NCBI GenBank assembly: GCA_902761575.1 | Contig: CACWKU010000001.1 | Span: forward strand, 22,435 to 86,434 | Length of the DNA: 64,000 bases | Direction of reading: 5' to 3' | Source: an uncultured bacterium | GTDB taxonomy: Bacteria > Verrucomicrobiota > Kiritimatiellia > RFP12 > UBA3636 | Shown: positions 1 to 64,000 of the stretch, in pieces | Position numbering within the stretch: the first letter of the stretch is position 1 | Layout: the number at the start of each line of letters is the position of its first letter | The notes under the pieces: generated by a model | What the model was told of the DNA's origin: nothing | The model's input: the letters and a program-made list of their open reading frames with translations, nothing else | Databases searched by the model: none | Program-made: the position numbers and the translations under genes

Positions 1-2975
1 TAGGAGACGGCGTAGGACGTCGCGTTCGCCCCCTCGTCGTCGGTGCCCATCACGATCCCGGAGAGGGAGATCGTCGCCGTCGTGCCGTTCACCTCGACGG
101 CCGCGGATCCGATCGACGGATCGACGACCGTCGCCCCGCCCGCGCCGAGCTCGCGGACCTGGATGGCGTTGATGCAGGCGTTCCCGGAATACTCGATCGT
201 GAATTCTTCCGAGGCGCCGCTTGCCGTGAAGACGCCGACGAGCGAACTTCCGTATTCCCAGCCCGTTCCGCCGAACTTGACGGTCGTCGTGCCGTCCGGC
301 GCGGTGGCGGACTGCGTCGTATAAGTCTGGTTGAACGCAATGATCTGGACCAGGTACCGCTTTCCGCTCTCAAGGTTGTTCAACTGGATCTTCCGGCCTT
401 TGGGGTTCGCCCACCAGCAGTGTCCCAGCATATTCTTATAGTCGACATCGTCGATGCCGGACGGAGGAGTCGGGGTGGCGGATTGCGCCCCCGTCGTGGC
501 CTCCCATACGACGCAGTCCGCGTTGTTGATGAGGCCACTACTAGCAATGAACGCGACACCGTTGACCGTGTAGTTCCCAGCCGCGTAGGCATACTTAAGC
601 GTGCCGTCGGTTCGTATCGCGGCGCTCGTCGCGCCCAGCGCCTCGCCGGTCCAGCCCTCCTCGGCGGAACCGCCGCCACCGCCGCCCGACGTGCTGATGG
701 CGAACGAGGCGGTCTTGGACGCCGTCTTGCCCTTGTCGGTCGTGATCGTGACTTCGCAGGTGTAGGAACCGTCGGCGAGATCGGCGATCTGGAACGAGGC
801 CGAGGCGGCGGTCTGGTTCGCGAGCACCGCCACCGCGGCCCCGCCGTTCAGCGCGTAGGAGACCGCGTAGGACGTCGCGGCCGCGCCCTCGTCGTCCGTG
901 CCGAGCACGATGTCGGAGAGCGAGATCGTCGCGTTCGAGCTGACGACGCTGGCTGCCGCCGACCCGATCGACGGCGCGACGACCGGCGGCGGCGGCGTGC
1001 CGATCCGGAAGGAGACGGTCTTTTCCGCCGAGGTCTTGTTCTTGTCGGTCGTGATCGAGACCGCGCACGTATACTCGCCGTCGGCGAGGTTCGCGATGTC
1101 GAACGAAGCCGTCGCGGCGGCCTGGCCCGTGAGCGCCTGCACCGCGGCCGCGTCGCCCAGGCGATAGGAGACGGCGTAGGACGTCGCGTTCGTCCCCTCG
1201 TCGTCGGTGCCCATCACGACGCCGGCGAGCGAGATCGTCGCGGTCGAGCCGTTCGTCGAGACGGAGACGGAGCCGATCTTCGGCAGGACGACGACCGGCA
1301 CGCCGCTCTCGCCGAGGTCGCGGACCTGGATGCCGTTGATGCCGTAGTTGCCGTCGGACGTGATGGTGAACGTCTTGGTGGTCTCGGTGGCCGTGAAGGT
1401 TCCCGTCAGCGTGCCGCCGCAGGACCAGCCGTCGCCATAGACCTTGATGAAGTTCGGATCCCAGTACGACTCCTTGATCCAGACATGAGCCTTGCTGTCG
1501 CCGTTGTAGTTGCGGTAGCCGAAGATCTGGACGAGATAGCTGCGTCCGACCGTGAGGTTCTTGAGCGTCACCGCCTTGTCGCCCTGGTTCGCCCACCAGC
1601 AGCGGTCCAGGAGTTCATGGTAGGCACCGGAGACGCTGCTCGGGGCCGACGCGCCCGAGGTCTGGCTGTACGGCCAGGCGATATCGCCCGAGATGTTCGC
1701 GTTGTTGTTCCCGGCGGCCGCGAACGCAACGCCGTTGACCGTGCACGCCGCGGGCGCATACGCATACTCGAGCGTGCCGTCCGTGCGGATGGCGCTGTCG
1801 TCGGTCGGCAGCGGGCTCGCGTACCACGGCTCGGTCATCGTGAAGTCGAGCAGCGTCACGAGCTCCTTGTCGTCGGCCGTCGTGACGGTCACCTTGCAGG
1901 TATGGTCGCCGAGGGCGACGTTCGGGATCGCGAACGAAGCCCGGGTGCCCGTCTGGCCGGAAAGCGCGCGCGTCTTCGCCCCGCCGTCGAGCTCGTAGTC
2001 GATTGCGTAGGACGTGACGGCGTTCGCGTTCGCGTCCGTTCCGAGGTTGACGCCGAAGACCGTGATCGTCGCCGAGCCCGCGCCGTCCGCGTTCGGGGCG
2101 GCCTTGGCGTAGCCGACGGAAGGATCCGCCACGTGCGCCTGGCCGGCGGGAACCGAGAGATACTTGTGCATCGCGTTGGTCAGCGCAGGCTTCCAGAAAT
2201 CCGAATAGGTGAAGAATTCCGGATGGAGGCAGAGTCCCACGGCGTCGTAGCCGCCGTGGCCGCCCTCGCGGTAGCAGACCTTGTCGGGCATCGAATTCTG
2301 CTGGAGGTACTGGCTGCGGAGGTCCACCCAGAACACGCGCTTGTTGTCGACGAACTGGAGGATGTAGTCGTTGACTGCCTCGCTCATGGCCGTCACTTCG
2401 GCCGCTTCGAAGTACCTGCTGTCGAAGCTGTAGGGGAGGATCGGCATCAGGAGGATCTTCGCGTCCGGATGCTTCGTCGCCATCTCGCAGAGCATGAGCC
2501 GGATCGACTCGGCGACATCCTCGGCGCGATCGGCGTGCTCGTTGTGGTCGATGCACTTCTGGTGGCCGTTGTTGATGCCGACCATCAGCGTGAAGTACTT
2601 CGTGGTATAGCCGTCGAGCGCGCCGTTCCGGAGGCGCCACAGGAGGTTCTGGACGCGGTCGCTGCCGATGCCCATGTTGAACGCCGCGGCGTAGTTGAGG
2701 GGATCCCCGTCGAGGGCCAGGCTGGGATTGTTCCAGAAGTCGGTGATGGAGTCGCCAAACAGGACCACGTCGAAGTCCTTGCCCTGGCTGCCGCTGATGT
2801 CGGCGCTGAAGTGGTTCTTGTGGTAGTCGTCCGTGCGCTCCTTCGGCGTGCACGGCTCCGAGCTGGGGTCGGATCCCGGCACCTGGGCGCCGATCACGAT
2901 CGGATCGGCGGACGCGACAGTCCAGGCCATCGCAAGGATCGCCGCCGACAGGAAGTGGAGGAGCTTGAGTTTCAT
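1..2975 (-). CDS. Secreted multidomain SGNH/GDSL-type esterase, partial (3' end lies beyond the window start). Order: signal peptide, SGNH domain, Ig-like repeat, 'QVR' beta-sandwich module, 2 Ig-like repeats, Gly linker, second 'QVR' module, partial Ig-like repeat.
   Basis: The minus-strand frame is open from the ATG (2975-2973) to position 1. It is not in the supplied track because it has no stop in the window. Hand translation gives MKLKLLHFLSAAILAMAWTVASA (signal peptide), VVLFGDSITDFW and GINNG (SGNH blocks), ~95-aa repeats (..ATISLSGIVMGTDDEG..SYAVSY..), and modules ending INGIQVRDLGE and INAIQVRELGAGG. It is a paralog of 10964..12616 and 5249..10795. Confidence 0.85.
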   Translation of the reverse strand, partial: MKLKLLHFLSAAILAMAWTVASADPIVIGAQVPGSDPSSEPCTPKERTDDYHKNHFSADISGSQGKDFDVVLFGDSITDFWNNPSLALDGDPLNYAAAFNMGIGSDRVQNLLWRLRNGALDGYTTKYFTLMVGINNGHQKCIDHNEHADRAEDVAESIRLMLCEMATKHPDAKILLMPILPYSFDSRYFEAAEVTAMSEAVNDYILQFVDNKRVFWVDLRSQYLQQNSMPDKVCYREGGHGGYDAVGLCLHPEFFTYSDFWKPALTNAMHKYLSVPAGQAHVADPSVGYAKAAPNADGAGSATITVFGVNLGTDANANAVTSYAIDYELDGGAKTRALSGQTGTRASFAIPNVALGDHTCKVTVTTADDKELVTLLDFTMTEPWYASPLPTDDSAIRTDGTLEYAYAPAACTVNGVAFAAAGNNNANISGDIAWPYSQTSGASAPSSVSGAYHELLDRCWWANQGDKAVTLKNLTVGRSYLVQIFGYRNYNGDSKAHVWIKESYWDPNFIKVYGDGWSCGGTLTGTFTATETTKTFTITSDGNYGINGIQVRDLGESGVPVVVLPKIGSVSVSTNGSTATISLAGVVMGTDDEGTNATSYAVSYRLGDAAAVQALTGQAAATASFDIANLADGEYTCAVSITTDKNKTSAEKTVSFRIGTPPPPVVAPSIGSAAASVVSSNATISLSDIVLGTDDEGAAATSYAVSYALNGGAAVAVLANQTAASASFQIADLADGSYTCEVTITTDKGKTASKTASFAISTSGGGGGGSAEEGWTGEALGATSAAIRTDGTLKYAYAAGNYTVNGVAFIASSGLINNADCVVWEATTGAQSATPTPPSGIDDVDYKNMLGHCWWANPKGRKIQLNNLESGKRYLVQIIAFNQTYTTQSATAPDGTTTVKFGGTGWEYGSSLVGVFTASGASEEFTIEYSGNACINAIQVRELGAGGATVVDPSIGSAAVEVNGTTATISLSGIVMGTDDEGANATSYAVS

Positions 2976-3066
2976 GGTGAACCTCGTGTTTGGATGAGCT
3001 GTTGTTTTCCTTGCGTAGTGCCGGTCCGGGCTCCGAGATGGCGGAGGTGCCGTTCGACAAGGCGGA

Positions 3067-3122
3067 ATTCTAGGCGTTGCCCCGTTTCGAAGATAGGGAC
3101 ACGGAACGCGGAAACAAGTAAA
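3067..3122 (-). promoter_or_regulatory. Tripartite upstream cassette copy 1 (putative promoter of 1..2975)
   Basis: Sense strand: TTTACT (3122-3117), N18, CCCTAT (3098-3093), N20, TAGAAT (3072-3067). The ATG is 92 nt downstream. Confidence 0.55.
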
Positions 3123-3203
3123 TTTCATTCATTCGCCCGAATCCAACCCGCGGCGCGAAGCGAACGGGTTGCCTCGCGTTCGGCCCGGTCTCCGCGTTCC
3201 CTA

Positions 3204-5243
3204 TCAAACGCGTGCGAGGTCCTTCTCGCGCAGGAGGCGCCAGGCGGCGTCGCGGACGTCCGTGACGTCGTCGCGCAGCCTGCCGCAGCGGCACGGGCGG
3301 AGGCGCACGAGGTGCGTCGCGTGGCCGGGGACGGAGGCCTCGTAGACGCCCATGAAGACGCCCTCGTCCTCCTGCCGCCACACGTCGCGCACGAGCCACT
3401 TGCAGAGCAGCCCGGCCTTCTTGAGGTCGAAGGGCACCATCCGCTCGAAGCCGGACTTGTTGTAGAGGCCGGCGGCGATGGAGCCGTCGGCGAGCGGGCG
3501 CGCCCAGACCTCCCAGCCGTCGCCCTCGGCGATGCAGCCCGCGGCCTTGCCGAGCTCGTCCTGGTCGATCTCGATCACCTCGTCGTTCGTGAGGAGCGAG
3601 CGCGTGAACGGGGAGAGCTTCGTAAGATCGCAACCGATCATGAGCGGCGCCGCGAGGAGCGCCCACATCGAGACGTGCGTGTACTGCTCGTTCGGCGCGA
3701 GGCGCGACTCCTTGCCGTCGTTCCAGCAGACCGCGCCGACGCAGAGCATGTCCGGGTCGTTCCACGCGCCGGGGCCGGCGTAGAGGAAGAGGCGCTTCTG
3801 CTTCTCGATGGCGGCGGAGACCGAGGACCAGGTGTCGAAGACGTCGCCCGTCGTGCGCCAGCTCTGCCCGCCGACGCATCGCCCCCACGCGCTCACGTTC
3901 TCCATGCCGTACTGGCAGAGCGAGAGGACGATGTCCCGCTTCTGGTGGCGCAGCGCGGCGCCCATCACGAGGTAGGGGTACATCGCGCGGAGCACGTCGG
4001 AGCCGAACGCGACGTCGTCGTAGAAGCACCAGTCGTGCTTGAGGTAGTCGAAGCCCCACTCGGCGAACGTCTTCGCGTCGAGCTCCTCGTGCTGCCAGCT
4101 CCCGGCGGCGCGGCCGCAGGTGAACGGACCGGGGCTCGAGTAGATGCCGGCCTTGAGGCCCTTCGCGTGGATGTGGTCCGCGAGCGCCTTCATGTCGGGG
4201 AAGCGCCGGTTCGCGGCGATGCGGCCGTCGGCGTCGCGCAGGGGCCCGTCGAGGTCGGGGTCCTCCTTCGCGCGCTCGGGGATGTTCTGCCAGAAGTCGT
4301 CGACGTTCACGTAGGCGTAGCCGTGGTCCGCGAGGCCCGTCGCGACGAGCGCGTCCGCGGCGGTGCGGACCTTCTCGTCCGAGACGCTTCCGGCGAACGC
4401 GTTCCAGCTGCTCCAGCCCATCGCGGGCGTGAGGCAGATCGTCTCGCCGACCCGGATCGTGAACGGCTTCTCGTCGCTGCCGAGGCGGTTCGTCGCGCGG
4501 ATCGCGAGCGCGTAGTCGCCGGGCTCGTCGATGCGGCCGGAGAGGATCCGCGTGGCGGGGTCGTAGGAGAGGCCCGCGAGCTTCGGACTGTCGAGCCCGA
4601 GGCCGATCACCTCGACGCGGAGCGGCGCGGCGCCGGTCGCGGGCACGCGGAAGAGGATGGGGCGGCCGGGCCGCACGCCGTAGACGCACGGGCCGTTCAC
4701 GCGCGGCTCGGGGCGCTCCGGCGGCGTGAGGATCCCGAGCTGGCGCGACGTGCGCCGGACGTCGTTCGGGAGCACCTTGCCGTCGGCGTAGAGCAGCTTC
4801 GCCCCGCCCCAGACGGCGCCGACGCCCTTCCCCGCCCCGCCGTCCGCCGGCTCGGCGACGAGCGTGAACGTCTGGGCGCCGCTCACGTCCGCGCGCGCCT
4901 TGAGGTCGGCCGTGTCGCCCGCCGCCACGACTCCCGACCAGACTTCGCGGCCGTCGGCGAGGACCTTCAGGGCGACCGTGCCCGGCGCGCCGGCGGCGTC
5001 GATGCCGCAGGACGCCTCGAACGCGGCCGCGTCGCCGCCGACCGGGATCTCCACGGCGAACGGCACGGGCGTGCGCAGCCCGAAGAAGTGCTTCTTCGCG
5101 GGGGTCGAGAAGCGCTTCTCGATCGCCGCGCAGGCGACCTCGCAGACGCCCTCGCCGCGCACGACCCTCGTGACGTCGAACATCTCGGCGGGGACGTAGT
5201 GGACGGCGGCGGGCGCCGTTGTGTGTTTCGTGGAACGTTTCAT
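3204..5243 (-). CDS. GH27-family alpha-galactosidase with an N-terminal NPCBM-like beta-sandwich
   Basis: Track ORF 3204..6602 trimmed to the internal ATG at 5243 (MKRSTKHTT..), 5 nt after the stop of the upstream gene. The rest of the track ORF is R/G-rich nonsense in an alternate frame of 5249..10795. GH27-like motifs: TPAMGWSSWNAF, YVNVDDFWQ, FDYLKHDWCF. No obvious signal peptide. Confidence 0.9.
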   Translation of the reverse strand: MKRSTKHTTAPAAVHYVPAEMFDVTRVVRGEGVCEVACAAIEKRFSTPAKKHFFGLRTPVPFAVEIPVGGDAAAFEASCGIDAAGAPGTVALKVLADGREVWSGVVAAGDTADLKARADVSGAQTFTLVAEPADGGAGKGVGAVWGGAKLLYADGKVLPNDVRRTSRQLGILTPPERPEPRVNGPCVYGVRPGRPILFRVPATGAAPLRVEVIGLGLDSPKLAGLSYDPATRILSGRIDEPGDYALAIRATNRLGSDEKPFTIRVGETICLTPAMGWSSWNAFAGSVSDEKVRTAADALVATGLADHGYAYVNVDDFWQNIPERAKEDPDLDGPLRDADGRIAANRRFPDMKALADHIHAKGLKAGIYSSPGPFTCGRAAGSWQHEELDAKTFAEWGFDYLKHDWCFYDDVAFGSDVLRAMYPYLVMGAALRHQKRDIVLSLCQYGMENVSAWGRCVGGQSWRTTGDVFDTWSSVSAAIEKQKRLFLYAGPGAWNDPDMLCVGAVCWNDGKESRLAPNEQYTHVSMWALLAAPLMIGCDLTKLSPFTRSLLTNDEVIEIDQDELGKAAGCIAEGDGWEVWARPLADGSIAAGLYNKSGFERMVPFDLKKAGLLCKWLVRDVWRQEDEGVFMGVYEASVPGHATHLVRLRPCRCGRLRDDVTDVRDAAWRLLREKDLARV

Positions 5244-5248
5244 GGGAT

Positions 5249-8200
5249 CTAGCGCGTCAGGATCGCCCGGTAGAAATGGTGCTGGTCCGTGGCGGGCTGC
5301 CACGGGCCGGAAAGCGCGTCGGCGCCGAAGACCGTCACGGTCCCGTTGTAGGTCCCGGCGATGGCCGGAACCGTGCCCGGATCGATTCCCGCGAAGCGGA
5401 ACGCGGACTTCGCCTCGTCGAGGCCGGCCACGGCGCAGTTCAGAAGGTAGGCCGCCGAAAGCGCGTTGTCGGGGTTCCCGTCCGCGTCGAAGGACATCGC
5501 GTTCACGTCCGCGCCGCCGAACGGCACGCCGTTCGCGCGCGCCCACTTCGAGAGCCTGCGCAGCTCCGCCGTCGTGGTGCCGGCCTCCGCGAAGGCGCCG
5601 CCCGTGAGGCCGAGGTCCGCCGGCGAGGTGGCGTCCGTGATCGCCGTGTCGGGGTCCTCGGGCCAGTCCTGGAAGCCGCCGCCGCCGGCCTCGCCGAGGT
5701 CTCGGACCTGGAGGGCGGCGACGTAGCGCGCGGCGCCCGATCCGCCCATCTTGAACGTGACCACATGCGACGATGATTCCGCCGTGAACGAACCGTACAC
5801 CGTCGCGCCGGACGAGCCGTTCCCGTTCTGGATGCTGACGGAGGGCAGATCGCCGATCGTGATGTAGGCGTTTCCATACGAGTTGCGGGCCAGGATCTGC
5901 AGGAGATACGCATGGCCGGCCGTCAATCCCGAAAGCGTCAGATGGATCTCGCCCATGCCCGTATCCACGCCGAAGTCCCAGACCGTACCGAGGAGCGAGC
6001 TGCTCCCGGCGCTCACGTCCGCGCCGACGAAGGTCGGAGCAAAGGAAATGCTCGCCCCGGACAGGTTGGCGCCGGCCTGGAACGTCACGCCGCCCAGGGT
6101 CCGGTCCGTCGAGGCCCCGCGATAGGCGTAGAGAAGCGTGCCGTCCGTCCGGAGCATCGTTTCGTCCGACGCGCTCAGCGTCGCGACGGTCCAGCCCTCC
6201 ACGACGGAACCGCCGCCGCCCGACGTGTTGACGGCGAACGAGACGGACTTCGTGGCCGTCTTGCCCTTGTCGGTCGTGACCGTGACTGCGCAGGCGTAGG
6301 AGCCGTCGGCGAGGTTCTCGATGGAGAACGAGGCGGTGTCGTCGGTCTGGTTCGCGAGCGCCGCGACGGCGGTCCCGCCGTTCAGCGCGTAGGAGACGGA
6401 GTAGGACGACGCGGCCGCGCCCGCGTCGTCCGTTCCGAGCACGATGCCGGAGAGCGTGACCGTCGCGTTCGAGCCTGCAACATTGGCGGTCGCCGCGGCG
6501 ATCGACGGCGCGATGACCGGCGGCGGAGGCGTGCCGATCCGGAAGGAGACCGACTTCGCCGCCGAGGTCTTGCCCTTGTCGGTCGCGATCGTGACGACGC
6601 AAGTGTAGTCGCCGTCGGCGAGGTTCTCGATGGCGAACGACGCCGTCGCGCCGGTCTGGTTCTGCAGCGCCGTGACGGCGGTCCCGCCGTTCAGCGCGTA
6701 GGAGACGGAATAGGAAGTGGCGTCAGTCCCGGCATCGTCCGTCCCCATCACGATGCCGGAGAGAAAAAGCGACGCGGTGCTCCCGTCCGGAGTCGCGGTC
6801 ACGCTGCCGATCGACGGCTCGACGACCGTCGCCCCGCCGCCGCCGCCACCCCCGCCGCCGCCGTCGAGCTCGCGGACCTGGACGGCGTTGAACGGCATCT
6901 TGCCGCTACCGCCCTGATAGGTGATCGTCACGTCCTTCGTCGCGCCGACGGCCGTGAAGACGCCCGTGACGAGCGCGCCGTACTTCCCGCTCGCCTCGTT
7001 GTCGCCGTGGATGTGCACGGGGTCGCACCCGTTCGCGGAGACGGTCGTCGTGTTGTTCCAGTAGTTGTGCGCCAGGAACTGGACGAGGTAGATCTTCCCG
7101 CCTTCGAGATTCGAGAGCGTCAGCGTGACCGTGTGCGTGCCTGATCCGTCGCTGTCCCAGTACCAGCCGTTGCCGAGGGAGAGGCCGAGGTTGCCGCCGA
7201 CGCTTTCGTTCATGAAGTCGCCGGTGAAGCCGTCGATGTTGGGTGTGAAGGAGATCTTCGGAGGATTCTCCGAGGACTGGAGGTTCACGGACCGCTCGAA
7301 CGGGATTCCGTTGATGGTCCCGCCGTTGCAGACATAGCCGTAGACGAACGTGCCCTCCGTGCTGAATGCGGTGCCGCCCGCGTCCATGTATCCGGAGGTC
7401 CAGACATCGGAGACGGCGCTCGTGTTGACGTAGAAGACGACGGACTTCGTCTTCGCTCGCCCCTTGTCCGTCGTCATCGTGACCTCGCACGTGTGGTTGC
7501 CGTCCGCGAGGCCCTCGAGCGTGAACGAGCAGTCTTCCGACGTCTGGTCGGAGAGCGCCGTCACGGCCGCCGCGCCGTCGAGCTTGTAGGCGACGGAATA
7601 CTTCGTCGCGGGAACGGAGTTGGCGTCCGTGCCGAGGACGACGCCCGTGAGCGAGATCGTCGCGTTCGAACCGCTCGGCGCCGCGGCGAGCTCCGCGATG
7701 CGGGGATACTTCGGCCGGTTGTTCGTCGCGCGGTTCTGCGCGAACATCCAGACGAATCGGTGGTTCGGCGCGCCCGCCGTGACGTCGTCCTCCGTGGCGT
7801 AGCACGTCGTCCAGGCGTCGTGGCTGTTGTTCTCGAGCTTCTCGAAGATCACGTCCGATCCGAGCGCCCGGAGCGCCGTGACGATGCCCTCGGTCTGCTC
7901 GACGGGAATGGTCGGGTCTCCGCGGTTGTGCACGGCCAGGACCGGGACGTGCGCGATGTCGGCCGCGCAGGCGGGATCGCCGCCGCCGCAGCACGGCATC
8001 GCCGCGGCGAAGAAGTCGGGCCGGCGGCAGATCGCGTCCCAGGTCCCGTGCCCGCCCATCGAGAGGCCGGTGACGTAGATGCGGTCGGCGTCGACGTCCG
8101 CCATCGCGGCGTAGGCGTCGAGAAGGTCGAACACCGCCTGGAGCGCCGCGGACGGCTTGTCCTGGAACGTGCAGGTGGTCGAGTTCATGGAGAACTCCGC

Positions 8201-10795
8201 CCACTTGACGTCGTTCGGGCACTGGGGGACGAGAAGCTTGTAGCCGCTTGGGCCGCCCGCGCCGTCGAGGTAGCGCTGAATGTTCGACATCTCGTTGATC
8301 GTGAACGAATTGTCGACGCCGCACTGGCCGTATCCGTGAAGGAACACGACGACGGGAACCTTGCCGCCGTTCGGATCGGCCTTCGCCGCGACGCGGTAGG
8401 GGAGCTGAAGCTTGTTGGACGCGATGAAGGTCTTCTTGACGAATTCGCCGGTCAGGTCGTCGCCGCCGCCACCACCGCCGCCGCCGCCACCGCCGAGCTC
8501 GCGGAGCTGAATGGCCTTGACGAGGCATTTGCTGCCGGAGGTGGCGAACGTGACGGTCACGGTCTCCTGCGCGCCCGTCGCCTCGAACACGCGCGAAATG
8601 ACGGCGCCGCACTTGTAGTCGTTCTGCTTGGTGGCCTCGAACGGAACGAGATCGCCGGCGGAGAGCGTCGTCGAGGAATTGTTCCAGTGGTTGGCGGCGA
8701 GAATCTGGACCAGGTACTTCTTCCCGGCCGTGAGCCCCTGGAGGGTGAAGGCAAGGTCCAGCGAGGAGTCGCTCTTCTCCCACACCCAGCCGCCGTTGAA
8801 CACCGGGTTGTTCTCCGTCCAGCCCGCGCCGGCGTACGACGAGGGCGAGACCGTCGCCTGGTCCGAGCCCGGGAAGCCCGCGGAGAACGAGACGCCGTTG
8901 ACAGTGTGCCCGGTGAAGCCGCGCGCGAAGACCTGCGTGCCGTCGCTGCGGAACGCCGAGCCCGTCGCGTCCATCGGCGCGACCTTCCAGCCGACGGCGT
9001 CGGCCTGGGAATCGATCTGGAACTTGACGCGCTTCACGGCGGACATCACGACGCCGTCCGACGAAACCCAGACCGCGCAGGTGTGCCAGCCGTCGGCGAG
9101 GTCCGCGAGCTCGAACGAGGCCGAGGAGCCCGTCTCCGCCGCGGGAAGCGCCGTCTCGGCGCCCGCGTCGAGCTTGTAGGAGACCGCGAAGGACGCAGCG
9201 GCCGCGCCGCTCGCGTCCGTGCCCTTCGTCACGTTCGAAAGCGAGATCGTCGCCGACGTGCCGCTGACCTGCGCGGCGGCGGAGCCGATCGTCGGAAGCA
9301 CGACGGGCGAGGCGCCGGCCGTCGCCATCGCGCTGGCGATCGCGGGCGCGAGGATCTCCTCGTAGGCCTTCGTGGTCAGGTGCAGGAACTGGTCGGGATA
9401 GTCGCCGTTGCCCTGGAGGTACATCTCGCCGCGGTACGTCCCGTCGGCGTTCAGGAACTGGCTGCGGACGTCGACGAGGATCACGCGCTCTCCGTCCGCG
9501 AACGTCCGGATGATCTCGTTCGCCGCCTCGTTGTTGGCGTAGTGCGCGGCGCCCTTCGCGCCGTTCTGCGCGTTCGTGTAGCCGTAGGGGATGATCGGCA
9601 TCAGGAGGACCTTCGACTCGGGATGCTTCGCGAGGATGAGGTCGAGCACGGCGCGCACGCCCGCGGCGATGTCCGCGGGATCCTCGCTCGGATTCTTCCC
9701 GATCGTGTTGTTCGTGCCGATCAGCAGGTTGAAGAACTTCGTCGTGTAGCCGTCGATGCAGCCGCTCTCGAGGCGCCACAGCAGGTTCTCCACGAAGTCG
9801 CCGGTCCGGCCGAGGTTCAGGACGTTGGCGGCGAGTCCGTTCATGGACGAGGCGCTGTTCCCCTCCATCCACTTCTGAGTGAGGGAGTCGCCGAGGAGGA
9901 CGAGATCGAAGCTCCGGCCGTTTTCGCCGATGAGCTTCAGGTCGTCCTCGAACTTCCGCCAGAAGGCGTCCTGCAGATCGGCGTTGACCGCCGTCGGGAA
10001 CGTCGCGATGCGGTCGATCTCGGGACGCGCCGTCGCCACGAGGTCGGCGGGCATCGCGGAGCCGCCCGCCGCGGCGGCGACGTAGGGCGCGACCGCCTGG
10101 GCCCAGACCTCGTAGCCGGCCGCGTTCAGCGTGACGCGGTCGGCATTGAAGAGCGAGGTCTTCAGCGTGTGGTGGTCGTTCTCGAGGAAGAGGTCCGACA
10201 TGTCCACCCAGGCGCATCCCTTCTTCTGCGCGTACGCGCGAACGTCGATGTTCAGGCGGTCGTTGCGCGGACGCACGGGATCGGACTCGTCGAGCCCGCG
10301 CGGAAGCACCGCCTGCACGACGACCTTGGACGCGCCAACGCTTGCGACGAGGTCGTCGATGATTTCGCGCACGCCCAGGTACGTCTTCCCCTCCGGCTCC
10401 TCCTTCTCGGTGTAGATCGCGGCGTTGTTGCCGCCGACCATCAGGAAGACGACCTTGGGGCTGCCGAGCTCGCCGTTCCGGATGCGCCAGAGGACGTTCT
10501 CCGTGCAGTCGCCGGCGAAGCCGAGGTTGAACATTGTCCTGTCGCCGGTGAAGTAGGTCGCGAGCGCGCCCGCGCCCGTCGTCTCCCAGTCCTGCGTCAG
10601 CTCGTCGCCGAGGAAGACGATGTCCTTCCTGATGGAACTGTCGGCCACCGCCGCGACCTTCTCGGCGTGGCGCGCCGTCCACCAGGCGTCGAGCCGCGAG
10701 GCGGGGGTGTTCGCGCGGATGGACACCGCGGGTGCGTTCACAGCGGCCATCGCGAGGATCGCCGCGGACAGGAACGTGAAGGAGTGGGGTTTCAT
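5249..10795 (-). CDS. Giant secreted multi-esterase (1848 aa): 2 SGNH domains, an alpha/beta (CE1/PHB-depolymerase-like) esterase, 4 Ig-like repeats, 3 'QVR' modules, poly-Gly linkers and a conserved C-terminal tail
   Basis: Track ORF 5249..10888 trimmed to the ATG at 10795 (MKPHSFTFLSAAILAMAAVNAPA signal peptide). Motifs: IVFLGDELTQDW and LVLLGDSLTQKW/GTNN (SGNH); VVVFLHGYGQCG and GLSMGGHGTW (Ser-hydrolase elbow). Gly runs of 9-11 residues. Modules end KAIQLRELG, NAVQVRELD and ALQVRDLGE. The tail ends HHFYRAILTR. Confidence 0.9.
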   Translation of the reverse strand: MKPHSFTFLSAAILAMAAVNAPAVSIRANTPASRLDAWWTARHAEKVAAVADSSIRKDIVFLGDELTQDWETTGAGALATYFTGDRTMFNLGFAGDCTENVLWRIRNGELGSPKVVFLMVGGNNAAIYTEKEEPEGKTYLGVREIIDDLVASVGASKVVVQAVLPRGLDESDPVRPRNDRLNIDVRAYAQKKGCAWVDMSDLFLENDHHTLKTSLFNADRVTLNAAGYEVWAQAVAPYVAAAAGGSAMPADLVATARPEIDRIATFPTAVNADLQDAFWRKFEDDLKLIGENGRSFDLVLLGDSLTQKWMEGNSASSMNGLAANVLNLGRTGDFVENLLWRLESGCIDGYTTKFFNLLIGTNNTIGKNPSEDPADIAAGVRAVLDLILAKHPESKVLLMPIIPYGYTNAQNGAKGAAHYANNEAANEIIRTFADGERVILVDVRSQFLNADGTYRGEMYLQGNGDYPDQFLHLTTKAYEEILAPAIASAMATAGASPVVLPTIGSAAAQVSGTSATISLSNVTKGTDASGAAAASFAVSYKLDAGAETALPAAETGSSASFELADLADGWHTCAVWVSSDGVVMSAVKRVKFQIDSQADAVGWKVAPMDATGSAFRSDGTQVFARGFTGHTVNGVSFSAGFPGSDQATVSPSSYAGAGWTENNPVFNGGWVWEKSDSSLDLAFTLQGLTAGKKYLVQILAANHWNNSSTTLSAGDLVPFEATKQNDYKCGAVISRVFEATGAQETVTVTFATSGSKCLVKAIQLRELGGGGGGGGGGGDDLTGEFVKKTFIASNKLQLPYRVAAKADPNGGKVPVVVFLHGYGQCGVDNSFTINEMSNIQRYLDGAGGPSGYKLLVPQCPNDVKWAEFSMNSTTCTFQDKPSAALQAVFDLLDAYAAMADVDADRIYVTGLSMGGHGTWDAICRRPDFFAAAMPCCGGGDPACAADIAHVPVLAVHNRGDPTIPVEQTEGIVTALRALGSDVIFEKLENNSHDAWTTCYATEDDVTAGAPNHRFVWMFAQNRATNNRPKYPRIAELAAAPSGSNATISLTGVVLGTDANSVPATKYSVAYKLDGAAAVTALSDQTSEDCSFTLEGLADGNHTCEVTMTTDKGRAKTKSVVFYVNTSAVSDVWTSGYMDAGGTAFSTEGTFVYGYVCNGGTINGIPFERSVNLQSSENPPKISFTPNIDGFTGDFMNESVGGNLGLSLGNGWYWDSDGSGTHTVTLTLSNLEGGKIYLVQFLAHNYWNNTTTVSANGCDPVHIHGDNEASGKYGALVTGVFTAVGATKDVTITYQGGSGKMPFNAVQVRELDGGGGGGGGGGATVVEPSIGSVTATPDGSTASLFLSGIVMGTDDAGTDATSYSVSYALNGGTAVTALQNQTGATASFAIENLADGDYTCVVTIATDKGKTSAAKSVSFRIGTPPPPVIAPSIAAATANVAGSNATVTLSGIVLGTDDAGAAASSYSVSYALNGGTAVAALANQTDDTASFSIENLADGSYACAVTVTTDKGKTATKSVSFAVNTSGGGGSVVEGWTVATLSASDETMLRTDGTLLYAYRGASTDRTLGGVTFQAGANLSGASISFAPTFVGADVSAGSSSLLGTVWDFGVDTGMGEIHLTLSGLTAGHAYLLQILARNSYGNAYITIGDLPSVSIQNGNGSSGATVYGSFTAESSSHVVTFKMGGSGAARYVAALQVRDLGEAGGGGFQDWPEDPDTAITDATSPADLGLTGGAFAEAGTTTAELRRLSKWARANGVPFGGADVNAMSFDADGNPDNALSAAYLLNCAVAGLDEAKSAFRFAGIDPGTVPAIAGTYNGTVTVFGADALSGPWQPATDQHHFYRAILTR

Positions 10796-10883
10796 CGTGA
10801 GCCTCGTGCTTTGGTTGCGTGCCCTTTCCGCACGCGTGCCGAATCCGGCCACGCGATGGCGATGGCTCCGTTCGACACCGCGA

Positions 10884-10940
10884 ATCATACCGCCGCGCCC
10901 GCCCGTTCGGCTAGGTAGATTCGCGGCGGATATCAGTAAA
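10884..10940 (-). promoter_or_regulatory. Tripartite upstream cassette copy 2 (putative promoter of 5249..10795 and the GH27 gene)
   Basis: TTTACT (10940-10935), N18, ACCTAG (10916-10911), N21, TATGAT (10889-10884). Confidence 0.55.
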
Positions 10941-10963
10941 GAGACGGCTATACGCGCACTCGC

Positions 10964-12616
10964 CTAGCGCGTCAGGTCGCGGACCTGGATGGCGTTGAGG
11001 GCGTAGTTGTTGTCGGCGCAGACGGTGATCGTCTTCGTGGGCGCGGTCGCCGTGAAGGTTCCCGTGAGCACGCCGCCGCGGGCCCAGCCGTCGCCGCAGA
11101 CCTTGATGTAGTTCGTGTCCCGGAACGACTCCTTGATCCAGACGTGCGACTTCTCGTAGCCGTTGAAGTCGCGGAAGCCGACGATCTGGACGAGGTAGCG
11201 GTGGCCGGGCACGAGGTTCCGGAGCGTCACCTCCTTCTCGCCCGCGTTCGCCCACCAGCAGTGGGCCAGCAGGTCGCGGAGCCCGCCGCCCACGACGTCC
11301 GCCGGGACCTGCGAGCCGGAGGTCGGCCCGTAGGGCCAGGCGATGTTCGCGTCGTCGATGGCGCCGTTCGCGGCGGCGAAGGGAACGGAATGGGCCGTGT
11401 AGGTGCCGCTCCCGACGGCGTACGCGCAGACGAGCGTCCCGTCCGTCCGAATCGCGCCGCCGTCGGCGGAGAGCGCCTCGCCCCGCCAGTCCTCGGTCAT
11501 CGTGAAGTCGACCGAGGTCGAGAGCTCCCTGCCGTCCGCGGTCGTGACGGTCACCTTGCAGGTGTGCGCGCCGAGCGCGACGTCCGGGATCGTGAACGAG
11601 TTGCGCGTCTTCGTCTGGTTCGAGAGGACCGGCTTCCTCGGCCCGCCGTCGAGCTCGTAGGCGACCGAGTAGGACGCGACGGGAACGGCCTTCGCGTCCG
11701 TCCCGAGGAAGATGCCGCGGACCGTGATCGTCGCGGTCCCCGGGCCGTCCGCGTTCGGCGCGGCCGACGCGTAGCCGAGCGAGGGGTCCGCCACGTGGGG
11801 CCGGCCCGCGGGGATCGCGCGGTACTTCTGCATCGCGGCCGTCAGGGCGGGCTTCCAGATGGCGGGATAGGCGGAGTCGGCCGGATGCAGGCAGTGCCCC
11901 TTCGAATCGTAGACGCCGGCCTTGTAGCAGCTCTCCTTGCAGGAGGCGTCGGGGTTGAGGAACGCGCCGCGCAGGTCCACCCAGAACACGCGACTGTTGT
12001 CGACGAACCCCAGGATGATGTCGTTGACGTCCTCGTTCACGTTGCGGACGTCGAGCGCCGCGTAGTACCGGCTCTCGAACCCGTAGGGCAGGATCGGCAT
12101 CAGGAGGATCTTCGACTCGGGGTGCTTCGCCACGATCTCGCGCAGGATGAGCCGGATCGACTCGGCGACGTCCTCCGCGCGGTCGCAGGGGTCGTCGTGG
12201 TTGTCGACGTGCTTCTGGTAGCCGTTGTTCACGCCGATCATCAGCGTGAAGTACTCCGCCTGGTAGCCGTCGAGCGCGCCGTTCCGGACGCGCCAGAGCA
12301 GGTTCTGCGCGCGGTCGCTGCCGATGCCCATGTTGATCGTCCTGCCGGCATCCCCGTCGAAGCTCAGGTTCGAGTAGACCCAGAAGTCGGTGATGGAGTC
12401 GCCGAAGAGGACGGCGTCGAACGACTTGCCCTGGCTCTGGCTGCGGTCGTCTTCGAAGTGGCGAACGCCGTACTCGTCCGTGCGACGCGCCGGCGTGCAC
12501 GGCTCCGAATCCGGGTTTGAGCCCGGCACGGGGACGTCGAGCGGTCCGCCGAACGCGGCGGTCGCGGCGACCGCGAGGATCGCCGAGGAGAGGAGCGGGA
12601 GGGCGTGGAGCTTCAT
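10964..12616 (-). CDS. Secreted SGNH/GDSL esterase with one Ig-like repeat and one 'QVR' module (550 aa)
   Basis: Track ORF. Signal peptide MKLHALPLLSSAILAVAATAAFG. Motifs AVLFGDSITDFW and GVNNG. Ends ..NYALNAIQVRDLTR. Collinear with the N-terminal 550 aa of the gene at 1..2975. Confidence 0.9.
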   Translation of the reverse strand: MKLHALPLLSSAILAVAATAAFGGPLDVPVPGSNPDSEPCTPARRTDEYGVRHFEDDRSQSQGKSFDAVLFGDSITDFWVYSNLSFDGDAGRTINMGIGSDRAQNLLWRVRNGALDGYQAEYFTLMIGVNNGYQKHVDNHDDPCDRAEDVAESIRLILREIVAKHPESKILLMPILPYGFESRYYAALDVRNVNEDVNDIILGFVDNSRVFWVDLRGAFLNPDASCKESCYKAGVYDSKGHCLHPADSAYPAIWKPALTAAMQKYRAIPAGRPHVADPSLGYASAAPNADGPGTATITVRGIFLGTDAKAVPVASYSVAYELDGGPRKPVLSNQTKTRNSFTIPDVALGAHTCKVTVTTADGRELSTSVDFTMTEDWRGEALSADGGAIRTDGTLVCAYAVGSGTYTAHSVPFAAANGAIDDANIAWPYGPTSGSQVPADVVGGGLRDLLAHCWWANAGEKEVTLRNLVPGHRYLVQIVGFRDFNGYEKSHVWIKESFRDTNYIKVCGDGWARGGVLTGTFTATAPTKTITVCADNNYALNAIQVRDLTR

Positions 12617-12690
12617 CGTGTGCCTCGTGTTGCTTGGGTTGTCGCCGCCGGGTCCGCCGCGATGGCGGGGACGCCGTCCGACAAGCCGGC

Positions 12691-12747
12691 ATTCTACCCG
12701 TACCGGCCTTTCGGCGGAAAGGGAGTCGCCCGGCGATATCGGGTAAA
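12691..12747 (-). promoter_or_regulatory. Tripartite upstream cassette copy 3 (putative promoter of 10964..12616)
   Basis: TTTACC (12747-12742), N18, CCCTTT (12723-12718), N21, TAGAAT (12696-12691). Confidence 0.55.
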
Positions 12748-12803
12748 TTTCGGCCAGTCCGCCGAAGCGGGCGCGGCGCGACGCCTCGGTTCGGGCGCCC
12801 CGG

Positions 12804-14384
12804 TCAGCGGGTCAGGATCGCCTGGAAGAAGCGGTGCTCGGCCGTGGCGGGCGCCCACGCGCCGCCGAGGTCGTCCGCGCCGAGGACCGTCACGCTGCCG
12901 TTGAGGCCGGAGGCGTCGATGGACGGCACCGTCCCGGGCGTGAACTCCGTGAAGCGGAACGCGGCCTTCCTCGCGTCCAGGTCGCCGACGCCGCAGCCGA
13001 GCAGGTACGCCGTCGTGAGATCGGTGTCCGGGTTGCCCGATTCGTCGAAGGCCATCGCGTTCACGTCCGCGCCGGCGTAGCGCACGCCGTTCGCGCTCGC
13101 CCACTTCGAGAGCCTGCGCAGCTCCGCCGTCGTGGTGGCGGACTCCGCGAAGCCGCCCGCGACGAGGCCCAGGTCGATCGGCCGCATCGCGTCCGTGATC
13201 TGCGCGTCGGGATCCTCGGGCCAGTCGAGAAACGGCGGAACGGTCGGACCGCCCTCGTCGGGAAGGCCCGTCAGCGTCAGCGCGCAGAGGCGGGGGACGG
13301 TCACCGCCCTAAAGGTCATGCCGTAGACCGTCTTCTCCTTGGTCTCGCCGCCGTCCGAGACGAGGAAGACGGCGCGAGTGCCGTCACCGAGGATCGGTCC
13401 GAGCGCGATGCCCTCGTAGACGATGATCTGCTCAAGCCCCCCGCCCCGAAACTCCAGCAGGGCGCTTCCCTTCGAGACCGCCTCGTAAGCGTCCGTCTCC
13501 GTCAGCGCGGCAATCTCCGAGACTTCCGTCGCCGCGGCAAGGGCGGCTGTCGTGATCCGGTAGACGCGACAGCGCCCGAAGGTCGTGGTGCTCACCTCGC
13601 GCTCGAGGGTCAACAGCGACCCGTCCGGCAGCGCGCACAGTCCGGAGAGGCCGCACTGGGAGAACTGGGCGAGCTGCGAGATGAGGACCGACGAGCACGG
13701 GTCGCACAGGTAGGCCCATTCGCCGGCCGACTCCCAGTCAGCCTCCGCCGACTCGCGCGTGAAGCGCGTCAGGCGTACGGCGGTGCTCACGGTGCTGTTG
13801 CCGCTCGAGGAATCGCCGTCGCACGTGAGCGCCTGCTCGTTGGCCGTCCACATCGTGAGCCCATCCGGCGAAACCGTGAGCGCCTCGAGCGAAAGGTTGG
13901 ACCGTTTGTAGTTGCGCTGGACGGCGGGAACCGGGGCGGTCCGCCCCGTGGCGACGCCGTCGAGGCCGTATTCGGCGATCGTCGGGGAGGCTTCGTCGCT
14001 GATCCACAGCGCTCCGGTCTGCGGGTCGAGGGCGATCCCCTCCGCGTCGGTGAGCGTCCCGGGCGTGAACTCCGCGCCGATCGACTGGGCGGCGATGGCG
14101 CCGGAGGCGGGATTGATCGCGAACGAAACCGGATAGACCTTCGACTTGTTGTCGCCCGCGTGGTCGCGCAGCACGTAGAAGACGCCGGCTCGCCCGGACC
14201 AGGCGATGCCGCCGCATCCGTCCTTCTCGAAGGAATACTCGGCGACCTTCTCGATCGAAAGCGAGTAGTCGGAGTCCGGACCGGCGACGATCTCTCGGCT
14301 CGCGGCGTGCGCGAGGGAGGCGCCCAGGACGATGGCGAGCGCGACGGCGGGAATGGCATGCATGGCGGGACTTGGGCTGGACAT
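12804..14384 (-). CDS. Secreted phytase-like/esterase-like beta-propeller protein with a conserved C-terminal tail (526 aa)
   Basis: Track ORF. Signal peptide ..AIPAVALAIVLGASLAHAAS. Propeller-style repeats (DAEGIALDPQTGALWISDE, LEALTVSPDGLTMWTANE, LSGLCALPDGSLLTLERE) resemble the 'esterase-like activity of phytase' family as I recall it. The last ~140 aa are homologous to the tail of 5249..10795 (..TTTAELRRLSKWA.ANGV..FFQAILTR). An alternative start exists at 14363. Confidence 0.75.
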   Translation of the reverse strand: MSSPSPAMHAIPAVALAIVLGASLAHAASREIVAGPDSDYSLSIEKVAEYSFEKDGCGGIAWSGRAGVFYVLRDHAGDNKSKVYPVSFAINPASGAIAAQSIGAEFTPGTLTDAEGIALDPQTGALWISDEASPTIAEYGLDGVATGRTAPVPAVQRNYKRSNLSLEALTVSPDGLTMWTANEQALTCDGDSSSGNSTVSTAVRLTRFTRESAEADWESAGEWAYLCDPCSSVLISQLAQFSQCGLSGLCALPDGSLLTLEREVSTTTFGRCRVYRITTAALAAATEVSEIAALTETDAYEAVSKGSALLEFRGGGLEQIIVYEGIALGPILGDGTRAVFLVSDGGETKEKTVYGMTFRAVTVPRLCALTLTGLPDEGGPTVPPFLDWPEDPDAQITDAMRPIDLGLVAGGFAESATTTAELRRLSKWASANGVRYAGADVNAMAFDESGNPDTDLTTAYLLGCGVGDLDARKAAFRFTEFTPGTVPSIDASGLNGSVTVLGADDLGGAWAPATAEHRFFQAILTR

Positions 14385-14444
14385 GGCTGTCGATTCGCGG
14401 CTTCTCCGGCGCGACCGCCGGGCGGTCGCGTCGAACGGAACCCG

Positions 14445-14473
14445 ATTTTACCCAAGCTCCGGCCGCAAGGCAA
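14445..14473 (-). promoter_or_regulatory. Sigma70-like promoter for 12804..14384
   Basis: Sense strand: TTGCCT, 17 nt, TAAAAT. The -10 lies ~60 nt upstream of the ATG at 14384. Confidence 0.45.
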
Positions 14474-14494
14474 ACGCGAGCGGCGGCGGCGCTG

Positions 14495-14523
14495 TTGCCG
14501 TGCGCGGGGCGGTCTGCTAGCAT
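14495..14523 (+). promoter_or_regulatory. Sigma70-like promoter for 14533..16236, with the -10 only 9 nt from the ATG (very short or absent leader)
   Basis: TTGCCG (14495-14500), 17 nt, TAGCAT (14518-14523), preceded by TGc (extended -10). Confidence 0.45.
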
Positions 14524-14532
14524 CCCCCCGCC

Positions 14533-16236
14533 ATGAGCACGATGAAACCCTTCGATCCCGCCGTCGCGGAGCGCCAGCCGGTCTGGCCCGCCGGAGAGAT
14601 GCCCGACCGCCAGCCCCACCAGATCGCCGCGATGACCGACGAGGCGGAAGCCCCCGGCTTCGACCCCGCCGCGCACACGGAGCCCTTCCTCGACTGGTAT
14701 CCGCCGCCCGCGAACCCCATCGGAGCCTGCGCGATCCTCGTCTCCGGCGGCGCCTACCAGAACTGCTGCGACGTGGGCCTGATCAAGGAGTGGCGCGAGC
14801 GCTTCGAGGCGCTCGGCTGCCAGTGCGTGAACTTCGTCTACCGCACGCCGTGGGCGCGCGGGATGGCGATCTACAAGACCGCGTGGGAGGACGCCCGCCG
14901 CGCCGTCCGCCTCGTGCGCTCGCAGGCCGCCGCGCGCGGCTTCGACCCGGAGCGCATCGTCACGGTCTCGATGTCCGCCGGCTCGCACCTCTCGCTGCTC
15001 CTCGCGACGGCGTCGCAGACGAAGGTCTACGAGCCCGTCGACGCGCTCGACGAGATTCCCTGCCACGTGAACGCCGCCGTCGCCTTCGCGCCGGCCGGGA
15101 TGCTCTCCGACGGCCCGATGTGCCCGAACGAGCGCGACGGCGACGGCCTCGACATCGAGCTCGACCCCGCCTTCGCGTTCGACGCGAAGACGCCGCCGGT
15201 CTTCCTCTCGCACGGCGGCGCCGACGCGTACTCGACGTTCAACTCGACGCGCATCTACCGCCGCCTGCGCGCGGCGGGCGTCCCGGCCGAGCTGCACATC
15301 CATCCCGACAAGCCGCACGGCATGTTCGGCCTCGAGCGCGGCGTCGAGTTCCTGCGCCAGATCGGCTTCCTCGGCCCGCTCGGGCCCGAGGTGCCGATCC
15401 TCGAGCGGTTCGCGTCCGACGACGCGCGCGACGGCGCCGCGGAGGCCGCGCCGATCTGGCCGGAGGGGCGCATGCCCCACCCGCAGGCGGACCAGTGCGA
15501 GCCGATCCTCGAGTGGCACCTCCCGAAGAAGCGCACGACCGACGCCATCCAGATCGTCTGGAGCGGCGGCGCCTACCTCGGCAACGACCCGGACGGCTTC
15601 GAGGTCGCGCCCGCGCGGCGCTACCTGAACGGGAAGGGCATGGCCGTCGTCACGGTCCGCTACCGCACGCCGCGCCCCTCCCCTCCCCTCGCCAAGCACG
15701 TCGCGGCGTGGCAGGACGTCCAGCGCGCGGTCCGGCTCGTCCGCGCCGGCGCCGCGGCGCGCGGCCTCGACCCGGACCGCATCGGCGTGATGGGCAGCTC
15801 CGCCGGCGGGCACCTGGCGCTGCTGGCCGCGACCGGCTCGCGCCACCGCACCTACCTTCCGGTCGACGAGACCGACGCCCTACCCTGCACCGTGCAGTGG
15901 TGCGTTGCGATCTACCCGGCCTACACGATCGAGGGCACCTACGACAACGGGACACCCGACGGCTCCAACGACCCGGCGCTGCGCCTCGCCCCGGAGCTGC
16001 CGTTCGACCCCGACACGCCGCCGATCCTCTTCGTGCACGGCGACGCGGACGAACACCCCGCCACGGCATCCGTCGCGACGTGGGAGCAGCTGCGCCGCAT
16101 GGGCGTCCAGGGCGCGGTGCACACGCTCGCCAGGCGCGGCCACTGCTTCTACTTCGCCGCCGCCCCCGGCACCGGCTCCTACACCTTCCTCGACCGGGTC
16201 TGGGAGTTCCTGACGGACAAAGGCTTCAACAAGTAG
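14533..16236 (+). CDS. Tandem-duplicated alpha/beta-hydrolase (two esterase/lipase-like halves in one 567-aa protein), apparently cytoplasmic
   Basis: Track ORF with no signal peptide. The two ~280-aa halves align to each other (TAWEDARRAVRLVRSQAAARGFDPERI vs AAWQDVQRAVRLVRAGAAARGLDPDRI). Each half carries a nucleophile elbow (SMSAGSH, GSSAGGH) and an HG(G/D)AD block. Confidence 0.85.
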   Translation: MSTMKPFDPAVAERQPVWPAGEMPDRQPHQIAAMTDEAEAPGFDPAAHTEPFLDWYPPPANPIGACAILVSGGAYQNCCDVGLIKEWRERFEALGCQCVNFVYRTPWARGMAIYKTAWEDARRAVRLVRSQAAARGFDPERIVTVSMSAGSHLSLLLATASQTKVYEPVDALDEIPCHVNAAVAFAPAGMLSDGPMCPNERDGDGLDIELDPAFAFDAKTPPVFLSHGGADAYSTFNSTRIYRRLRAAGVPAELHIHPDKPHGMFGLERGVEFLRQIGFLGPLGPEVPILERFASDDARDGAAEAAPIWPEGRMPHPQADQCEPILEWHLPKKRTTDAIQIVWSGGAYLGNDPDGFEVAPARRYLNGKGMAVVTVRYRTPRPSPPLAKHVAAWQDVQRAVRLVRAGAAARGLDPDRIGVMGSSAGGHLALLAATGSRHRTYLPVDETDALPCTVQWCVAIYPAYTIEGTYDNGTPDGSNDPALRLAPELPFDPDTPPILFVHGDADEHPATASVATWEQLRRMGVQGAVHTLARRGHCFYFAAAPGTGSYTFLDRVWEFLTDKGFNK

Positions 16237-17158
16237 CCCGAAGCGGGAACCCGGCCGACTCGCGCAGGAGCGCGGTGATGCGCGCGGAGACGGCGTCCTC
16301 CGGCGCGCGGAGGCGCAGGACGCGCGCGTTGCCCGCCGGATCGGGCGCGAAGGGCGTGGAGAGGTCCGGCGCCACGCGGACGCGCCCCGGCTCGCCAAGC
16401 CCGTAGCACTCGTTCTCGCCGTGGACCGCGAGGTCGACGGTGACCGGGTCCCAGCTCGGGCGCGTCATCCCGGGGCCGCAGTAGCGCCGGAACGCCTCGG
16501 CGAGCGGATGCGCGGCGCAGTCCGGCGGCAGGCCGGAGAGGTCGGTGACCACCTTCTCGCCGCTCTCGAACCCGACGAAGACGATCGGGCCGTCCCACGC
16601 GTCGAGGAAGCGGCGCGTGGCCTCCGGGCGTTCGCGGACGTTGGTCTCCGCGTAGCCCGCGCACCGTCCGAAGCCGCCCGCCATCGCCCAGACGGCGCGC
16701 ACCTTGCGTCGGAAGAGCGCGGGGTCCTCCGCGAGGACCTCGTCGAGCGTGTTGAAGAAGCCGATCGAGATCACGTCGACGGAGCCGTCCGCCGCCTCCG
16801 CGAAGACGCGGCGGTAGAGCTCGCGCGCGGCGCACGACGTGGCGGGGTGCGCACCCCGCCACAATGCCGCGAGCGCGGCGAGATACGGGGACTCGTTGCC
16901 GCTCGGCGGAGGCGGGTCGTCCGTGACGCCGACGGGGACGTCCTGCAGGCCCCACGCGGCGAGGACCGCCTTCACCGCGGGCGCGGCGAGCGGCGTCTCG
17001 ACGTTGCACGAGACGCCGCCGATGCGGAACGCGCCGGCGTGGCGGCGCGACTCGGCGCAAAGCAGCGCGAGCGCGGCGACGTCGTCGACGTCGCCGCAGA
17101 AGTCCGTCTCGAGAACGACGGTCGCGCCCGTGCGGGCGGCGAGGGGCTCGGGCGTCAT
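16226..17158 (-). CDS. Inosine-uridine-preferring nucleoside hydrolase (IUNH)-like protein (310 aa)
   Basis: C-terminal part of track ORF 16226..19435, trimmed to the ATG at 17158. That ATG overlaps the upstream stop as ATGA. The N-terminal Asp cluster VVLETDFCGDVDDVAAL is IUNH-like. No signal peptide. Contains the 24-nt palindrome at 16839-16862. Its 3' end overlaps the convergent gene 14533..16236 by 11 nt. Confidence 0.75.
   Translation of the reverse strand: MTPEPLAARTGATVVLETDFCGDVDDVAALALLCAESRRHAGAFRIGGVSCNVETPLAAPAVKAVLAAWGLQDVPVGVTDDPPPPSGNESPYLAALAALWRGAHPATSCAARELYRRVFAEAADGSVDVISIGFFNTLDEVLAEDPALFRRKVRAVWAMAGGFGRCAGYAETNVRERPEATRRFLDAWDGPIVFVGFESGEKVVTDLSGLPPDCAAHPLAEAFRRYCGPGMTRPSWDPVTVDLAVHGENECYGLGEPGRVRVAPDLSTPFAPDPAGNARVLRLRAPEDAVSARITALLRESAGFPLRATC
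16839..16862. repeat. Perfect 24-nt palindrome GTGGCGGGGTGCGCACCCCGCCAC inside the nucleoside-hydrolase-like CDS
   Basis: Read directly from the sequence. It encodes ..LWRGAHPATS.. in the gene frame. Confidence 0.9.
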
Positions 17159-19524
17159 CGCAGAACCAGGATGGTCGGGGGGTCGCCGTAGTGTTCGAAG
17201 CACCCGACGTCGGGGCCGCCGCCGAAGTCGCGTGGCCGCTTGCCGAGGAAGTCGCGCGCGCCGGCCATCCAGTCGCAGAGAACGCCGGCATCCCTCAGCG
17301 GCGACTTCGCGCGGGGAGACCAGTCTCCCTTGTCCGGCTTCGCGAAACGGACGCCCCTTTCGTCGCAGGCCGCCGTGATCCGCGCGGACGCGCCCGACGG
17401 ATCGCGCGCGAGGACCTCCGCGACGGCGTTGGCGCTTCCGCCCTCGACGACCGTGCTCGCGATCCGGACCACGTTGGTCAGGGACGGGCAGTTGTCGACG
17501 GGGGACTCGCACCAGTAGAGGCCGGGCGCGCCCCTGTACTTCCGGCCCCAGGGCCAGCCGTCGGTCTTCGGGAGGTTGTCCCAGAACACGCAGTTGGTGA
17601 TCGCGGGGACCGACGAGTCGTTCTGGAAGTAGACGAGGCCTCCGACGTTGCGGACGAAGGTGCAGTTCGCGAGGGCGGGGAAGCTGCCCAGCTTGAACGG
17701 GCACCGGTTGTCGACGAAGAGCGTGCTGGTGATCTTGGCGACGGACGCGTCCGGCGACCGGAAGAAGGACGGCAGTTGGCTTCCGCTCGACGAGGTGTTG
17801 ATCGTCGTCGCGGTGTCCGAAACCACGCATCGGTCGAGCCGGGCGCGGCCGTAGAAGAGCCCGGCGTTCGAGGAATCGAGCACGTTGCCGGCGATCGTGC
17901 AGGCAACGAGGCGGACGGCTCCGTTCGGGCAGTCGCCGTTGTTGGAGCCGAACGTCATTCCGGCCAGCCCGCCGCCGTCCGAGCGGAGCGTCTGGTTCCG
18001 GAAGACGCAGTTCGTAACGGTCGTGTGGCTCGTCGCGGCGACGGATGTCTGCCCCCGGCTGGCGGTCCGCTCGACGTAGCAGGCGTCGAACGCCGAATTC
18101 TCGATCCAGAGCGAACCGTAGATCGCGCCGCCTGCGTTCCACATATCGGTCCAGGACGTTCCGCACCGGACGAACTCGCATCCGTCGACGATGCCGTATT
18201 CGGACCGCGCGTCGAAGTCCGTGTGCGTTTCGTCGGGGGCGTAGATCGCGCCGCCGAAGCGCGCCGTGCAGTCGACGAAATCGCAGTCGCGGATGGTCGC
18301 CGTGTTGACCGCCGCCGAACCGTCGAGCCGGATCGCGCCGCCCTTGTCCGAGCTGCCGTTCTTGAAGGTGACGCCCCGGACGGTGAAGCCGGACGCGGAC
18401 ACCCGGAGCAGGTTGGCGGACGAATCGCCGTCGAGGATCGTCTTGCCCTTGCCCTCGCGCGAGACGACCGTCAGGTTCGCCGCGGTGACGTCGATCGCCG
18501 ACGTCGCCGTGTAGATGCCGCGGTTCACGACGACCGTCGCGCCGTTGGTCGCGCCCTCGATCTCCGCCTTGAGCCGGGCGAAGTCCCCGACCGTCGCGAA
18601 GATCTCGAAGGAAACGCCCGCCGGCAGAGAGGTCTTGCCCTTGTCGCTTTCGATCGTGACCGTGCAGACGTAGTCGCCGTCGGCGAGGTTCGGGATGGCG
18701 AACTCGGCCGTCTCGCCGGTCTGGTCGCGGAGGACAGTCACCGGATCGCCGCCGTTCAGGCTGTACGAGACGGAATACTTCGTCGCGGGGTTCCCGTCCA
18801 CGTCCGTGCCCATCCCGACGTCCGCGAGCGCGATGGTCGCCGTCCGGCGGAGCGTGGAGGCGGACAGGGAGCCGATCGTCGGATGGGAGCCCGAGATGAT
18901 CTTGCGGACCTGGACCGCGTTGAAGAAGGCGGGTGCGCCCTCGTATTCGAACGTGAACGACTCGGTCCCGTTCTCGGCCGTGAACGTTCCGACGAGGGAG
19001 CCTCCGTACTGGAAGAAATAGCCTTGCGGCCGGGCGGAACACGAATGGTCCGGAGCCCAGACTTCGGTGCCGGCGGCGCCGGTGTTGGAGACGTCCGTGC
19101 AGTGGAGAATCAACTGCACGGCGTAGGTGGCTCCCGGCGTGAGCTTCTTGAGCTGAAGTTCGTGGTCGCCGACGCTCGACCACCATCCGTGCGACAGCAG
19201 GTTGGAGTAGGCGCCCGAAACACCCGGGGGAGGGACGTTCTCGTCCCCGTGCCAATGCCACTCGCCCGAAAAGCCGAAATCGGGGCATCCGGCGACGTCC
19301 TGCCGCCCGACGAACGGAACGCCGTTGACCGCGTTGGTGACGGCGGCGCCGCCGTTCGCCTGGCACCAGGCGTACGCAAGCGTTCCGTTCGTGATGATCG
19401 AATTGCCGGACTGGCTCATCGTGACCTCCTGCCACGTGACGTACGTCGCGGCGCCGGCGACGGGAACGAACAGAGATCCCGAGAGGATGGCGATCAAAAG
19501 TGTCAGAAGGGTCTTGGATTTCAT
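17155..19524 (-). CDS. Secreted right-handed beta-helix (pectate-lyase-fold) protein with an N-terminal 'QVR' module and an Ig-like repeat (789 aa)
   Basis: Track ORF 17155..20343 trimmed to the ATG at 19524 (MKSKTLLTLLIAILSGSLFVPVAGA signal peptide). The module ends FFNAVQVRKI. Parallel beta-helix style repeats are present (..VRGVTFKNG.., ..IRDCDFVDC.., ..VTNCVFRN.., ..ITNCVFWDN..). The C-terminus ..DVGCFEH.. resembles the repeat ends in 27174..33467. Confidence 0.85.
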   Translation of the reverse strand: MKSKTLLTLLIAILSGSLFVPVAGAATYVTWQEVTMSQSGNSIITNGTLAYAWCQANGGAAVTNAVNGVPFVGRQDVAGCPDFGFSGEWHWHGDENVPPPGVSGAYSNLLSHGWWSSVGDHELQLKKLTPGATYAVQLILHCTDVSNTGAAGTEVWAPDHSCSARPQGYFFQYGGSLVGTFTAENGTESFTFEYEGAPAFFNAVQVRKIISGSHPTIGSLSASTLRRTATIALADVGMGTDVDGNPATKYSVSYSLNGGDPVTVLRDQTGETAEFAIPNLADGDYVCTVTIESDKGKTSLPAGVSFEIFATVGDFARLKAEIEGATNGATVVVNRGIYTATSAIDVTAANLTVVSREGKGKTILDGDSSANLLRVSASGFTVRGVTFKNGSSDKGGAIRLDGSAAVNTATIRDCDFVDCTARFGGAIYAPDETHTDFDARSEYGIVDGCEFVRCGTSWTDMWNAGGAIYGSLWIENSAFDACYVERTASRGQTSVAATSHTTVTNCVFRNQTLRSDGGGLAGMTFGSNNGDCPNGAVRLVACTIAGNVLDSSNAGLFYGRARLDRCVVSDTATTINTSSSGSQLPSFFRSPDASVAKITSTLFVDNRCPFKLGSFPALANCTFVRNVGGLVYFQNDSSVPAITNCVFWDNLPKTDGWPWGRKYRGAPGLYWCESPVDNCPSLTNVVRIASTVVEGGSANAVAEVLARDPSGASARITAACDERGVRFAKPDKGDWSPRAKSPLRDAGVLCDWMAGARDFLGKRPRDFGGGPDVGCFEHYGDPPTILVLR

Positions 19525-19591
19525 GGTTCGCTCCCGGCTACGGGTTGCCTGGTCGGGCGAACGCGACGACGTCCCCCGCCACGAGTCCGGA

Positions 19592-19647
19592 ATCATAGTG
19601 CATCCGGCCTTGCGACGGTAGGGACGGCGCGGCCAAAAATGGGTAAA
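19592..19647 (-). promoter_or_regulatory. Tripartite upstream cassette copy 4 (putative promoter of 17155..19524 and 16226..17158)
   Basis: TTTACC (19647-19642), N18, CCCTAC (19623-19618), N20, TATGAT (19597-19592). Confidence 0.55.
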
Positions 19648-19694
19648 TACGAGGGCGGCCCGGTTGCTCGCCCAGGCGTCATTTCCGACGATGC

Positions 19695-21764
19695 CTACTT
19701 GACGATGATGATCGTGCCAAGGACCGGGCCGAACGTGTATTTCCCGTTGCCCTTCGCGGCGAAGCTCCAAAGCCCCGACCCGGGCGGCACGTCGCCCTCG
19801 AACGCCAGCCGGGGCGTGCCGTCCACGCGACTGGCCGTGAACGCCGTGACGGCGGGGTTGTGCGAATACGTCGCCAGGTTCTCCGGATCCGTGATCGTGA
19901 ACGTCGCGCCGGGCGCGAACGTGAGTCCGGCGGGGAAATCCGCGTACCGGCCCGCGAACAGGTCCGCGCACGAGGCGCGCAGGGAGTTCGTCACCGTGAC
20001 CGCGATGTTGGTGGCCCCTGCCGGGTCCGTCACGGCGCCCGCGCCCGCGAACGAGGAGAGAACGATCGAGTCGGCGCCCTCCGGGAGCCGCAGCGTCGCG
20101 CCGTACTCCACGCGCACGGACGTGTTGCTCGGCACGACGCCGTCCGTCTCGGCATGGAGCGTCCCCGACTCGACCGCTATGCCGTAAAACGTGTTGGTGG
20201 CATAGAGGAAGAGATCGTGAGTCCCGCGCTTCACCAGTTCGCCGCCCAGCCCCGCGTTGTCGGAGAGCGTGAGCGCGCATTCGTAGCGCGTAGCGCGGTT
20301 GTAGCTCTCCACATACGCCTTCGCGTTGTCGCTGTAGTCGCATCCGCGCGAGGTGACAACGACCCGCGAATGCGTCTTCGTTTCGTAGTCGTATTCGACG
20401 TAGGCGCTCGCGCCCCAGCCGGTCTCGTCCTCGAACACGATGCGCGCGGGGCCGAAATATGGCTCCGTCGTGTAGTCCCCCTCGGTCGGCAGAGCGACGG
20501 ACGCGACGCCCTTTCCCGTCGGCGCGGCAAACGAAAAAGGCATATGACTCACGGGGTTGTTTCCGGTCAATTCCGACGTGTCGATGACGAGGCCTTTCTT
20601 CCAGACGACGAAATGGCTGGGATTGCCCTTGTAGAAGTCCGCATGAGTCGGCCCAACCCCCGTCCAGTCGCTCGCCATCGTCGGCATCAGCGTTCCGCCG
20701 TCGGCGTTGACGGTAATGAGCGAAGCCGCGCCGGCAGCCCGGTGCTTGAAGAAACGCGCGGCCTTTACCGTCGCGCCGTCCTTCACGTTGAACACGTTTG
20801 TGGAAATCGTTCCGTTCCCGCCGCCAAACCGAAGCGTCTCGGTCGTAAGCAGCGTCCCCTCGCCCGACACCGTGACGTCGGAACAGCCACCGTAATCGCT
20901 AAGAAGAAAGCGCTGGGTCTGTCCGCCTTGCGTAACGCACGTGTCGTTCGTGCCGCCGGCCAGGTGGAACACGGCCGTTCCGGCGCGACTGGCGTGCACG
21001 GCGCTCTTGCTCCCGCCCTCCAGTTTGAAGAGCCCGCCCGTCTGGATAAAGCTGCCAAAACTGCCGGCGGTATGCGCGACATGGACGTTGTTGCTCACGT
21101 ACGCTTCGCCGCCCGACATGGCCCAGTGCCCTATGTCCGTGGCATTCATGCCGACTGCCGTTTCACCCTTCGCGACAAGGATGCCGCCCGTCTGGTGGAA
21201 CACGCCATAGCCGTCGTTTCCAACGCGAACCTTGTTGAGAAGCGTGTGCCCGTCGCCCATCAGAGACCGGCTTCCGCCTTTCACGATGAACCAATCGCGG
21301 AACACGCGCGATGCCGTGCTGATCATTTGCATAAGACCTTGGTCGATTTGCACACCGCACGCGAGGTCGACATTGCCGTTTAGGTACAGTACGCCCGTCC
21401 CCCTCTTGCGGAACAAGATGTCCGACGTGGTGGTCGAGCCGCGGGTCAAGGTTCCGTTGAGACGCAATTCGTTTGATCCGGCGGTTTCGATGTAGAGAGC
21501 GCCTTCCTCGATCACCACGTCGCCCGAATACTCCGTCGTCGTCGTCCGCAGCACCACCGTTCCGGCACCCCTCTTCACGACCCGCGAGAAACCGTCAATC
21601 GCCGCAACGACCGTATACTCTTCGCCGGCGTCGGCCGTCACGACGTAGTCCGTACCTTCCGCACCCTCGCTGCCGGCCCGCGCCGAGAGCGGGGCGAACA
21701 ACGTGCACGATGCGATGGTCGCCGCGAGGGTGGCGGCGGCGTTTCTCCTTGCGATGCATTTCAT
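19695..21764 (-). CDS. Secreted protein with autotransporter-associated beta-strand-type repeats, and no translocator barrel in the ORF (689 aa)
   Basis: Track ORF. Signal peptide MKCIARRNAAATLAATIASCTLFAPLSARA. Repeated G-rich beta-strand segments (..KRGAGTVVL.., ..GALYIE.., ..GGTL..). Noticeably lower GC than its neighbours. Ends ..GPVLGTIIIVK. Confidence 0.75.
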   Translation of the reverse strand: MKCIARRNAAATLAATIASCTLFAPLSARAGSEGAEGTDYVVTADAGEEYTVVAAIDGFSRVVKRGAGTVVLRTTTTEYSGDVVIEEGALYIETAGSNELRLNGTLTRGSTTTSDILFRKRGTGVLYLNGNVDLACGVQIDQGLMQMISTASRVFRDWFIVKGGSRSLMGDGHTLLNKVRVGNDGYGVFHQTGGILVAKGETAVGMNATDIGHWAMSGGEAYVSNNVHVAHTAGSFGSFIQTGGLFKLEGGSKSAVHASRAGTAVFHLAGGTNDTCVTQGGQTQRFLLSDYGGCSDVTVSGEGTLLTTETLRFGGGNGTISTNVFNVKDGATVKAARFFKHRAAGAASLITVNADGGTLMPTMASDWTGVGPTHADFYKGNPSHFVVWKKGLVIDTSELTGNNPVSHMPFSFAAPTGKGVASVALPTEGDYTTEPYFGPARIVFEDETGWGASAYVEYDYETKTHSRVVVTSRGCDYSDNAKAYVESYNRATRYECALTLSDNAGLGGELVKRGTHDLFLYATNTFYGIAVESGTLHAETDGVVPSNTSVRVEYGATLRLPEGADSIVLSSFAGAGAVTDPAGATNIAVTVTNSLRASCADLFAGRYADFPAGLTFAPGATFTITDPENLATYSHNPAVTAFTASRVDGTPRLAFEGDVPPGSGLWSFAAKGNGKYTFGPVLGTIIIVK

Positions 21765-21833
21765 GGGGAGTCTCCTGGCTGGGTCGGGTTTTCTGTCGTC
21801 CGCCGCGGACGATGCCCGCGCCGGACGCCCCCG

Positions 21834-21890
21834 ATTCTACGCCCACACGCTCGCGGAAGGATAGGTACAAGATGCGCAAAATCTGGTAAA
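21834..21890 (-). promoter_or_regulatory. Tripartite upstream cassette copy 5 (putative promoter of 19695..21764)
   Basis: TTTACC (21890-21885), N18, ACCTAT (21866-21861), N21, TAGAAT (21839-21834). Confidence 0.55.
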
Positions 21891-21947
21891 TATGAGACCA
21901 GGCCACCGCCCGCGACGAAGTCGCGTGGCGGCATTCTCGGTTCGCGG

Positions 21948-23765
21948 TCAGGTTCTTTCGACGGTAATCCGCGCGGAGAACGCGAGGCCGGCGCGGAGGG
22001 GCGCCGTCAGGTAGGCGTAGAGGAATCCCGCGATCGGGGAAAAGGCGCGGTCGCCGCGGTCGGTCTTCGCAAGTTCGAACGGCAGGTCGGATTCGACCGT
22101 GACGACCGCGTCGCCCCGCCGGATTCGGACGCGCCCGTCCGCGAGTTCGACGCGGTCGGCGGCCGTCGCGACGAGCGGAAGCACGAAGCGCGCGTCCGCC
22201 TCGCACATGCCGACGATCGAGAACGCGTTCCCGTCCACGCGCGAAACCAGTTCGTAGGCCGCGCCGCGCGTCCCGTCGCGCCCCGTCAGACGGCCGCGCG
22301 CGCGGCATTCGACGGCGCCCGCGGCGGATGTTGACTCCATCTCGGCGTCCGCGTCCCGCGCGGAGCTCGAAGAATCGTTCGCCTCGATGCGCGGCATCAT
22401 CGAAAGCACCGTCCGCTCGTGGCGGAGGTCCTGCAGGTTGCGGGCCTCGACGATCGCGTAGTCCGCCATCGTGCCGACGACGAGCGGCCCGACCGCTTCG
22501 TGCCAGACCATCGACGGACCGCCGCCGGAAACCCGGAGCCCGGTCATGCCCTGCGCGAAGGAGTCTCCGCCCGCGAACGTGACGCGCCAGGGACCGACGG
22601 CGGCGAGCGCCACGCCGATCGAGGGGAAGGACTTGAGTCCGTAGGCGCGTTCGCGCGGCAGGGGCGCATCGGCGCCCCGCTCGGGGATCGAATCGTCCAG
22701 GAGGACGTCGACGACGGACTTCGCGTGCGTGAACGAATGGTGGATGCATGCCGGCTCGCCGGCCGCCTCGTACTGCACGCCGCCCGCCAGAAGGCCGGAG
22801 GCGTTCGTGCAGCGCTCGTACAGGGCGAGGTGGAGCCCCATCGCCCTCGCGGCCCAGGGCACGCCCGACTTGGCGAGGGCGCCGAGGATCGGCAGGAGGC
22901 CGTCCGACGTGCGGCTGCCGTAGTACGTCCACTTCGCGCTCCGGCTCCCGAAGGAGTCGTCCACGCCGCCGTCGGGTAGGAGGAACTCGGCATGCACGGC
23001 CGCCGAGGCGAGGACGGCGTCCTTCATCCGCCCGTCGCCGCAGAGTTCGGCATACGCGAACAGAGACGGCAGCGACTCCTCCAGATTGTAGCCGAGGTCG
23101 ACGTACGCGTGCCCGCGCGGCGAGCGGTGCGACATCGGCGCGCCTTCGCCCGTGAAAAGTCCGTCCGGAAGGAACGACTTCATCACGCGGTCGGCCATCG
23201 ACCGGGCCAGAGCCGTCCTGCCGGCGTCGCCCAGTACGCGCCCGGCGAGCGCCATCGCCTCGCAGAAGGACGCCGGATAGTTCACGTTGGTGGACTCCAC
23301 GAACGACTCGTCGAACCGCTCGACGACGAAGTCCGTGTCCCGCTCGAAGAGCGCGCTCCAGCGCACGCGCAGGTCCCGCGGCAGCCGGTCGCCGAAACGG
23401 AGAAGCGTCTTGCCGAGGGCGATCTGCGCGAACACGGTGATGGCCCACCACTGGCTCTGGAAGTCGTTGTAGAGGCCGCCGTCCTCCCGGCGCATCGCGG
23501 CCTCCGTCCAGTCGACGGCCCGCTCCGCCGCCGCGAGGTACTTCTCGTCCCCCGTGCGCGTCCAGCGGTAGGCCAGCGGATAGGCGAGGTCGCCGACGCG
23601 CCCGTGGAGGACGCCGCACGCGGGGCACGCGATCGCGCCGTCGAGCATTGGGTCGCCCGTTCCCGCGATCTGCCGCGCGAGGAGGGCGTCGCACCACCGG
23701 GCGACGAGCCCCTCGGCGGCCTCCCGGCTCCAGGACGAAGACGTTGAAAGCGTGTTGGATTCCAT
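21948..23765 (-). CDS. Hypothetical enzyme, probably an alpha/alpha-toroid plus C-terminal beta-sandwich (polysaccharide lyase/hydrolase-like); function uncertain (605 aa)
   Basis: C-terminal part of track ORF 21948..27086, trimmed to the ATG at 23765 (MESNTLSTSSSW..), 20 nt downstream of the previous gene's stop. Sensible amino-acid composition with W/Y/F-rich helical repeats (..YLAAAERAVDWTEAAMR.., ..WWAITVFAQIALGKT..). No signal peptide seen. Confidence 0.7.
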   Translation of the reverse strand: MESNTLSTSSSWSREAAEGLVARWCDALLARQIAGTGDPMLDGAIACPACGVLHGRVGDLAYPLAYRWTRTGDEKYLAAAERAVDWTEAAMRREDGGLYNDFQSQWWAITVFAQIALGKTLLRFGDRLPRDLRVRWSALFERDTDFVVERFDESFVESTNVNYPASFCEAMALAGRVLGDAGRTALARSMADRVMKSFLPDGLFTGEGAPMSHRSPRGHAYVDLGYNLEESLPSLFAYAELCGDGRMKDAVLASAAVHAEFLLPDGGVDDSFGSRSAKWTYYGSRTSDGLLPILGALAKSGVPWAARAMGLHLALYERCTNASGLLAGGVQYEAAGEPACIHHSFTHAKSVVDVLLDDSIPERGADAPLPRERAYGLKSFPSIGVALAAVGPWRVTFAGGDSFAQGMTGLRVSGGGPSMVWHEAVGPLVVGTMADYAIVEARNLQDLRHERTVLSMMPRIEANDSSSSARDADAEMESTSAAGAVECRARGRLTGRDGTRGAAYELVSRVDGNAFSIVGMCEADARFVLPLVATAADRVELADGRVRIRRGDAVVTVESDLPFELAKTDRGDRAFSPIAGFLYAYLTAPLRAGLAFSARITVERT

Positions 23766-23785
23766 GGTTCCGATTCGTCGGGAGG

Positions 23786-26700
23786 CTACCGGAGGAACTC
23801 CTCCGCGTCGTCGCCGTAGTAGAACAGATGCGTCGAGTGGAGGGCGGCGTCGAACGAGAACACGTCCGTGTCGCGGGCGACGACGCGGCGGCCGACCAGG
23901 TCGACGACGGTCGTCCTGCGCGGCAGGCGGACGGTCTTCGCGCCCGCCGTGCGCGCATGCAGCGTGAACAGCGCGTCGTTCGCCTCGATCGGATCGTCCG
24001 AGTCGCACCAGACGTGCACGCCGGCCTTCGCGGCGAGCGACCGGATGAAGGGGATGTCGAGCTGCCACGCGCCCGAGAAGTACGACGGCGAGCCGTCGAC
24101 CGTCGAGACCGTCAGACCCGGCTTGCCGTTCGCGTAGACGCCCAGCACCTCGTCGGCCGCGACCGGGGCGAACGCCTGCGCGACCTGTGCGTCCGGCATG
24201 CCCATCCAGCGGCCGTCGCTCTCCATCTTCACGCCGGCCACGGTCGGCTCCGCGATGCGCTCGAACCCGATGCCCGTGAGGGCCTTCATGTCCGCGAGCG
24301 AATTCCCCCTGCTCCACCCGGGCGCGTAGAGCCAGAGGATCGTCGCGCCGCGCGCGCGGATCCGCTCCACCGCCTCGCGGACGGAGTCGTCGAAGGTCAG
24401 CTGGTTCAGGAAGACGTACAGCCTGTAGTCGCCGGCGTACCGGCCGAGGTCCTCCGCCAGCAGGAAGTCGACGGGCGTTCCGGAGCGCGCGAACTTCGTG
24501 TGCAGGGCGCCGAAGATCTCGCCGTTGTAGACCGCGAGCCTCTCCTCGGCGCGCTTCACGGTGCCGTCGGGGGCGTACTCCTGCGTCCAGCGGCCCGTCC
24601 GGGCGAACGGGCGCCGGTTGAGCGACGGCGTCGCCACGATCGACCGCTCGCTCGCGACGAGCGCCACCTCGGCATGGCGGCCGACCCGGCGCCCGAGGCA
24701 GAAGCGCATCGCGTCGAGCACGTCGCGTCCGACCTTCGCGCATTCGGGGGAATCGCAGTCGACGCCCGTCGCGAGCGCGTAGAAGTACGGCCAGCCGCCG
24801 CGGCACATCGTGGCGGCCGCGTCGCGCAGCAGCACCGCGGCGGTCTGCTCGGGGGTCAGGGTCTGCTTGAAGCCGTAGAAGTTCGGCCGGATCCGGTTGT
24901 GCGTGCGCGTGTCGTCCTCGTTGACGGCCAGGATGCCGGCGGCGTTCAGCGTGGCGGACGGCTTCATGTCGCCGCAGGCGTCGCCGATCCGGCGCTCGCC
25001 GTAGCTCTGGGGCGAAAGCAGGAAGTCGATCCGCCCGTCGTTCCCGTCCAGCAGCGTCTTGAGGGCGAAGTGCCCGCGCCACTGGTCGAACCCGTTCGCG
25101 TTCAGGTAGAACGTGTAGCCGTAGTAGGTCCCCACGAGCTTGGTGCGCCCGAGCGACCGCAGCACGTCCTTCGCGTGCCCGCACGCCTCCAGCGCGTCCT
25201 TCGCGATGATCCACGAGTTGTAGTCCATGTAGGCGATCGCGTTCCGATGCCGCTCCCCGTCCCAGAGGACGTCCAGGGGCGAATCGAGCGCCTGCCGCTC
25301 GGCGAGGTCGGGGACGTGCGGGTCCGCGAGCCCGGGATACCGTTCGGCGGCGAACGCCGCGAAGGCCTTCTTGTTGACGTCCGAGAAGTCGCGCACGTGG
25401 CCGGGCTTCGCGTCCCATCCCAGCCATTCCACCGTCACGCCCGAGTTCACGCGGTAGCCGATGATCCGGTTGGCGTAGGGGGACGATTCCAGGCGGCGGA
25501 TCGCCCGCTCCGTCATCTCCTTGATCTCGTCGAGCCCGAGGCGGGAGGCATAGCTCCAGCTGAAGCGGCTGGCCGGGACGATGTCCCCGGTTTCGTCGGC
25601 GGACATCTCTTGCGGGTACTTCTGCGCGAAGTCCGCCGGCGGATAGACCGAGAGGTCCCAGACGAAATACGCGTCGGGATTCGCCCGGCGGTATTTCTCG
25701 GCGATGCGGTCGAACGAGGAGAAGTCGTACGTACCGAGCCGCGGATGCCAGTCCACGCAATTGTTGTAGACCGTGACCGCGGTGAGCGGCATGTCGCTGT
25801 GGCGCGGCAGGCGGTCCGGGCGCCGCAGGTACTGGACGCCGCCCCACAGGAGCGGGAACGGCTTGTCGTCCAGATGGACCGTGGGGACGCCCGACACCGG
25901 CTTCACCTCGGCCCGGACGGGACGGTCGAATCCCGGAATCTCGGACGCCTTGCGCGCGGAGATCCGCAGGCGCCCTCCGGGCCATCCTCCCCCGTCGCAG
26001 CAGACGCCGGAGGACGAGAGCCGGATCTCGTATTCGCCCGAATGGCAGTAGAGGGGCGTCTCGAACGGAATCTCCAGCCGCCAGCGGCCGTCCGCGAGGC
26101 GGACGACGTTCGAGCTCCCCAGCGACAGCGTCTCGTCCCACCACGTGGCGTCGTTGCGGCGCAGCGCGAGGTCGGCCTCGAAGTCTCCTTCCGGCGGCGT
26201 CCCCTCGAACTCGTAGCGGAGCGTCGCCGTCTCGCCCGCCCGGACGCGCGGCGACTCGGGCCCGCCGCCGAGGAAGCGCTGCGGGCGGGCGAAGTCGCGG
26301 TAGACGAGGCGCGTGCAGCGCGGCGGCGCCGGCGGCGGGTCGGAGCAGACGACCCCCGTCCAGGCCCTTCCGTCCACGGACGACTCGAACGAGTCGTCGG
26401 TGTCGATGCGCTCCGTCGTTCCGTCGGCGTAGGCGACGAAGAGCTCCGCCAGCACGCCGCCGGGGTAGGGCCTGCGCACGCCGTACTCCATCCGGGCGTT
26501 GATCGTGTACTCCACGTCCAGCACGTTCTCCCCTTCGCGGAGCAGGGAGCGGACGTTCGCGGACGCCGGCACGCCGTCCGCCGCGCTGCGATCGTAGGCG
26601 GAGCGCATGGCGACGCTCCCGTTGAGGCTGAACGTGGCCATCGTGTCGCCGACGCCCTGGAGCCAGGCGTCCGCGGGCGCGGCCTTCAGCGCGAAGCGCC

Positions 26701-26947
26701 GGCGAAGCCGGTACTTCGGCTCGGGGTCGGCGCCGCCGGCGCGTCCTTCGGCGTCGGCGGCCGCGGAGACGAAGCGGCCCCCGAAGTACGGGCCCCGGAC
26801 GCTGCACGCCGGGTCGTTCGCGGCGTCGTAGAAGTGCGGCGTCACGTCGGGCCATTCGGGGGCGTCCAGTTTTCCCTCCCACGCCGGCCCGGCCATCGCC
26901 GCCGCCGCCGCGAAGACCGCCGCCATCGCCATTCTGTGAACGAACAT
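23786..26947 (-). CDS. Secreted putative TIM-barrel glycoside hydrolase (GH42/GH35-like organisation) with an N-terminal galactose-binding-like sandwich (1053 aa)
   Basis: Track ORF 23786..27076 trimmed to the ATG at 26947 (MFVHRMAMAAVFAAAAAMAGPA signal peptide). Segments are typical of GH-A-type barrels plus a GH42-like trimerisation/GATase-like domain (..YRLYVFLNQLTFDDSVREAVERIRARGATILWLYAPGW..). Family assignment is unverified. Confidence 0.75.
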   Translation of the reverse strand: MFVHRMAMAAVFAAAAAMAGPAWEGKLDAPEWPDVTPHFYDAANDPACSVRGPYFGGRFVSAAADAEGRAGGADPEPKYRLRRRFALKAAPADAWLQGVGDTMATFSLNGSVAMRSAYDRSAADGVPASANVRSLLREGENVLDVEYTINARMEYGVRRPYPGGVLAELFVAYADGTTERIDTDDSFESSVDGRAWTGVVCSDPPPAPPRCTRLVYRDFARPQRFLGGGPESPRVRAGETATLRYEFEGTPPEGDFEADLALRRNDATWWDETLSLGSSNVVRLADGRWRLEIPFETPLYCHSGEYEIRLSSSGVCCDGGGWPGGRLRISARKASEIPGFDRPVRAEVKPVSGVPTVHLDDKPFPLLWGGVQYLRRPDRLPRHSDMPLTAVTVYNNCVDWHPRLGTYDFSSFDRIAEKYRRANPDAYFVWDLSVYPPADFAQKYPQEMSADETGDIVPASRFSWSYASRLGLDEIKEMTERAIRRLESSPYANRIIGYRVNSGVTVEWLGWDAKPGHVRDFSDVNKKAFAAFAAERYPGLADPHVPDLAERQALDSPLDVLWDGERHRNAIAYMDYNSWIIAKDALEACGHAKDVLRSLGRTKLVGTYYGYTFYLNANGFDQWRGHFALKTLLDGNDGRIDFLLSPQSYGERRIGDACGDMKPSATLNAAGILAVNEDDTRTHNRIRPNFYGFKQTLTPEQTAAVLLRDAAATMCRGGWPYFYALATGVDCDSPECAKVGRDVLDAMRFCLGRRVGRHAEVALVASERSIVATPSLNRRPFARTGRWTQEYAPDGTVKRAEERLAVYNGEIFGALHTKFARSGTPVDFLLAEDLGRYAGDYRLYVFLNQLTFDDSVREAVERIRARGATILWLYAPGWSRGNSLADMKALTGIGFERIAEPTVAGVKMESDGRWMGMPDAQVAQAFAPVAADEVLGVYANGKPGLTVSTVDGSPSYFSGAWQLDIPFIRSLAAKAGVHVWCDSDDPIEANDALFTLHARTAGAKTVRLPRRTTVVDLVGRRVVARDTDVFSFDAALHSTHLFYYGDDAEEFLR

Positions 26948-27035
26948 GACTTGACTTCTCCTTCTCGCCGCCGTTCGGGCGTCGCACGGACGGTCTCGCG
27001 GAACGGTCGCCCCCGCCCGCGCGCCACGAACCAGA

Positions 27036-27091
27036 ATGATAGAGGATTCCGGACGGCGGGACAAGGGATGAATCACGCAGATTCAAGTAAA
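27036..27091 (-). promoter_or_regulatory. Tripartite upstream cassette copy 6 (putative promoter of 23786..26947 and 21948..23765)
   Basis: TTTACT (27091-27086), N18, CCCTTG (27067-27062), N20, TATCAT (27041-27036). Confidence 0.55.
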
Positions 27092-27105
27092 ACCGCGAGA
27101 CATCT

Positions 27106-27142
27106 CCCTCGCGTGTCGTGGTGGCACCCCGCCACGCGAGGG
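27106..27142 (-). terminator. Hairpin after the stop of the giant gene; its loop carries a degenerate half of the palindrome
   Basis: CCCTCGCGTG-N17-CACGCGAGGG (10-bp stem). The loop and right arm contain GCACCCCGCCAC (27125-27136). It lies between the stop at 27174 and cassette copy 6. Confidence 0.4.
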
Positions 27143-27173
27143 AGGCGCGCGGCTCGCTTCGTCGGTCGCGCGG

Positions 27174-30100
27174 CTATTCCGGCATGCGCACCCAGACCCG
27201 GAAGAAGCGGCTGTCGGCGTTCGGCGCGGTCCAGACCTCGTTCGTGAGGAAGGGCTTGCCCTCTATGGTGTAGACGCGCTTGGCGCCGAGGTCCGGATGC
27301 CAGGAGATCTCCGGCTCGTCGCCGGGCACGAGGATGTCCGCGAGGAAGCGCGAGAGCGCATCGAGCGGGTTCAGGCCCGCGACGAACTCCTCCCAGAGCG
27401 TGTCGCCCTTGCCCGACGGCAGCGGCTTCAGCGCCTCGTAGCCGCTGGTCGACCCGATGCCGTGGAAGTCGATCCACGCCTCCCATTCGCCCTTCGTCGC
27501 CTCCGGAATCCACTGCACGCAGTCGAGGAAGCCGCGGTCTTCGCCGTCGGCCATTCCGGAGTCCTTCGCGTAGGTCCAGCGCAGCGTGTGCGCCCCCTCC
27601 CCCTCGACGGCGAACGACGCCCGCTCCCACTTCGTCCGCCCGTCGAGACGCGCCTTCTCGACGCCGTCGACGAGAAACGCAAGGTGGTCCCAGTCGCGAT
27701 AGCCGCTGTCGTCGCGCTCGCACGAGGCGCGCCAGCGGAAATCGATCTGTCCCGGTCCTTCGACCGTCGTCTCGATCCAGCTTTCGCCGTTGTCGCCGGG
27801 CGACGCGGAGGTCGCGCGGTGGACGCCGTCCGCCGAGTCCTCGGTCGCCTCGGGAACCCACGGATCGTCGTCCCCGGTCGTGAAGGCGAGCTGCGGCATG
27901 TTGACCGCCGTCGCGAGCCCGAGCGTCGAGCCGAGCGCCGGAACGCCCGCCCCCGAACGGCCCGCGAGGTTCTCCGAGACAACGAAGTAGTAGTAGGTCT
28001 TCCCGGGCTCGACCGTCACGTCGGTCCACGAAAGGCCCTCCGTCGTCCCGAGCTCCTCCGCCGCCGCGAGGTCGGGCGACGTCCCGCGGCAGACGCGGTA
28101 GGAGTCCGCCGTCTCCACGGCGTCCCACGAGAGCGCGATGCCCGCGCCTTCCTGCGCCGCCGCGAGGCCGTCCGGCGCCTGCGCCACGTAGACATGGACG
28201 ATCGTCGCGGTCGCGACCTCGCTCGCCCAATCGCCGCGCACCACGGCGATCGCCTTCACCGTCGTCGTCTCAAGGATCGAAAACTTGACGGAAGTCGCGC
28301 TGTTCGTCGCCGGGTCGGAACCGTCCACCGTGTGGTAGATCTTCGCGTCCGGATCGGTGCACGTGAGCATCACCGACTGCGAGTTCTTGTTCGCGAACTG
28401 CGTTCCGTCCGGCGGATCGATGACGGGCGTCGCCGGTACGCCGTATTCGTAGCAGCCCATGTCCACCGCCGCGTGCGCGACGCGCGGATTGCCGGCGAGG
28501 TCCGTCTTCCCCGCCGCCCACGACGTGTCGCCCGCGTCGACGCACGGCGCCACCGCGCGCACGCGGTAGTCGCCGTTCGCCGCGTCGAAGAAGAGGTCCG
28601 CCGCCGACGCGACGATATTGCTAGTCCCGACGGTTTCCGTGTCGAGGCAGGAATAGTCGACGTTGCACGTCGCGGCATGGACTTCGGTTCCGACCGGTAC
28701 ATTCTCGACGAAATTGCCGACAATGACGCAGTTTGTCGCGACGCATTTTCCGATGGCGCATGCCCCCAGACTAATGGCGTTCGTATTCGCGGCAACGGTG
28801 CAGTTCGCAAGCGAACATTTGTAGGCGGCACTGGGTGCACAACCGCTGTGATCGTCGTTCCAGACGACATTGCCGGCAATCAGGCAGTTCTCCATGTCGG
28901 CTTCGTACGCCGCGCCCCATTTCCGGCTGACATTACCGGTCAAAATGCAGTTCTTCAATGTCGCAGTCAGAACGGCCGACCCCCCACCCGAACAGTATCC
29001 ATTACGGAACATGAATCCTTCCATTGTCACGAGCCCGCGGAGGGTTTCGTAGTAATAGGCGCTCGGATCCGTCGGCTGATACGCCGCCATCTGGATACAG
29101 CGCCGGAGCCCTTGACCGTCGATGATCGTCGTCGCGGGACCGTTTGCGCTTCGAATGCGCAGGTGTGCGCTTTTCCAGTTCACGATGGAACTGGAAGCCT
29201 GCGCATCGCCCGTATAGACGCCGTCCGCCACGACGATTTCGTCGCCGTCCGCCGCCCAGTCGATGGCATTCTGGATGGTCGCCTTCGCCGTTTCCCAGGA
29301 GAGGCCGTCGTTCGCATCGTCGCCCGTCGCCTGCGCGACGTATTGCGTCGCCGCCGCGTAGTGGGTGGCCCATTCGTAGCAACCCATGTCGGTCCCGACG
29401 CCGATCCACCGCGAGTGGCCATCGAGGTCGGTTCCAAGCTTGGCCTCGGTTGTCAGTCCGCCCGCGTCGATGCACGGCGAGCCCGCCGTGAGCCGGTAGT
29501 CGCCGTTCGCCGCGTCGACGAAGAGCGGATCGGCGTCGATGTTGCCCGAGCCGGAGACGGCCGAACCGAAGCAGGAATAGGTCGCGGTGGAATTGTAGAT
29601 ATCGTTTGCGGCTCCGCTCGTGTAGGCGTTTCCGTAGACGATGCAGGATTCGAGCGTGCAGAAGTCGCAACCGCCGCCGCCGGGCTTGCTGGAAGAACCG
29701 TAGACGGCCCGGTTGTCCACAATCGTGCACCGGACCGCATCGCAGCTGCCAAGTCCGCCGCCCGTCGTGGCGGCGACGATGTTGTTCGCCAGATTGTCCG
29801 CAATCAAGCAATCTTCCAGCCGGGAATTCATGGCGCCGCCCCCGCCGGCGGACGAAACGTTGTTGGAAACGATGCATCGAAAGGCAATGCTGCATTGAAG
29901 TCCCCCGCCGTAGCCGCGGAACGAAGGGTCGTCGTCTTTCCCGGCGTAGTTCCCCGTCACGATGCACGCTTCCAGAATTCCGCCGCGAACGCCGGCTCCG
30001 TGGTCGTTCCGGCCGTTCCGCAACGTAAAGCCGACAAGCGTCGTTTTCACGGCATCGGTCCTTTCGGCACCTAGCGTCGCGCAGCGGTTCGTGCCGCCGC

Positions 30101-33100
30101 CGTCGACGATGGTCTTCTCCGCGCCTTCGACGCTGCGGATGACGATGTCCTTGTTCCTTGCGACGAACGGTTCGTAGACGCCGTTCGTGACGAGGACCGT
30201 GTTGCCCGCGACGGTGCGGTCCGCCGCGTTCTGGATCGTCCGCAGCGCGTCGTCCCACGAACGCCCCGTGTTCTCGTCATCGCCGCGTTCCGCGTCGACG
30301 TACCAGACCGTTTCCGCGGGTTCCGGATCTTCGCAGACAAGACGGAAGCCGACGTCGCTGTATTTGGTAGAAGCGCCGTCTTGGATGCGAAAGGCCGAAC
30401 GGCAACGATTGGCCGCGAACTTCCATCCGCCGCCGCGCCTCGAACGATGCGTTCCGGAACCGGCCCCCGCGGGATTGACCGCGGGTCCGCCGTCCAATTC
30501 GGCATACCAGTCGAGGCACCATTCGTAAACGTTGCCGTGCATGTCGAAAAGGCCCCATCGGTTCGGAAGATAGGACCCGACCGCTGCATGGTGGTCGTTC
30601 CCCCGGTTGTCGACGTATCGTCCGAGTTCCGCCAGATTGGCGCTGTAGCCCTCCGCTGATTCCAGATTCTTTCCAGAGTTCAAGGAGGATTCTGTCCCCG
30701 CGCGGCAGGCATATTCCCACTGCGCTTCGGTCGGGAGGTCGAAGCCGTCCAGGCCCGTCTTCGCGCGGAGGACGCCGAGGAAGCTCGAAGCGTCCACGGC
30801 GCTGCTCGCCGGGAAGTTCGTTCCCGCGTCGTCGCCGCGGATCATGTCGTAGGAAACCGTCTCGATCGGGTGGGTTCCTCCGAGATTCTGCGCCACGTTC
30901 GTTCCCATCACGAGTTCCCATTGCTTCTGCGTCACCTCGAAAACGCCGGCGTAGAAGCCGCGCGAGAGCGTGACGCGGTGGAGCGTCTCGTTGTCCTGAC
31001 GGCCTAGCTCGTCCTCCGGGCTGCCCATCCAGAACGAGCCCTCCGGCACATTGCGGAGGACGAGTTTCGTCGTCTTGTATTCCTCGGTCCAGCCGCCCGC
31101 GGGAACGTCGGAGAGGTAGGAGACCGGATAGGAGGTCGCGTTCGTTCCACCCGAGAGGTCGACGACGAGGAAGCGGGTCTCGTCGACCGGATCGATGCCG
31201 AACGGATAGACGAACGTGCCCTCGTAGTTGTTCTTGCCGGTCACGCGGACGCCCGCCGTGCCGACGTCCACGTTGTCGACGTATTCGACGTCGTAGTTCT
31301 CCGCGCCGAGGATGTCCGGCCAGCCGTCGCGGATGTGGACCTCGGGCGTCTTCGGCGTTCCGTCCCACACCTGGTCCGGAACGACGCACATCATCGAGGG
31401 GTCGATCCGCTTCTTCCGGACGGTGAGCGTCGCGGCGTTCGTGACGGCGGGATAGCCCGGCGCCGTCGCGACGACCCAGACCGGATGCTCGCCCGCGTCC
31501 GTGAACGACGGCGCCTCCGCCGTGAACGGGCCTTCCGCGGAAAGACCGTAGAGAATCGTCGCCTCCGCGCCGGGGAAGTCCGCCGTCACGGAGAGCGCGT
31601 TCGGGCCGCCGTTGTAGACGACATCCGTCCCCTCGACCTTGAGCCACGACTCCGGTCCCGCCTCGTAGGCGCCGATGTCCACGTGCGCGCCCTGCACGCG
31701 CGCGTTGCCCCAGAGGTCGGAGTCGCTCACCGCGTTCGCGTCGCTTCCCGCGTCGATGCAGGGCGACGAACCGAGCAGGCGGAAGTCGCCGGCAGCCTCG
31801 TCCGCGAACTTCGGGAACGCGACGATGTTCCCTTCGCCCTCCTTCAGCGACGTGAGGCAGCAGTGGTCGAGCGTGCACGCCGCCACGTCCGCTGCGATGC
31901 CGCCCACCGTGTTCCCCGTCACGATGCAGTTGTAGACCTTGCAGTCGTAGAGCCCTCCGGCGGGAGCCCCGGCAACGGCCTCGTTCCCGATGACCGTGCA
32001 GTTATAGAGGTCGCACTGGTAGGCACCTCCCGCGGCGGCGGTTCCGTCGGACGACAAAGACGCGTTTCCGAGAATCAGGCAGTTTACGAGTTTACAGCCG
32101 CCCGCGCCGCCGACCGTTTTCTCCGCATTCAGGCATTTCGTGGTCGTGCAATCCTGGATGACGCAGTTTTCCACGATACCGTGCGAAACTCCTCCTAGGT
32201 TCGTGAACAAGCCGTTTGTAATCGTAAAACCGACGAGCGTCGCAACGCGATCCGCCGTCCTTCCGTCGAGAGAAGCCGAAAGTTTTGCGCAACGGTATTT
32301 GCCTTCTCCGTCGAGAATCGTCTTTTCCGGTCCGTTCACACTTTTGATCAGGAGCTTGCCGCTGGTAGCATGGCAGTCGAGAACCATGTTTCCCGAGACC
32401 CTTTTGTATGTTCCGTCGTTCACGAGAACCGTGTCCCCGTCGATCGCCTCGTCCACCGTGGATTGGATGGACTTCTTCGCCGCGCTCCAGGAGAGACCGT
32501 CGTTCGAGTCGTTTCCGGAGGCGGCGTCCACGTGCCACGTCACGGGTTCACGGTATTCGTAGCAGCCGGCGTCCACGATTCCGTTCACGATGCGCCGACT
32601 TCCGCGAAGATCGTAATTCGTCGGAACCAATTCGTTCGTACCCGCGTCGACGCACGGCGATTCCGGGCGGAGACGGTAGACGCCGGCCGCGGCGTCGACG
32701 AACGGCGATTCGGAAAGGACGCCGTTGTTCGAGCCAGGAAGAACAACTTCGGCAAACGAGTTTGTGGCGGAAAAACTGGAGGAAACAAGCGATGCGGATC
32801 CTGTTTCGTTGCCGAACACGACGCAGTTGGCCAGGACGGAATCCGAAAACACGGCGCCAGATCCGTCAAAACCGCCATTGTTCGAAAACGTGCAATTGAA
32901 AGCGGTCGAATTCCGGACGAGGCATTGCAAAGCCCTGTTTCCGACGACCAGGCAATTGTCCATTCGGACTGTGTGGAGGACGACTTTGGAGTTCAAAGAC
33001 GTTCCCTTCACAATGCACTTCCTCAGTTTGGTCCAAGCTACTCCTCCGGTGTCTTGATGCAATCCGTTCTGCAACGTGAATCCGTCGAAAAGCAGGCAAT

Positions 33101-33467
33101 GGTCCATCCAGTCATTTTGATGGGCCGTGTTCGTTCCCTTGGCGACGCGGCGCTGACCATCGGCGTCGATGATCGTGACGAGAGGGCCGTCCGTGCTGCG
33201 GACCGTAGCAGAACGCCCATTGGAATTATAGACGGCACCAACGGAGTCCGCCGTCTCCTTGTAGGTTCCCGGGCCGACGAGGATCAAGTCGCCGTCGGAG
33301 CAGGAAGTCACCGCCTTTTGGATCGTTTTGAAGGGCTTTGCGGAAGTGCCTTCGTTCGAGTCGGAACCCGAAGAGGCGGAAACGTACCAGTTCTTCGCGA
33401 ACCCGGAGGGCGCGAAACCGGCGAGAAGAAGAAGGAACGAGACTGCGGGGAGGCGCGAGCGGAGCAT
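27174..33467 (-). CDS. Giant secreted protein (2097 aa): several parallel beta-helix units, an embedded FGE-sulfatase (SUMF1-type) domain, a chitobiase-C-like domain, an FN3-like domain, and a C-terminal 'FFR' tail
   Basis: Track ORF. Signal peptide MLRSRLPAVSFLLLLAGFAPSGFA. Beta-helix units each end ..SPC(I/V)DAG..D(A/I/M)G(C/A)YE(Y/A/W). FGE-sulfatase motifs: HRVTLSRGFYAGVFEVTQKQW, WEYACRAG, DMHGNVYEWCLDWY, RGGGW. The tail is ..WEEFVAGLNPLDALSRF..RFFRVWVRMPE. The 5' third (about 32000-33400) is visibly less GC-rich. Confidence 0.9.
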   Translation of the reverse strand: MLRSRLPAVSFLLLLAGFAPSGFAKNWYVSASSGSDSNEGTSAKPFKTIQKAVTSCSDGDLILVGPGTYKETADSVGAVYNSNGRSATVRSTDGPLVTIIDADGQRRVAKGTNTAHQNDWMDHCLLFDGFTLQNGLHQDTGGVAWTKLRKCIVKGTSLNSKVVLHTVRMDNCLVVGNRALQCLVRNSTAFNCTFSNNGGFDGSGAVFSDSVLANCVVFGNETGSASLVSSSFSATNSFAEVVLPGSNNGVLSESPFVDAAAGVYRLRPESPCVDAGTNELVPTNYDLRGSRRIVNGIVDAGCYEYREPVTWHVDAASGNDSNDGLSWSAAKKSIQSTVDEAIDGDTVLVNDGTYKRVSGNMVLDCHATSGKLLIKSVNGPEKTILDGEGKYRCAKLSASLDGRTADRVATLVGFTITNGLFTNLGGVSHGIVENCVIQDCTTTKCLNAEKTVGGAGGCKLVNCLILGNASLSSDGTAAAGGAYQCDLYNCTVIGNEAVAGAPAGGLYDCKVYNCIVTGNTVGGIAADVAACTLDHCCLTSLKEGEGNIVAFPKFADEAAGDFRLLGSSPCIDAGSDANAVSDSDLWGNARVQGAHVDIGAYEAGPESWLKVEGTDVVYNGGPNALSVTADFPGAEATILYGLSAEGPFTAEAPSFTDAGEHPVWVVATAPGYPAVTNAATLTVRKKRIDPSMMCVVPDQVWDGTPKTPEVHIRDGWPDILGAENYDVEYVDNVDVGTAGVRVTGKNNYEGTFVYPFGIDPVDETRFLVVDLSGGTNATSYPVSYLSDVPAGGWTEEYKTTKLVLRNVPEGSFWMGSPEDELGRQDNETLHRVTLSRGFYAGVFEVTQKQWELVMGTNVAQNLGGTHPIETVSYDMIRGDDAGTNFPASSAVDASSFLGVLRAKTGLDGFDLPTEAQWEYACRAGTESSLNSGKNLESAEGYSANLAELGRYVDNRGNDHHAAVGSYLPNRWGLFDMHGNVYEWCLDWYAELDGGPAVNPAGAGSGTHRSRRGGGWKFAANRCRSAFRIQDGASTKYSDVGFRLVCEDPEPAETVWYVDAERGDDENTGRSWDDALRTIQNAADRTVAGNTVLVTNGVYEPFVARNKDIVIRSVEGAEKTIVDGGGTNRCATLGAERTDAVKTTLVGFTLRNGRNDHGAGVRGGILEACIVTGNYAGKDDDPSFRGYGGGLQCSIAFRCIVSNNVSSAGGGGAMNSRLEDCLIADNLANNIVAATTGGGLGSCDAVRCTIVDNRAVYGSSSKPGGGGCDFCTLESCIVYGNAYTSGAANDIYNSTATYSCFGSAVSGSGNIDADPLFVDAANGDYRLTAGSPCIDAGGLTTEAKLGTDLDGHSRWIGVGTDMGCYEWATHYAAATQYVAQATGDDANDGLSWETAKATIQNAIDWAADGDEIVVADGVYTGDAQASSSIVNWKSAHLRIRSANGPATTIIDGQGLRRCIQMAAYQPTDPSAYYYETLRGLVTMEGFMFRNGYCSGGGSAVLTATLKNCILTGNVSRKWGAAYEADMENCLIAGNVVWNDDHSGCAPSAAYKCSLANCTVAANTNAISLGACAIGKCVATNCVIVGNFVENVPVGTEVHAATCNVDYSCLDTETVGTSNIVASAADLFFDAANGDYRVRAVAPCVDAGDTSWAAGKTDLAGNPRVAHAAVDMGCYEYGVPATPVIDPPDGTQFANKNSQSVMLTCTDPDAKIYHTVDGSDPATNSATSVKFSILETTTVKAIAVVRGDWASEVATATIVHVYVAQAPDGLAAAQEGAGIALSWDAVETADSYRVCRGTSPDLAAAEELGTTEGLSWTDVTVEPGKTYYYFVVSENLAGRSGAGVPALGSTLGLATAVNMPQLAFTTGDDDPWVPEATEDSADGVHRATSASPGDNGESWIETTVEGPGQIDFRWRASCERDDSGYRDWDHLAFLVDGVEKARLDGRTKWERASFAVEGEGAHTLRWTYAKDSGMADGEDRGFLDCVQWIPEATKGEWEAWIDFHGIGSTSGYEALKPLPSGKGDTLWEEFVAGLNPLDALSRFLADILVPGDEPEISWHPDLGAKRVYTIEGKPFLTNEVWTAPNADSRFFRVWVRMPE

Positions 33468-33603
33468 GGCGGAATCCTTGCCCCGGGGTGTAGAGCCGAA
33501 GGCGGGTTCGGGGCGAAAGAGCCTACCTTCGGTGTCTGCCGTCCGTATGAAACGGCAGGTGCCGAGGCGGGGATGTTTGCCCCGTCACGGCGCGACGGGG
33601 CGT

Positions 33604-33632
33604 AGGATACCAGAACCGCCCCATGAATACAA
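33604..33632 (-). promoter_or_regulatory. Sigma70-like promoter for the giant gene 27174..33467
   Basis: Sense strand: TTGTAT (33632-33627), 17 nt, TATCCT (33609-33604). Predicts a ~130-nt structured leader. Confidence 0.35.
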
Positions 33633-33681
33633 GCGCAGTTTGCGGCAAAGCGGGCGCGCGCGAAGGTCCTGGCGGAGCCCG

Positions 33682-33990
33682 CTAGTCCGCGAGCCATTCA
33701 TGGGCCGGGACGACGCGGATGGCTCGGCCGTCCTCGCGGGCGAAGTCGCGCTGCCTCAGCGTGACGATCGTCCCTTCGCGCAGGCCGAACTGCCGCAGGG
33801 CGCCGAGAATCCCGGCCAGTTCGCGCTCGCGGTTCTCGGACACAAGCTCGTAGCAGACCTGCTCCGCGGAGAACGCGCCGGAGGCGTCGGCGAAGACGAA
33901 GTCGCACTCGGAGGCGTCGTCCGCCCAGTAGAAGCGCCGCGCGCTCCGGCGGCGGATCCGCGCCCAGGCGCAACGGAGACGACCATTATT
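33682..33990 (-). pseudogene. Remnant (C-terminal ~100 codons) of a DUF4143-type AAA+ ATPase gene
   Basis: Frame open from the TAA at 33993-33991 to the TAG at 33684-33682, with no Met. Hand translation: ..RRFYWADDASECDFVFADASG..QVCYELVSENRERELAGILGALRQFGLREGTIVTLRQRDFAREDGRAIRVVPAHEWLAD*. This matches the usual C-terminal style of AAA_14/DUF4143 proteins (YWR..E(V/C)DFV .. I.V(I/V)P...WL). It is preceded by an AT-rich patch at 33985-34040. Track ORF 33698..33973 is a different, nonsense frame. Confidence 0.55.
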
Positions 33991-34096
33991 TTACCACGAT
34001 TGCAATATTTTTTTTCTATTGTTGAAATATCTGCCGCGCGTCCAGTTGCTTTCCGAATCAAGGGCGAATCGGACGCGAAGGGCGCGAGGGCGCGTC

Positions 34097-34121
34097 GTGG
34101 CGGGGTGCGACACCCCGCCAC
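34097..34121 (-). terminator. GC palindrome hairpin 8 nt after the stop of the GH36-like gene (REP-like element copy; possible terminator or mRNA stabiliser)
   Basis: GTGGCGGGGTG-cga-CACCCCGCCAC (11-bp stem). No U tract follows. Confidence 0.4.
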
Positions 34122-34128
34122 GGCATCC

Positions 34129-35724
34129 TCAACGAGGCGCGATCTTGACCCAGACGAAGTCGAGCTTGTCGCGGACGGCGACCGTGAGGACGCCGCCTTC
34201 GATCCGCGCTTCGCCGCGACCGCCGATGACGGTCGGCTCCAGGCCGTCCGAGGGCAGGTAGTCGGCGAGGGGCAGGGAGAACTCCTCGCGCGCGTCCAGC
34301 TCGCGGAAGAGAAGCGCCGTTCCCGCCGTTCCGTCGCGGGACGCCGACACGAAGCCCGTCCAGGAGAGGCCGTCCGGCGCGCTCCCGACGGGATGGACGT
34401 AGCCCTCGTGGATCGCGTCGCGCTCCCGCTTCCATCGGGCGATGAGGGGCTTCCACGCCTCGACCGTCTCCCGCGAGAGGTTCTGGATCTCGAACCATCC
34501 GAGCGGCGAGGAGTACATCGCGATCGCGAAGATCGCGTCGCGCGGCCAGCGCAGGGGCGCGAGCGAGTCGCCATCGGGATACAGTTCCGGCTGGCGCTCG
34601 GGGTTCAGGACCTCCATCCGCAGACGCACGGGATCGACGGCGTGCGCGAGGCCCCAGAGGTTCCGCAGCGTGCGGTGCGGCCACCAGAGGCGGCCGTCGC
34701 CCTCGCGGACGTAGCGGTTTTCCACGAAAACGGGGCCGATGCGCGGGAACGCGAAGTAGCCGGGGCGCCGCCCCGCCGTGACGTCGAGGTCGACGGTGAT
34801 GCGGCCGCCCGACCCGTCCATCAGCCGGTCCATCAGCATCCCCTGGCGCGCGAATGCGAGAGGGGTCGGCGTGTCCATCGAGTCGAACTTGAAGTAGTCG
34901 ATGCCGAAAGAGCGGTGGAGGGACAGGAGGAAGTCGGCGTCCCGCCGCCAGTTCGCCGCCTCGTCGGAGGAGTCCGGCCCGAACCACAGCCCGAACTTCA
35001 GGCCCTTCGCGCGCGCCTCCGCGATGAGCGGCGCGAGCCCGCCCGGGAACCGGACGGGGTCGACGTCCCAGAACCCCGCCTCCTCCCACCAGGAGCCCCA
35101 GCGCCCCTTTTCGCCCCTCGCGACGCGGACGGAATTGGCCGTGTAGCCCTTCTCCCAGCCGTCGTCGATCTGGATCACGTCCACGCCGAGCTCGGCCCCC
35201 GCCGCGATCTCGCCCCGCAGGAAGCGCTCGTTGACGCAGGCGTCCTGGTGCCCGTCGCCCCAGGTGTTGGAGAGGAAGAGCCCGTCGCGCCCCGCGACGT
35301 ACGGGCGGAACGACCGGTGGAAGTCCGTGGCCGCGCGGACGCGCCCCGCCCTCCCGCCGCGATAGCCGACGCGGAAGCACCGGTAGGGACTGGAAAGGAT
35401 GCGCAGCATCTGCCGCCCGGGATCCACGTGCCAGTCGGGCGAATCGTCCGCCCGCGCGTGCGGCAGCGGCGCCTGGCGGAAGAAGGCGACGCCCTCCCCG
35501 CCGAGCGAATCCTCGAGGAAGAGCGCCGGTCCGGCAACGTCGAACGGCCTCTCGCAGCGGGAAAGCAGGCGCTCCTTCTCGAAGTAGAGGTCATCGTGCC
35601 GGTCCGTGTCGTCCACCAGCTGGACCTCGACCAGCCGCGGATGCTCCCACGTGTAGCGGAACTCGCCGCCCTCCTCCGCTCCGTACGGAAGCGCACGGAC
35701 CTCGGGCACGACGGAATCGGGCAT
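34129..35724 (-). CDS. GH36-like alpha-galactosidase/melibiase-family enzyme (531 aa), no signal peptide
   Basis: Track ORF. Motifs VIQIDDGWE and IDYFKFDSMD (GH36-type K-x-D), plus GLKFGLWFGP. Its start lies 13 nt after the stop of 35738..36388. Confidence 0.85.
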   Translation of the reverse strand: MPDSVVPEVRALPYGAEEGGEFRYTWEHPRLVEVQLVDDTDRHDDLYFEKERLLSRCERPFDVAGPALFLEDSLGGEGVAFFRQAPLPHARADDSPDWHVDPGRQMLRILSSPYRCFRVGYRGGRAGRVRAATDFHRSFRPYVAGRDGLFLSNTWGDGHQDACVNERFLRGEIAAGAELGVDVIQIDDGWEKGYTANSVRVARGEKGRWGSWWEEAGFWDVDPVRFPGGLAPLIAEARAKGLKFGLWFGPDSSDEAANWRRDADFLLSLHRSFGIDYFKFDSMDTPTPLAFARQGMLMDRLMDGSGGRITVDLDVTAGRRPGYFAFPRIGPVFVENRYVREGDGRLWWPHRTLRNLWGLAHAVDPVRLRMEVLNPERQPELYPDGDSLAPLRWPRDAIFAIAMYSSPLGWFEIQNLSRETVEAWKPLIARWKRERDAIHEGYVHPVGSAPDGLSWTGFVSASRDGTAGTALLFRELDAREEFSLPLADYLPSDGLEPTVIGGRGEARIEGGVLTVAVRDKLDFVWVKIAPR

Positions 35725-35737
35725 GGAAGGAAGGCCC

Positions 35738-36388
35738 TTACTTGACGGTAATGACCGCCGGCTTCCCCGCCGGTTCGTCCGACGGAAGCTCGCGCACCTG
35801 GATGGCGTTGATCAAAGCCTGGCCGCTGTACGAGATCGTGAACTCCTCCGTCGTGGCTTCGGCGGTGAACTGGCAGATCAGCGAACCGCCGTATTCCCAT
35901 CCGGTTCCGGCGAACTTGGCAACCGTCGTTCGGTCCGGCGCGGTCGCCGACTGCGTCGTGTAGTCGTTGCGGAAGGCGACCATCTGGACCAGATACCGCT
36001 TCCCGGATTCCAGATTCTTCAACGCGATCGGCCGGTCCTTGCCGTTTGCCCACCAGCCATTCGACAGCAGATCCTTGTAATCGCCCGACTCGGTGTCGGA
36101 GGGAGGCGACGAAACGGCGTTGCCGGCTCCGCCCGAGGCTTCCCAGACGACGCAGTCCGCCGTATTGACGATTTTGTCGCCGACACCGGCGAACGAAACG
36201 CCGTTGACCGTGTAGTTTCCGCGGGCGTAGGCGTACTTGAGCGTTCCGTCCGTGCGGATCGACGTGCTGCTCGCCGTCAGTGGCGTAGCAGACCACGTGA
36301 CGTCCGTTGCCGCCCCGGCGGGGGCGGCGACGAGCGCGGCGGCGGCCGCGAGGGCGAGGGCGGCGGTTTTCCTGACGATGCGATTCAT
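35738..36388 (-). CDS. Free-standing secreted 'QVR' module protein (216 aa)
   Basis: C-terminal part of track ORF 35738..40231, trimmed to the ATG at 36388 (MNRIVRKTAALALAAAAALVAAPAGA signal peptide). The whole mature protein is one copy of the recurrent module (..SSTSIRTDGTLKYAYARGNYTVNGVSF..GKRYLVQMVAF..LINAIQVRELPS). Confidence 0.85.
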   Translation of the reverse strand: MNRIVRKTAALALAAAAALVAAPAGAATDVTWSATPLTASSTSIRTDGTLKYAYARGNYTVNGVSFAGVGDKIVNTADCVVWEASGGAGNAVSSPPSDTESGDYKDLLSNGWWANGKDRPIALKNLESGKRYLVQMVAFRNDYTTQSATAPDRTTVAKFAGTGWEYGGSLICQFTAEATTEEFTISYSGQALINAIQVRELPSDEPAGKPAVITVK

Positions 36389-36476
36389 GGGACGTCTCCT
36401 TGTCCGGGACGGGGTTGTCGTCGGCCGGTTCTCCCGGCCGCCTCCGACGGAGGCCGTGGCGGTGCCGACGTCCCGT

Positions 36477-36533
36477 ATCATACCCCCGCGCCCCAGCGGG
36501 CGAGTAGGTTCAAATCGGGCAAAAACGGGTAAA
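36477..36533 (-). promoter_or_regulatory. Tripartite upstream cassette copy 7 (putative promoter of 35738..36388 and the GH36-like gene)
   Basis: TTTACC (36533-36528), N18, ACCTAC (36509-36504), N21, TATGAT (36482-36477). Confidence 0.55.
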
Positions 36534-36549
36534 GCGCCCAGCCCTTCGC

Positions 36550-36573
36550 GTGGCGGGGTGCGGACCCCGCCAC
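36550..36573 (-). terminator. GC palindrome hairpin 24 nt after the stop of 36598..39927, immediately upstream of cassette copy 7
   Basis: GTGGCGGGGT-gcgg-ACCCCGCCAC (10-bp stem). No U tract follows. Confidence 0.4.
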
Positions 36574-36597
36574 GGCGGCGAACGCCACAAGGGGCGG

Positions 36598-39500
36598 CTA
36601 CTTGATCCGGTAGACGTGCCGGCTGAAGCCGTCGAAGGCGTCGGAGAAGACGCCGCCCTTCGCCTGGAGGGTGCGGTTCTCGTAGAGGACCTCGACCGTG
36701 GTGTCCTGCGGGACGTCGTCCGGGAGGCGGAACGAGACCCGGGCGTTCGGGTGCGGGTTGACGTTGGCCGTGTAGATGCGGCGCTCGCTCCCGTGCCGGC
36801 GCGTGAGGCAGCGGATGTAGTTCTCGGTCTCGCTCGCGATGGCGCCGCCGCAGAGCTCGTCGGAGCAGAGGAAGTCGACGTTGTCCAGCAGCTCGCGGTT
36901 GATGTCCACGAGCGCGTCGTAGCAGCAGCGCGAGGTGGGCATGTTGACGAACCAGGAGAGGCCCGTCGCGCCGGCGGCGACACAGCCCCAGCACTGCGCG
37001 ACCTGCTCCTTGTAGGTCGGGATCCGCGGATGGAGCGAGTTCTCGCTCTCCATGAAGTACCAGCACGGCTTGCCGGGCGCGATGGAGCGCAGGACGTCGA
37101 CCTTCGAGACGACCATGTCGAGCGTGGTGCCGTCGACGGTCAGGTAGTAGTCGACCATCAGGATGTCGGTCGGGAGCCCCGCGAAGCGCCCGGAGATGCC
37201 GAGCCAGCAGTTGTTCATCTGCACGGGGTTGTAGGGGAAGAGGGCCTTCGTCCGCTTCATGAACGCCTTGCAGTCGTCGGCGTTGCGGTACTCGGGCTCG
37301 TCGAGGACGAGCCAGTTGATCACGTTCGGGCTGTCGAGCATGCCGTACATCTTCCGGCGCGACCAGTCGGTGACGGAGTTGTCCTCCCAGCGCCGGATCT
37401 CGCCCACGTCGTCGAGGGTCTGGCCCTCGCCGGTCCAGATCGTGAACTTCATGCCTTTCTGTGCCGCGTACGCGAGCGTCTTGCGGTTCATCTCGATGTC
37501 GCGGACGTTGAGGTTGTTCTGCAGGTTCAGGTACTTGAACCCGGCGTCGGCGAGGATGTCGACCGGACGCGAGGTGCCGTCGTCCATCGGCCCGTTCTCG
37601 CGGCCGATGAGGCACGGCGAGCTCATGAACACCTTCTCGCCGTCGTGGACGAGCGTGCGGGACCACTGGTTGATCTGCGTCGCGCCCTTCTTGAAGGGCA
37701 GCTTGCGGACCTCGGCCTTCCACTCGCGGCCGAGCGCGCGGACCGTGACGGCGTTGGTGCCGCAGGGCATCCCGGAGATGTCGATCGAGACCTGCTCGAA
37801 GCCGCCCTTGCCGTCCCACGCGCGGAAGTCGGCGGTCCTCTCCTCCATGTAGAAGTCGTAGTGGCCGAGGAGGAGCCCCTCGGGCGGGAGCGGATAGCCG
37901 CAGAGCGCGTTCTCGGCGGGCGTGAGCGGCGCCGTGCGCTCGGGCTTCGCGTGCGGGGTCGGCTTGCCGAGCGCGAAGTTCTCCGCGTCGCCGGACTTCG
38001 GCTTGTACTCCGTCGCGTAGGTCTTCGCGGGGTCGAAGCCGCCGGCCGGCGGGTCGACCATCTCGAGCTGCAGGTCGTCGAGCCAGATCGAGGCCTCGGT
38101 CGTGCGGTCGCGAAGGCCGGGGACGTCGAACCAGACGGGGCTGAAGATGCCGGGCGCGGGCAGGTTGGTCGTCGTGACCTCGTAGCGCGTCCATTCGGTC
38201 GTGAGGTCCACGATCCGGGCGTTGTCGGAGAGCTTCGCCTTGAACTGGACGCCGGGCTCGGACGCCTTCGCCCAGAAGGAGAGGACCGCGCTGCGGCCCT
38301 TCTGCGTGGGCGTGTTCCAGGCGAAGAAGTCGAAGCTGCGGACGAACGGCCCGATGCGCAGCCGGAGCGACTGCTTCCCGGAGTGCCTCTCGGCCGTGTC
38401 GACCATGAAGCACTTGAGGTACTTCTCCTTGTAGTCCTCGATCGAGACCTTCGACATCTCGCAGGAATTGCGGTTGCAGTAGTGCAGCGGCACGCCGTCG
38501 CCGTCGAACTCGAAGCCGGAGTTCGAGATCAGGTTCGGGCTGTCCTCGCCCTTGAGCGCGTAGATCGTGACGCGGCGCACCTCGAAGGGGCACTTGAAGT
38601 TCTCGATGCCGAGCGGGGCCCAGTGCGCGACGCCGTCGAAGCCGACGGTCTTCCTCGGCGTGGGCGCCGTGTAGTAGTTGCCCAGGACGCCGTTGAGGAA
38701 GAAGGCGTAGCCCATCATCGTCTCGCCGATCTTGCGACGCTCGAAGCGGACCGTGACCGGCTCGCCCTCCTTGAAGTTGGCGATCCAGGGGTAGGCGCTG
38801 CGCGTCGGCTGGTCGGCCACCGGCTGGTAGAGGGTCACCCCGTAGCCGTCGCTGCGGACGCCGAACGTGCCGTAGTCGCCGGTCATGACCGCCCAGTGGT
38901 AGTCGCCGTCCTTCGGGTCCTTGATCTCGCTCCACGCGGGGTAGACCGCGATCTCGGCCTCGGCCGCGAACTCGTCCGGCAGCTCGCCCTTCCACTGGAT
39001 GCCGTCGCCGGTGCCGCCGCTCGGGATGCGCACCGCGCCGTCCTTCACCTCGATGTCCTTCTGCGCGTGCCCGCGGAAGCTCCAGCGCTCGGCGAAGACC
39101 TTGGGCTCGGAGAAGTCGTCCTCGAAGATCGGGACCGAGAAGTCGGAGACCGGCCCGCCCGGCGCGCGGGCGGCCCCGGCGGCGTTCGCGGGCTCCTTCT
39201 TCTCGTAGCGCGGCCCCGCCTCGAGCGGCACGTCCGTCGCGCTTGCGTAGAACTTCCCCGTGACCTCCTCGTAGAGGCCGGCGACGCCGCCCTTCACGAC
39301 CGGGACGAAGCGCGCGAGCGGCTTTCCGTCCCGGTAGAACTCCGCCCCGTAGAGCGCGAGGTCGTAGCAGGCGTAGGACTTCACCGACCCGTCGTCGCAG
39401 GTCATCCCGAAGAACGAGACCGGGACCTTGCCGGCCGCGGTGCGCTCGCCCTCGAGCTTCATGTCGAAGCTGCCCCAGGTGACGTGCCGGCCGTCGTAGA

Positions 39501-39927
39501 CGATCGACACGCGGGTTCCGATGGCGGAGTCGTTCACCTCCTGGAGGCCGCAGTGGATCCACTTCTCGCGGCTCTTGCGGCCCAGGCTCGCGAACGTCTG
39601 GTAGGCCTGCGCCTCGTGCCCGCCGAGCGCGAGCTGGAAGAGGTCGCGGAAGCCCTCCGCGTCCTGCGCGTCCTCCTGGCCGAAGAAGACCGTCGTGTTC
39701 TTCGCGTGGTCGAACTTCCCGCCGAAGATCTGGTTGAACGGGCCGTCGAACCGGACGTCCATCCGGAACGTCGTCCCGGGCTGCGGCACGAGGTCGGTCT
39801 TCACGCAGCTGCCGTGCGTGGACTTGACGTATTCGACGCGGTAGTCGAAGTCCGCGGCGGCGGCGGACACGGCGGCGGCGGCGAGGCAGGCCGCGACGGC
39901 GCGGGCGTTTCGTTCGATGGCGTTCAT
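36598..39927 (-). CDS. Large secreted multidomain putative glycoside hydrolase (1109 aa): two LamG/DUF1080-like sandwiches, a CBM4/9-like domain and a TIM-barrel-like catalytic region. Paralog of 43645..46467.
   Basis: Track ORF. Signal peptide ..AVAACLAAAAVSAAAA. Shared blocks with the paralog include SNSGFEFDGDGVPLHYCNR, HSGKQSLRL, IWLDDLQLE, GMPCGTNAVTVRA, LVLDEPE, PYNPVQMNN, and the C-terminus EVLYENRTL..HVYRIK. The family is not recognised by me. Confidence 0.85.
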   Translation of the reverse strand: MNAIERNARAVAACLAAAAVSAAAADFDYRVEYVKSTHGSCVKTDLVPQPGTTFRMDVRFDGPFNQIFGGKFDHAKNTTVFFGQEDAQDAEGFRDLFQLALGGHEAQAYQTFASLGRKSREKWIHCGLQEVNDSAIGTRVSIVYDGRHVTWGSFDMKLEGERTAAGKVPVSFFGMTCDDGSVKSYACYDLALYGAEFYRDGKPLARFVPVVKGGVAGLYEEVTGKFYASATDVPLEAGPRYEKKEPANAAGAARAPGGPVSDFSVPIFEDDFSEPKVFAERWSFRGHAQKDIEVKDGAVRIPSGGTGDGIQWKGELPDEFAAEAEIAVYPAWSEIKDPKDGDYHWAVMTGDYGTFGVRSDGYGVTLYQPVADQPTRSAYPWIANFKEGEPVTVRFERRKIGETMMGYAFFLNGVLGNYYTAPTPRKTVGFDGVAHWAPLGIENFKCPFEVRRVTIYALKGEDSPNLISNSGFEFDGDGVPLHYCNRNSCEMSKVSIEDYKEKYLKCFMVDTAERHSGKQSLRLRIGPFVRSFDFFAWNTPTQKGRSAVLSFWAKASEPGVQFKAKLSDNARIVDLTTEWTRYEVTTTNLPAPGIFSPVWFDVPGLRDRTTEASIWLDDLQLEMVDPPAGGFDPAKTYATEYKPKSGDAENFALGKPTPHAKPERTAPLTPAENALCGYPLPPEGLLLGHYDFYMEERTADFRAWDGKGGFEQVSIDISGMPCGTNAVTVRALGREWKAEVRKLPFKKGATQINQWSRTLVHDGEKVFMSSPCLIGRENGPMDDGTSRPVDILADAGFKYLNLQNNLNVRDIEMNRKTLAYAAQKGMKFTIWTGEGQTLDDVGEIRRWEDNSVTDWSRRKMYGMLDSPNVINWLVLDEPEYRNADDCKAFMKRTKALFPYNPVQMNNCWLGISGRFAGLPTDILMVDYYLTVDGTTLDMVVSKVDVLRSIAPGKPCWYFMESENSLHPRIPTYKEQVAQCWGCVAAGATGLSWFVNMPTSRCCYDALVDINRELLDNVDFLCSDELCGGAIASETENYIRCLTRRHGSERRIYTANVNPHPNARVSFRLPDDVPQDTTVEVLYENRTLQAKGGVFSDAFDGFSRHVYRIK

Positions 39928-39966
39928 GGTCGTTTTCCCCTGGATGGTTCCGGTCGGACTTGCGGG

Positions 39967-41121
39967 CTAGAGCCCGAGCTCCTTCGCCTGCTTGGAGGCG
40001 ACGCGCTCGGATTCGGCGGCGGCCTTCACGCGGTCGATCTGGAGGCCGAAGTCGCCGCTCTCCGCGTGGTCGCGGTCGGCGATCGGCTCGTCGCCGAAGC
40101 TCGTCGCCATGATCGAGAAGATGCGCGCGAAGTTGCCGTCGCAGGAGCTGAAGTGCGTGTCGTTCTCGTTGAGGCGGTTGGTGAGCACCACCTCGACGGC
40201 GTCGAGGCCCGGGTCGATCAGGAGGAAGCACCCCGTGGCGCCGGCGTGGCCGACGGCCTCCATCGTGTTCACCTCGCCGAAGTACTGGCCGAAGCCGACG
40301 TAGCCGGACTTGATGAAGAACGCCGGCGTGCGGTTGAACTCGGGCCTGAGGCAGCGGCGGAAGAGCGCGTCGGCACCCTGCGGCGTGAGGATGCCGGCCT
40401 TGCGCGTGCGGCGGATGTCGAGCAGGTGCCGGCCGAACTTCACGAGGTCCGGCGCGGTGATGTGAAGCCCCGACTGCCCCTGGTGCGCGGCGAAGGCGGA
40501 GTGCTCCATGCCGAGCGGGCGGAAGATGCGGTCGCGCGCGAGGTCGGCGACGTCCGCGGCGCCGGTGACCTTCTCGCAGATCTCGGCGAGGATGTCGTAG
40601 CCCTGCGACATGTAGCGGAACTTCTCGTTCACCTCGAAGTCCTGGTACATCGTGGCGTAGAACTCGTCGTGGCGCTTCTCATCCACGGCCTTCGCGACGT
40701 GCCCGGTGCGGTTGCGCCAGCCCGAGGTGTGCGTCATCAGGTTGATGATCGGCACGTTCTCGCCGGGGAACTCCGGAATGTACTTCCTCACGTAGTCGTT
40801 GAGGGAGAGCTTGCCCTCCTCCGAGAGCTGCATCAGCAGCGTCGCGGTGAAGACCTTGGTGATCGAGGCGACGTGGAGGGGCGTGTTCTCGTCGAACCCC
40901 TCCCAGCCCTTCTGCGCGACGAACCGGTAGCGCGTCTCGCCGTGCTGCTCGTAGACGCAGCTCATGCACTTGAGGGCGCCGCCCTCGAACTCGCTGGCGA
41001 GGAACGCGTCCACGCGGGACTTGGCGTCGGCGCCGTCCGCCGCGAACAGCGATCCGGCGAGCAGGGAGGTCGTTCCGACCGCGATGGCGCGGACGGCGTG
41101 GTTCCGAACGATGCGTTTCAT
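39967..41121 (-). CDS. Secreted serine hydrolase of the beta-lactamase/transpeptidase-like (class C/esterase) family (384 aa)
   Basis: Track ORF. Signal peptide ..AIAVGTTSLLAGSLFA. S-x-x-K motif in LHVASITKVFTATLLMQL. Lies 39 nt upstream of 36598..39927, so they are a likely operon. Confidence 0.9.
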   Translation of the reverse strand: MKRIVRNHAVRAIAVGTTSLLAGSLFAADGADAKSRVDAFLASEFEGGALKCMSCVYEQHGETRYRFVAQKGWEGFDENTPLHVASITKVFTATLLMQLSEEGKLSLNDYVRKYIPEFPGENVPIINLMTHTSGWRNRTGHVAKAVDEKRHDEFYATMYQDFEVNEKFRYMSQGYDILAEICEKVTGAADVADLARDRIFRPLGMEHSAFAAHQGQSGLHITAPDLVKFGRHLLDIRRTRKAGILTPQGADALFRRCLRPEFNRTPAFFIKSGYVGFGQYFGEVNTMEAVGHAGATGCFLLIDPGLDAVEVVLTNRLNENDTHFSSCDGNFARIFSIMATSFGDEPIADRDHAESGDFGLQIDRVKAAAESERVASKQAKELGL

Positions 41122-41203
41122 GGGAGGGCTCCGGACGATGGGGATGTCGTTCCTTCGGCGCGCCGCCCCCCCCGGGGGACGGCACCCGCGCCGAACGCCG
41201 CCG

Positions 41204-41260
41204 AGTATACCCCACGGACCGCTCGCGAAGAAAGGGCGAAATCGGGCAAAGACGGGTAAA
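41204..41260 (-). promoter_or_regulatory. Tripartite upstream cassette copy 8 (putative promoter of 39967..41121 and 36598..39927)
   Basis: TTTACC (41260-41255), N18, CCCTTT (41236-41231), N21, TATACT (41209-41204). Confidence 0.55.
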
Positions 41261-41316
41261 TCAATGTCACCCCCGTCTTTTCCCGTTCCTCGCCGGTCGG
41301 GCAGTGGAGGCGCGGG

Positions 41317-43515
41317 CTACTCTTCCGCGAAATCGATCTTCCAGCGGAAGAAGAGCCGGGGCGGGCTGCCGCCGGCGGCGGGCTTCCAGGTGCCGTCGCC
41401 GCCGTCGTACGCCATCGGAACCAGATTCTCGTCGGACCAGTCCGCAAGGTCTTCGGTGGCTTGCACCGTCAACGCCGCCCCCTCGGTGTTCACCGGCTCC
41501 GGAATCGTGACGGACGGATTGCCGTCCTCATCGAAGCCGATGTCGAGCAGCGGCTCGGTTAGGTCTGCGGGGCCGATCGAGGGGTCGATGTCGAAGACAT
41601 ACCGCACGCCGGCCGGGATTCCGTTCACCATATCTTCCGGTTTCGGCATGTCTTCCGGTTTCGGTTCGTCGGTAATGCCAACGTCATTCAGCCAGAGCTC
41701 GTACGCGCTGAAGAACGTCCGCAGGTACGGATACGTCTCTTCGTCGATCTTCCAGACGTCGACGAAGTCGAGGGCTGTGAAGGACTCTTTCCGCTGCATC
41801 TCCTCGTCGCCGAGCGGCGTGATGCCGGCGTAGTCGTCGGAGCCGCTACTCGTGCCGGCGGCCTTCAGGCCGTTCTCGGTGTCTTCATAGTAGGAACCCG
41901 TGACGAGACCGGAACTGGCCAGGCCGACGAACGCGCCGCGATAGTGCCCACCATCGCTCGAGACGTAGCTGTAGCACCAGGAGGTGTCGATTCGGGCCGC
42001 CTTCGACACGCCGCCCGCGAAGCCGCCGACATTGTCGCCACCATTGCCGCCGTAGCCGTCGCTGCTATCCACTGACGATTGGGCGCTGGAGTCCGCGATG
42101 AAGCCGCCGCCGTGGTTGCCGACGAAGCCGCCCGTGTACGACTTGCCGGACTCGTTCGCCACATAACTTTCCACGCAGCAGCGGAGAATGACGGGCGCGT
42201 CTGCGGTGTAGCCGACGAAACCGCCGGCGTTGACGCTGTTTGTATTCCAGACTTCTCCGACGAACCAGCAGCCGTCCACTAGCGACTTGGAGTCGATCTT
42301 GCCCGCGAGACCGCCGACGCCGACGTCCTCCAATCCGGAGTCGGCCGGACCGCCGGTGACATAACCCTCCTCCACTTGCACGCCGCTCACGCGGCCGCCG
42401 TTGATCTTGCCGAAGAGTCCCGCATACTTGTCCGTGGTGTCGATGTAGAAGTTGCTGATCTTGTGGTTCTGTCCGTAGAACTCGCCTTTGAACGGGGTTC
42501 TGTAGTTGCCGATGGGCTCGATGGTCTCGCCGTCGAAGTCGATGTCCGCCGTCAGCACATAGCTGCCCGAGAGGTTGTTCGTGACGGCGAGCAGTTCCTC
42601 GGGAGTCGAAATCGGAATCATCGCGCTGGACTTGGCGCGTTTCGGCGCTTCCGGCCACTTGGCGGAGCGTGCCTTTATGTCCGCCTGCGTGAGCCTGCCG
42701 CCCGTGATGGCCGGGTCGTTCCCGCAGAACGGACGCGGCCCGTTGGCGTAGGCCGAAACCGCGCAGTTGACATTCGTTCCTCTCACGTGGTGGCCGATGA
42801 ACGACCCAATGTCGCCGCCCGTGCCCCACACGGCGCCGGAGCACCAGCAGTCGCTGATCGTCGCATCGTCGTGGGCGAGCCGCCCGACGAAGCCGCCGTA
42901 GTAGCTGGCGGCGGAGCGCACGTCGCCGCGCGCCACGCAGTTGGAGATCACGGCTGGCGCATAAACGTAGCCGATGAATCCGCCCGCCATGCCGGAACCG
43001 CTGACGAAGCCGTCCGCACGGCAGTCGACGATTCGATTGGTCGCGCTGCCGCCGGCGCAGGCCCCGACCAGACCTCCGGCGTAGGAGTTGGTCGCCGCGA
43101 TCTCGACCGTCGCGATGCAGTTGCTGATGACCGTTCCGCCCGTGATGCATCCGACGAGACCGCCGACGTACTGCTTGCCCGCGACCGTTCCCGAGACGGA
43201 AACACGCTTGATCGTCGCATTGCTCGCGCAGCCGAAGAGCCCGCGATAGTCGCTGCCCGACAGGCTGTTCGTGCAGAAGAGGTTGCGGATGGCGCGGTCG
43301 TTGCCGTTGAACGTGCCGGTGAACGGCGCCGAATCGGTGCCGATGGGCGTCCAGTCCGCCCCGCCGAGGTCGATGTCCGAGCCAAGCTCGTAGGAGCCGG
43401 CGAGGTTCTCCGCGATCGCCGCGAACCCCTCGCGGGTGGTGACGAGCGTGGGCTCGGCGACCGCGTGCGCTGCCGCGAAGGCGAAGAGCAGGGGAAGAAG
43501 GGGACGGTGCTTCAT
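41317..43515 (-). CDS. Secreted GLUG-motif repeat protein with a C-terminal 'FFR'-type tail (732 aa)
   Basis: Track ORF. Signal peptide MKHRPLLPLLFAFAAAHAVA. Many GLUG-style repeats are present (..YVGGLVGC.., ..YAGGLVGA.., ..MAGGFIGY.., ..YGGFVGR.., ..NAGGFVGY.., ..YTGGFVGN..). The tail ends ..PPRLFFRWKIDFAEE. Confidence 0.85.
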   Translation of the reverse strand: MKHRPLLPLLFAFAAAHAVAEPTLVTTREGFAAIAENLAGSYELGSDIDLGGADWTPIGTDSAPFTGTFNGNDRAIRNLFCTNSLSGSDYRGLFGCASNATIKRVSVSGTVAGKQYVGGLVGCITGGTVISNCIATVEIAATNSYAGGLVGACAGGSATNRIVDCRADGFVSGSGMAGGFIGYVYAPAVISNCVARGDVRSAASYYGGFVGRLAHDDATISDCWCSGAVWGTGGDIGSFIGHHVRGTNVNCAVSAYANGPRPFCGNDPAITGGRLTQADIKARSAKWPEAPKRAKSSAMIPISTPEELLAVTNNLSGSYVLTADIDFDGETIEPIGNYRTPFKGEFYGQNHKISNFYIDTTDKYAGLFGKINGGRVSGVQVEEGYVTGGPADSGLEDVGVGGLAGKIDSKSLVDGCWFVGEVWNTNSVNAGGFVGYTADAPVILRCCVESYVANESGKSYTGGFVGNHGGGFIADSSAQSSVDSSDGYGGNGGDNVGGFAGGVSKAARIDTSWCYSYVSSDGGHYRGAFVGLASSGLVTGSYYEDTENGLKAAGTSSGSDDYAGITPLGDEEMQRKESFTALDFVDVWKIDEETYPYLRTFFSAYELWLNDVGITDEPKPEDMPKPEDMVNGIPAGVRYVFDIDPSIGPADLTEPLLDIGFDEDGNPSVTIPEPVNTEGAALTVQATEDLADWSDENLVPMAYDGGDGTWKPAAGGSPPRLFFRWKIDFAEE

Positions 43516-43533
43516 GGCGGGGAACGGCGCCGC

Positions 43534-43562
43534 ATTCTACCAGATTCCCGCGTGCGCGCAAA
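43534..43562 (-). promoter_or_regulatory. Sigma70-like promoter for the GLUG gene 41317..43515
   Basis: Sense strand: TTTGCG (43562-43557), 17 nt, TAGAAT (43539-43534). The -10 is 18 nt from the ATG. Confidence 0.4.
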
Positions 43563-43644
43563 CGCCCCCGCCTCCCGGCGGCACGGGGACCGGAATGGAG
43601 CCCGCACGCGGCCGCCGAGGAGGCGATGCCCGGCCCGGCGCGCG

Positions 43645-46467
43645 CTATGGCGCCGGATGGATGCGGTAGAGGTGGCGGTAGTGCCCGGGATAGAAGTCGG
43701 CGAAGGAGCCGTCCGCGAGCGGGAGGGTGCGGTTCTCGTAGAGGACCTCGACGGTGCCGGCGCGCGGGGCGTCGGGCGGGAGCGTGAAGGTCACGGCCTC
43801 GAGCGGGTCGGCGTCGATGTTGCACGAGAAGATATACCAGTCGTCGCCGCACTTCGAGGTGCGGTGGCGGAGGAGGTCCGGCCCGACAGAGGCGCGCGCG
43901 GGCTCGCAGACCTCCTCGCTCAGGATCTTGTCCTTGAGCTCCTGTGCCTCGCGGTTGAAGTCGACCATCGCGCGCCAGTTCGCCTCGGAGCCGACCATGT
44001 TCACGAACCACGTGACGCCGGAGCAGCCGGCGCAGATCGCGCCCCAGCACTGCGCGGTCTGCTCGGCGTAGGAGGGCTGCTTGTAGTGGATCGAGTTCAT
44101 CCCCGCGAGGAAGAACCAGCACGGGACGCCCTCGCGCGCCTTGAGCATCTCGTCGACGTTGCGCAGGATCTGGTCGACGGTGCCGAACTCGGCGGCGGTG
44201 AGATAGGCGTCGAGCATGAAGACGTCGGTCCGCAGGTCGGCGAACCGGCTCGGGAAGCCGAACGTCGTGTTGTTCATCTGCACCGGCGTGTAGGGATAGT
44301 GCCTCTTCTCCTCGATCATGAAGTCGCGCACCTCGTCGCTCGGGCGGGAGAGCTCGGGCTCGTCGGTCGCGACGCGGCTCACGATGTTGTCGAAGTCCTT
44401 CAGCCGCTCGCGCGTCTCGGCGCGCGTCTCGGTGGCGCCGTCGCGGTCGCCCGTCCAGAGGATGAAGTCCATCCCGATCTTCCGCCCGTACTCGAGCATC
44501 GCGATCGTCCGGTCGGTGCCCGCCTTGTCGGAGAAGGTGCAGACGTGCGCGTAGCGGAAGCCGCGCGCCTTCATCGCGTCGAGCATCGCGAAGCGGCCGT
44601 CCTCGCGGGGCGGGTTCTCGCGGACGACGAGGCAGTTGGCCGCCATCAGGACCTTCTCCCCTCCCCTCTCGAGGCAGCGCGCGAAGCGGTTGATCTGCGT
44701 GGCGCCCCTCCAGTACGGGAGCTTCACGACCTCGACGGGCCAGTCGCGGCCGTGCGCGCGGACCGTGACGGCGTTCGTGCCGCAGGGCATGCCGCGGATG
44801 TCGAGCGCGACCTCCTCGAGGCGGCCCTCCTCGTCCCAGATGCGCCAGCGCGCCTCGGGCTCGCGCATGTAGAAGTCGAGGCGGCCGAGGACGACCGGCT
44901 CCGGCGCGGCCTTCTTCGCGGCGGCGGCGCGCGCCCACTTCGCGTGGACCTCGGGCGGCAGGTCGAGCGAGGCCCAGAAGGCGTCGTCGCGGAAGTCGCC
45001 GTTCTTGGAGTAGGAGGTCCCGGGGCACTGCGGGTTCTCCCCGTGGCGGTCGTTGCGGCCGAGGTTGAAGAGCCAGTGCGCGTCCATGCCGCGCTCCGCG
45101 AGGTCCGCGAAGGGGACGGTGACGAGGTACTCGACCGCGCCGCCCGCGTCGCGCGCCTGCACGGTCCAGGAGCCGTCCCAGGTCTTGTCCTCGCCGTAGG
45201 CGTCGGCGCGGCAGCCGTTCGGCGCGCAGAAGAGGTGGTAGTTCTTCTTCTCCTCCGTCGGGCGCAGCAGCACCTCCACGGAGTCGCGGATGCAGATCTC
45301 GGTCGCGTCCTTGAAGTAGGGCGCGTGGCCGATCTCCGCGGGATCCTCGCCGAAGTTGCGGAAGCCGATGTAGAGGCGGTCGTCGTCGCACGCGAGGAAG
45401 GCCTGCGTGCGCTGGACCGGCTCCTCGCGCTTCACGTAGAACCGGCCGGCGTCGGCCGCGTGAGCCTCCCACGAGGAAAGATCGACGGTGGGCCGCACGC
45501 CCGCGGGGAGCTTTTTCACCCGAACGGTCGGCGGGCGCTCCGCCTTCTCCTGCCGCCCGAAGCGCGTGGCGTCGAGGTCGCTCGGACGCCACTGCGTCGC
45601 CGCGTCGCCGAACTCGAGCTGGAGGTCGTCGAGCCAGATGCAGCCGTCGTAGCGCGACGGATTTCGCACCTCGAACTGGACGGGGCTGAAGAGGCCTGGC
45701 GCCGGCATGTTCGTCGTCGCGAGCTCGTAGCGGGCCCACTCGGTCGAGAGCGCGAACGTGCGCCGCTCGGGGCCGAGCGACACGGTGATCTCCATCCCGG
45801 GCCTCTCCGCCTTCATCCAGCCCGAGAACACCCCGTGGGCACCCTTGCGCGTCGCCGTGCGCCACGGGTAGAACGACACGTTCGCGCAGTACGGCCGCAC
45901 CGCGAGGCGGAACGACTGCCTGCCCGAGTGCTTCTCCGCGGTGTCCACCGCGAAGCCCTTCGTCCACTCCTCGTACTCCGCGCCGCCGTAGTGGCGCCAG
46001 TCGAACGCGCCGCGGTTGCAGAAATAGGGCGGGACGCCGTCCTCGTCGAACTCGAAGCCGGAGTTCACGATGAGGTTCGGCGAGGCGTCGGCGTCCTCCG
46101 GGAGCGAGACCACGACGTCGTCGATCAGGCGCGGGGCCGCGCCCCGCGCCTCGAAGACGACGGCCGGGCTCTTCGCCCGCTCGCGCTCCTCGCGGCGAGG
46201 CGCGCGCTCCTCGCCCTCGACCCACTCCAGGACGTATTTCTCGGGCACGGCGCCGCGCCACGTCGCCTTCGCGCCGGGCGAGACGACGAGCCGGCCGCCC
46301 TCGCTGCGGATCTCGCCGTCCGCGCGCCAGTGCTCGGCGAGCGTCTGGCTCGTGGCGAAGTCGTCGGAGAAGACGGAGATCCCGGCCGCCGGAGCGGACG
46401 GCGCGGCCGCGGCCGCGAGCAGGACGAGGGCCGCCGGGAGGCGGGCGTTCCGGAAAGTCGCTTTCAT
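43645..46467 (-). CDS. Large secreted putative glycoside hydrolase (940 aa), paralog of 36598..39927 lacking the first N-terminal sandwich
   Basis: Track ORF. Signal peptide MKATFRNARLPAALVLLAAAAAPSAPAAG. Shares VNSGFEFDEDGVPPYFCNR, HSGRQSFRL, IWLDDLQLE, GMPCGTNAVTVRA, VATDEPE, PYTPVQMNN and EVLYENRTL with its paralog. Confidence 0.85.
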   Translation of the reverse strand: MKATFRNARLPAALVLLAAAAAPSAPAAGISVFSDDFATSQTLAEHWRADGEIRSEGGRLVVSPGAKATWRGAVPEKYVLEWVEGEERAPRREERERAKSPAVVFEARGAAPRLIDDVVVSLPEDADASPNLIVNSGFEFDEDGVPPYFCNRGAFDWRHYGGAEYEEWTKGFAVDTAEKHSGRQSFRLAVRPYCANVSFYPWRTATRKGAHGVFSGWMKAERPGMEITVSLGPERRTFALSTEWARYELATTNMPAPGLFSPVQFEVRNPSRYDGCIWLDDLQLEFGDAATQWRPSDLDATRFGRQEKAERPPTVRVKKLPAGVRPTVDLSSWEAHAADAGRFYVKREEPVQRTQAFLACDDDRLYIGFRNFGEDPAEIGHAPYFKDATEICIRDSVEVLLRPTEEKKNYHLFCAPNGCRADAYGEDKTWDGSWTVQARDAGGAVEYLVTVPFADLAERGMDAHWLFNLGRNDRHGENPQCPGTSYSKNGDFRDDAFWASLDLPPEVHAKWARAAAAKKAAPEPVVLGRLDFYMREPEARWRIWDEEGRLEEVALDIRGMPCGTNAVTVRAHGRDWPVEVVKLPYWRGATQINRFARCLERGGEKVLMAANCLVVRENPPREDGRFAMLDAMKARGFRYAHVCTFSDKAGTDRTIAMLEYGRKIGMDFILWTGDRDGATETRAETRERLKDFDNIVSRVATDEPELSRPSDEVRDFMIEEKRHYPYTPVQMNNTTFGFPSRFADLRTDVFMLDAYLTAAEFGTVDQILRNVDEMLKAREGVPCWFFLAGMNSIHYKQPSYAEQTAQCWGAICAGCSGVTWFVNMVGSEANWRAMVDFNREAQELKDKILSEEVCEPARASVGPDLLRHRTSKCGDDWYIFSCNIDADPLEAVTFTLPPDAPRAGTVEVLYENRTLPLADGSFADFYPGHYRHLYRIHPAP

Positions 46468-46497
46468 CGGGTGCGTTCCATCGGTTGTCTGCGGAAC

Positions 46498-46554
46498 ATC
46501 CTACCACACCGTCCCGAGGGGCGGCTAGGTACGCCGGGGCCTGAAAGCGGTAAA
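46498..46554 (-). promoter_or_regulatory. Tripartite upstream cassette copy 9 (putative promoter of 43645..46467)
   Basis: TTTACC (46554-46549), N18, ACCTAG (46530-46525), N21, TAGGAT (46503-46498). Confidence 0.55.
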
Positions 46555-46566
46555 ACCCCGCCGGCG

Positions 46567-47484
46567 TCAGACGACGAACGCCTTCTCCCAGCGGCGCGCG
46601 GTGTGGTCGCGGAAGAAGACGCCGTAGGACGCGCCGCCGTACCACTCGACGACCGCCGAGCGGATCGCGTTGCCGCGGCGGTTCTCGAGCGAGGCGACGT
46701 CGAACTGCGTGACCGCGGAGCCGTCGATCCCGGAGATCTGGCGCAGGCAGTCCTTGCCGCCCCACTGGAAGTCTCCGACGTGGCAGTGGCCGTAGAAGTG
46801 CGCGACGACGTTCTCCGGCAGCGGCAGCAGCGTCCCCATCAGGTCCGAGGCGCGGTTGCCGCCCGGGAAGGCGTAGTGGCTCATCGTGAAGACGGGCTTG
46901 CCGAGCGCGGCGATCGCCGCTCGCGCCCGCTCCGCGGCTCCGGGGTCGGGGTAGTCGATCCGGTTCTCGCCGTCGGTCGCGCCGCCGTGGACGCAGAACC
47001 ACGAGCCGTCCGGCGCGGCGTGGTCGGAGAAGATCGCGAGCGCCAGGTCGCCGAAGTCCGCGACGAGCAGCCAGTCGCGGACGGAGGGCGTCGTGTGCCA
47101 CTGCGTCTCCCGCAGGACGCGCTCCCGCATCGGGATCGTGACGCGCCCGCTTCCGCGGCCGCCGCCCCACCGGTGGTAGTCGAACTCGTGGTTGCCCATC
47201 GCGTACCAGACCGGCGCGTCGACCCGCGCGAGGGCCTCGACCTGCATGTCGGCCATCTCGCGCAGGTGCGCCGGATCGGTCCCCTCGGTCGTGTCGCCGA
47301 GGTAGCACACGGCGTCCACGGGAAGGCGCAGCGAGAGGAAGTCCTCCACGCCCGCGTGCATGCAGCGGCGGGCGTTCGCCGGATCGCGCTGCTGCAGGTC
47401 GGAGATGACCCAGAGGCGCCGGCGCGCGGGACGGAGCAGGCCCGCGCGGAAGTCCGCGGGCGGCGTGGCGGGGTGCGCGCTCAT
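46567..47484 (-). CDS. Calcineurin-like metallophosphoesterase (305 aa)
   Basis: C-terminal part of track ORF 46567..47955, trimmed to the ATG at 47484, which overlaps the upstream stop as ATGA. Motifs: ISDLQ, YLGDTTEG, MGNHEF, GHCHVGD. Confidence 0.8.
   Translation of the reverse strand: MSAHPATPPADFRAGLLRPARRRLWVISDLQQRDPANARRCMHAGVEDFLSLRLPVDAVCYLGDTTEGTDPAHLREMADMQVEALARVDAPVWYAMGNHEFDYHRWGGGRGSGRVTIPMRERVLRETQWHTTPSVRDWLLVADFGDLALAIFSDHAAPDGSWFCVHGGATDGENRIDYPDPGAAERARAAIAALGKPVFTMSHYAFPGGNRASDLMGTLLPLPENVVAHFYGHCHVGDFQWGGKDCLRQISGIDGSAVTQFDVASLENRRGNAIRSAVVEWYGGASYGVFFRDHTARRWEKAFVV
47465..47476. repeat. Half-copy of the palindrome (GTGGCGGGGTGC) at the 5' end of the metallophosphoesterase CDS
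   Basis: The sense strand reads ATG AGC GCG CAC CCC GCC ACG (MSAHPAT), echoing the GAHPAT peptide of the full intragenic copy. Confidence 0.6.
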
Positions 47485-48212
47485 TTCGACTTCCTCCGGT
47501 AGAGCGCGGCCGGACGGTGCCCCGCGCCGCCGCGCACGCCGCCCGCCGGCTCGACGAACGGTCGGATCTTGCGGCGGAAGTTCGCGGGGTCGTCGGCCGA
47601 GAGCCCGAACGCCAGGAAGACCTCGCGCAGCTCGGCGAGCGTGAAGGTCCGTGGCACGAACGCGAAGGCCAGGTCGCGCGCGGCGTCCGGCCCGCGCAGC
47701 CGCGCGAGCGCGCCGGCGAGGATCTCGTCGTGGTCGAAGGCGAGCCGGCGCCCCGGCTCCGCGAGCTCGCGCCATTCGGCGGCCGCGGCGTCGTCGCCGC
47801 CGCGCACGCCCTCGGCGCCCGCCGTGACGATGCACAGATACGGGCAGGAGAGGATCCACCCGCGCGGGTCGCGCCCGGGCTTGCTCCGCGGCGCGAGCGG
47901 AACGAGCGCGCTCGCCTCGAGGCCCGTCTCCTCGCGCAGCTCGCGCCGCGCGCACTCCTCCAGCGACTCGCCGGGCTGGAGGAACCCGCCCGGCAGCGCC
48001 CAGCGCCCCTTGAAGGGATGCCCGCCGCGCCTCACGAGCAGGATCGCGGCGCGGCGGCGCTCCGGCGCGCGCCAGTTGCCCGTCGGCTCGCAGCGCAGCG
48101 TGAGCGCGACGATGTCCGCCGCGACCGACGGCCGCGGGTACTTCTCGAGACTGTAGTGGGCGAGGAAGCTCGCCTCGTCGTCCAACGCGGATGGCTTGTC
48201 GTTCTTCTTCAT
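47481..48212 (-). CDS. Nudix hydrolase fused to a C-terminal winged-helix-like domain (NrtR-like ADP-ribose-responsive regulator/ADPR pyrophosphatase candidate, 243 aa)
   Basis: Track ORF. A perfect Nudix box is present (GGFLQPGESLEECARRELREETGL), followed by a ~90-aa C-terminal extension. Lies directly downstream of the pncA-like gene. The NrtR assignment is inferred from architecture and context. Confidence 0.8.
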   Translation of the reverse strand: MKKNDKPSALDDEASFLAHYSLEKYPRPSVAADIVALTLRCEPTGNWRAPERRRAAILLVRRGGHPFKGRWALPGGFLQPGESLEECARRELREETGLEASALVPLAPRSKPGRDPRGWILSCPYLCIVTAGAEGVRGGDDAAAAEWRELAEPGRRLAFDHDEILAGALARLRGPDAARDLAFAFVPRTFTLAELREVFLAFGLSADDPANFRRKIRPFVEPAGGVRGGAGHRPAALYRRKSK

Positions 48213-48228
48213 CGGCGCAGGGCCTCCG

Positions 48229-48756
48229 CTAGACGATGTCGCACTGGATCGAGCCGAGGACCGCCAGCGCGTGGACCTTCAGCTCCGGCGTCACGTCCGC
48301 CGTGGCGTCCGCGTGGACGACGATCGTCGCGTCCGGGAACCGCGCGCGCAGGATCGCCGCGTTGGAGAGGACGCAGATCGACGTGCATACGCCGCAGAGG
48401 TGCAGCTCCGCCGGCTCGTCGCCGATCCGCGCCGCGAGCGCGTCCGCGAGCGCGAAGCTGCCGAACGTGGGCTTGTCCACGACGATCGCGCCCGGCGCCT
48501 CCGCGAAGGACCGCAGCGCCGGCGCGATCTGCCAGCCGTCCGTCCCCTCGAGGCAGTGCGGGACCGGGAGCTTGCGCCCCTCGAGCGTGGAGGTGTAGTT
48601 TTCGTGGTGCGTGTCGCGCGTGAACGCGACGGCGTCCCACCCGCCCTGCGCGAGCAGCGCGCGGACGGGCTCCGCCGACGCCGCGCATTCGGCGTTCCCG
48701 AGGCTTCCCGTGAGGAAGTCGTTCTGCATGTCGATGACGACGAGGATCTTTTTCAT
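48229..48756 (-). CDS. pncA: Nicotinamidase/isochorismatase-family cysteine hydrolase (175 aa)
   Basis: Track ORF 48229..48822 trimmed to the ATG at 48756 (MKKILVVIDMQNDF..). D/K/C triad context: VIDMQNDF, VDKPTFGSF, LHLCGVCTSICVL. The metal-site style TRDTHHENY..PHC..GTDG resembles Gram-positive-type PncA as I recall it. Confidence 0.7.
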   Translation of the reverse strand: MKKILVVIDMQNDFLTGSLGNAECAASAEPVRALLAQGGWDAVAFTRDTHHENYTSTLEGRKLPVPHCLEGTDGWQIAPALRSFAEAPGAIVVDKPTFGSFALADALAARIGDEPAELHLCGVCTSICVLSNAAILRARFPDATIVVHADATADVTPELKVHALAVLGSIQCDIV

Positions 48757-48810
48757 GGGTTGAAGGGGCTGTCCTTTCGTGGTTCGGGGTGGTTTGTGTT
48801 CAACGCGTAC

Positions 48811-48835
48811 TGATACTATCAAAAATGAATTATCA
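48811..48835. promoter_or_regulatory. Inverted repeat TGATA-N15-TATCA spanning the spacer and -10 of the pncA-operon promoter (candidate operator, for example for the Nudix-wHTH protein)
   Basis: Plus strand: TGATActatcaaaaatgaatTATCA. Its position overlaps the predicted RNA polymerase contact region. Confidence 0.35.
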
Positions 48836-48841
48836 GGTCAA
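48813..48841 (-). promoter_or_regulatory. Sigma70-like promoter of the pncA / Nudix-regulator / metallophosphoesterase operon
   Basis: Sense strand: TTGACC (48841-48836), 17 nt, TAGTAT (48818-48813). Confidence 0.55.
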
Positions 48842-48943
48842 GCAAGAAATTGTACCATCCGCTCCGTGCCCTCCCCGTGCCCCTCGCTCGCCCCGCGCCG
48901 GGTCGGCGGTGGTCGTAGCTCGCATCGCTCGGTCCCGAAAACC

Positions 48944-49027
48944 AACAAACTCCCGAGTGTTTATTCAACAAACTCCCGAACGATTCTTCAACAAACTCCC
49001 GGACGAAATTTCAACAAACTCCCGAAC
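48944..49027 (+). repeat. Four direct repeats of CAACAAACTCCCGR (iteron/operator-like), period 22-23 bp, ending 3 nt before the -35 of the ATPase promoter
   Basis: Repeat starts at 48944, 48966, 48989 and 49012. The 14-nt core is identical except for R. The spacers are AT-rich and not conserved. Confidence 0.8.
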
Positions 49028-49030
49028 AAC

Positions 49031-49059
49031 TTGACATTTCCTTAGATTTCTCATAGAAT
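49031..49059 (+). promoter_or_regulatory. Near-consensus sigma70 promoter of the DUF4143 ATPase gene; the -10 ends 8 nt before the ATG (leaderless-type)
   Basis: TTGACA (49031-49036), 17 nt, TAGAAT (49054-49059), ATG at 49068. Confidence 0.6.
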
Positions 49060-49067
49060 TCGCCACC

Positions 49068-50348
49068 ATGAAACGGTACGCGAAGAGAGTGGCGGATAGT
49101 TTGCTCGCCCGAAAGCTCCAAGGGCTAGGCGCCGTTCTCGTCCAAGGGGCCAAATGGTGCGGCAAGACAACGACCTGCGAACAGGTCGCCAAGAGCGTTC
49201 TGTACATGGGCGACCCGAAGAAGCGCAAGGAGAATCTGGAGATGGCGTCGATCGACGTCACATCGCTTCTGGAGGGTGCGAAGCCAAGGCTCATCGACGA
49301 ATGGCAGGTCGCACCCGTGTTTTGGGACGCGATCCGCCACGCGGTGGACCACGCCGACGGTCCGGGGCAGTTCATCCTGACCGGCAGCGTGGTTCCCCCG
49401 AAGACCGAGGAGAAGACCCATAGCGGGACGGGGCGGATCGCCCGTCTCACCATGCGCCCGATGACGCTCTGGGAAAGCGGTGAGTCGAGCGGAACGATCT
49501 CCCTCGCCGAACTGTTTTCGGGAACGGCCCCGGATAGCGCCCGCGCCATGGGGCGCGAACTGGAGGAGATCGCGTTCCTCGCCTGCCGGGGCGGATGGCC
49601 CCAGGCGGTCCTTCGGAAGGGCGACGTCGCCCTCGACCTCGCCTTCGACTACGTGGACTCGGTCGCGGACGAGGACATCTCGCGCGTGGACGATGTGAGG
49701 CGCGACCCCGCGCGCGCCCGACGCCTTCTGCGCTCCTACGCGCGGCTCCAGGGCTCTCAGGCGAACCTCAAGGCCATCAAGCTTGACATGGCGGGCGGCG
49801 GGATCGACGCCCCGGACGAGGACACCGTCGCCTCCTACCGCGGCGCCCTCGAAAAGCTCTTCGTCGTGGAAGACGTGCCGGCCTGGTGTCCGAACCTTCG
49901 GTGCCGGACCCCTATCCGCACGAGCGGCACGCGCTGCTTCGTCGACCCGTCCATCGCTGCGGCGTCCCTCGGTCTCGGCCCGGGCGGCCTGATGTCCGAC
50001 CTGACGACGTTCGGCTTTTTCTTCGAAACGCTGGCCGTCCGCGACCTTCGCGTCTACGCAGAAGCCCTGTCCGGGAGCGTCGCCCACTACCGTGACGCCT
50101 CCGGGCTCGAATGCGACGCCGTCATCCATCTCCGCAATGGCGCCTACGGTCTCGTCGAGGTCAAGCTCGGCGGCGACCGACTCGTTGCCGAAGGCGTGGA
50201 AACCCTCCTGGCCTTCTCAGGCAAGATCGACACCGACGCAATGAAGGCGCCGGCGTTCCGTATGGTCCTTACGGCCGTCGGCGACTATGCCTACCGTCGT
50301 CCGGCCGATGGCGTCTACGTCTGTCCCCTCTCCGCTCTCTGTCCCTGA
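49068..50348 (+). CDS. AAA+ ATPase of the AAA_14/DUF4143 type (426 aa)
   Basis: Track ORF. Walker A GAKWCGKTT. The C-terminal ..HYRDASGLECDAVIHLRNGAYGLVEVKLGG.. is typical of DUF4143 proteins. Preceded by a low-GC region with a near-consensus promoter and four direct repeats. Confidence 0.85.
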   Translation: MKRYAKRVADSLLARKLQGLGAVLVQGAKWCGKTTTCEQVAKSVLYMGDPKKRKENLEMASIDVTSLLEGAKPRLIDEWQVAPVFWDAIRHAVDHADGPGQFILTGSVVPPKTEEKTHSGTGRIARLTMRPMTLWESGESSGTISLAELFSGTAPDSARAMGRELEEIAFLACRGGWPQAVLRKGDVALDLAFDYVDSVADEDISRVDDVRRDPARARRLLRSYARLQGSQANLKAIKLDMAGGGIDAPDEDTVASYRGALEKLFVVEDVPAWCPNLRCRTPIRTSGTRCFVDPSIAAASLGLGPGGLMSDLTTFGFFFETLAVRDLRVYAEALSGSVAHYRDASGLECDAVIHLRNGAYGLVEVKLGGDRLVAEGVETLLAFSGKIDTDAMKAPAFRMVLTAVGDYAYRRPADGVYVCPLSALCP

Positions 50349-50362
50349 TCCTAGCTCCGCGC

Positions 50363-50389
50363 CCGCCCCGTCGCTTCGCGCCGGGGCGG
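50363..50389. terminator. Hairpin between the convergent ATPase and SBP-permease genes
   Basis: CCGCCCCG-N11-CGGGGCGG (8-bp GC stem). No clear U tract. Confidence 0.3.
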
Positions 50390-50409
50390 AGACGGTCGGA
50401 CGCGGCGCG

Positions 50410-53025
50410 CTAGTTCTTCGCGGGCGTGCCGGCGCCGGCGCCGGCCTTGAACTCCATCCTGCTCAGGCGCTGGAGCTGAAGGACGGTGAAGCCGATCAGC
50501 ATGGAGCCGAGCACCCAGGCCATCGCCGTGGCGGGACCGAAGCGCAGGTAGCCGAACGCCTCCCAGAAGATGTGCAGCCCGACGACCTCCGTCGCGCCGT
50601 ACGGCGTGTAGGGGCCGCCGCCCGTCATCGCGAGCACGAACTCGCCGCCGCTCTTCATCGCGCCGATCGCGGCGCCGACGAAGTTGATCAGGATCAGCGA
50701 CCGGATGCCCGGCAGCGCCACGTGGCGGATCTTGCCGAAGAGGCCCGAGCCCTCGAGCTCGGCCGCCTCGTAGAGGTCGTCCGGGACGGTCTTGAGGGCC
50801 GCGAGGTACACGAGGCAGCCCGGCCCCATGCCGGCCCAGATCGTCGGCAGGAGGCACAGCAGGAGCGCCGCCTTCGGCTCGGAGAGCCAGGCCTTCGCGA
50901 GGTCCGGATAGGAGGTGCCGAACACGTAGTTCACGGCGTGGACGCAGCCGTTGATCATCTGGTTGAGGGCGCCGTAGGGACCGTAGAAGCCCTTCCAGAG
51001 GAAGATCACGACAACGCCCGAGAGCACGGCGGGGAGGTAGTAGATCGTGCGGTAGAGGATCTTGCCGCGCGGCACCTCGGAGAGGAGCAGGGCGAGGACG
51101 ATCGGCGCGACGAACCCGAGCCCGAGGTAGAGCGCGGCGTATTCCGCGGAGACGAGCATCGCGTGCCAGAACTCGCCGCTGAAGAGGACGTTGGCGAAGT
51201 TGTCGAGCCCGACCCACTGCGAGTAGCCGCGGACGTTGTAGTCCTGGAACGCCATCGCCGTGCCGCGCGCGAGCGGCCAGTAGGACCAGACCGCGAGCGA
51301 GAGCAGCGCGGGGAGCAGCAGCAGGTAGGCGGCGCCGCGCCCGGAGTCGTTGCGGCGCGAGCCGCCCGCCGGGTCGCGCGGGACCGCGGCGGCGAAGGTG
51401 CGCATCACGCGGCGGAAGACGAAGAAGAACGCGAGCGCCATGCCGACGACGACGACCGCCGCGACGCGGCGGCGGAAGCGCATCTTCTCCGGCGGCACGC
51501 GCCCGATCATCTTCTCGTCGGCGAGCGCGACGCGCTCGCGCAGGATCGCGCCGATGCGCTCGCGCGCGGCGGGGACGTCGCCGCGGCGGATGGCGTCGCG
51601 CACGGCGCCGTCGTTGCGCGCCTGGTCGATGGCGCGGGACATGTAGGTGTAGACGAGCTGGCAGTTGCGGCCGTAGGGCTCGGGGACGCCGTTCTCGCGC
51701 GCGACGGCGGCGGCCTCGTCCCAGCCCTCGGGGCAGGCGAAGGCCTCCGGGTCGAAGCCCGCCTCGCGCAGCGCGGAGGGCGGGACGAAGCGGCCGAGGC
51801 CGTTCTCGACGTAGGTGCGCGTCCGGATCTTGCGCGCCTCGCGCCCGCCCATGAACCACGCCCACTCCCACGCGAGCTCCGGCACGCGCGGGTCGCGGTC
51901 GCCGCTGCCGGCGTAGACGCCGAGCATGCCGCAGTTGTACTCGCTGCCGCGGCGGCCGGACGGGCCGCGGGGCACCGGGCCGAAGCCGATCAGGTTCGGG
52001 TCGATCTGCTGGAAGGTGTCCTGGTCGAGGTAGGAGAACCACATCGCGGAGCGCTGGCCGGGCGTGAAGGCCTCGCCCGTGTCGACGCACGTCGGGAGCG
52101 TGCCGCAGGCGTTGGTGAAGGGCTCCAGGTAGAGGCGGCAGACGAACGCGTAGGCGTCCGCCGCCTCGGGCGAGTCGAACGCGCAGCGCCAGGCGCCGTC
52201 CGCGTCGCGCTTCACGGCTCGGCCGCCCCACGAGTAGAGGAACGAGAGCGTGCTCCAGCCCGTCTCGCCGGTCGGGAGCGAGAGGCCCCAGGTCTTGTCC
52301 GCCGGGTTCGTGACGCGGCGCGCCCAGTCGAGGAGCTCGTCCGCCGTCTCCGGCACGCGGTCCGGGAGCCCCGCCTCCGAGAAGACGTCGCGCCGGTAGA
52401 AGAGCGCCATCACGAGCTGCTTGTGCGGGACGGCGAAGGTGTGGAAGTGCTCCGCGCACGGCTCGCGGCCCCATTCGCGCAGGTAGGGGCAGTCCTCGCC
52501 CCACGGGCACTCGCGGCGGATGACGTCCCACAGCACGGGCGGGAGGCGGTCGCGCAGCTCCTCCTCGAAGCGCGGGCCGGTCCGGAGCAGGTCGAGATAC
52601 TCCGGGTTGGGGAGCCGGTGCGCCTCGCGCGTCGCCTCCGGCGAGAGGCCGTCCTCCCGCTCGAGCCAGGCGTCGAGCGGCATCAGGAAGCGGTTGCGGA
52701 CGTAGGTGTCGGACTGGCGGAAGTTCACGTACATCGCGTCCGGCGCGACGTCGCCCGCAATCTGCATGAGCGGGGTCGTGTCCATCGCGCGACCGCCGGG
52801 CAGGACGAGCCCGCCGGAGGACTCGAGCCGCGCCTCGGGGTGCAGCGCGCGGAAGGCGTCCGCGACGCGGACGGAGCATTCGCCCTCGACGCCCTGCGGC
52901 TCGCCGCTGGGGACGCCCCACGAGCGCACGACGGGCGGGCCGTCCTCCGCCGCCGCGAACGCGGCGCACGCGAGGAGGACGGCGATCGCCGGCAGGCGAC
53001 GGAAGGGACGGATCGTTGCGTTCAT
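50410..53025 (-). CDS. Fusion of a sugar-type ABC extracellular solute-binding protein and a MalF-like ABC permease in one 871-aa polypeptide
   Basis: Track ORF 50410..53115 trimmed to the ATG at 53025 (MNATIRPFRRLPAIAVLLACAAFAAA signal peptide). The N-terminal ~530 aa are SBP-like. A TM segment follows (RVAAVVVVGMALAFFFVF), then a permease core with an EAA loop (DLYEAAELEGSGLFGKIRHVALPGIR). Confidence 0.85.
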   Translation of the reverse strand: MNATIRPFRRLPAIAVLLACAAFAAAEDGPPVVRSWGVPSGEPQGVEGECSVRVADAFRALHPEARLESSGGLVLPGGRAMDTTPLMQIAGDVAPDAMYVNFRQSDTYVRNRFLMPLDAWLEREDGLSPEATREAHRLPNPEYLDLLRTGPRFEEELRDRLPPVLWDVIRRECPWGEDCPYLREWGREPCAEHFHTFAVPHKQLVMALFYRRDVFSEAGLPDRVPETADELLDWARRVTNPADKTWGLSLPTGETGWSTLSFLYSWGGRAVKRDADGAWRCAFDSPEAADAYAFVCRLYLEPFTNACGTLPTCVDTGEAFTPGQRSAMWFSYLDQDTFQQIDPNLIGFGPVPRGPSGRRGSEYNCGMLGVYAGSGDRDPRVPELAWEWAWFMGGREARKIRTRTYVENGLGRFVPPSALREAGFDPEAFACPEGWDEAAAVARENGVPEPYGRNCQLVYTYMSRAIDQARNDGAVRDAIRRGDVPAARERIGAILRERVALADEKMIGRVPPEKMRFRRRVAAVVVVGMALAFFFVFRRVMRTFAAAVPRDPAGGSRRNDSGRGAAYLLLLPALLSLAVWSYWPLARGTAMAFQDYNVRGYSQWVGLDNFANVLFSGEFWHAMLVSAEYAALYLGLGFVAPIVLALLLSEVPRGKILYRTIYYLPAVLSGVVVIFLWKGFYGPYGALNQMINGCVHAVNYVFGTSYPDLAKAWLSEPKAALLLCLLPTIWAGMGPGCLVYLAALKTVPDDLYEAAELEGSGLFGKIRHVALPGIRSLILINFVGAAIGAMKSGGEFVLAMTGGGPYTPYGATEVVGLHIFWEAFGYLRFGPATAMAWVLGSMLIGFTVLQLQRLSRMEFKAGAGAGTPAKN

Positions 53026-53105
53026 CGAAAGGGGTTCCAAGGGTTGTGTCGCGGTCCCGCGGCCGGCCCGGATCCGATCGCCCCGACCCGCCGAAGACGG
53101 AACCG

Positions 53106-53161
53106 ATGCTATCACCTCGCGCGCGTTGCGGGTAGGGACGGACCGCCCAAAAAGCGGTAAA
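53106..53161 (-). promoter_or_regulatory. Tripartite upstream cassette copy 10 (putative promoter of the SBP-permease fusion gene)
   Basis: TTTACC (53161-53156), N18, CCCTAC (53137-53132), N20, TAGCAT (53111-53106). Confidence 0.55.
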
Positions 53162-53231
53162 TCCGAGCAATGCCCGCCATTCTACCACAACTCCCCCGTC
53201 CCGCGCCAACCCGCCCCTGCGGCGGCGTGGC

Positions 53232-54626
53232 TCAGGCGAAGTGCGAGAGCGGCGCCTTGCCGATGGCGCGGACGTGGAACCCGAGCTCGAAGAGCTCGCG
53301 GCGGTCGAGGCAGTTGCGGCCGTCGAAGACGAAGGCCGGCTTGCGCATCCTCGCGAAGATCCGCGCCCAGTCGAGCTCCGGGAACTGGCGCCAGTCCGTG
53401 AGGACCGCGACGGCGTCCGCGCCCTCGACGGCCGTGTAGGGATCCTCCTCGAACGAGACGAGGTCGCCGTGGCGCGCGAGCTCCTTCCGCGCGTTCGGGA
53501 GCGCGTAGGGGTCGCACACGACGAGCTGCGCGCGCTCCTCGGCGAGCAGGTCCGCGACGACCTTCGCGGGCGTCTCGCGCGTGTCGGACGTGTCCGCCTT
53601 GAACGCGTAGCCGAGGATCGCGATGCGCTTGCCCGCGACGGTGTTGAACATCGCGTGGACCATCTCGGCGACGAAGCGCGTCTCCTGGTGCTCGTTCATC
53701 TCGACGACGGAGTTCCAGTAGGCCGCGGCCTCCGTCAGGCCCCGCTGCTCGCAGAGGTAGACGAGGTTGAGGATGTCCTTCTTGAAGCACGAGCCGCCGA
53801 AGCCCACGCCGGCGCGGAGGAACTTCGGCCCGATGCGCGAGTCGCGGCCGATGGCGCGCGCGACCTCGTCGACGTCGGCGCCCGTCTTCTCGCACAGCTC
53901 CGTGAGCGCGTTCACGCTCGAGATGCGCTGGGCGAGGAAGGCGTTGGCGGCGAGCTTCGAGAGCTCGGAGGACCAGACGTTGGTGGTGAGGATGCGGTCG
54001 CGCGGCACCCACTCGGCGTAGATGTCGACGACCGCCTCGCGCGCGGCGGCGCCGGTCGGGGTCTCGTCGGAGCCGACGAGCACGCGGTCGGGCTTCTCGA
54101 GGTCGGCGATCGCGGTGCCCTCGGCGAGGAACTCGGGGTTGGAGAGCACCTCGAAGCGGTGCGCGCCGCCGGACTCGAGCACGCGCTTCATCGCCGTCGC
54201 GGTGCGGACGGGGAGCGTGCTCTTCTCGACCACGATCAGGTCGTGCGTCGCGCACTCGCGGATCTCGTGCGCGGTCTTCTCCCAGTACTGCAGGTCGGCC
54301 GCGCGCCCGGCGCCCTGGCCGAAGGTCTTGGTGGGCGTGTTGACCGCGACGAACACGACGTCCGCCTCCGCGATCGCGGCGGGGATGTCGGTCGAGAAGA
54401 AGAGGTTGCGCCCGAGCGTCTCCGCGACGACCTCCTTGAGGCCGGGCTCGTAGAACGGGAGCGCGTCGGACTGCCACGCGGCGATGCGCTTCGCGTCGAT
54501 GTCGACGACCGTGACCTTGCGGTCCGGGCACTTTTTGGCGATCATCGCCATCGTGGGGCCGCCGACGTAGCCGGCGCCGATGCACAGGATGTTCGTGAGC
54601 TTTTTCGGGGTCTTGACGGTCTTCAT
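53232..54626 (-). CDS. ugd: UDP-glucose 6-dehydrogenase (464 aa)
   Basis: C-terminal part of track ORF 53232..55364, trimmed to the ATG at 54626 (MKTVKTPKKLTNILCIGAGYVGGPT, Rossmann fold). Catalytic-Cys block GFGGSCFKKD. Overall similarity to long (eukaryote-like) UGDH. Confidence 0.95.
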   Translation of the reverse strand: MKTVKTPKKLTNILCIGAGYVGGPTMAMIAKKCPDRKVTVVDIDAKRIAAWQSDALPFYEPGLKEVVAETLGRNLFFSTDIPAAIAEADVVFVAVNTPTKTFGQGAGRAADLQYWEKTAHEIRECATHDLIVVEKSTLPVRTATAMKRVLESGGAHRFEVLSNPEFLAEGTAIADLEKPDRVLVGSDETPTGAAAREAVVDIYAEWVPRDRILTTNVWSSELSKLAANAFLAQRISSVNALTELCEKTGADVDEVARAIGRDSRIGPKFLRAGVGFGGSCFKKDILNLVYLCEQRGLTEAAAYWNSVVEMNEHQETRFVAEMVHAMFNTVAGKRIAILGYAFKADTSDTRETPAKVVADLLAEERAQLVVCDPYALPNARKELARHGDLVSFEEDPYTAVEGADAVAVLTDWRQFPELDWARIFARMRKPAFVFDGRNCLDRRELFELGFHVRAIGKAPLSHFA

Positions 54627-54706
54627 GGTCTGGATGGTCTGGATGGTCGGGATGGTCGGGATGGTCAGAGGGTCAGAGGGTCGGGATGGTCCTGATGGTC
54701 GGGAGG
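54627..54706 (-). repeat. Tandem 8-9-nt GACCATCS-type repeats filling the whole fcl-ugd intergenic region and abutting the ugd ATG
   Basis: Sense strand: TGA cctcc CGACCATCA GGACCATCC CGACCCTCT GACCCTCT GACCATCC CGACCATCC CGACCATCC AGACCATCC AGACC ATG. Confidence 0.9.
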
Positions 54707-55648
54707 TCACCGCTCCACGCGCATCGGGTTCTCGAGGAAGTCCCTGTAGGCGAGCTTGAGGCCGTCCTCGAGGGAGGTCTTCGGCCTCCAGCCGAGGGCG
54801 ATGGAGCGGGAGAGGTCGAGCAGCTTGCGCGGCGTGCCGTTCGGGCGGGTGCGGTCCCAGCGGATCTCGCCCTCGTAGCCGACGGTGCGCGCGACGAGCT
54901 CGGAGAGCGCCTTGATCGTGATCTCGCGCCCGGAGCCGGCGTTGATCGGGTCGTCGCCGTGGTAGCGCTCCATCACGAGGAGGCAGAGGTCGGCCAGGTC
55001 GTCCACGTAGAGGAACTCGCGAAGCGGCGAGCCGTCGCCCCAGCAGGTCACGAAGGGCGCCTTCGCCTCCTTCGCCTCGTGGAAGCGGCGGATCAGCGCG
55101 GGCAGGACGTGGCTGTGCTCCGGGTGGTAGTTGTCGTTCGGGCCGTAGAGGTTCGTCGGCATCACGGAGACGTAGTCCGCGCCGTGCTGGCGGTTGAGGT
55201 AGGCGCAGTACTTGAGGCCCGCGATCTTCGCGAGCGCGTAGCCCTCGTTCGTCGGCTCGAGCGCGCTCGTGAGCAGGCAGGACTCCGGCATCGGCTGCGG
55301 CGCGAACTTCGGGTAGATGCACGACGAACCGAGGAAGAGGAGCTTCCGGCAGCCGTTCCTCCACGCGGCGTGGATCGCGTTCATCTCCAGCATCGCGTTG
55401 TCGTAGAGGAAGTCCGCCGGCGCGGCGGCGTTCGCCGCGATGCCGCCGACCTTCGACGCGGCGAGGAAGACGTAGTCCGGCCTCTCCTCCGCGAAGAAGG
55501 CGTCCGTGGCGCGCTGGTCGCGCAGGTCGAGCTCCGCGTGCGAGCGGACGACGATGTTCTCGAAGCCGCGGCGCTTCAGCGCGCGGATGATGGCGGAGCC
55601 GACCATCCCGCGATGGCCTGCGACGTAGATCTTGGCGTTTGGTTCCAT
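54707..55648 (-). CDS. fcl: GDP-L-fucose synthase (GDP-4-keto-6-deoxymannose 3,5-epimerase/4-reductase, 313 aa)
   Basis: Track ORF. Motifs [30 protein letters not shown] (Y-x-x-x-K), [11 protein letters not shown]. Confidence 0.95.
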
Positions 55649-55688
55649 GGTCTGGATGGTCCGATGGTCCGGATGGTCCGATGGTCAG
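55649..55688 (-). repeat. Tandem GACCATCS repeats abutting the fcl ATG
   Basis: Sense strand: CT GACCATCG GACCATCCG GACCATCG GACCATCCA GACC ATG (a 17-nt unit, twice). Confidence 0.9.
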
Positions 55689-55824
55689 AAGTGGCGCGCG
55701 GCATCATGAATTCGACATGGCGCGTTGCGATGGGCGCGGAGTCTAGCAGAGGGGTCGGCGGGAACGGAAGGGACGGAGTTGACCGTTTCTAGCACGATTT
55801 TGACTTGCTTTCCGGGCGGGCCGA

Positions 55825-55833
55825 TGATAGCAT
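55825..55833 (+). promoter_or_regulatory. Extended -10 element (TGaTAGCAT) 6 nt upstream of the AraC-regulator ATG (leaderless-type)
   Basis: TGATAGCAT at 55825-55833. TTGACT at 55800-55805 is 22 nt upstream of TAGCAT (17 nt from an alternative GATGAT). Confidence 0.3.
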
Positions 55834-55839
55834 GGACCC

Positions 55840-56691
55840 ATGAAACGTGCGCAGAACGAGGAGTCCGCCCCCCGGCGGCGGCTCTGCACACCGGACGGTT
55901 TTGCACGGTCGTCTCTCCTCCACGTGCAGGAGATCGGCGAGCTTGCTCCGTCACGTCCGATGACGAGCCGGCGCGCGGGATTCCCGTCGCTTCTCTTCCT
56001 GCTCGCCGAGTGGGGCGAAGGCGTGGTCCGCGAGGGCGCCGAGGAGCGTCCGCTGCGCGCCGGGGAGTGCGCGCTGCTGGACTGCCGCCGCGGGTGCGGA
56101 CACGCGACGGGCGAGCCGCCGTGGCGGCTCAAGTGGATCCACTTCGACGGACCCGGCGCGGCGGCGTTCGGCGAGAGATGGCGTGAGCGCGCCGGCGGAC
56201 CGGTCCTGCGCGCGACGTCGCCGGAGCGCTACCGGCGCGCGTGGGAGGAGGTCTGGGCCGCGGTCTCGTCGGAGGACGACCCGATCCGCGACCTCCGCGC
56301 GAACGAGGGGCTCGCCTCGCTCTGCACGCTGCTGATGCAGGACGCTCTCGGGACGGAGCCCGACCGGCGCGCGGAGCGCCTCGCGGCGGTGCGCTCCTGG
56401 ATCGATGCGCACTGCGCGGAGGAGGTCGCGCTCGACCGTCTCGCGGCGGTGGCGCACCTCAACAAGTACACGCTCGTGCGCGAGTTCCGCGCGCGGTACG
56501 GCGTGCCGCCGATGCGCGCCCTGGCGCAGGCTCGCGTCTCGAGGGCCAAGCGCCTGCTCCGCTTCACGGACGACACCGTCGAGACGATCGGCGCGGCGGT
56601 CGGAGTCCCCGACCCGAACTACTTCGCGCGCCTCTTCCGCCGCGTCGAGGGCCTCTCGCCGCGCGCCTTCCGCGAACGCTGGCGGGAATGA
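55840..56691 (+). CDS. AraC-family transcriptional regulator (283 aa)
   Basis: Track ORF. N-terminal cupin-like sensor. C-terminal double HTH (..LNKYTLVREFRARYGVPPMRALAQARVSRAKRLL..IGAAVGVPDPNYFARLFRRVEGLSPRAFR). Confidence 0.85.
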   Translation: MKRAQNEESAPRRRLCTPDGFARSSLLHVQEIGELAPSRPMTSRRAGFPSLLFLLAEWGEGVVREGAEERPLRAGECALLDCRRGCGHATGEPPWRLKWIHFDGPGAAAFGERWRERAGGPVLRATSPERYRRAWEEVWAAVSSEDDPIRDLRANEGLASLCTLLMQDALGTEPDRRAERLAAVRSWIDAHCAEEVALDRLAAVAHLNKYTLVREFRARYGVPPMRALAQARVSRAKRLLRFTDDTVETIGAAVGVPDPNYFARLFRRVEGLSPRAFRERWRE

Positions 56692-56713
56692 CGCCCGCCC
56701 TTCCCCTGGTAGA

Positions 56714-57556
56714 ATGACGGACTTAGTTCCCAGACTCTCCTTCTCGACCCTCGGCTGCCCCGGATGGGACGCTTCGCGCATCGTCGAGACCGCCGTCGCC
56801 TCCGGCTACGGCGCCATCGACTTCCGAGGCTATCTCGACGACGTCGAGCTTCCCGAAAGCCCTGCCTTCCGCTCCGGCGCGCTCCGGGAGCTCGCCGCGC
56901 GCGTCCGCGACGCAGGTCTCGCGGTCTCGTGCCTCGGCAGCGGCGCGAAGATGACTGCCCCCGACGCCGCCGCCCGCGCGCGAGAGCTCGACACGATGCG
57001 CCGCTACGCCGACCTGTGCGCACCGCTCGGGTGCCGGCAGGTCCGCATCTTCGGCGGAGCGGCGGAGGAGATCGCGGACCCCGTCCAGAACGCGGCCGAA
57101 ACGCTCGTCGCGGCATCGGAGATCGCGCGGAACGCGGGGATCGAGTTCGCCGTCGAGACCCACGACTCCTGGACCGATACGGGGAAGCTGCGCGCGGCGT
57201 TCGACGCCGCGGGCCGTCCGGACGGCATCACGCTGCTCTGGGACGTCCACCATCCGTGGGCGGCGAAGGGCGAAGCGCCGGAGGTCTCGGCGCGGAATCT
57301 CGCGCCGTTCATCGGCAACACGCACTGGAAGGACTCCCGCCCGATGCCCGGCGGAAAGCGTCGGCTCTGCCTGCCGGGCGAGGGAGACGCGCCCCTGGGC
57401 TCGATCCTCGAAGCGCTCTCCTCCACCGGATACGACGGCTGGCTCACGTTCGAATGGGAGAAGCGCTGGCACCCCGAGATCGAGGAGCCCGAAGTCGCAA
57501 TCCCCGCGTTCGCGCGCTTCATGCGAGGCCTCTTCGCAAAGGCACTCGAGCCGTAG
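56714..57556 (+). CDS. Xylose-isomerase-like TIM-barrel protein (sugar phosphate isomerase/epimerase family, 280 aa)
   Basis: C-terminal part of track ORF 56405..57556, trimmed to the ATG at 56714 (MTDLVPRLSFSTLGCPGW..). This is the only in-frame start after the araC stop, 22 nt upstream. The family style ..IDFRG.., ..VRIFGG.., ..FAVETHD.., ..LTFEWE.. is present. Confidence 0.85.
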   Translation: MTDLVPRLSFSTLGCPGWDASRIVETAVASGYGAIDFRGYLDDVELPESPAFRSGALRELAARVRDAGLAVSCLGSGAKMTAPDAAARARELDTMRRYADLCAPLGCRQVRIFGGAAEEIADPVQNAAETLVAASEIARNAGIEFAVETHDSWTDTGKLRAAFDAAGRPDGITLLWDVHHPWAAKGEAPEVSARNLAPFIGNTHWKDSRPMPGGKRRLCLPGEGDAPLGSILEALSSTGYDGWLTFEWEKRWHPEIEEPEVAIPAFARFMRGLFAKALEP

Positions 57557-57573
57557 GGGCGCGCCGGAGTCCG

Positions 57574-59790
57574 TCAGCGAACGTCGATCCGCGCGGAGGC
57601 GCGGAGGGAGGCGGAGAGCTCGAATTCGCCCGCCTCGAAGCGGCGGGTGCCGTCGGGCTGCATCGCGGCGAGATCCTTGCGCGAGAGCGACAGCTTCACC
57701 GTCTTCGTCTCGCCCGGCTTCAGCGAGACCTTCTCGAATCCGACGACGCGCCGCACCGGCTGGGTGCTCGTGCTCTCGAGGTCCGAGAGATACCAGATCA
57801 CGGTCTCCGCGCCGGCGCGCCTGCCGGCGTTCCTCACCGTCACGGACGCCTCGACGCGCCCGCCGCGGCGCACGGCGGCCTTCGCCTTCCCGTATTCGAA
57901 CGTCGTGTAGGAGAGGCCGTAGCCGAACGGCAGCCACGGGTCGTTCTCGTGCGGACAGTCGAGGTAGTCGAAGAGGTTCTCGCGGCTGCGCGGCTGGGCG
58001 TTGTAGAACACCGGGATCTGCCCGACGGCGCGCGGGAAGGTCATCGCGAGGCGGCCGGAGGGGTTCGCGGCGCCGGTGACGAGCTCCCACGCGGCCTGGG
58101 CGGCGCGCGAGCCGCCCTGCCAGAGGTAGAGGATCGCGTCGAGCTTCGCGGCGGTCTCGGAAAACGCGAGCGGACGTCCCGCGGCGACGAGGCCGACGAG
58201 CGGCCGGCCGGTCTCCGCGAGGGCGTCGACGAGCGCCTCCTGCGCGGGCGAGAGGCGGATGTCGCGGCGCGACTTGTATTCGCCCGAGAGCCAGCCCGGC
58301 TCGCCGAGCGCGACGACGACGACGTCCGCGGCGCGCGCGGCGCGGACCGCCTTCGCGATCGCGGCGCGGTCCGGCGGCAGGCCCGGATCGAGGATCGAGC
58401 CCTCGACGAAGTCGACCGTACGCAGCCGCGGCGCGCCCTCGGGCGGCAGCGCGCAGCCCGGCGCGTAGTCGATCCTCGCGTTCGGGAAGAAGCGCGCGGC
58501 CTCGTCCCGGAGCGACGGCGTCTCCTCGTGGTTCTTCGCGCACATCGCCGCCCACGTGCCGACGAGCGCGGGGCAGTCGTCCGCCGCCGGGCCGACGAGC
58601 GCGAGGCGCTTCACCTTCCTCGGATCGAGCGGGAGCAGCCCCCCCTCGTTCTTGAGCAGGACGGCGCAGCCGCGCGCGCACTCGGCCGCGAGGTCGAGGT
58701 CGGCGGGCAGGCGGCAGGTCCTCTCGCGCGGGAGCTCGGGGACGTAGGGATGCTCGAAGAGGCCGCACTCGAACTTGACGCGCAGCACGCGCTCCACGGC
58801 GCGGTCGAGCACGTGCATCGGAAGGCGGCCGGCCTTGACGAGGGCCGGGATGTTGCGGAAGACGTCGTCCGACATGTCCATGTCGTTGCCGGCCGTGAGC
58901 GCGGCGAGCGTCTGGACGGCCGGGTCGGAGCTGTAATGCTGGATGCGCAGCTGCGAGACGGCGCCCCAGTCGGAGACGACGAAGCCGTCGAAGCCCCATT
59001 CGCCGCGGAGGATGTCCGTCAGCGTCTCCCGGTTCGCGACGGCGGGCGTGCCGTCGATGCAGTTGAAGGAGCTCATGAGCGTCCGCGCGCCGGCGCGCAC
59101 GCCCGCCTCGAACGGCGGCAGATACCACTCGCGCAGCGCCCGCGCCGAGATCTCCGTGTAGGAGTAGTCGCGCCCGCCCTCGCTCGCGCTGTAGCCGACG
59201 AAGTGCTTGAGGCAGGCGACGACGCGGCCCGGCTTCCGCAGGTCCGCGCGGCGGCGCCCCTGGTAGCCGCGGACGGCGGCCGCGGCGAAGACGCCGTTCG
59301 TGAACGGGTCCTCGCCGTAGCCCTCGACGTTGCGGCCCCAGCGCGGATCGTGCCCGACCTCGACCATCGGGGAGAAGGTCCAGTCGACGCCGCCGTCCGT
59401 CCAGCACTCGCGCGCCGCGACTCGGCACGCCCTCTCCGTGAGCGACGGGTCGAACGAGCAGGACTGCGCGAGCGGGACGGGGAAGCCCGTGCGCCAGCCG
59501 TGGATGACGTCGTAGCCCCAGAGGATCGGGATGCCGAGGCGCGTCCCCTCGACGGCCATGCGCTGGAACGCGTTGCGCGCGGCGGCGCCGCCGGTGAAGG
59601 AGAGGACGGAGCCGATCGTCGGGTCGAACGGATGGTCGGGCCCGACGTTGTTCGGATTGGTGTCGCGGCCGATCGGGTTCTGGATCAGCTGCGCGGCCTT
59701 CTCCTCGAGCGTCATGCGGCGGAGCAGGTCGCGCACGCGCGCCTCGGCGGGCTTCTTCGGATCCTTGTACGGGGGGAGTTTCGTTTTCAT
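57574..59790 (-). CDS. bglX: GH3 beta-glucosidase/beta-hexosidase (BglX-like, 738 aa)
   Basis: C-terminal part of track ORF 57574..61119, trimmed to the ATG at 59790 (MKTKLPPYKDPKKPAEARVRDLLRRMTLEEKAAQL). Motifs GYDVIHG, KHFVGY, GFVVSDWGA (nucleophile Asp context). Its start overlaps the upstream stop as ATGA. The symbol is a family-level guess. Confidence 0.9.
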   Translation of the reverse strand: MKTKLPPYKDPKKPAEARVRDLLRRMTLEEKAAQLIQNPIGRDTNPNNVGPDHPFDPTIGSVLSFTGGAAARNAFQRMAVEGTRLGIPILWGYDVIHGWRTGFPVPLAQSCSFDPSLTERACRVAARECWTDGGVDWTFSPMVEVGHDPRWGRNVEGYGEDPFTNGVFAAAAVRGYQGRRRADLRKPGRVVACLKHFVGYSASEGGRDYSYTEISARALREWYLPPFEAGVRAGARTLMSSFNCIDGTPAVANRETLTDILRGEWGFDGFVVSDWGAVSQLRIQHYSSDPAVQTLAALTAGNDMDMSDDVFRNIPALVKAGRLPMHVLDRAVERVLRVKFECGLFEHPYVPELPRERTCRLPADLDLAAECARGCAVLLKNEGGLLPLDPRKVKRLALVGPAADDCPALVGTWAAMCAKNHEETPSLRDEAARFFPNARIDYAPGCALPPEGAPRLRTVDFVEGSILDPGLPPDRAAIAKAVRAARAADVVVVALGEPGWLSGEYKSRRDIRLSPAQEALVDALAETGRPLVGLVAAGRPLAFSETAAKLDAILYLWQGGSRAAQAAWELVTGAANPSGRLAMTFPRAVGQIPVFYNAQPRSRENLFDYLDCPHENDPWLPFGYGLSYTTFEYGKAKAAVRRGGRVEASVTVRNAGRRAGAETVIWYLSDLESTSTQPVRRVVGFEKVSLKPGETKTVKLSLSRKDLAAMQPDGTRRFEAGEFELSASLRASARIDVR

Positions 59791-61496
59791 GGTGTGGTGT
59801 ACCGGGAACTTGATGAGCGGGAAGCGGAAACATCCGGCGTGGCGCCGTCGGCGCGGAGGCGCAGGGCGAGCCCGCCCTCCGGGGGCTCCTCGACGATCGC
59901 CTCGACGCGACCGAGCCCGGCCGCGGCGTGGAAGGCGAGGACGGCCGCGTCGAGAATCCCGGAGACCTCGGGGTCGAGGCGCAGCCCGAACTTCGCCGCA
60001 AAGCCCGCGAGCGCGTTCGCCGTGCGGACCTGCGCCGCGAGGCGCGGCATGTCCGCGCGCAGCGCGAGGAGCGCGGCGGGGTGCGCACCCCGCCACGCCG
60101 CCACGACCTGGCCGACGGTCTCGCCGCTCCCCTCCCCCGCCCCGCCGGTCAGCGCGTTCCACGCGCCCCGGCCGAGGCCGAGGTCGAGCCGACCCGCGGT
60201 AGCGTCCTCGGAGACGAACGCGCAGTCCGCCTCCGGCGTCTGGCCGAGCAGCTCGAACTTCTTCGCGCGGACGAGCCGCGTGGCGGGGTCCGGCGCCGAG
60301 TCGCGAAGGCGCAGGTCCACGTCCGCCTTGAGCGCCTCGAACCACGGCGGCCACCACTGCGCGAGCGGCGCCGCGGGATCGGCGGGAAGCGAAAGCGCGA
60401 GCGACGGCACCTCGAGGATCGCCAGGTGCGTCGCGTTCGGACGGTCCGCCGCCCACGCGACCGCCGTGCCTTCGCCGAAGGGCGGCAGGCCCGAGTCGGC
60501 CGGGATCCACCCCTTCGCGACCGGCGCGGCGACGAGGAGGAACGCCGCGTCCGCCGGCGCACGCGCCGCGGCGCCCGCGAGGGGCGCGGCGGCGCCGAGC
60601 GACGGGTCGGGGAGGCTGGACCGTATCCCGGAGCCGACCATGGCGTCGAGCTCGATGCCCGGGCGCCTGAACGACGCGAGGTCGAGCGTGAAGGGATTGC
60701 AGTCGAACGCGTAGGGACCGAGGTCGTAGGGCTGCACCCAGATGCGGTGGCGCTTGCGGATCTCGCGCCAGGGCTCCGGTTCGCGGTCGGCCTGGACCGG
60801 GCCGCCTGCCTTGAAGCATCCGGCGAGACGCTGCCAGGAGTCCGTCTTCCCCGCGACGCGCGCCGCGAGCTCGGCTACGCGGTCCGGGTCCTGCGCGAGG
60901 ACGGCGACGAGGACGCCGTCGACGATATCGAGGCCGAGGACGATGCCATTGTCGCGCAGCTCGCGGGCGTGCGGGAACTCCATGTAGCGCGTGCCCTTCG
61001 CGGTGGTGCGCAGCGGCCCGAGGCCGGGCACCCACCTGATGCGCCAGAGCAGCTCCAGCGCGCGCGCCTTCCAGCCGACGTAGCTCGCGCCCGCGAGGTA
61101 GCCGCCGAGCCCGGCGCATTCGCCCTCCTCCGGGACGACGCCGACGACCGAGTTCTCGCCCGTGAGCCAGAAGAGCGTCCAGAAGACGCCGGCGTTGTCG
61201 TCGATCGCGTCCTCCGGATCGCCGCCGAGCGCGCGCAGCGCGTACTGGAACGACGGGTTGCGCAGGAGTGCGCGGTCCTCCATCGCGAGGTTGCGCACGT
61301 AGGCCGCGGCGGCGGTCCGCTCCGGCAGCGCATAGAAGAGCTCCGCCCGGTCCATCGGATACCAGAAGAACCAGAGCGCGACGGCGGCGATCGCGCAGCG
61401 ACGCAGCGCCTTGCGGCGCCGCCGCGCCCAGGCGCGCGGCCCCGTGGCGGGGTCCGCCCCCGCGGCGAGAAATTCGTCGTCGTCCATGTCGCCCAT
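59787..61496 (-). CDS. Hypothetical membrane-anchored protein (569 aa), translationally coupled to the GH3 gene
   Basis: Track ORF. N-terminal R-rich segment, then a TM helix (CAIAAVALWFFWY). Balanced composition with many W/F/Y, and no family recognised. Carries a near-perfect copy of the 24-nt palindrome (60073-60096, WRGAHPA). The alternative start ATG at 61487 may be the real (leaderless) start. Confidence 0.6.
   Translation of the reverse strand: MGDMDDDEFLAAGADPATGPRAWARRRRKALRRCAIAAVALWFFWYPMDRAELFYALPERTAAAAYVRNLAMEDRALLRNPSFQYALRALGGDPEDAIDDNAGVFWTLFWLTGENSVVGVVPEEGECAGLGGYLAGASYVGWKARALELLWRIRWVPGLGPLRTTAKGTRYMEFPHARELRDNGIVLGLDIVDGVLVAVLAQDPDRVAELAARVAGKTDSWQRLAGCFKAGGPVQADREPEPWREIRKRHRIWVQPYDLGPYAFDCNPFTLDLASFRRPGIELDAMVGSGIRSSLPDPSLGAAAPLAGAAARAPADAAFLLVAAPVAKGWIPADSGLPPFGEGTAVAWAADRPNATHLAILEVPSLALSLPADPAAPLAQWWPPWFEALKADVDLRLRDSAPDPATRLVRAKKFELLGQTPEADCAFVSEDATAGRLDLGLGRGAWNALTGGAGEGSGETVGQVVAAWRGAHPAALLALRADMPRLAAQVRTANALAGFAAKFGLRLDPEVSGILDAAVLAFHAAAGLGRVEAIVEEPPEGGLALRLRADGATPDVSASRSSSSRYTTP
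60073..60096. repeat. Near-perfect (23/24) copy of the same palindrome inside hypothetical CDS 59787..61496
   Basis: GCGGCGGGGTGCGCACCCCGCCAC. It encodes ..AWRGAHPAAL.. in the same relative frame as the copy at 16839. Confidence 0.9.
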
Positions 61497-61528
61497 TCTA
61501 GCAGAACGGGCGCCGGACTTCCACCCGC

Positions 61529-61557
61529 TTGCGTTTGCATGCCCTTTTCGCTAGTAT
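61529..61557 (+). promoter_or_regulatory. Sigma70-like promoter for rdgB(-galE-cdd)
   Basis: TTGCGT (61529-61534), 17 nt, TAGTAT (61552-61557). The ATG is 30 nt downstream. Confidence 0.45.
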
Positions 61558-61587
61558 TCCGGCCCCGCACGCCACCCCCGCCCCTCC

Positions 61588-62205
61588 ATGCGCCTCGTCC
61601 TCGCCTCCCGCAACTCCAACAAGCTCGTCGAGCTCCGCGCCCTCTGCGGCCTGCCGGCGGACTTCCTCGTCTCCGCCGCCGAATGCCCCGGCGCGCCCGA
61701 CCCCGAGGAGGATGCCGACACGTTCGTCGGCAACGCGCTCATCAAGGCGCGCGCGCTGCGCGACTTCTCGGGCGAGTGGGCGCTCGCCGACGACTCCGGG
61801 CTCGAGGTCGACGCCCTCGGCGGCGCGCCCGGCGTCCATTCCGCGCGCTACGCCGGCGTCCACGGCGAGGACGGCGCGAACAACGCGCTCCTCCTGCGCA
61901 ACCTCGACGCGCTCGGCCCGAAGGCCCCGCGCACATGCCACTTCTCCTGCGCGCTCGCCCTCGTCGCGCCCGACGGCCGCGAGTTCGTCGCGCTCGGCCA
62001 GTGCCCCGGCACGCTCCTGCGCGAGGGCCGCGGCACCAACGGCTTCGGCTACGACCCCCTCTTCCTCCCCGACGGCCGGGACAAGACCTTCGCCGAGCTT
62101 CCGCGCGAGGTGAAGTGCACCTTCTCCCACCGCGCCCGCGCCGCCGAACGCATGCGCCCCCTCCTCCGCTCCCTCTTCCCGACCCTCCCCCCTCCCCAAC
62201 CATAG
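61588..62205 (+). CDS. rdgB: Non-canonical purine NTP pyrophosphatase (RdgB/HAM1 family, 205 aa)
   Basis: Track ORF. Motifs LASRNSNKLVE, ADDSGLEVDALGGAPGVHSARY, GFGYDPLF, FSHRARA. Confidence 0.9.
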   Translation: MRLVLASRNSNKLVELRALCGLPADFLVSAAECPGAPDPEEDADTFVGNALIKARALRDFSGEWALADDSGLEVDALGGAPGVHSARYAGVHGEDGANNALLLRNLDALGPKAPRTCHFSCALALVAPDGREFVALGQCPGTLLREGRGTNGFGYDPLFLPDGRDKTFAELPREVKCTFSHRARAAERMRPLLRSLFPTLPPPQP

Positions 62206-62242
62206 ACCATCGGACCATCCCGACCATCGGACCATCCCGACC
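62206..62242 (+). repeat. Tandem GACCATCS repeats filling the rdgB-galE intergenic region and abutting the galE ATG
   Basis: TAG ACCATCG GACCATCCC GACCATCG GACCATCCC GACC ATG (a 17-nt unit, twice). Confidence 0.9.
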
Positions 62243-63265
62243 ATGCACATCCTCGTCACCGGCGGCGCCGGCTACATCGGCAGCCACACCTGCGTCGCGG
62301 CCTATGCCGCGGGCCATACGATCACGATCCTCGACAACCTGTCGAACAGCTCGCCCGAGTCCCTGAACCGCGTCGAGAAGATCAGCGGGAGGCGCCCGCG
62401 CCTCGTCGTGGGCGACATCGGCGACCGCTCCGTCGTCCGCTCCGTCCTCGACTCGGAGAAGTTCGACGCCGTCATCCACTTCGCCGGCTACAAGGCCGTC
62501 GGCGAGTCCGTCGCGAAGCCCTGGGAGTACTACCAGAACAACGTCGCGGGGACGCTCGTCCTCCTGGACGAGCTCCGGAGGCACGGGGTGCGCAACTTCA
62601 TCTTCTCCTCCTCGGCGACGGTCTACGGCAACCCCGACCCGAAGGACCTCCCGCTGAAGGAGACCGCGCCCCTTTCCGCCCTCAACCCCTACGGCGCGAC
62701 GAAGCTCTGGCTCGAGGAGATCATGCGCGCGATGGCCGCCGCCGATCCGGCGTGGCACTTCCTGCTGCTGCGCTACTTCAATCCCGTCGGCGCGCACGAG
62801 AGCGGCCTCATGGGCGAGGATCCCGCCGGCATCCCGAACAACCTGATGCCCTACATCACGCAGGTGGCGGTCGGCCGCCTGAAGGAGCTCACGATCTTCG
62901 GGAACGACTACCCGACGCCCGACGGCACCGGCGTCCGCGACTACATCCACGTGTGCGACCTGGCGGAGGGGCACGTCGCCGCGCTCGCAAAGGTCGCGGA
63001 CCTCCCCGGCTGCACCGCGATCAACCTCGGCTCCGGCTCGGGCGTATCCGTCGCGCAGCTCGTCGCCTCGTTCGAGAAGGCGATCGGCCGCCCGCTCCCG
63101 CACCGGTTCGGCCCGCGCCGCCCCGGCGACGCCGCGGCCTGCTACGCGGACGCCTCGAAGGCGCTGCAGCTCCTCGGCTGGAAGACGAAGCGCAACTCCG
63201 ACGACATGTGCCGCGACGCCTGGAACTGGCAGTCGAAGAACCCCAACGGCTACAAGAATGCGTAG
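62243..63265 (+). CDS. galE: UDP-glucose 4-epimerase (340 aa)
   Basis: Track ORF. Motifs MHILVTGGAGYIGSHT, SSSATVYG, NPYGATKLWLE (Y-x-x-x-K), RYFNPVGAH. Confidence 0.95.
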   Translation: MHILVTGGAGYIGSHTCVAAYAAGHTITILDNLSNSSPESLNRVEKISGRRPRLVVGDIGDRSVVRSVLDSEKFDAVIHFAGYKAVGESVAKPWEYYQNNVAGTLVLLDELRRHGVRNFIFSSSATVYGNPDPKDLPLKETAPLSALNPYGATKLWLEEIMRAMAAADPAWHFLLLRYFNPVGAHESGLMGEDPAGIPNNLMPYITQVAVGRLKELTIFGNDYPTPDGTGVRDYIHVCDLAEGHVAALAKVADLPGCTAINLGSGSGVSVAQLVASFEKAIGRPLPHRFGPRRPGDAAACYADASKALQLLGWKTKRNSDDMCRDAWNWQSKNPNGYKNA

Positions 63266-63770
63266 GCCCGCCGCCCGCTCCCGCGCAATCGGCGGCCGCG
63301 CTTCGCCCCGCCCTTCCGGAGACCGCCCGTCGGAGTTCCGTTCCGCGGGCGGGCATACTTGCCCGCCGGTCGACTGGCCCGCGCTCGTCGCCGCGGCGCG
63401 CGCCGCGGCCGCGCGCTCGTACTCGCCGTACTCGCGCTACGCCGTCGGCGCGGCGCTCCTCGCGGAGGACGGCCGCGTCTTCGCCGGCTGCAACGTCGAG
63501 AACGCCTCCTACGGCCTCACGAACTGCGCCGAGCGCACCGCGCTCTTCAAGGCCGTCTCCGAGGGCGCGCGGCGCTTCCGCGCGCTCGCCATCGCGGGCG
63601 GGACGGCGCGCTCCCCCGCCCTGCCCTGCGGCGCGTGCCGGCAGGTCCTCGCGGAATTCTGCGCGCCGTCGACGCCGGTCGCCGTCGCGCCGCTGCGCCG
63701 CGGCGCGCCCGTCGTCCGCGCCCTCGGCGACTACCTTCCCTTCTCGTTCGGCCTCGACGGGGCGCGCTAG
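63258..63770 (+). CDS. cdd: Cytidine deaminase; start uncertain (R/P-rich ~38-aa N-terminal extension if the ATG at 63258 is used)
   Basis: Track ORF. Core motifs SPYSRYAVGAALL, NCAERTALF (C-A-E zinc site), LPCGACRQVL. The only in-frame ATG overlaps the galE 3' end by 8 nt. I saw no in-frame GTG or TTG in the checked stretch just upstream of the conserved core (about 63330-63377). Confidence 0.8.
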   Translation: MRRPAARSRAIGGRASPRPSGDRPSEFRSAGGHTCPPVDWPALVAAARAAAARSYSPYSRYAVGAALLAEDGRVFAGCNVENASYGLTNCAERTALFKAVSEGARRFRALAIAGGTARSPALPCGACRQVLAEFCAPSTPVAVAPLRRGAPVVRALGDYLPFSFGLDGAR

Positions 63771-64000
63771 AAGAGCCCGCCCTTCTCGGTGGCGAGGGAG
63801 TCGTCCCAGAAGCGGGGCGGCTTGTCGCCGCCCGCGATGGCGGAGATCGGCTTGGTGGTGATCTGCTTGCCGCGCGCGCGCACGCCTTTCACCGCAACCT
63901 CCTGCGAGGGGTCGAACTTCTTCTGCAGGATGCGCTGGCCCTTCGCCGGACGGAACTTGATCCAGATCGTCGGCGGCGTCCCCTCCTCCAGGAGCCGGAT
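63767..64000 (-). CDS. 3'-terminal fragment of a CDS whose 5' part lies beyond the window end; function unknown (possibly the C-terminus of a type IIA topoisomerase A-subunit-like protein, low confidence)
   Basis: The minus-strand frame is open from the window edge to the TAG (63769-63767). It is not in the track. Hand translation: IRLLEEGTPPTIWIKFRPAKGQRILQKKFDPSQEVAVKGVRARGKQITTKPISAIAGGDKPPRFWDDSLATEKGGLF*. Its stop overlaps the cdd stop (CTAG). Confidence 0.5.
   Translation of the reverse strand: MRLLEEGTPPTIWIKFRPAKGQRILQKKFDPSQEVAVKGVRARGKQITTKPISAIAGGDKPPRFWDDSLATEKGGLF

Follow-up and report, generated by a model that had tools for sequence, protein, structure and literature searches.

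A sugar-type ABC importer subunit with a built-in binding protein that probably stems from a split operon

Domain organization of the fused subunit

The window, meaning the whole 64-kb stretch of DNA that was analyzed, carries at positions 50410–53025 of its reverse strand an open reading frame of 871 codons, whose product joins a solute-binding domain to a permease (all features of this gene and its promoter region lie on the same strand). An earlier sequence-only reading had divided the product of this single frame into a signal peptide, a binding domain, a linker helix, and a permease with an EAA loop, and this division is borne out by Pfam, hydropathy analysis, and AF2 modeling, with the latter two agreeing on the proposed topology. 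Together with the ORF list and the homologs, this establishes the frame as a genuine gene for a subunit of a sugar-type ABC importer with its own binding protein. An alternative in-frame GTG start at 53115 in the ORF list would lengthen the product to 901 residues. However, the ATG is the better start, since the N-termini of homologs align there, the ATGAA context is common to all six genes bearing the promoter-like cassette described below, and the GTG sits 5' of the -10 box of that cassette.

A putative Sec-type signal peptide takes up residues 1–26 (52948–53025), where a hydropathy peak at residues 8–26 is accompanied by AFA/AAA cleavage motifs. As the N-terminal helix also stands apart from the binding domain in the AF2 model (pLDDT 82 and pTM 0.80 overall), we infer that the signal peptide is likely cleaved. 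The periplasmic CUT1-type substrate-binding domain that follows is defined by Pfam, Foldseek, and conservation, and extends over residues ~30–510 (51496–52938), most of them modeled with a pLDDT above 90. The domain foreseen by the sequence-only reading is thus present, though at ~480 rather than ~530 residues. Above the gathering threshold, Pfam places SBP_bac_1 at residues 197–398 (47 bits against a cut-off of 26). In Foldseek, the domain matched GacH, MalE, and the cycloisomaltooligosaccharide- and beta-glycoside-binding proteins with a probability of 1.0 and target TM-scores of 0.6–0.73, sharing only 12–20% identity with the MalE-like structures. On the predicted model, these structural neighbors alone suggest an oligosaccharide ligand. 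Moreover, the binding domain contains a family-specific helical insertion in which Cys173 and Cys179 are near-invariant and His193 and His195 are invariant.

By hydropathy and AF2, the binding domain is followed by an anchor or linker transmembrane helix (TM0; residues 523–541, 51403–51459) that is predicted to run from the periplasm to the cytoplasm, and in the AF2 model a helix of residues 512–546 passes unbroken through the junction with the permease. The permease core (residues 564–851, 50473–51336) is of the type I ABC importer kind, with six helices by hydropathy, and BPD_transp_1 scores above its gathering threshold at residues 642–809 (35.6 bits against 26.4). Its EAA loop, or coupling helix, EAAELEGSGLFGKIRHVALP (residues 753–772, 50710–50769), is the predicted docking site for an ABC ATPase; here, the motif reads EAA-X3-G-X9-V-X-LP, with valine in place of the isoleucine of the EAA-X3-G-X9-I-X-LP pattern, and this region is near-invariant across the fusion family. 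Domain score and coupling loop together class the protein as a predicted type I ABC importer permease of the CUT1-like subgroup.

The permease half had been called MalF-type, a label that did not hold up. Among the NCBIfam models, UgpA ranked first (78.5 bits against an equivalog cut-off of 335) and MalF second (48.7 bits against 392), and by these scores the protein resembles both families and is a member of neither. A profile search of the PDB likewise favored AlgM1 (E=1e-24) and SugA (7e-16), with MalF also matched. A MalE-MalF fusion of the Bdellovibrio kind combines a MalF-type permease, which has eight helices and a P2 loop, with a maltose-binding MalE domain, a description that the window protein does not fit; both hydropathy and AF2 show that the long P2 loop is missing between the core helices. 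We thus describe the core as UgpA/AlgM1/SugA-like.

A widely distributed fusion family

More than 100 full-length homologs share the same collinear arrangement, with 51–64% identity over 95–99% of their length. These come from the Kiritimatiellia, Lentisphaerae, Planctomycetota, Verrucomicrobiota, Cloacimonadota, and others. We counted at least 80 fused full-length copies in species-representative genomes, and protein clusters gave more than 100, which does not sit with the earlier expectation that such fusions are unusual for CUT1-like systems in diderm bacteria. The alignments span the signal peptide, the binding domain with its Cys/His insertion, the anchor helix, and the permease, and the window protein retains every invariant column. 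As judged from its sequence, it belongs to an unnamed fusion family, which we define in the present analysis. Within this family, the fusion gene is often found in several copies per genome, and glycoside hydrolase genes are frequent neighbors. No fusion-specific model was matched in Pfam or NCBIfam, and our literature search found neither a description of the family nor transport or binding data for its members. The family itself appears undescribed, though the principle of the fusion has already been published for Bdellovibrio MalE-MalF.

The same homologs dispose of the idea that a missed stop codon or a frameshift has joined separate binding-protein and permease genes in the sequencing or assembly. 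Nothing was found in favor of such an artifact, and the fusion, with its conserved anchor helix and linker, recurs in the homologs from related genomes, which are collinear and full-length. Moreover, the exact window protein occurs on six contigs from independent assemblies, and AF2 gives one continuous chain with a helix across the junction. We therefore treat an artifact as ruled out, its probability being negligible.

The promoter-like cassette

About 80 nt 5' of the ATG, at 53106–53161, there is a promoter-like cassette of the form TTTACC-N3-TTTTTG-N9-GTnCCTA-N~22-TAGCAT, defined by pattern searches and a six-copy alignment. It is also kept upstream of the ortholog in L006 (RUG13889), a contig that is ~95% identical to the window. 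The sequence-only reading had noted this copy and its sharing with genes for secreted proteins, and both points stand, as the cassette is common to genes encoding signal-peptide proteins; yet of the ten copies it counted, we could verify only six strict ones in the window. The cassette surfaced only through comparison of upstream regions and a gapped pattern. It did not show in generic repeat finding, and exact-word searches allowing up to three mismatches matched the local copy alone. Two weak 'copies' within the reading frame, at 50587–50631 and 52237–52276 (64–70% identity from generic repeat finding), look like chance.

Partner genes in the family and in the window

Among 80 species-representative loci, 77 were informative for partner genes, and in about 75 of these a second permease gene is adjacent or near, with 3 lacking it. 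This second permease is unusually long (630–680 residues), with one helix, a periplasmic domain of ~340 residues, and a MalG-like core. By fold, it matches SugA/SugB, MalG, and AlgM2, although no full match to its periplasmic domain was found among solved structures. A MalK-like ATPase gene, on the other hand, is present in only 3 of the 62 loci whose sequence extends 3.5 kb or more past the fusion gene. As an ATPase so rarely adjoins the fusion gene, its absence is normal here, and it is the missing second permease that makes the exception. The nearest paired relatives at 60–64% identity (L086, L087, and L088) pair the fusion gene with the second permease, and MalK may or may not accompany them. 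Closer still is L092 (72.6% GC), in which a fusion protein 89–90% identical to that of the window is followed directly by a 673-residue second permease and MalK, the three-gene operon being complete there.

As the earlier reading had stated for the vicinity of the gene, partners are absent: tblastn detected no second permease and no ABC ATPase across the 64-kb window, and two related contigs, L006 and L001, yielded neither. Nor did the sequence 3' of the fusion stop codon show remnants of partner genes in the window, L006, or L001, where permease-domain cross-matches were all that appeared. What lies there in the window, directly after the stop codon, is a strain-variable segment of 1.56 kb (48852–50409) with a convergent gene on the forward strand (49068–50348). 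The low-GC ATPase locus reported here earlier is real, its product being an AAA_14/DUF4143 ATPase and not an ABC ATPase according to Pfam, and the region having 65% GC against 68–74% nearby. In L006, 58 unrelated bases replace the segment. It has no part in the transporter and takes up the position that the second permease holds in other genomes. The surroundings of the fusion gene are rearranged between close relatives.

Reciprocal orphan loci and a probable split operon

Fusion genes without the second permease recur in L006, L001, L009, and L077 as well as in the window, and the same clade also offers the reverse. L091, a 136-kb contig from cattle rumen (70.4% GC), carries a second permease and a MalK that are 89% and 93% identical, respectively, to those of L092. 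Here, the gene upstream of the second permease is a divergent PfkB gene, the permease has its own TGGTAGAAT -10 box, and no fusion gene, or trace of one, was found upstream. In L095 (70.9% GC), a gene of the ADP-ribosylglycohydrolase family precedes the second permease and MalK, again with no fusion gene upstream. L096 has a second permease that also lacks an upstream fusion gene, and in its place are 227 non-coding nt with a cassette-like TTTATACCTGTTTTTGCCCG...TGGTAGAAT. MalK thus lies beside the orphan second permease in two of the three contigs (L091 and L095). GC content, matching divergence, sample type, and promoter type are the sole grounds on which these contigs may be of the same species as the window, with a rumen origin being known for L091 alone among the three.

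A split operon, and not a self-sufficient protein, best accounts for the lack of the second permease. Adjacency of second permease and ATPase genes is a habit of type I importers and no strict requirement, and we consider it probable that the fusion protein is one membrane subunit of a heterodimeric CUT1-like importer whose partners are encoded elsewhere in the same genome. Following Sec export and probable cleavage of the signal peptide, the ~480-residue binding domain would reside in the periplasm, tethered by TM0 to the six-helix UgpA/AlgM1-like permease, whose EAA loop would dock the ATPase. The subunit would work with the long second permease and a MalK-type ATPase, the latter usually encoded elsewhere. 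In the rumen lineage, the ancestral operon of fusion gene, second permease, and MalK would have broken directly 3' of the fusion stop codon, which would leave the fusion gene alone behind its own promoter-like cassette and, most likely, the second permease and MalK at another locus of that genome. We infer the presence of this partner locus in the window's own genome, the assembly of the proteins, and the carbohydrate nature of the substrate.

Well-studied fusions of binding domain and permease, such as OpuA and GlnPQ, function as homodimers. By analogy, two copies of the fusion protein could form the pathway and use a shared ATPase encoded elsewhere, with no need of a second permease. The recurrence of orphan fusion genes and the presence of a separate promoter-like cassette fit with this, and an OpuA structure (7ahc) is among the structural matches. 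Nonetheless, we regard such a homodimer as unlikely given the near-constant second permease in the family (about 75 of 77), the still-paired ortholog at ~89% identity in L092, and the reciprocal second-permease loci of the same clade, two of them with MalK. Moreover, the permease half shows no orphan-specific changes, and just three conservative substitutions of this kind are found across the whole protein.

Selection on the orphan fusion gene

Equally unlikely, in our estimation, is that the fusion gene is a relic on its way to being lost, its partners deleted and nothing transported. The partner genes are indeed missing from the window and related contigs, the region has been rearranged, and deviations at family-conserved columns are somewhat elevated, with 24 placing the window protein at the ~90th percentile (among the more divergent members). 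Against this, three lineages have kept the 871-codon frame intact, namely the window, L006 (97% identity), and L001 (86–88%), and L006 retains the promoter cassette as well. The dN/dS ratio of the fusion gene is 0.23 between the window and L006 and 0.32 between the window and L001, similar to the neighboring genes (0.15–0.35, leaving out the gene of a 940-residue secreted protein, for which a gapped alignment made the value invalid). For the permease half the ratio is lower, at 0.17–0.19, and for the binding-domain half higher, at 0.31–0.42. By these ratios, the orphan gene is under purifying selection. The EAA loop and every family-invariant residue have been kept, and 17 of the 23 conserved-column substitutions are also found in the paired L092 ortholog and are therefore older than the operon split.

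Comparison with known transporters

The rarity once supposed for a CUT1 fusion is also offset by a characterized case, the maltose/maltodextrin transporter of Bdellovibrio bacteriovorus, in which MalE is fused to MalF (Licht et al., 2019, Res Microbiol 170:1-12, as described in PMC6906923). As in the window protein, a CUT1 binding domain stands there at the N-terminus of the first permease in a diderm bacterium; this holds binding domain and transporter at 1:1 in a heterodimeric permease with a MalK-type ATPase (PMC6906923), an arrangement predicted for the window protein as well. By description, the two differ in that the window permease is of the six-helix UgpA/AlgM1/SugA type with one additional anchor helix and lacks the MalF P2 loop, and in that its ~480-residue binding domain has a Cys/His-containing insertion. 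The partner permease of the family, with its 630–680 residues and ~340-residue periplasmic domain, also departs from a normal MalG.

The closest solved permeases to the permease half are those of AlgM1M2SS, through which Sphingomonas sp. A1 imports alginate, and LpqY-SugABC, the mycobacterial trehalose importer. Their binding proteins are either free or lipid-anchored, their permeases are of normal size, and neither system has a fusion or a large periplasmic domain. OpuA and GlnPQ, importers of osmolytes and amino acids with homodimeric permeases, belong to other ABC importer families, and GlnPQ has two tandem binding domains. Unlike these, the window permease is CUT1-like, has one binding domain, and, going by its constant gene partner, would be heterodimeric. 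Some CUT1 systems share a separately encoded 'multitask' ATPase of the MsiK/MalK type. The fusion family is like them in that an ATPase gene is usually not beside the permease genes (3 of 62 loci have one), and the window lineage is unlike them in that the second permease is separate as well, which is rare within the family (3 of 77). The covalent tethering of a binding domain to the translocator is an established principle in OpuA (OpuABC) and GlnPQ (PMC3971661).

More tentatively, and with somewhat less than even confidence, we propose that the two-gene module of the Planctomycetota-Verrucomicrobiota-Chlamydiota (PVC) group and neighboring phyla may represent a distinct, uncharacterized class of type I ABC importer, in which the large periplasmic domains of both membrane subunits would cooperate to capture large oligosaccharides. 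In the rumen lineage, the two halves would be encoded at separate loci and yet stay functionally linked through the same type of promoter cassette. Members of the Kiritimatiellia, Lentisphaerae, Planctomycetota, and Verrucomicrobiota play a major part in degrading complex and sulfated polysaccharides, be it in guts, soils, or oceans, and how they take up the products is poorly known. The family, which is abundant in these phyla, offers a natural 1:1 tethered design for sugar-type importers, and its partner permease brings a new periplasmic domain. For annotation, this means that where a fusion gene, or a long permease with MalK, stands alone, the transporter need not be dead or incomplete and may instead be split between two loci.

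Gene neighborhood and substrate clues

The fusion gene lies directly after, and on the same strand as, genes for nucleotide-sugar metabolism (GDP-fucose synthase and UDP-glucose dehydrogenase) in a strain-variable cluster, into which GlmS and RmlD/RmlC-like genes are inserted in L006. Such a setting could suggest that the tethered binding domain serves as a membrane-anchored sugar sensor, or as a partner of the nucleotide-sugar genes, and not in uptake. We find this highly improbable: L001 and L092 do not share this context, the fusion gene has its own promoter-like cassette, and there is full conservation of both the permease core and the loop for ATPase docking, neither of which would be needed by a sensor. 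As for the substrate of the importer favored here, the clues from neighboring genes are weak and inconsistent, and any proposal of a uronate or pectin-type oligosaccharide would be guesswork. Elsewhere, the neighbors include GH28 and beta-helix genes in L002, PfkB and KduI in L091, and SIS/GKRP and BadF-type kinase genes in L001.

Domain organization and predicted fold of the fusion protein

The ORF on the minus strand at 50410-53025 begins with ATG and encodes 871 residues. Starting instead from an in-frame GTG at 53115 would lengthen the protein by 30 residues; this codon lies upstream of a promoter-like -10 box, and the ATG is the start that matches the N-termini of homologues in the alignment. 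Pfam places an SBP_bac_1 domain at residues 197-398 (47 bits) and a BPD_transp_1 domain at residues 642-809 (35.6 bits), both above cut-off. By hydropathy, we found a signal-peptide-like N-terminal segment (residues 8-26, then AFA/AAA), an isolated helix (TM0, residues 523-541), and six more helices between residues 564 and 851, with the coupling motif EAAELEGSGLFGKIRHVALP at residues 753-772, which bears out the signal peptide, linker helix, and EAA loop described in the sequence-only reading.

A confident AlphaFold2 model of the protein, with 96 homologues as input, gave a pTM of 0.80 and an overall pLDDT of 82, exceeding 90 over most of the binding domain, and shows a single continuous chain with a long helix spanning the junction between binding domain and permease. 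In a Foldseek search, the N-terminal domain falls among the CUT1 oligosaccharide-binding proteins (probability 1.0, target TM-score about 0.7), its neighbours being GacH, MalE, and cycloisomaltooligosaccharide- and beta-glycoside-binding proteins. A sugar-type binding domain joined to a permease is thus supported by Pfam, hydropathy, Foldseek, and a profile search of PDB sequences alike. The permease, though first called MalF-type, is nearest to AlgM1 (1e-24) in the PDB search, followed by SugA and MalF, while in NCBIfam, where the fusion protein stays sub-threshold throughout, UgpA scores best and MalF next.

The binding domain has an insertion specific to this family, in which Cys173 and Cys179 are near-invariant (C-P-x4-C-P) and precede an invariant His193-x-His195 (residues 173-195, window 52441-52509); Cys281 and Cys455 are conserved as well. 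This Cys/His set could form either a disulfide bond or a metal site of the Cys2His2 type, and conserved cysteines in the insertion are consistent with periplasmic placement.

A widespread family of fused importers

The same order of parts recurs in over 100 proteins, each about 860 residues long, which can be aligned over their whole length at 51-64% identity, and the identical protein occurs on six independently assembled rumen contigs. On this comparative evidence, the fusion is real, and not the frameshift artefact against which a check had been advised. Scanning one genome per species yielded at least 534 candidate relatives, the best 80 of which were retrieved; most of these are full-length, the others being clipped at contig ends or assembly breaks. 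Among these 80 are members from Kiritimatiellia, Lentisphaerae/Victivallales, Planctomycetota (Phycisphaerae among them), Verrucomicrobiota, Cloacimonadota, Sumerlaeota, and Omnitrophota, plus a handful from elsewhere, and two or three copies per genome are frequent. The rarity of such fusions in CUT1-like systems of diderm bacteria had therefore been overestimated. Our search of the literature and of curated models, including NCBIfam, found no paper and no model for the family, which is widespread yet appears undescribed, and of which the window gene is an atypical, unlinked member.

Fusions of binding domain and permease are textbook in OpuA and GlnPQ (PMC3971661). For sugar-type systems in diderm bacteria, there is one characterised precedent, MalE-MalF of Bdellovibrio bacteriovorus (Licht et al., 2019, as summarised in PMC6906923), in which fusion sets a 1:1 ratio and added soluble MalE still stimulates the ATPase. 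The tethering principle is common to both, whereas all three components differ in the present family: the permease is UgpA/AlgM1-like rather than MalF-like, the binding domain is larger and different, and the partner permease is long. In one Verrucomicrobiota locus (L070, 9977-15884), a gene for a free 464-residue binding-protein paralogue directly precedes those for the fusion protein (810 residues) and a long permease (619 residues), so that free and tethered binding domains are encoded in one operon; this recalls the soluble-MalE observation in Bdellovibrio.

Partner permease and proposed working

In the retrieved loci, a second permease gene lies directly downstream of the fusion gene, or upstream in Chthoniobacterales. 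Its product (630-680 residues) starts with a single helix, continues with a periplasmic stretch of about 340 residues, and ends in a MalG-like core. The periplasmic domain encoded by the partner genes of L092 (3152-5173), L091 (6001-8007), and most retrieved loci is predicted with very high confidence and gave no full-length match among solved structures. It contains the helical motif Y..I..YN..HGT.Y.SF two or three times, a motif that occurs also in GH42 beta-galactosidases.

Most likely, the binding domain would be exported and held at the membrane by TM0, after which a short Arg-rich cytoplasmic linker would connect to the core of six helices. The EAA loop would contact a MalK-type ATPase, and the second permease would supply the other half of the pathway. 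By analogy with the MalF P2 loop, which holds MalE (PMC6906923), the periplasmic domain of the second permease might dock or cage the tethered binding domain.

Probable split of the operon in the high-GC clade

Neither a second permease nor an ABC ATPase was detectable in the 64-kb window; the sequence-only reading had noted that both are missing nearby, though the two absences differ in weight. A MalK-type ATPase occurs at only 3 of the 62 loci with enough downstream sequence; its absence is thus ordinary for this family, as it also is in many CUT1 systems with a shared ATPase. The second permease is adjacent or within about 3 kb at about 75 of 77 informative loci, and is missing from three: L006, which is the window's own species, L009, a second copy in a Victivallis MAG, and L077. 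The true anomaly of the window is the missing second permease.

The window's high-GC clade holds three states. The operon is intact in L092 (72.6% GC), whose fusion protein shares 89-90% identity with that of the window; there the fusion gene is followed after 1 base by the second permease (673 residues) and then MalK. The fusion gene stands alone, in three different neighbourhoods, in the window, L006 (97%), and L001 (86-88%). Lastly, the second permease occurs with no fusion gene upstream on three contigs. One of these (L091, cattle rumen, 136 kb, 70.4% GC) retains MalK, with permease and MalK 89% and 93% identical to those of L092, and has a divergent PfkB gene with a TGGTAGAAT -10-like box upstream of the permease. 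MalK is likewise present in L095 (70.9% GC), behind an ADP-ribosylglycohydrolase-family gene, while L096 stops before any MalK gene and has 227 nt of non-coding DNA with a cassette-like TTTATACCTGTTTTTGCCCG...TGGTAGAAT upstream of the permease. The breakpoint is sharp, with homology to L092 stopping about 20 nt ahead of the fusion gene's stop, and remnants of the lost neighbour were found on neither side of it. The simplest reading, and the best explanation of the missing permease, is that the operon was split and both halves retained; we infer that a partner locus as in L091, L095, and L096 lies in the same genome as the window.

Rates of substitution indicate that the lone fusion gene is still under selection. 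Its dN/dS is 0.23 against L006 and 0.32 against L001. Taken separately, the permease half gives 0.17-0.19 and the binding half a higher value, about 0.31-0.38; neighbouring genes of the same genome pair give 0.15-0.35. Of the 339 alignment columns that at least 85% of family members conserve, the window protein deviates at 24 (about the 90th percentile of the family), mostly conservatively; 23 of the 24 are substitutions, and 17 of these 23 are common to the paired orthologue in L092.

Promoter-like cassette and local context

A copy of the promoter-like cassette (53106-53161, minus strand) precedes the fusion gene. Its pattern is ATTTACC-N3-TTTTTG-N9-GTnCCTA-N~22-(GG)TAGnAT; a leader of 30-110 nt follows, and the start is conserved as ATGAA. 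Ten copies had been counted; we verified six strict ones, all on the minus strand (TTTACC at 12747, 19647, 21890, 36533, 46554, and 53161). Of the ten TT[TA]ACC sites in the window, six are followed at +50/51 by a -10-like box. The products of the six downstream genes all start with signal peptides; one is a GDSL lipase-like protein, another a beta-helix protein, and others have no Pfam match. The cassette may mark a regulon or may simply be the organism's strong-promoter form.

The convergent ATPase gene reported downstream is present at 49068-50348 and is of the AAA_14/DUF4143 type. It lies inside a 1.56-kb segment (48852-50409) that L006, a contig of rumen MAG RUG13889 about 95% identical to the window in DNA, replaces with 58 unrelated bases, and hence the segment is strain-variable and unrelated to transport. 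Just upstream of this gene, an AT-richer spacer in the same segment holds three to four tandem ~22-nt units containing CAACAAACTCCCGRAC (48940-49030).

The UDP-glucose 6-dehydrogenase and GDP-fucose synthase genes lie upstream of the fusion gene and share its strand. Extra genes are inserted here in L006 (707-2742 and 4125-5700, against window 54606-54711 and 53214-53223): GlmS between the fucose synthase and dehydrogenase genes, and RmlD-like and RmlC-like genes between the dehydrogenase and fusion genes. This cluster looks like a strain-variable locus for surface-polysaccharide precursors. Runs of a 9-nt tandem repeat, GATGGTCKG (54624-54709 and 55637-55687), lie in the intergenic regions on either side of the GDP-fucose synthase gene. 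In L001, a ~87%-identical relative, the fusion gene adjoins an abhydrolase gene (12607-14344) that in the window (14499-16238) is 34 kb off, which shows extensive local rearrangement between related genomes.

Elsewhere, in window 1-19000, large ORFs contain several families of direct repeats of ~300 nt that are 60-85% identical, for example at 676-975, 985-1284, 6210-6509, 6519-6818, 7407-7706, 8997-9296, and 18584-18883, which probably encode repeated domains of big secreted proteins. Paralogous blocks about 9.6 kb apart are found at 1315-2893 and 10974-12540.

Follow-up and report, generated by a model that had tools for sequence, protein, structure and literature searches.

GACCATC short tandem arrays adjoining the start codons of ugd, fcl and galE in an uncultured Kiritimatiellia bacterium

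Cyanobacterial STRR heptamer arrays are intergenic, occur with several units per genome and have the same unit at many loci. Direct repeats of the heptamer TAACTGA are found intergenically in marine Beggiatoaceae, with 169 sets in BOGUAY, and in some Cyanobacteria and Bacteroidetes; a translational role has been proposed for them (MacGregor 2015, PMC4679880). In Haemophilus influenzae, hmw1A/hmw2A and other genes have intergenic SSRs upstream that function as contingency or rheostat loci. The hmw repeats, present in 12-38 copies about 70-210 nt upstream, act through a long RNase III-cleaved hairpin that has a G-rich arm (PMC2651432, PMC12721329).

The window analysed here is a 64,000-nt stretch of contig CACWKU010000001.1 from an uncultured Kiritimatiellia bacterium. 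Sequence inspection, TRF and shuffles bear out the original prediction of three arrays that extend as far as the start codons of ugd, fcl and galE, each on the sense strand of its own downstream gene (Table 1). The repeat unit is GACCATC(N1-2), a 7-nt core with a 1-2-nt linker. In the sense direction the ugd array reads TGACCTCCC GACCATCAG GACCATCCC GACCCTCT GACCCTCT GACCATCCC GACCATCCC GACCATCCA GACCATCCA GACC-ATG, with a variant core in three of the nine units and the first unit overlapping the fcl stop codon (TGAcc). The fcl array reads GACCATCG GACCATCCG GACCATCG GACCATCCA GACC-ATG and the galE array GACCATCG GACCATCCC GACCATCG GACCATCCC GACC-ATG, the latter beginning with the final G of the ham1 stop codon, TAG; the two share one architecture and are identical at 36 of 38 positions. 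TRF described the ugd array as period 9 with 11.4 copies, spanning 54609-54708, and the fcl and galE arrays as period 17 with 2.4 copies each (95% and 100% matches, respectively). GACCATC occurs 34 times in the window against 8.4 +/- 2.9 in shuffles, 14 of the occurrences lying inside the three arrays, and GACCATCSNGACC with at most one mismatch 14 times against 1.6 +/- 1.2, ten of them inside arrays. No shuffle matched either observed count, and the enrichment is far beyond chance. As had been noticed by eye, there is no further tandem copy in the window, the sole near miss being GACCGTCGAGACCGTCAGACC at 24098, within a CDS.

Table 1. Coordinates of the arrays and of the genes and elements around them.
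Feature	Position	Strand	Description
ugd	53232..54626	-	UDP-glucose 6-dehydrogenase, 464 aa; Pfam PF03721, PF00984, PF03720; TIGR03026
ugd array continuation in CDS	54609..54626	-	codons 1-6, MKTVKT: GACCATGAA GACCGTCAA GACCCCGAA
ugd leader array	54627-54706	-	80 nt, entire fcl-ugd intercistronic spacer; ~9 units, GACCATCNN or GACCCTCT
fcl	54707..55648	-	GDP-L-fucose synthase, 313 aa; NF047922 464 bits; PF01370
fcl leader array	55649-55686	-	38 nt, architecture 8+9+8+9+4
Candidate -10 element, fcl-ugd transcript	55740..55748	-	TGCTAGACT, ~92 nt before fcl ATG; putative
ham1, RdgB/Ham1 NTP pyrophosphatase, cistron upstream of galE	61588..62205	+	
galE leader array	62205-62242	+	38 nt, architecture 8+9+8+9+4; occupies ham1-galE spacer
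galE	62243..63265	+	UDP-glucose 4-epimerase, 340 aa; TIGR01179 432 bits

Profile matches uphold the assignment of the three downstream genes to nucleotide-sugar enzymes, and Pfam scans of the other window genes, mainly esterases, glycosidases and unknowns, found no further gene of this kind. The ham1-galE spacer is 37 nt long, as originally given, and no in-frame ATG, GTG or TTG is present in the array spacers. The candidate -10 element upstream of fcl was not detected by a sigma-70 consensus scan; its TG(C/G)TAGNAT motif is repeated upstream of several genes, and a TGCTAGAAT version precedes fcl in the relative L225. Since the candidate element lies upstream of the array, the fcl array would form the last, 3′ part of a roughly 90-nt 5′ UTR. 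All arrays are probably transcribed within mRNA, in the fcl 5′ UTR and in the fcl-ugd and ham1-galE intercistronic spacers; co-transcription agrees with the absence of a terminator from these spacers. It is hardly credible that they act as DNA, be it as a tandem operator of 17-bp direct repeats for a divergent AraC-family regulator or through a G-quadruplex template strand affecting transcription. It is true that an AraC-family gene lies divergently next to fcl, in relatives as well, that fcl and galE each have an array of 2 x 17-bp direct repeats, and that the strand complementary to the ugd array has several GGG runs with short loops. However, relatives retaining the AraC-fcl pair lack the array, the candidate -10 would be about 50-90 nt upstream of the fcl array, the arrays of ugd, galE and cmk are found between cistrons, and both copy number and unit sequence vary.

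The ugd leader array consists of 51% C and 12% G, and its 80 nt have a sense MFE of -6.1 kcal/mol compared with -30.2 +/- 7.1 for random 80-nt windows, placing it in the top 0.2% (least folded); the antisense MFE is -28.3, and of 32 genes ugd has the initiation region with the least structure. The fcl and galE arrays (MFE -8.0 and -8.6) rank in the top 22-28% of random windows and are not exceptional, and the fcl 5′ region has no significant fold (z = -0.56). Start codons number zero in the sense arrays versus 4-6 in antisense. The arrays lack SD motifs as had been claimed, but this does not set them apart, since GGAG, GAGG or AGGA at -20..-4 is found in only 9 of 32 genes. C exceeds G in positions -30..-1 of 21 of the 29 non-array genes, where G makes up 25% versus 34% in CDS. 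The leaders of this organism are thus generally C>G and SD-poor, and SD-scarce initiation is known in Verrucomicrobiota (PMC10783764). The C/A-rich unstructured leader is the best supported of the candidates originally proposed, but it is generic to the organism's leaders and not specific to a regulon.

The explanation tentatively favoured, though held at somewhat below even confidence, is that slippage produced these repeat leaders and that they have been retained as unstructured regions for SD-independent initiation, the length of which perhaps tunes expression. They are short tandem repeat leaders with 7-9-nt units of a rumen Kiritimatiellia species, and the sense arrays fit its usual leader style in being C/A-rich, G-poor and free of ATG/GTG/TTG and SD motifs, with a near-inability to fold that is clear for the ugd array. 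Being C/A-rich, start-codon-free and poorly folding, they may serve as open ribosome-loading regions independent of SD. The reason for their persistence would then be selective, open leaders favouring initiation and array length tuning it.

Rut (Rho-utilisation) sites are C>G and unstructured. The C-rich tracts could load Rho and act as attenuators, making polarity tunable at the fcl-ugd and ham1-galE junctions, a reading suggested by the composition and near absence of structure of the 80-nt ugd spacer, its regularly spaced YC dinucleotides and the absence of intrinsic terminators from the spacers. This is very unlikely, as C>G leaders are usual for most genes here, the fcl and galE tracts are just 38 nt, and the tracts, being next to the start codon, would be covered by initiating ribosomes.

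The original prediction saw in the arrays a shared control element limited to UDP-GlcA, GDP-Fuc and UDP-Gal enzymes, and this was not upheld. A GACCATCC array also precedes cmk in the same-species contig L133, and in related rumen Kiritimatiellia MAGs GACCATC arrays stand before a GNAT acetyltransferase (L009), an SDR (L098) and ExbB (L061); the core recurs in L063 and L104 as well, the L104 array having no clear downstream gene. Nor is the array present at the orthologous loci of relatives. Ugd relatives (84-91% protein identity) have instead (CGACCTT)10, a C-rich spacer free of repeats or a start that overlaps, relatives with Fcl of 84-87% identity have no array at fcl, and just one of 80 metagenome Ugd-homologue loci, the same-species one, carries it. 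Even within the species, galE is preceded in L002, L004 and L006 by an unrelated (TCGTCAC)n leader, although the GalE protein is identical. By sequence comparison, the arrays are fast-changing between lineages, species-specific and also found before unrelated genes, and a signal specific to nucleotide-sugar genes is not supported.

These data also make it improbable that the GACCATC core is bound repeatedly, in a sequence-specific post-transcriptional regulon, by an RNA-binding protein of the S1, Csp or KH type or by a G-rich sRNA that co-regulates the genes carrying it, a role comparable to the one proposed for the TAACTGA repeats. In favour of such a regulon, a single 7-nt core is shared by four loci of one species and varies chiefly in the 1-2-nt linker, fcl and galE have an identical 17-nt higher-order unit x2, the core recurs in the five MAGs, and the Beggiatoaceae repeats offer a precedent of like anatomy, pointing forward, stopping 1 nt short of the start and lacking an RBS (PMC4679880). 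A purely composition-based role, as in the favoured explanation, predicts neither the shared core at four loci nor the common fcl/galE architecture. Against the regulon stand the functionally unrelated downstream genes, the entirely different galE array, the missing motif at ugd and fcl orthologues and the deviating cores in a third of the ugd units; moreover, no Rfam family matched, and neither a binding protein nor an sRNA emerged as a candidate partner.

The favoured reading as initiation regions gains from how these leaders are replaced. The alternative galE allele (TCGTCAC)n has 12% G and an MFE of -2.1, the (CGACCTT)10 leader of the Ugd relative L218 has 11% G, and the non-repetitive C-rich spacers of L219-L224 have 14% G and an MFE of -1.5. 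The leader sequence is replaceable and its G-poor character is retained. That non-repetitive orthologous spacers, too, are G-poor and unstructured suggests selection for this property rather than simple tolerance of it.

The start codon forms one of the repeat units, GACCATG differing from GACCATC by one base. The start contexts are GACCATGA (ugd and L009), GACCATGG (fcl), GACCATGC (galE) and GCCCATGAA (cmk), with GACCATC(C/G/A) as the unit. On the sense strand, GACCATC ends 0-3 nt upstream of the ATG of ugd, fcl, galE, cmk, GNAT and SDR; the ExbB array ends 42 nt upstream and is followed by a G-free spacer. The arrays were predicted to end at the ATG, which they reach, but the 9-nt register of the ugd array runs on in frame through codons 1-6 to 54609, as seen in the sequence and by TRF. 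The Ugd N-terminus is here MKTVKTPKKLTNIL, relatives begin MKKLTNIL, and the repeat-derived residues are missing from the N-termini of 40 homologues. Because the unit is one base from GACCATG and the ATG is in register, the arrays were likely born when the sequence around the start codon was duplicated, through strand slippage or in tandem, and they have probably also been copied from locus to locus.

A comparison of copy number between strains, as originally suggested, revealed variation at ugd but not in the length of the fcl array. Same-species contigs with flanking CDS 98.4-100% identical have ugd spacers of 80-191 nt, with 2-8 terminal units preceded by other arrays. The final ham1 codons differ between the two galE-leader alleles, ugd and galE leader alleles reassort (L004), and scaffold gaps coincide with the array. 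Since unit number and unit sequence change between lineages about 1% apart in their flanks, the arrays behave as VNTRs, which may tune translation or spacing in a rheostat-like manner. The ugd allele is identical in eight contigs with 100% identical flanks, and the arrays are therefore not hypermutable on short time scales. The fcl array has the same length in 14 of 14 contigs from both lineages, with point changes only.

Such turnover is also what would be expected of neutral, slippage-prone micro- or minisatellites whose gain and turnover come from mutation and ectopic copying and which have no positive role, selection merely removing harmful versions (antisense with ATGs, SD-like GGA). This is possible, if rather unlikely. 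It agrees with the species-specificity of the arrays, their absence at orthologous loci, and the replacement of units and changes in copy number between ~99% identical lineages. Array-bearing genomes commonly have 7-8-nt arrays of many other units (31 in 0.86 Mb and 19 in 0.36 Mb). In L225 a convergent intergenic region holds a 350-nt block of several arrays (8668-9020), and in L231 (CGTTTGAC)n adjoins the start of a radical-SAM gene; arrays of the clade are not uniformly G-poor or 5′ of genes, which counts against the favoured reading. Given the count of start codons in sense and antisense, the orientation could be due to purifying selection and nothing else. The neutral account is opposed by the consistent placement of arrays, at several independent loci, flush with the start codon and in register with its ATG, by the invariant fcl length, and by non-repetitive orthologous spacers that are equally G-poor and unstructured.

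Like cyanobacterial STRR, the arrays belong to intergenic 7-nt-class tandem families with several units per genome and one unit at many loci, and arrays of this class were seen in Nostoc L010 and Okeania L070; unlike the arrays here, STRR are not specifically start-adjoining or ATG-in-register, and they have AT-richer units in another phylum. As in the SD-independent initiation of Bacteroidota and some Verrucomicrobiota, most leaders lack an SD and folding at the start is low, but the Bacteroidota leader signal is A-rich (PMC10783764), whereas the leaders here are C-rich and G-poor, with tandem repeats at three genes. With Haemophilus SSRs the arrays share 7-9-nt units, a location downstream of the promoter and ahead of the start codon, where they become part of the 5′ UTR (here probably), a strain-dependent copy number, with hepta-, octa- and nonanucleotide SSRs at one locus across strains, and genes concerned with surface structures. 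They differ from hmw repeats in adjoining the ATG, in having 4-9 units and in lacking a significant fold, and from Haemophilus SSRs in the unchanged length among the eight contigs with identical flanks. Like the Beggiatoaceae TAACTGA repeats, they are short-unit direct repeats with few copies per set, mostly forward, ending within about 1 nt of the start codon, some overlapping the end of the upstream ORF, usually without a canonical RBS and with no functional pattern among downstream genes. Unlike the 7-nt TAACTGA, the unit here is GACCATC with a 1-2-nt linker, 8-9 nt, in a rumen Kiritimatiellia of 69% GC, the ATG is an array unit and the array enters the CDS, and copy number was seen to change, and unrelated units to take the place of the array, at the level of strains. 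Of known cases, the start-proximal TAACTGA repeats of Beggiatoaceae and the 5′-UTR SSRs of Haemophilus are the closest.

The arrays before ugd, fcl and galE were recovered both by reading the sequence and with the tandem repeat caller TRF, and they run in sense orientation up to the ATG of each gene, as the original prediction had it. Each consists of 4-9 units of 8-9 nt and is positioned in a 5′ UTR or intercistronic spacer, with its 3′ end at the ATG and its 5′ end at the stop codon (TGA or TAG) that closes the upstream frame. GACCATC was found 34 times in the window, which has a G+C content of 69%, against 8.4 ± 2.9 times in shuffled sequence, and the two-unit pattern 14 times against 1.6 ± 1.2. 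The surplus of both sits in the three arrays, and no further tandem copy of the unit was found elsewhere in the 64 kb. The genes behind the arrays encode UDP-glucose 6-dehydrogenase, GDP-L-fucose synthase and GalE, and Pfam scans of the remaining window genes showed esterases, glycosidases, a nucleoside hydrolase, an NrtR/NUDIX regulator and similar, with no further nucleotide-sugar enzyme, so that within the window the tie to nucleotide-sugar genes holds. A translated N-terminal extension was ruled out for fcl and galE by an in-frame stop or the lack of an in-frame start upstream, and a translated ugd spacer by the lack of an in-frame start codon in the window allele.

Repeat arrays, and ugd leaders of relatives, at the loci compared
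Feature	Position	Strand	Leader, 5′ to 3′	Downstream gene	Basis
ugd array	54627-54706	-	TGACCTCCC GACCATCAG GACCATCCC GACCCTCT GACCCTCT GACCATCCC GACCATCCC GACCATCCA GACCATCCA GACC then ATG	ugd	sequence reading, TRF
fcl array	55649-55686	-	GACCATCG GACCATCCG GACCATCG GACCATCCA GACC then ATG	fcl	sequence reading, TRF
galE array	62205-62242	+	GACCATCG GACCATCCC GACCATCG GACCATCCC GACC then ATG	galE	sequence reading, TRF
L009 (related MAG)			array ends ...GACCATCC GACC-ATG	GNAT acetyltransferase	
L098 (related MAG)			array 5′ of gene	SDR	
L061 (related MAG)			array 42 nt 5′ of gene	ExbB	
L063 (related MAG)			array 5′ of gene	unannotated ORF	
L218 (Ugd orthologue)			(CGACCTT)10 array ending 12 nt 5′ of ATG	ugd	
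L219-L224 (Ugd orthologues)			non-repetitive C-rich, G-poor spacer	ugd	
L217 (Ugd orthologue)			start overlaps upstream gene	ugd	

Repeats of other kinds also occur in the window. An AAA_14/DUF4143 ATPase gene (ATG at 49068) has a very short leader behind a near-consensus promoter (TTGACA, 17 nt, TAGAAT), and directly 5′ of this promoter, at 48943-49027 (+), are 23-bp direct repeats in four copies, each made up of CAACAAACTCCCGA and 9 variable nt. In arrangement they recall a binding array of the tandem activator or iteron type. A 309-nt tandem duplication (6258-6828, 1.8 copies, 80% identity) within the gene for a 1848-aa GDSL-lipase/Ig-domain protein presumably represents a repeated Ig-like domain.

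The motifs GGAG, GAGG and AGGA are absent from the ugd, fcl and galE leaders. This had been taken to set the three genes apart, but only 9 of the 32 window genes carry a Shine-Dalgarno (SD)-like motif and its absence is therefore normal here; SD-scarce initiation has been described for Verrucomicrobiota (PMC10783764). The clearest SD-like signal of the window is found in the near-identical leader CA(A/C)ACACGAGG(N)2CAC(C/G)-ATGAA(A/G)C of three genes with GDSL-lipase domains, of which two encode very large secreted proteins, with starts at 2975(-), 10795(-) and 12616(-).

The sense arrays contain no ATG, GTG or TTG, against 4-6 in their complements. The minimum free energy (MFE) of the 80-nt ugd leader (C 51%, G 12%) was -6.1 kcal/mol compared with -30.2 ± 7.1 for random 80-nt windows (top 0.2%) and -28.3 for its own complement, and the ugd initiation region (-40 to +20) is the least structured among 32 genes. 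For the fcl and galE arrays the values stand out less (-8.0 and -8.6, top 22-28%). Leaders with more C than G also precede 21 of the 29 other genes, G making up 25% against 34% in coding sequence, and the replacement leaders of other strains and species, with 11-14% G, keep the same character. Among the candidate mechanisms proposed at the outset, the unstructured C/A-rich leader is the best-supported reading, though an unproven one, and a regulon of nucleotide-sugar genes is unsupported. A Rho rut site would suit the composition and length of the ugd spacer, but the fcl and galE arrays are only 38 nt long and all three arrays abut the start codon, and we regard this explanation as very improbable. 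An operator acting at the DNA level or a G-quadruplex is harder still to credit. No terminator was found in the spacers, and the covariance models of Rfam 15 (riboswitches, leaders, sRNAs) gave no match at the gathering threshold in the whole window. By inspection, CsrA sites were rejected on finding GGA in only some units and Hfq sites on finding no ARN pattern; GGAGG-like sequence with anti-SD complementarity is also absent from the arrays.

The -10 element inferred for fcl is TGCTAGACT (55740-55748), with TGCTAGAAT before fcl in a relative (L225), and would place the fcl array within a 5′ UTR of about 90 nt. A -10-like motif, TG(C/G)TAG(N)AT, was seen upstream of fcl and of the genes at 14533(+), 43515(-), 46467(-), 56714(+), 61496(-) and 61588(+). 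At two of these the annotated ATG overlaps the motif (TGGTAGA-ATG at 56714 and TGCTAGA-ATG at 61496), so that either the transcripts lack a leader or the start calls are wrong. Codons 14-17 of fcl (GGGATGGTCGG, window 55598-55608) match the reverse complement of the unit CCGACCATCCC exactly, and pairing between array and coding sequence over this 10-nt complement is conceivable in four registers. The pairing does not form in the MFE structure, the stability of the region does not exceed that of shuffled sequence (z = -0.56), and the match is noted as no more than a coincidence.

The start codon itself has the form of a repeat unit. GACCATC(C/G/A) is one base off the start contexts GACCATGA (ugd and L009), GACCATGG (fcl), GACCATGC (galE) and GCCCATGAA (cmk, the cytidylate kinase gene), and in each of these the ATG keeps the register set by the ATC of the units. 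Contrary to what had been supposed, the ugd array runs past the ATG, its 9-nt register carrying on into the coding sequence as GACCATGAA GACCGTCAA GACCCCGAA. The N-terminus of Ugd is MKTVKTPKKLTNIL versus MKKLTNIL or similar in 40 relatives, and a CCG codon stands where the ancestral ATG would be. The simplest reading would be a tandem duplication of the start-codon 9-mer, with the ATG then lost from all copies except one. The fcl and galE arrays have a common 8+9+8+9+4 layout and are identical in 36 of 38 positions, and the composite order of a GAATGCT-array followed by a GACCATC/TTCAACC-array was found before ugd in a same-species contig (L128) and, in another species (L061), ahead of ExbB. 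This likeness and the recurring order suggest that arrays have been copied between loci.

The first part of that composite, (GAATGCT)4.7, recurs with equal copy number in several species (L001 13668-13700, L002 13668, L098 3475-3507, L009 3119-3151; also L061 and L128). At a parC/gyrA-like gene it is read CATTCAG, in an open low-complexity N-terminal extension beside a hairpin, where it may be coding or 5′ UTR. Before ugd (L128) and exbB (L061) it has the opposite orientation and lies directly 5′ of GACCATC-type arrays. It was set aside as evidence for a leader element because of its possible coding role at the parC-like gene and its orientation varying among loci.

Exact-protein look-ups found identical proteins from this locus in assemblies of cattle-rumen metagenomes, STEW19 among them. 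Contigs of the same species share 98.4-100% identity in the flanking coding sequences, but their leaders differ. Three contigs (L002, L004 and L006) encode an identical GalE protein, and their ham1-galE spacer is TCGTCAC TTATCAC (TCGTCAC)5 TGAA-ATG instead; the galE leader is thus substituted by another array between alleles, not resized, and the final codons of ham1 differ as well. The alternative unit CTCGTCAC equals galE codons 4-6 (ATGCACATCCTCGTCACC; window 62252-62259), which suggests that it was seeded from the neighbouring coding sequence. A sequence-specific factor recognising the units would have its best arguments in the conserved 7-nt core with variable linker and in the architecture shared by fcl and galE; set beside the exchange of the galE array, it is a doubtful candidate. 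Eight contigs whose flanks are 100% identical all have one allele of the fcl-ugd spacer, 80 nt long, and in lineages diverged by about 1-1.5% the spacer measures 149-191 nt. The long spacers consist of three successive arrays, (AATGCTG) in about 4.7 copies, (TTCAACCN) in about 6 and (GACCATCNN) in 2-8 terminal units, and each long-spacer contig carries its own distinct ugd allele. The terminal ugd units accordingly number 2-8 in consensus assemblies of lineages with 98.4-99.4% identical flanks. The fcl array is 38 nt long in 14 of 14 contigs and shows point changes only. One contig, L004, has a ugd spacer of the window type together with a galE leader of the alternative type, so ugd and galE alleles reassort.

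In the same-species contig L133, GACCATCCC five times and GACCATCCG twice are followed by CCC-ATG of cmk. This fcl-array-cmk arrangement may be an assembly chimera formed via the shared repeat; in either case the end of the array is physically continuous with cmk. Scaffold N-gaps lie inside the array in two contigs (L002 and L130), one of which, L130, repeats the fcl 3′ end past the gap, and public gene calls in L128, L129, L132 and L136 lengthen ugd to 509-521 aa via the in-frame 9-nt array. The arrays thus produce both annotation and assembly artefacts.

The distribution beyond the species was investigated by a scan for GACCATCN{1,2}GACCATCN{1,2}GACC in one genome per GTDB species, which returned at least 120 loci, the organism's own genome not being among those listed; the sequence of that genome covered was 64 kb and about 10 kb more. 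Among the matches listed, at least five rumen Kiritimatiellia or 'Verrucomicrobia' MAGs have an array, and many other matches are either arrays from unrelated phyla or period-9 repeats that code for His/Asp-rich stretches. A scanned MAG bearing the label 'Verrucomicrobia' has 91% nucleotide identity to the end of the window, and the Ugd homologues with source-given names are Kiritimatiellia. The arrays at L009, L098 and L133 are likewise sense-oriented, close to a start codon and begin at an upstream stop; the related MAG L104 has an array with no clear gene downstream. Ugd orthologues at 84-91% identity lie in a different context (glmS-ugd) with three kinds of leader, and at Fcl orthologues of 84-87% identity the divergent AraC-family neighbour is kept and the array is absent. 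The array was found at 1 of 80 metagenome Ugd-homologue loci, that of the same species; most of these relatives are 62-78% identical, too distant for dating the array. Among Fcl relatives below about 80% identity, the nearest source-named ones are from Selenomonas (Firmicutes) and not from PVC bacteria, as would fit a horizontal spread of fcl between bacteria of the rumen.

The original prediction had confined the motif to nucleotide-sugar genes and expected it to be kept at orthologous loci. Neither expectation survives the comparison: the motif also precedes cmk in the same species and GNAT, SDR and ExbB genes in related MAGs, galE has an alternative allele within the species, and Ugd and Fcl orthologues of relatives are without the array. 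Unrelated downstream genes and absence at orthologous loci were the two outcomes that the prediction itself had named as counting against it. Judged from these sequence comparisons, the motif is species-specific, not conserved at orthologous loci and independent of gene function.

That GACCATC is special across bacteria was rejected because the same loci hold many other 7-8-nt arrays of unrelated units. The GACCATC arrays are part of a wider population of 7-9-nt intergenic arrays, of which scanned loci totalling 0.86 Mb contain 31 others and Ugd loci totalling 0.36 Mb contain 19. Also part of it is a stretch of about 350 nt (L225 8668-9020) in a convergent spacer (RNase_T + / AraC -), where eight different 7-9-nt arrays follow one another (TTCGACT, CGACATG, CATTGGCAA, TTCCCCG, CTTCTCAA, TTTCCACA, AACTTTTC and GTTCCCC), each G-poor on one strand. 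Arrays of (CTCTGTG/TCTCTGTG)3 occur at unrelated loci (L225 15578-15641 and 19831-20347, L145 3601, L184 1406-1538), and five copies in L225 with conserved flanks and 72-nt spacing form a higher-order repeat. At L042, L051, L088, L021 and L094 (Gemmatimonadales, Anaerolineae, Verrucomicrobiae) a GACCATC-type array and a nearby, roughly reverse-complement array make a long repeat-built hairpin, and at L021 and L088 a -35-like box, TTGACATACCTCACC, comes after the array. In other environmental bacteria (GGATTGC)8-26 directly follows the stop codon of a Ugd homologue (L184 3859-3913, L210 3853-4036), and differing 7-8-nt repeats lie upstream at the Ugd-homologue loci L140, L145, L148, L174 and L191.

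The arrays are real, sense-oriented, start-abutting, free of start codons, species-specific, variable in number, replaceable by unrelated units and not confined to nucleotide-sugar genes. We tentatively favour a combined explanation, somewhat short of an even chance, in which arrays would arise by slippage of the start context plus ectopic copying, would be kept as open, G-depleted, SD-independent initiation regions that the organism needs, and would tune output through changes in length. That they are purely neutral microsatellites, one more set within a population of intergenic arrays that differ between alleles and species, is the less likely possibility, and the low G content kept in replacement leaders has to be weighed beside it; the finding would then be ordinary. 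More specifically, and with only an outside chance of being right, the GACC-AUC units may be reiterated pseudo-initiation sites that mimic GACC-AUG and have a standby or recruitment role through recognition by part of the SD-independent initiation machinery of Kiritimatiellia, be it S1, a protein of the Csp/KH type or the 30S subunit. With the start codon lying inside an in-frame 9-nt VNTR, slippage and ATC-ATG interchange could shift both expression and the N-terminus (Ugd MKTVKTP-KKLTNIL), and the arrays would be a sequence-specific, copy-number-tunable signal spread as a cassette, a functional parallel to the unexplained TAACTGA network of Beggiatoaceae.

If the arrays tune SD-independent initiation, they would offer a testable example of ribosome-loading regions in a high-GC, SD-poor lineage, and slippage could retune surface-glycan precursor genes, or even move a start codon, in an abundant uncultured rumen clade. 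In practical terms, metagenome assemblies are broken or chimerised by such arrays and gene callers are misled, as with the ugd calls.

Repeat tracts of 7-9 nt in the 5′ UTR upstream of hmw and other genes of H. influenzae vary in number, and even in unit, among strains and can modulate expression (PMC2651432). The present arrays are alike in forming such a tract in a 5′ UTR or intercistronic spacer. The hmw mechanism depends on RNase III cleavage of a long hairpin between the repeats and a G-rich arm (PMC12721329), whereas no long hairpin with a G-rich arm was found here (fcl 5′ region z = -0.56 versus shuffles, ugd MFE -6.1 kcal/mol over 80 nt). The TAACTGA repeats of Beggiatoaceae (MacGregor) comprise 169 sets of 2-6 copies, mostly forward, ending about 1 nt 5′ of the start codon and mostly without RBS; the genes that follow them fit no pattern of function, and a part in translation was proposed (PMC4679880). 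Both cases have tandem short units in sense orientation that abut the start and can overlap the end of the upstream ORF, with no canonical SD. Across species and clade, the genes behind the present arrays include cmk, GNAT, SDR and ExbB, a mixed set of functions. The unit here, GACCATC(N1-2), differs and makes this the same kind of feature from another sequence family. The TAACTGA repeats are the closest description, and the present case, with a new unit, is a second independent lineage for start-abutting direct repeats, which argues that the phenomenon is general. To the known pattern it adds that the start codon is itself a repeat unit, that the array enters the coding sequence and that one and the same site can carry arrays of unrelated units.
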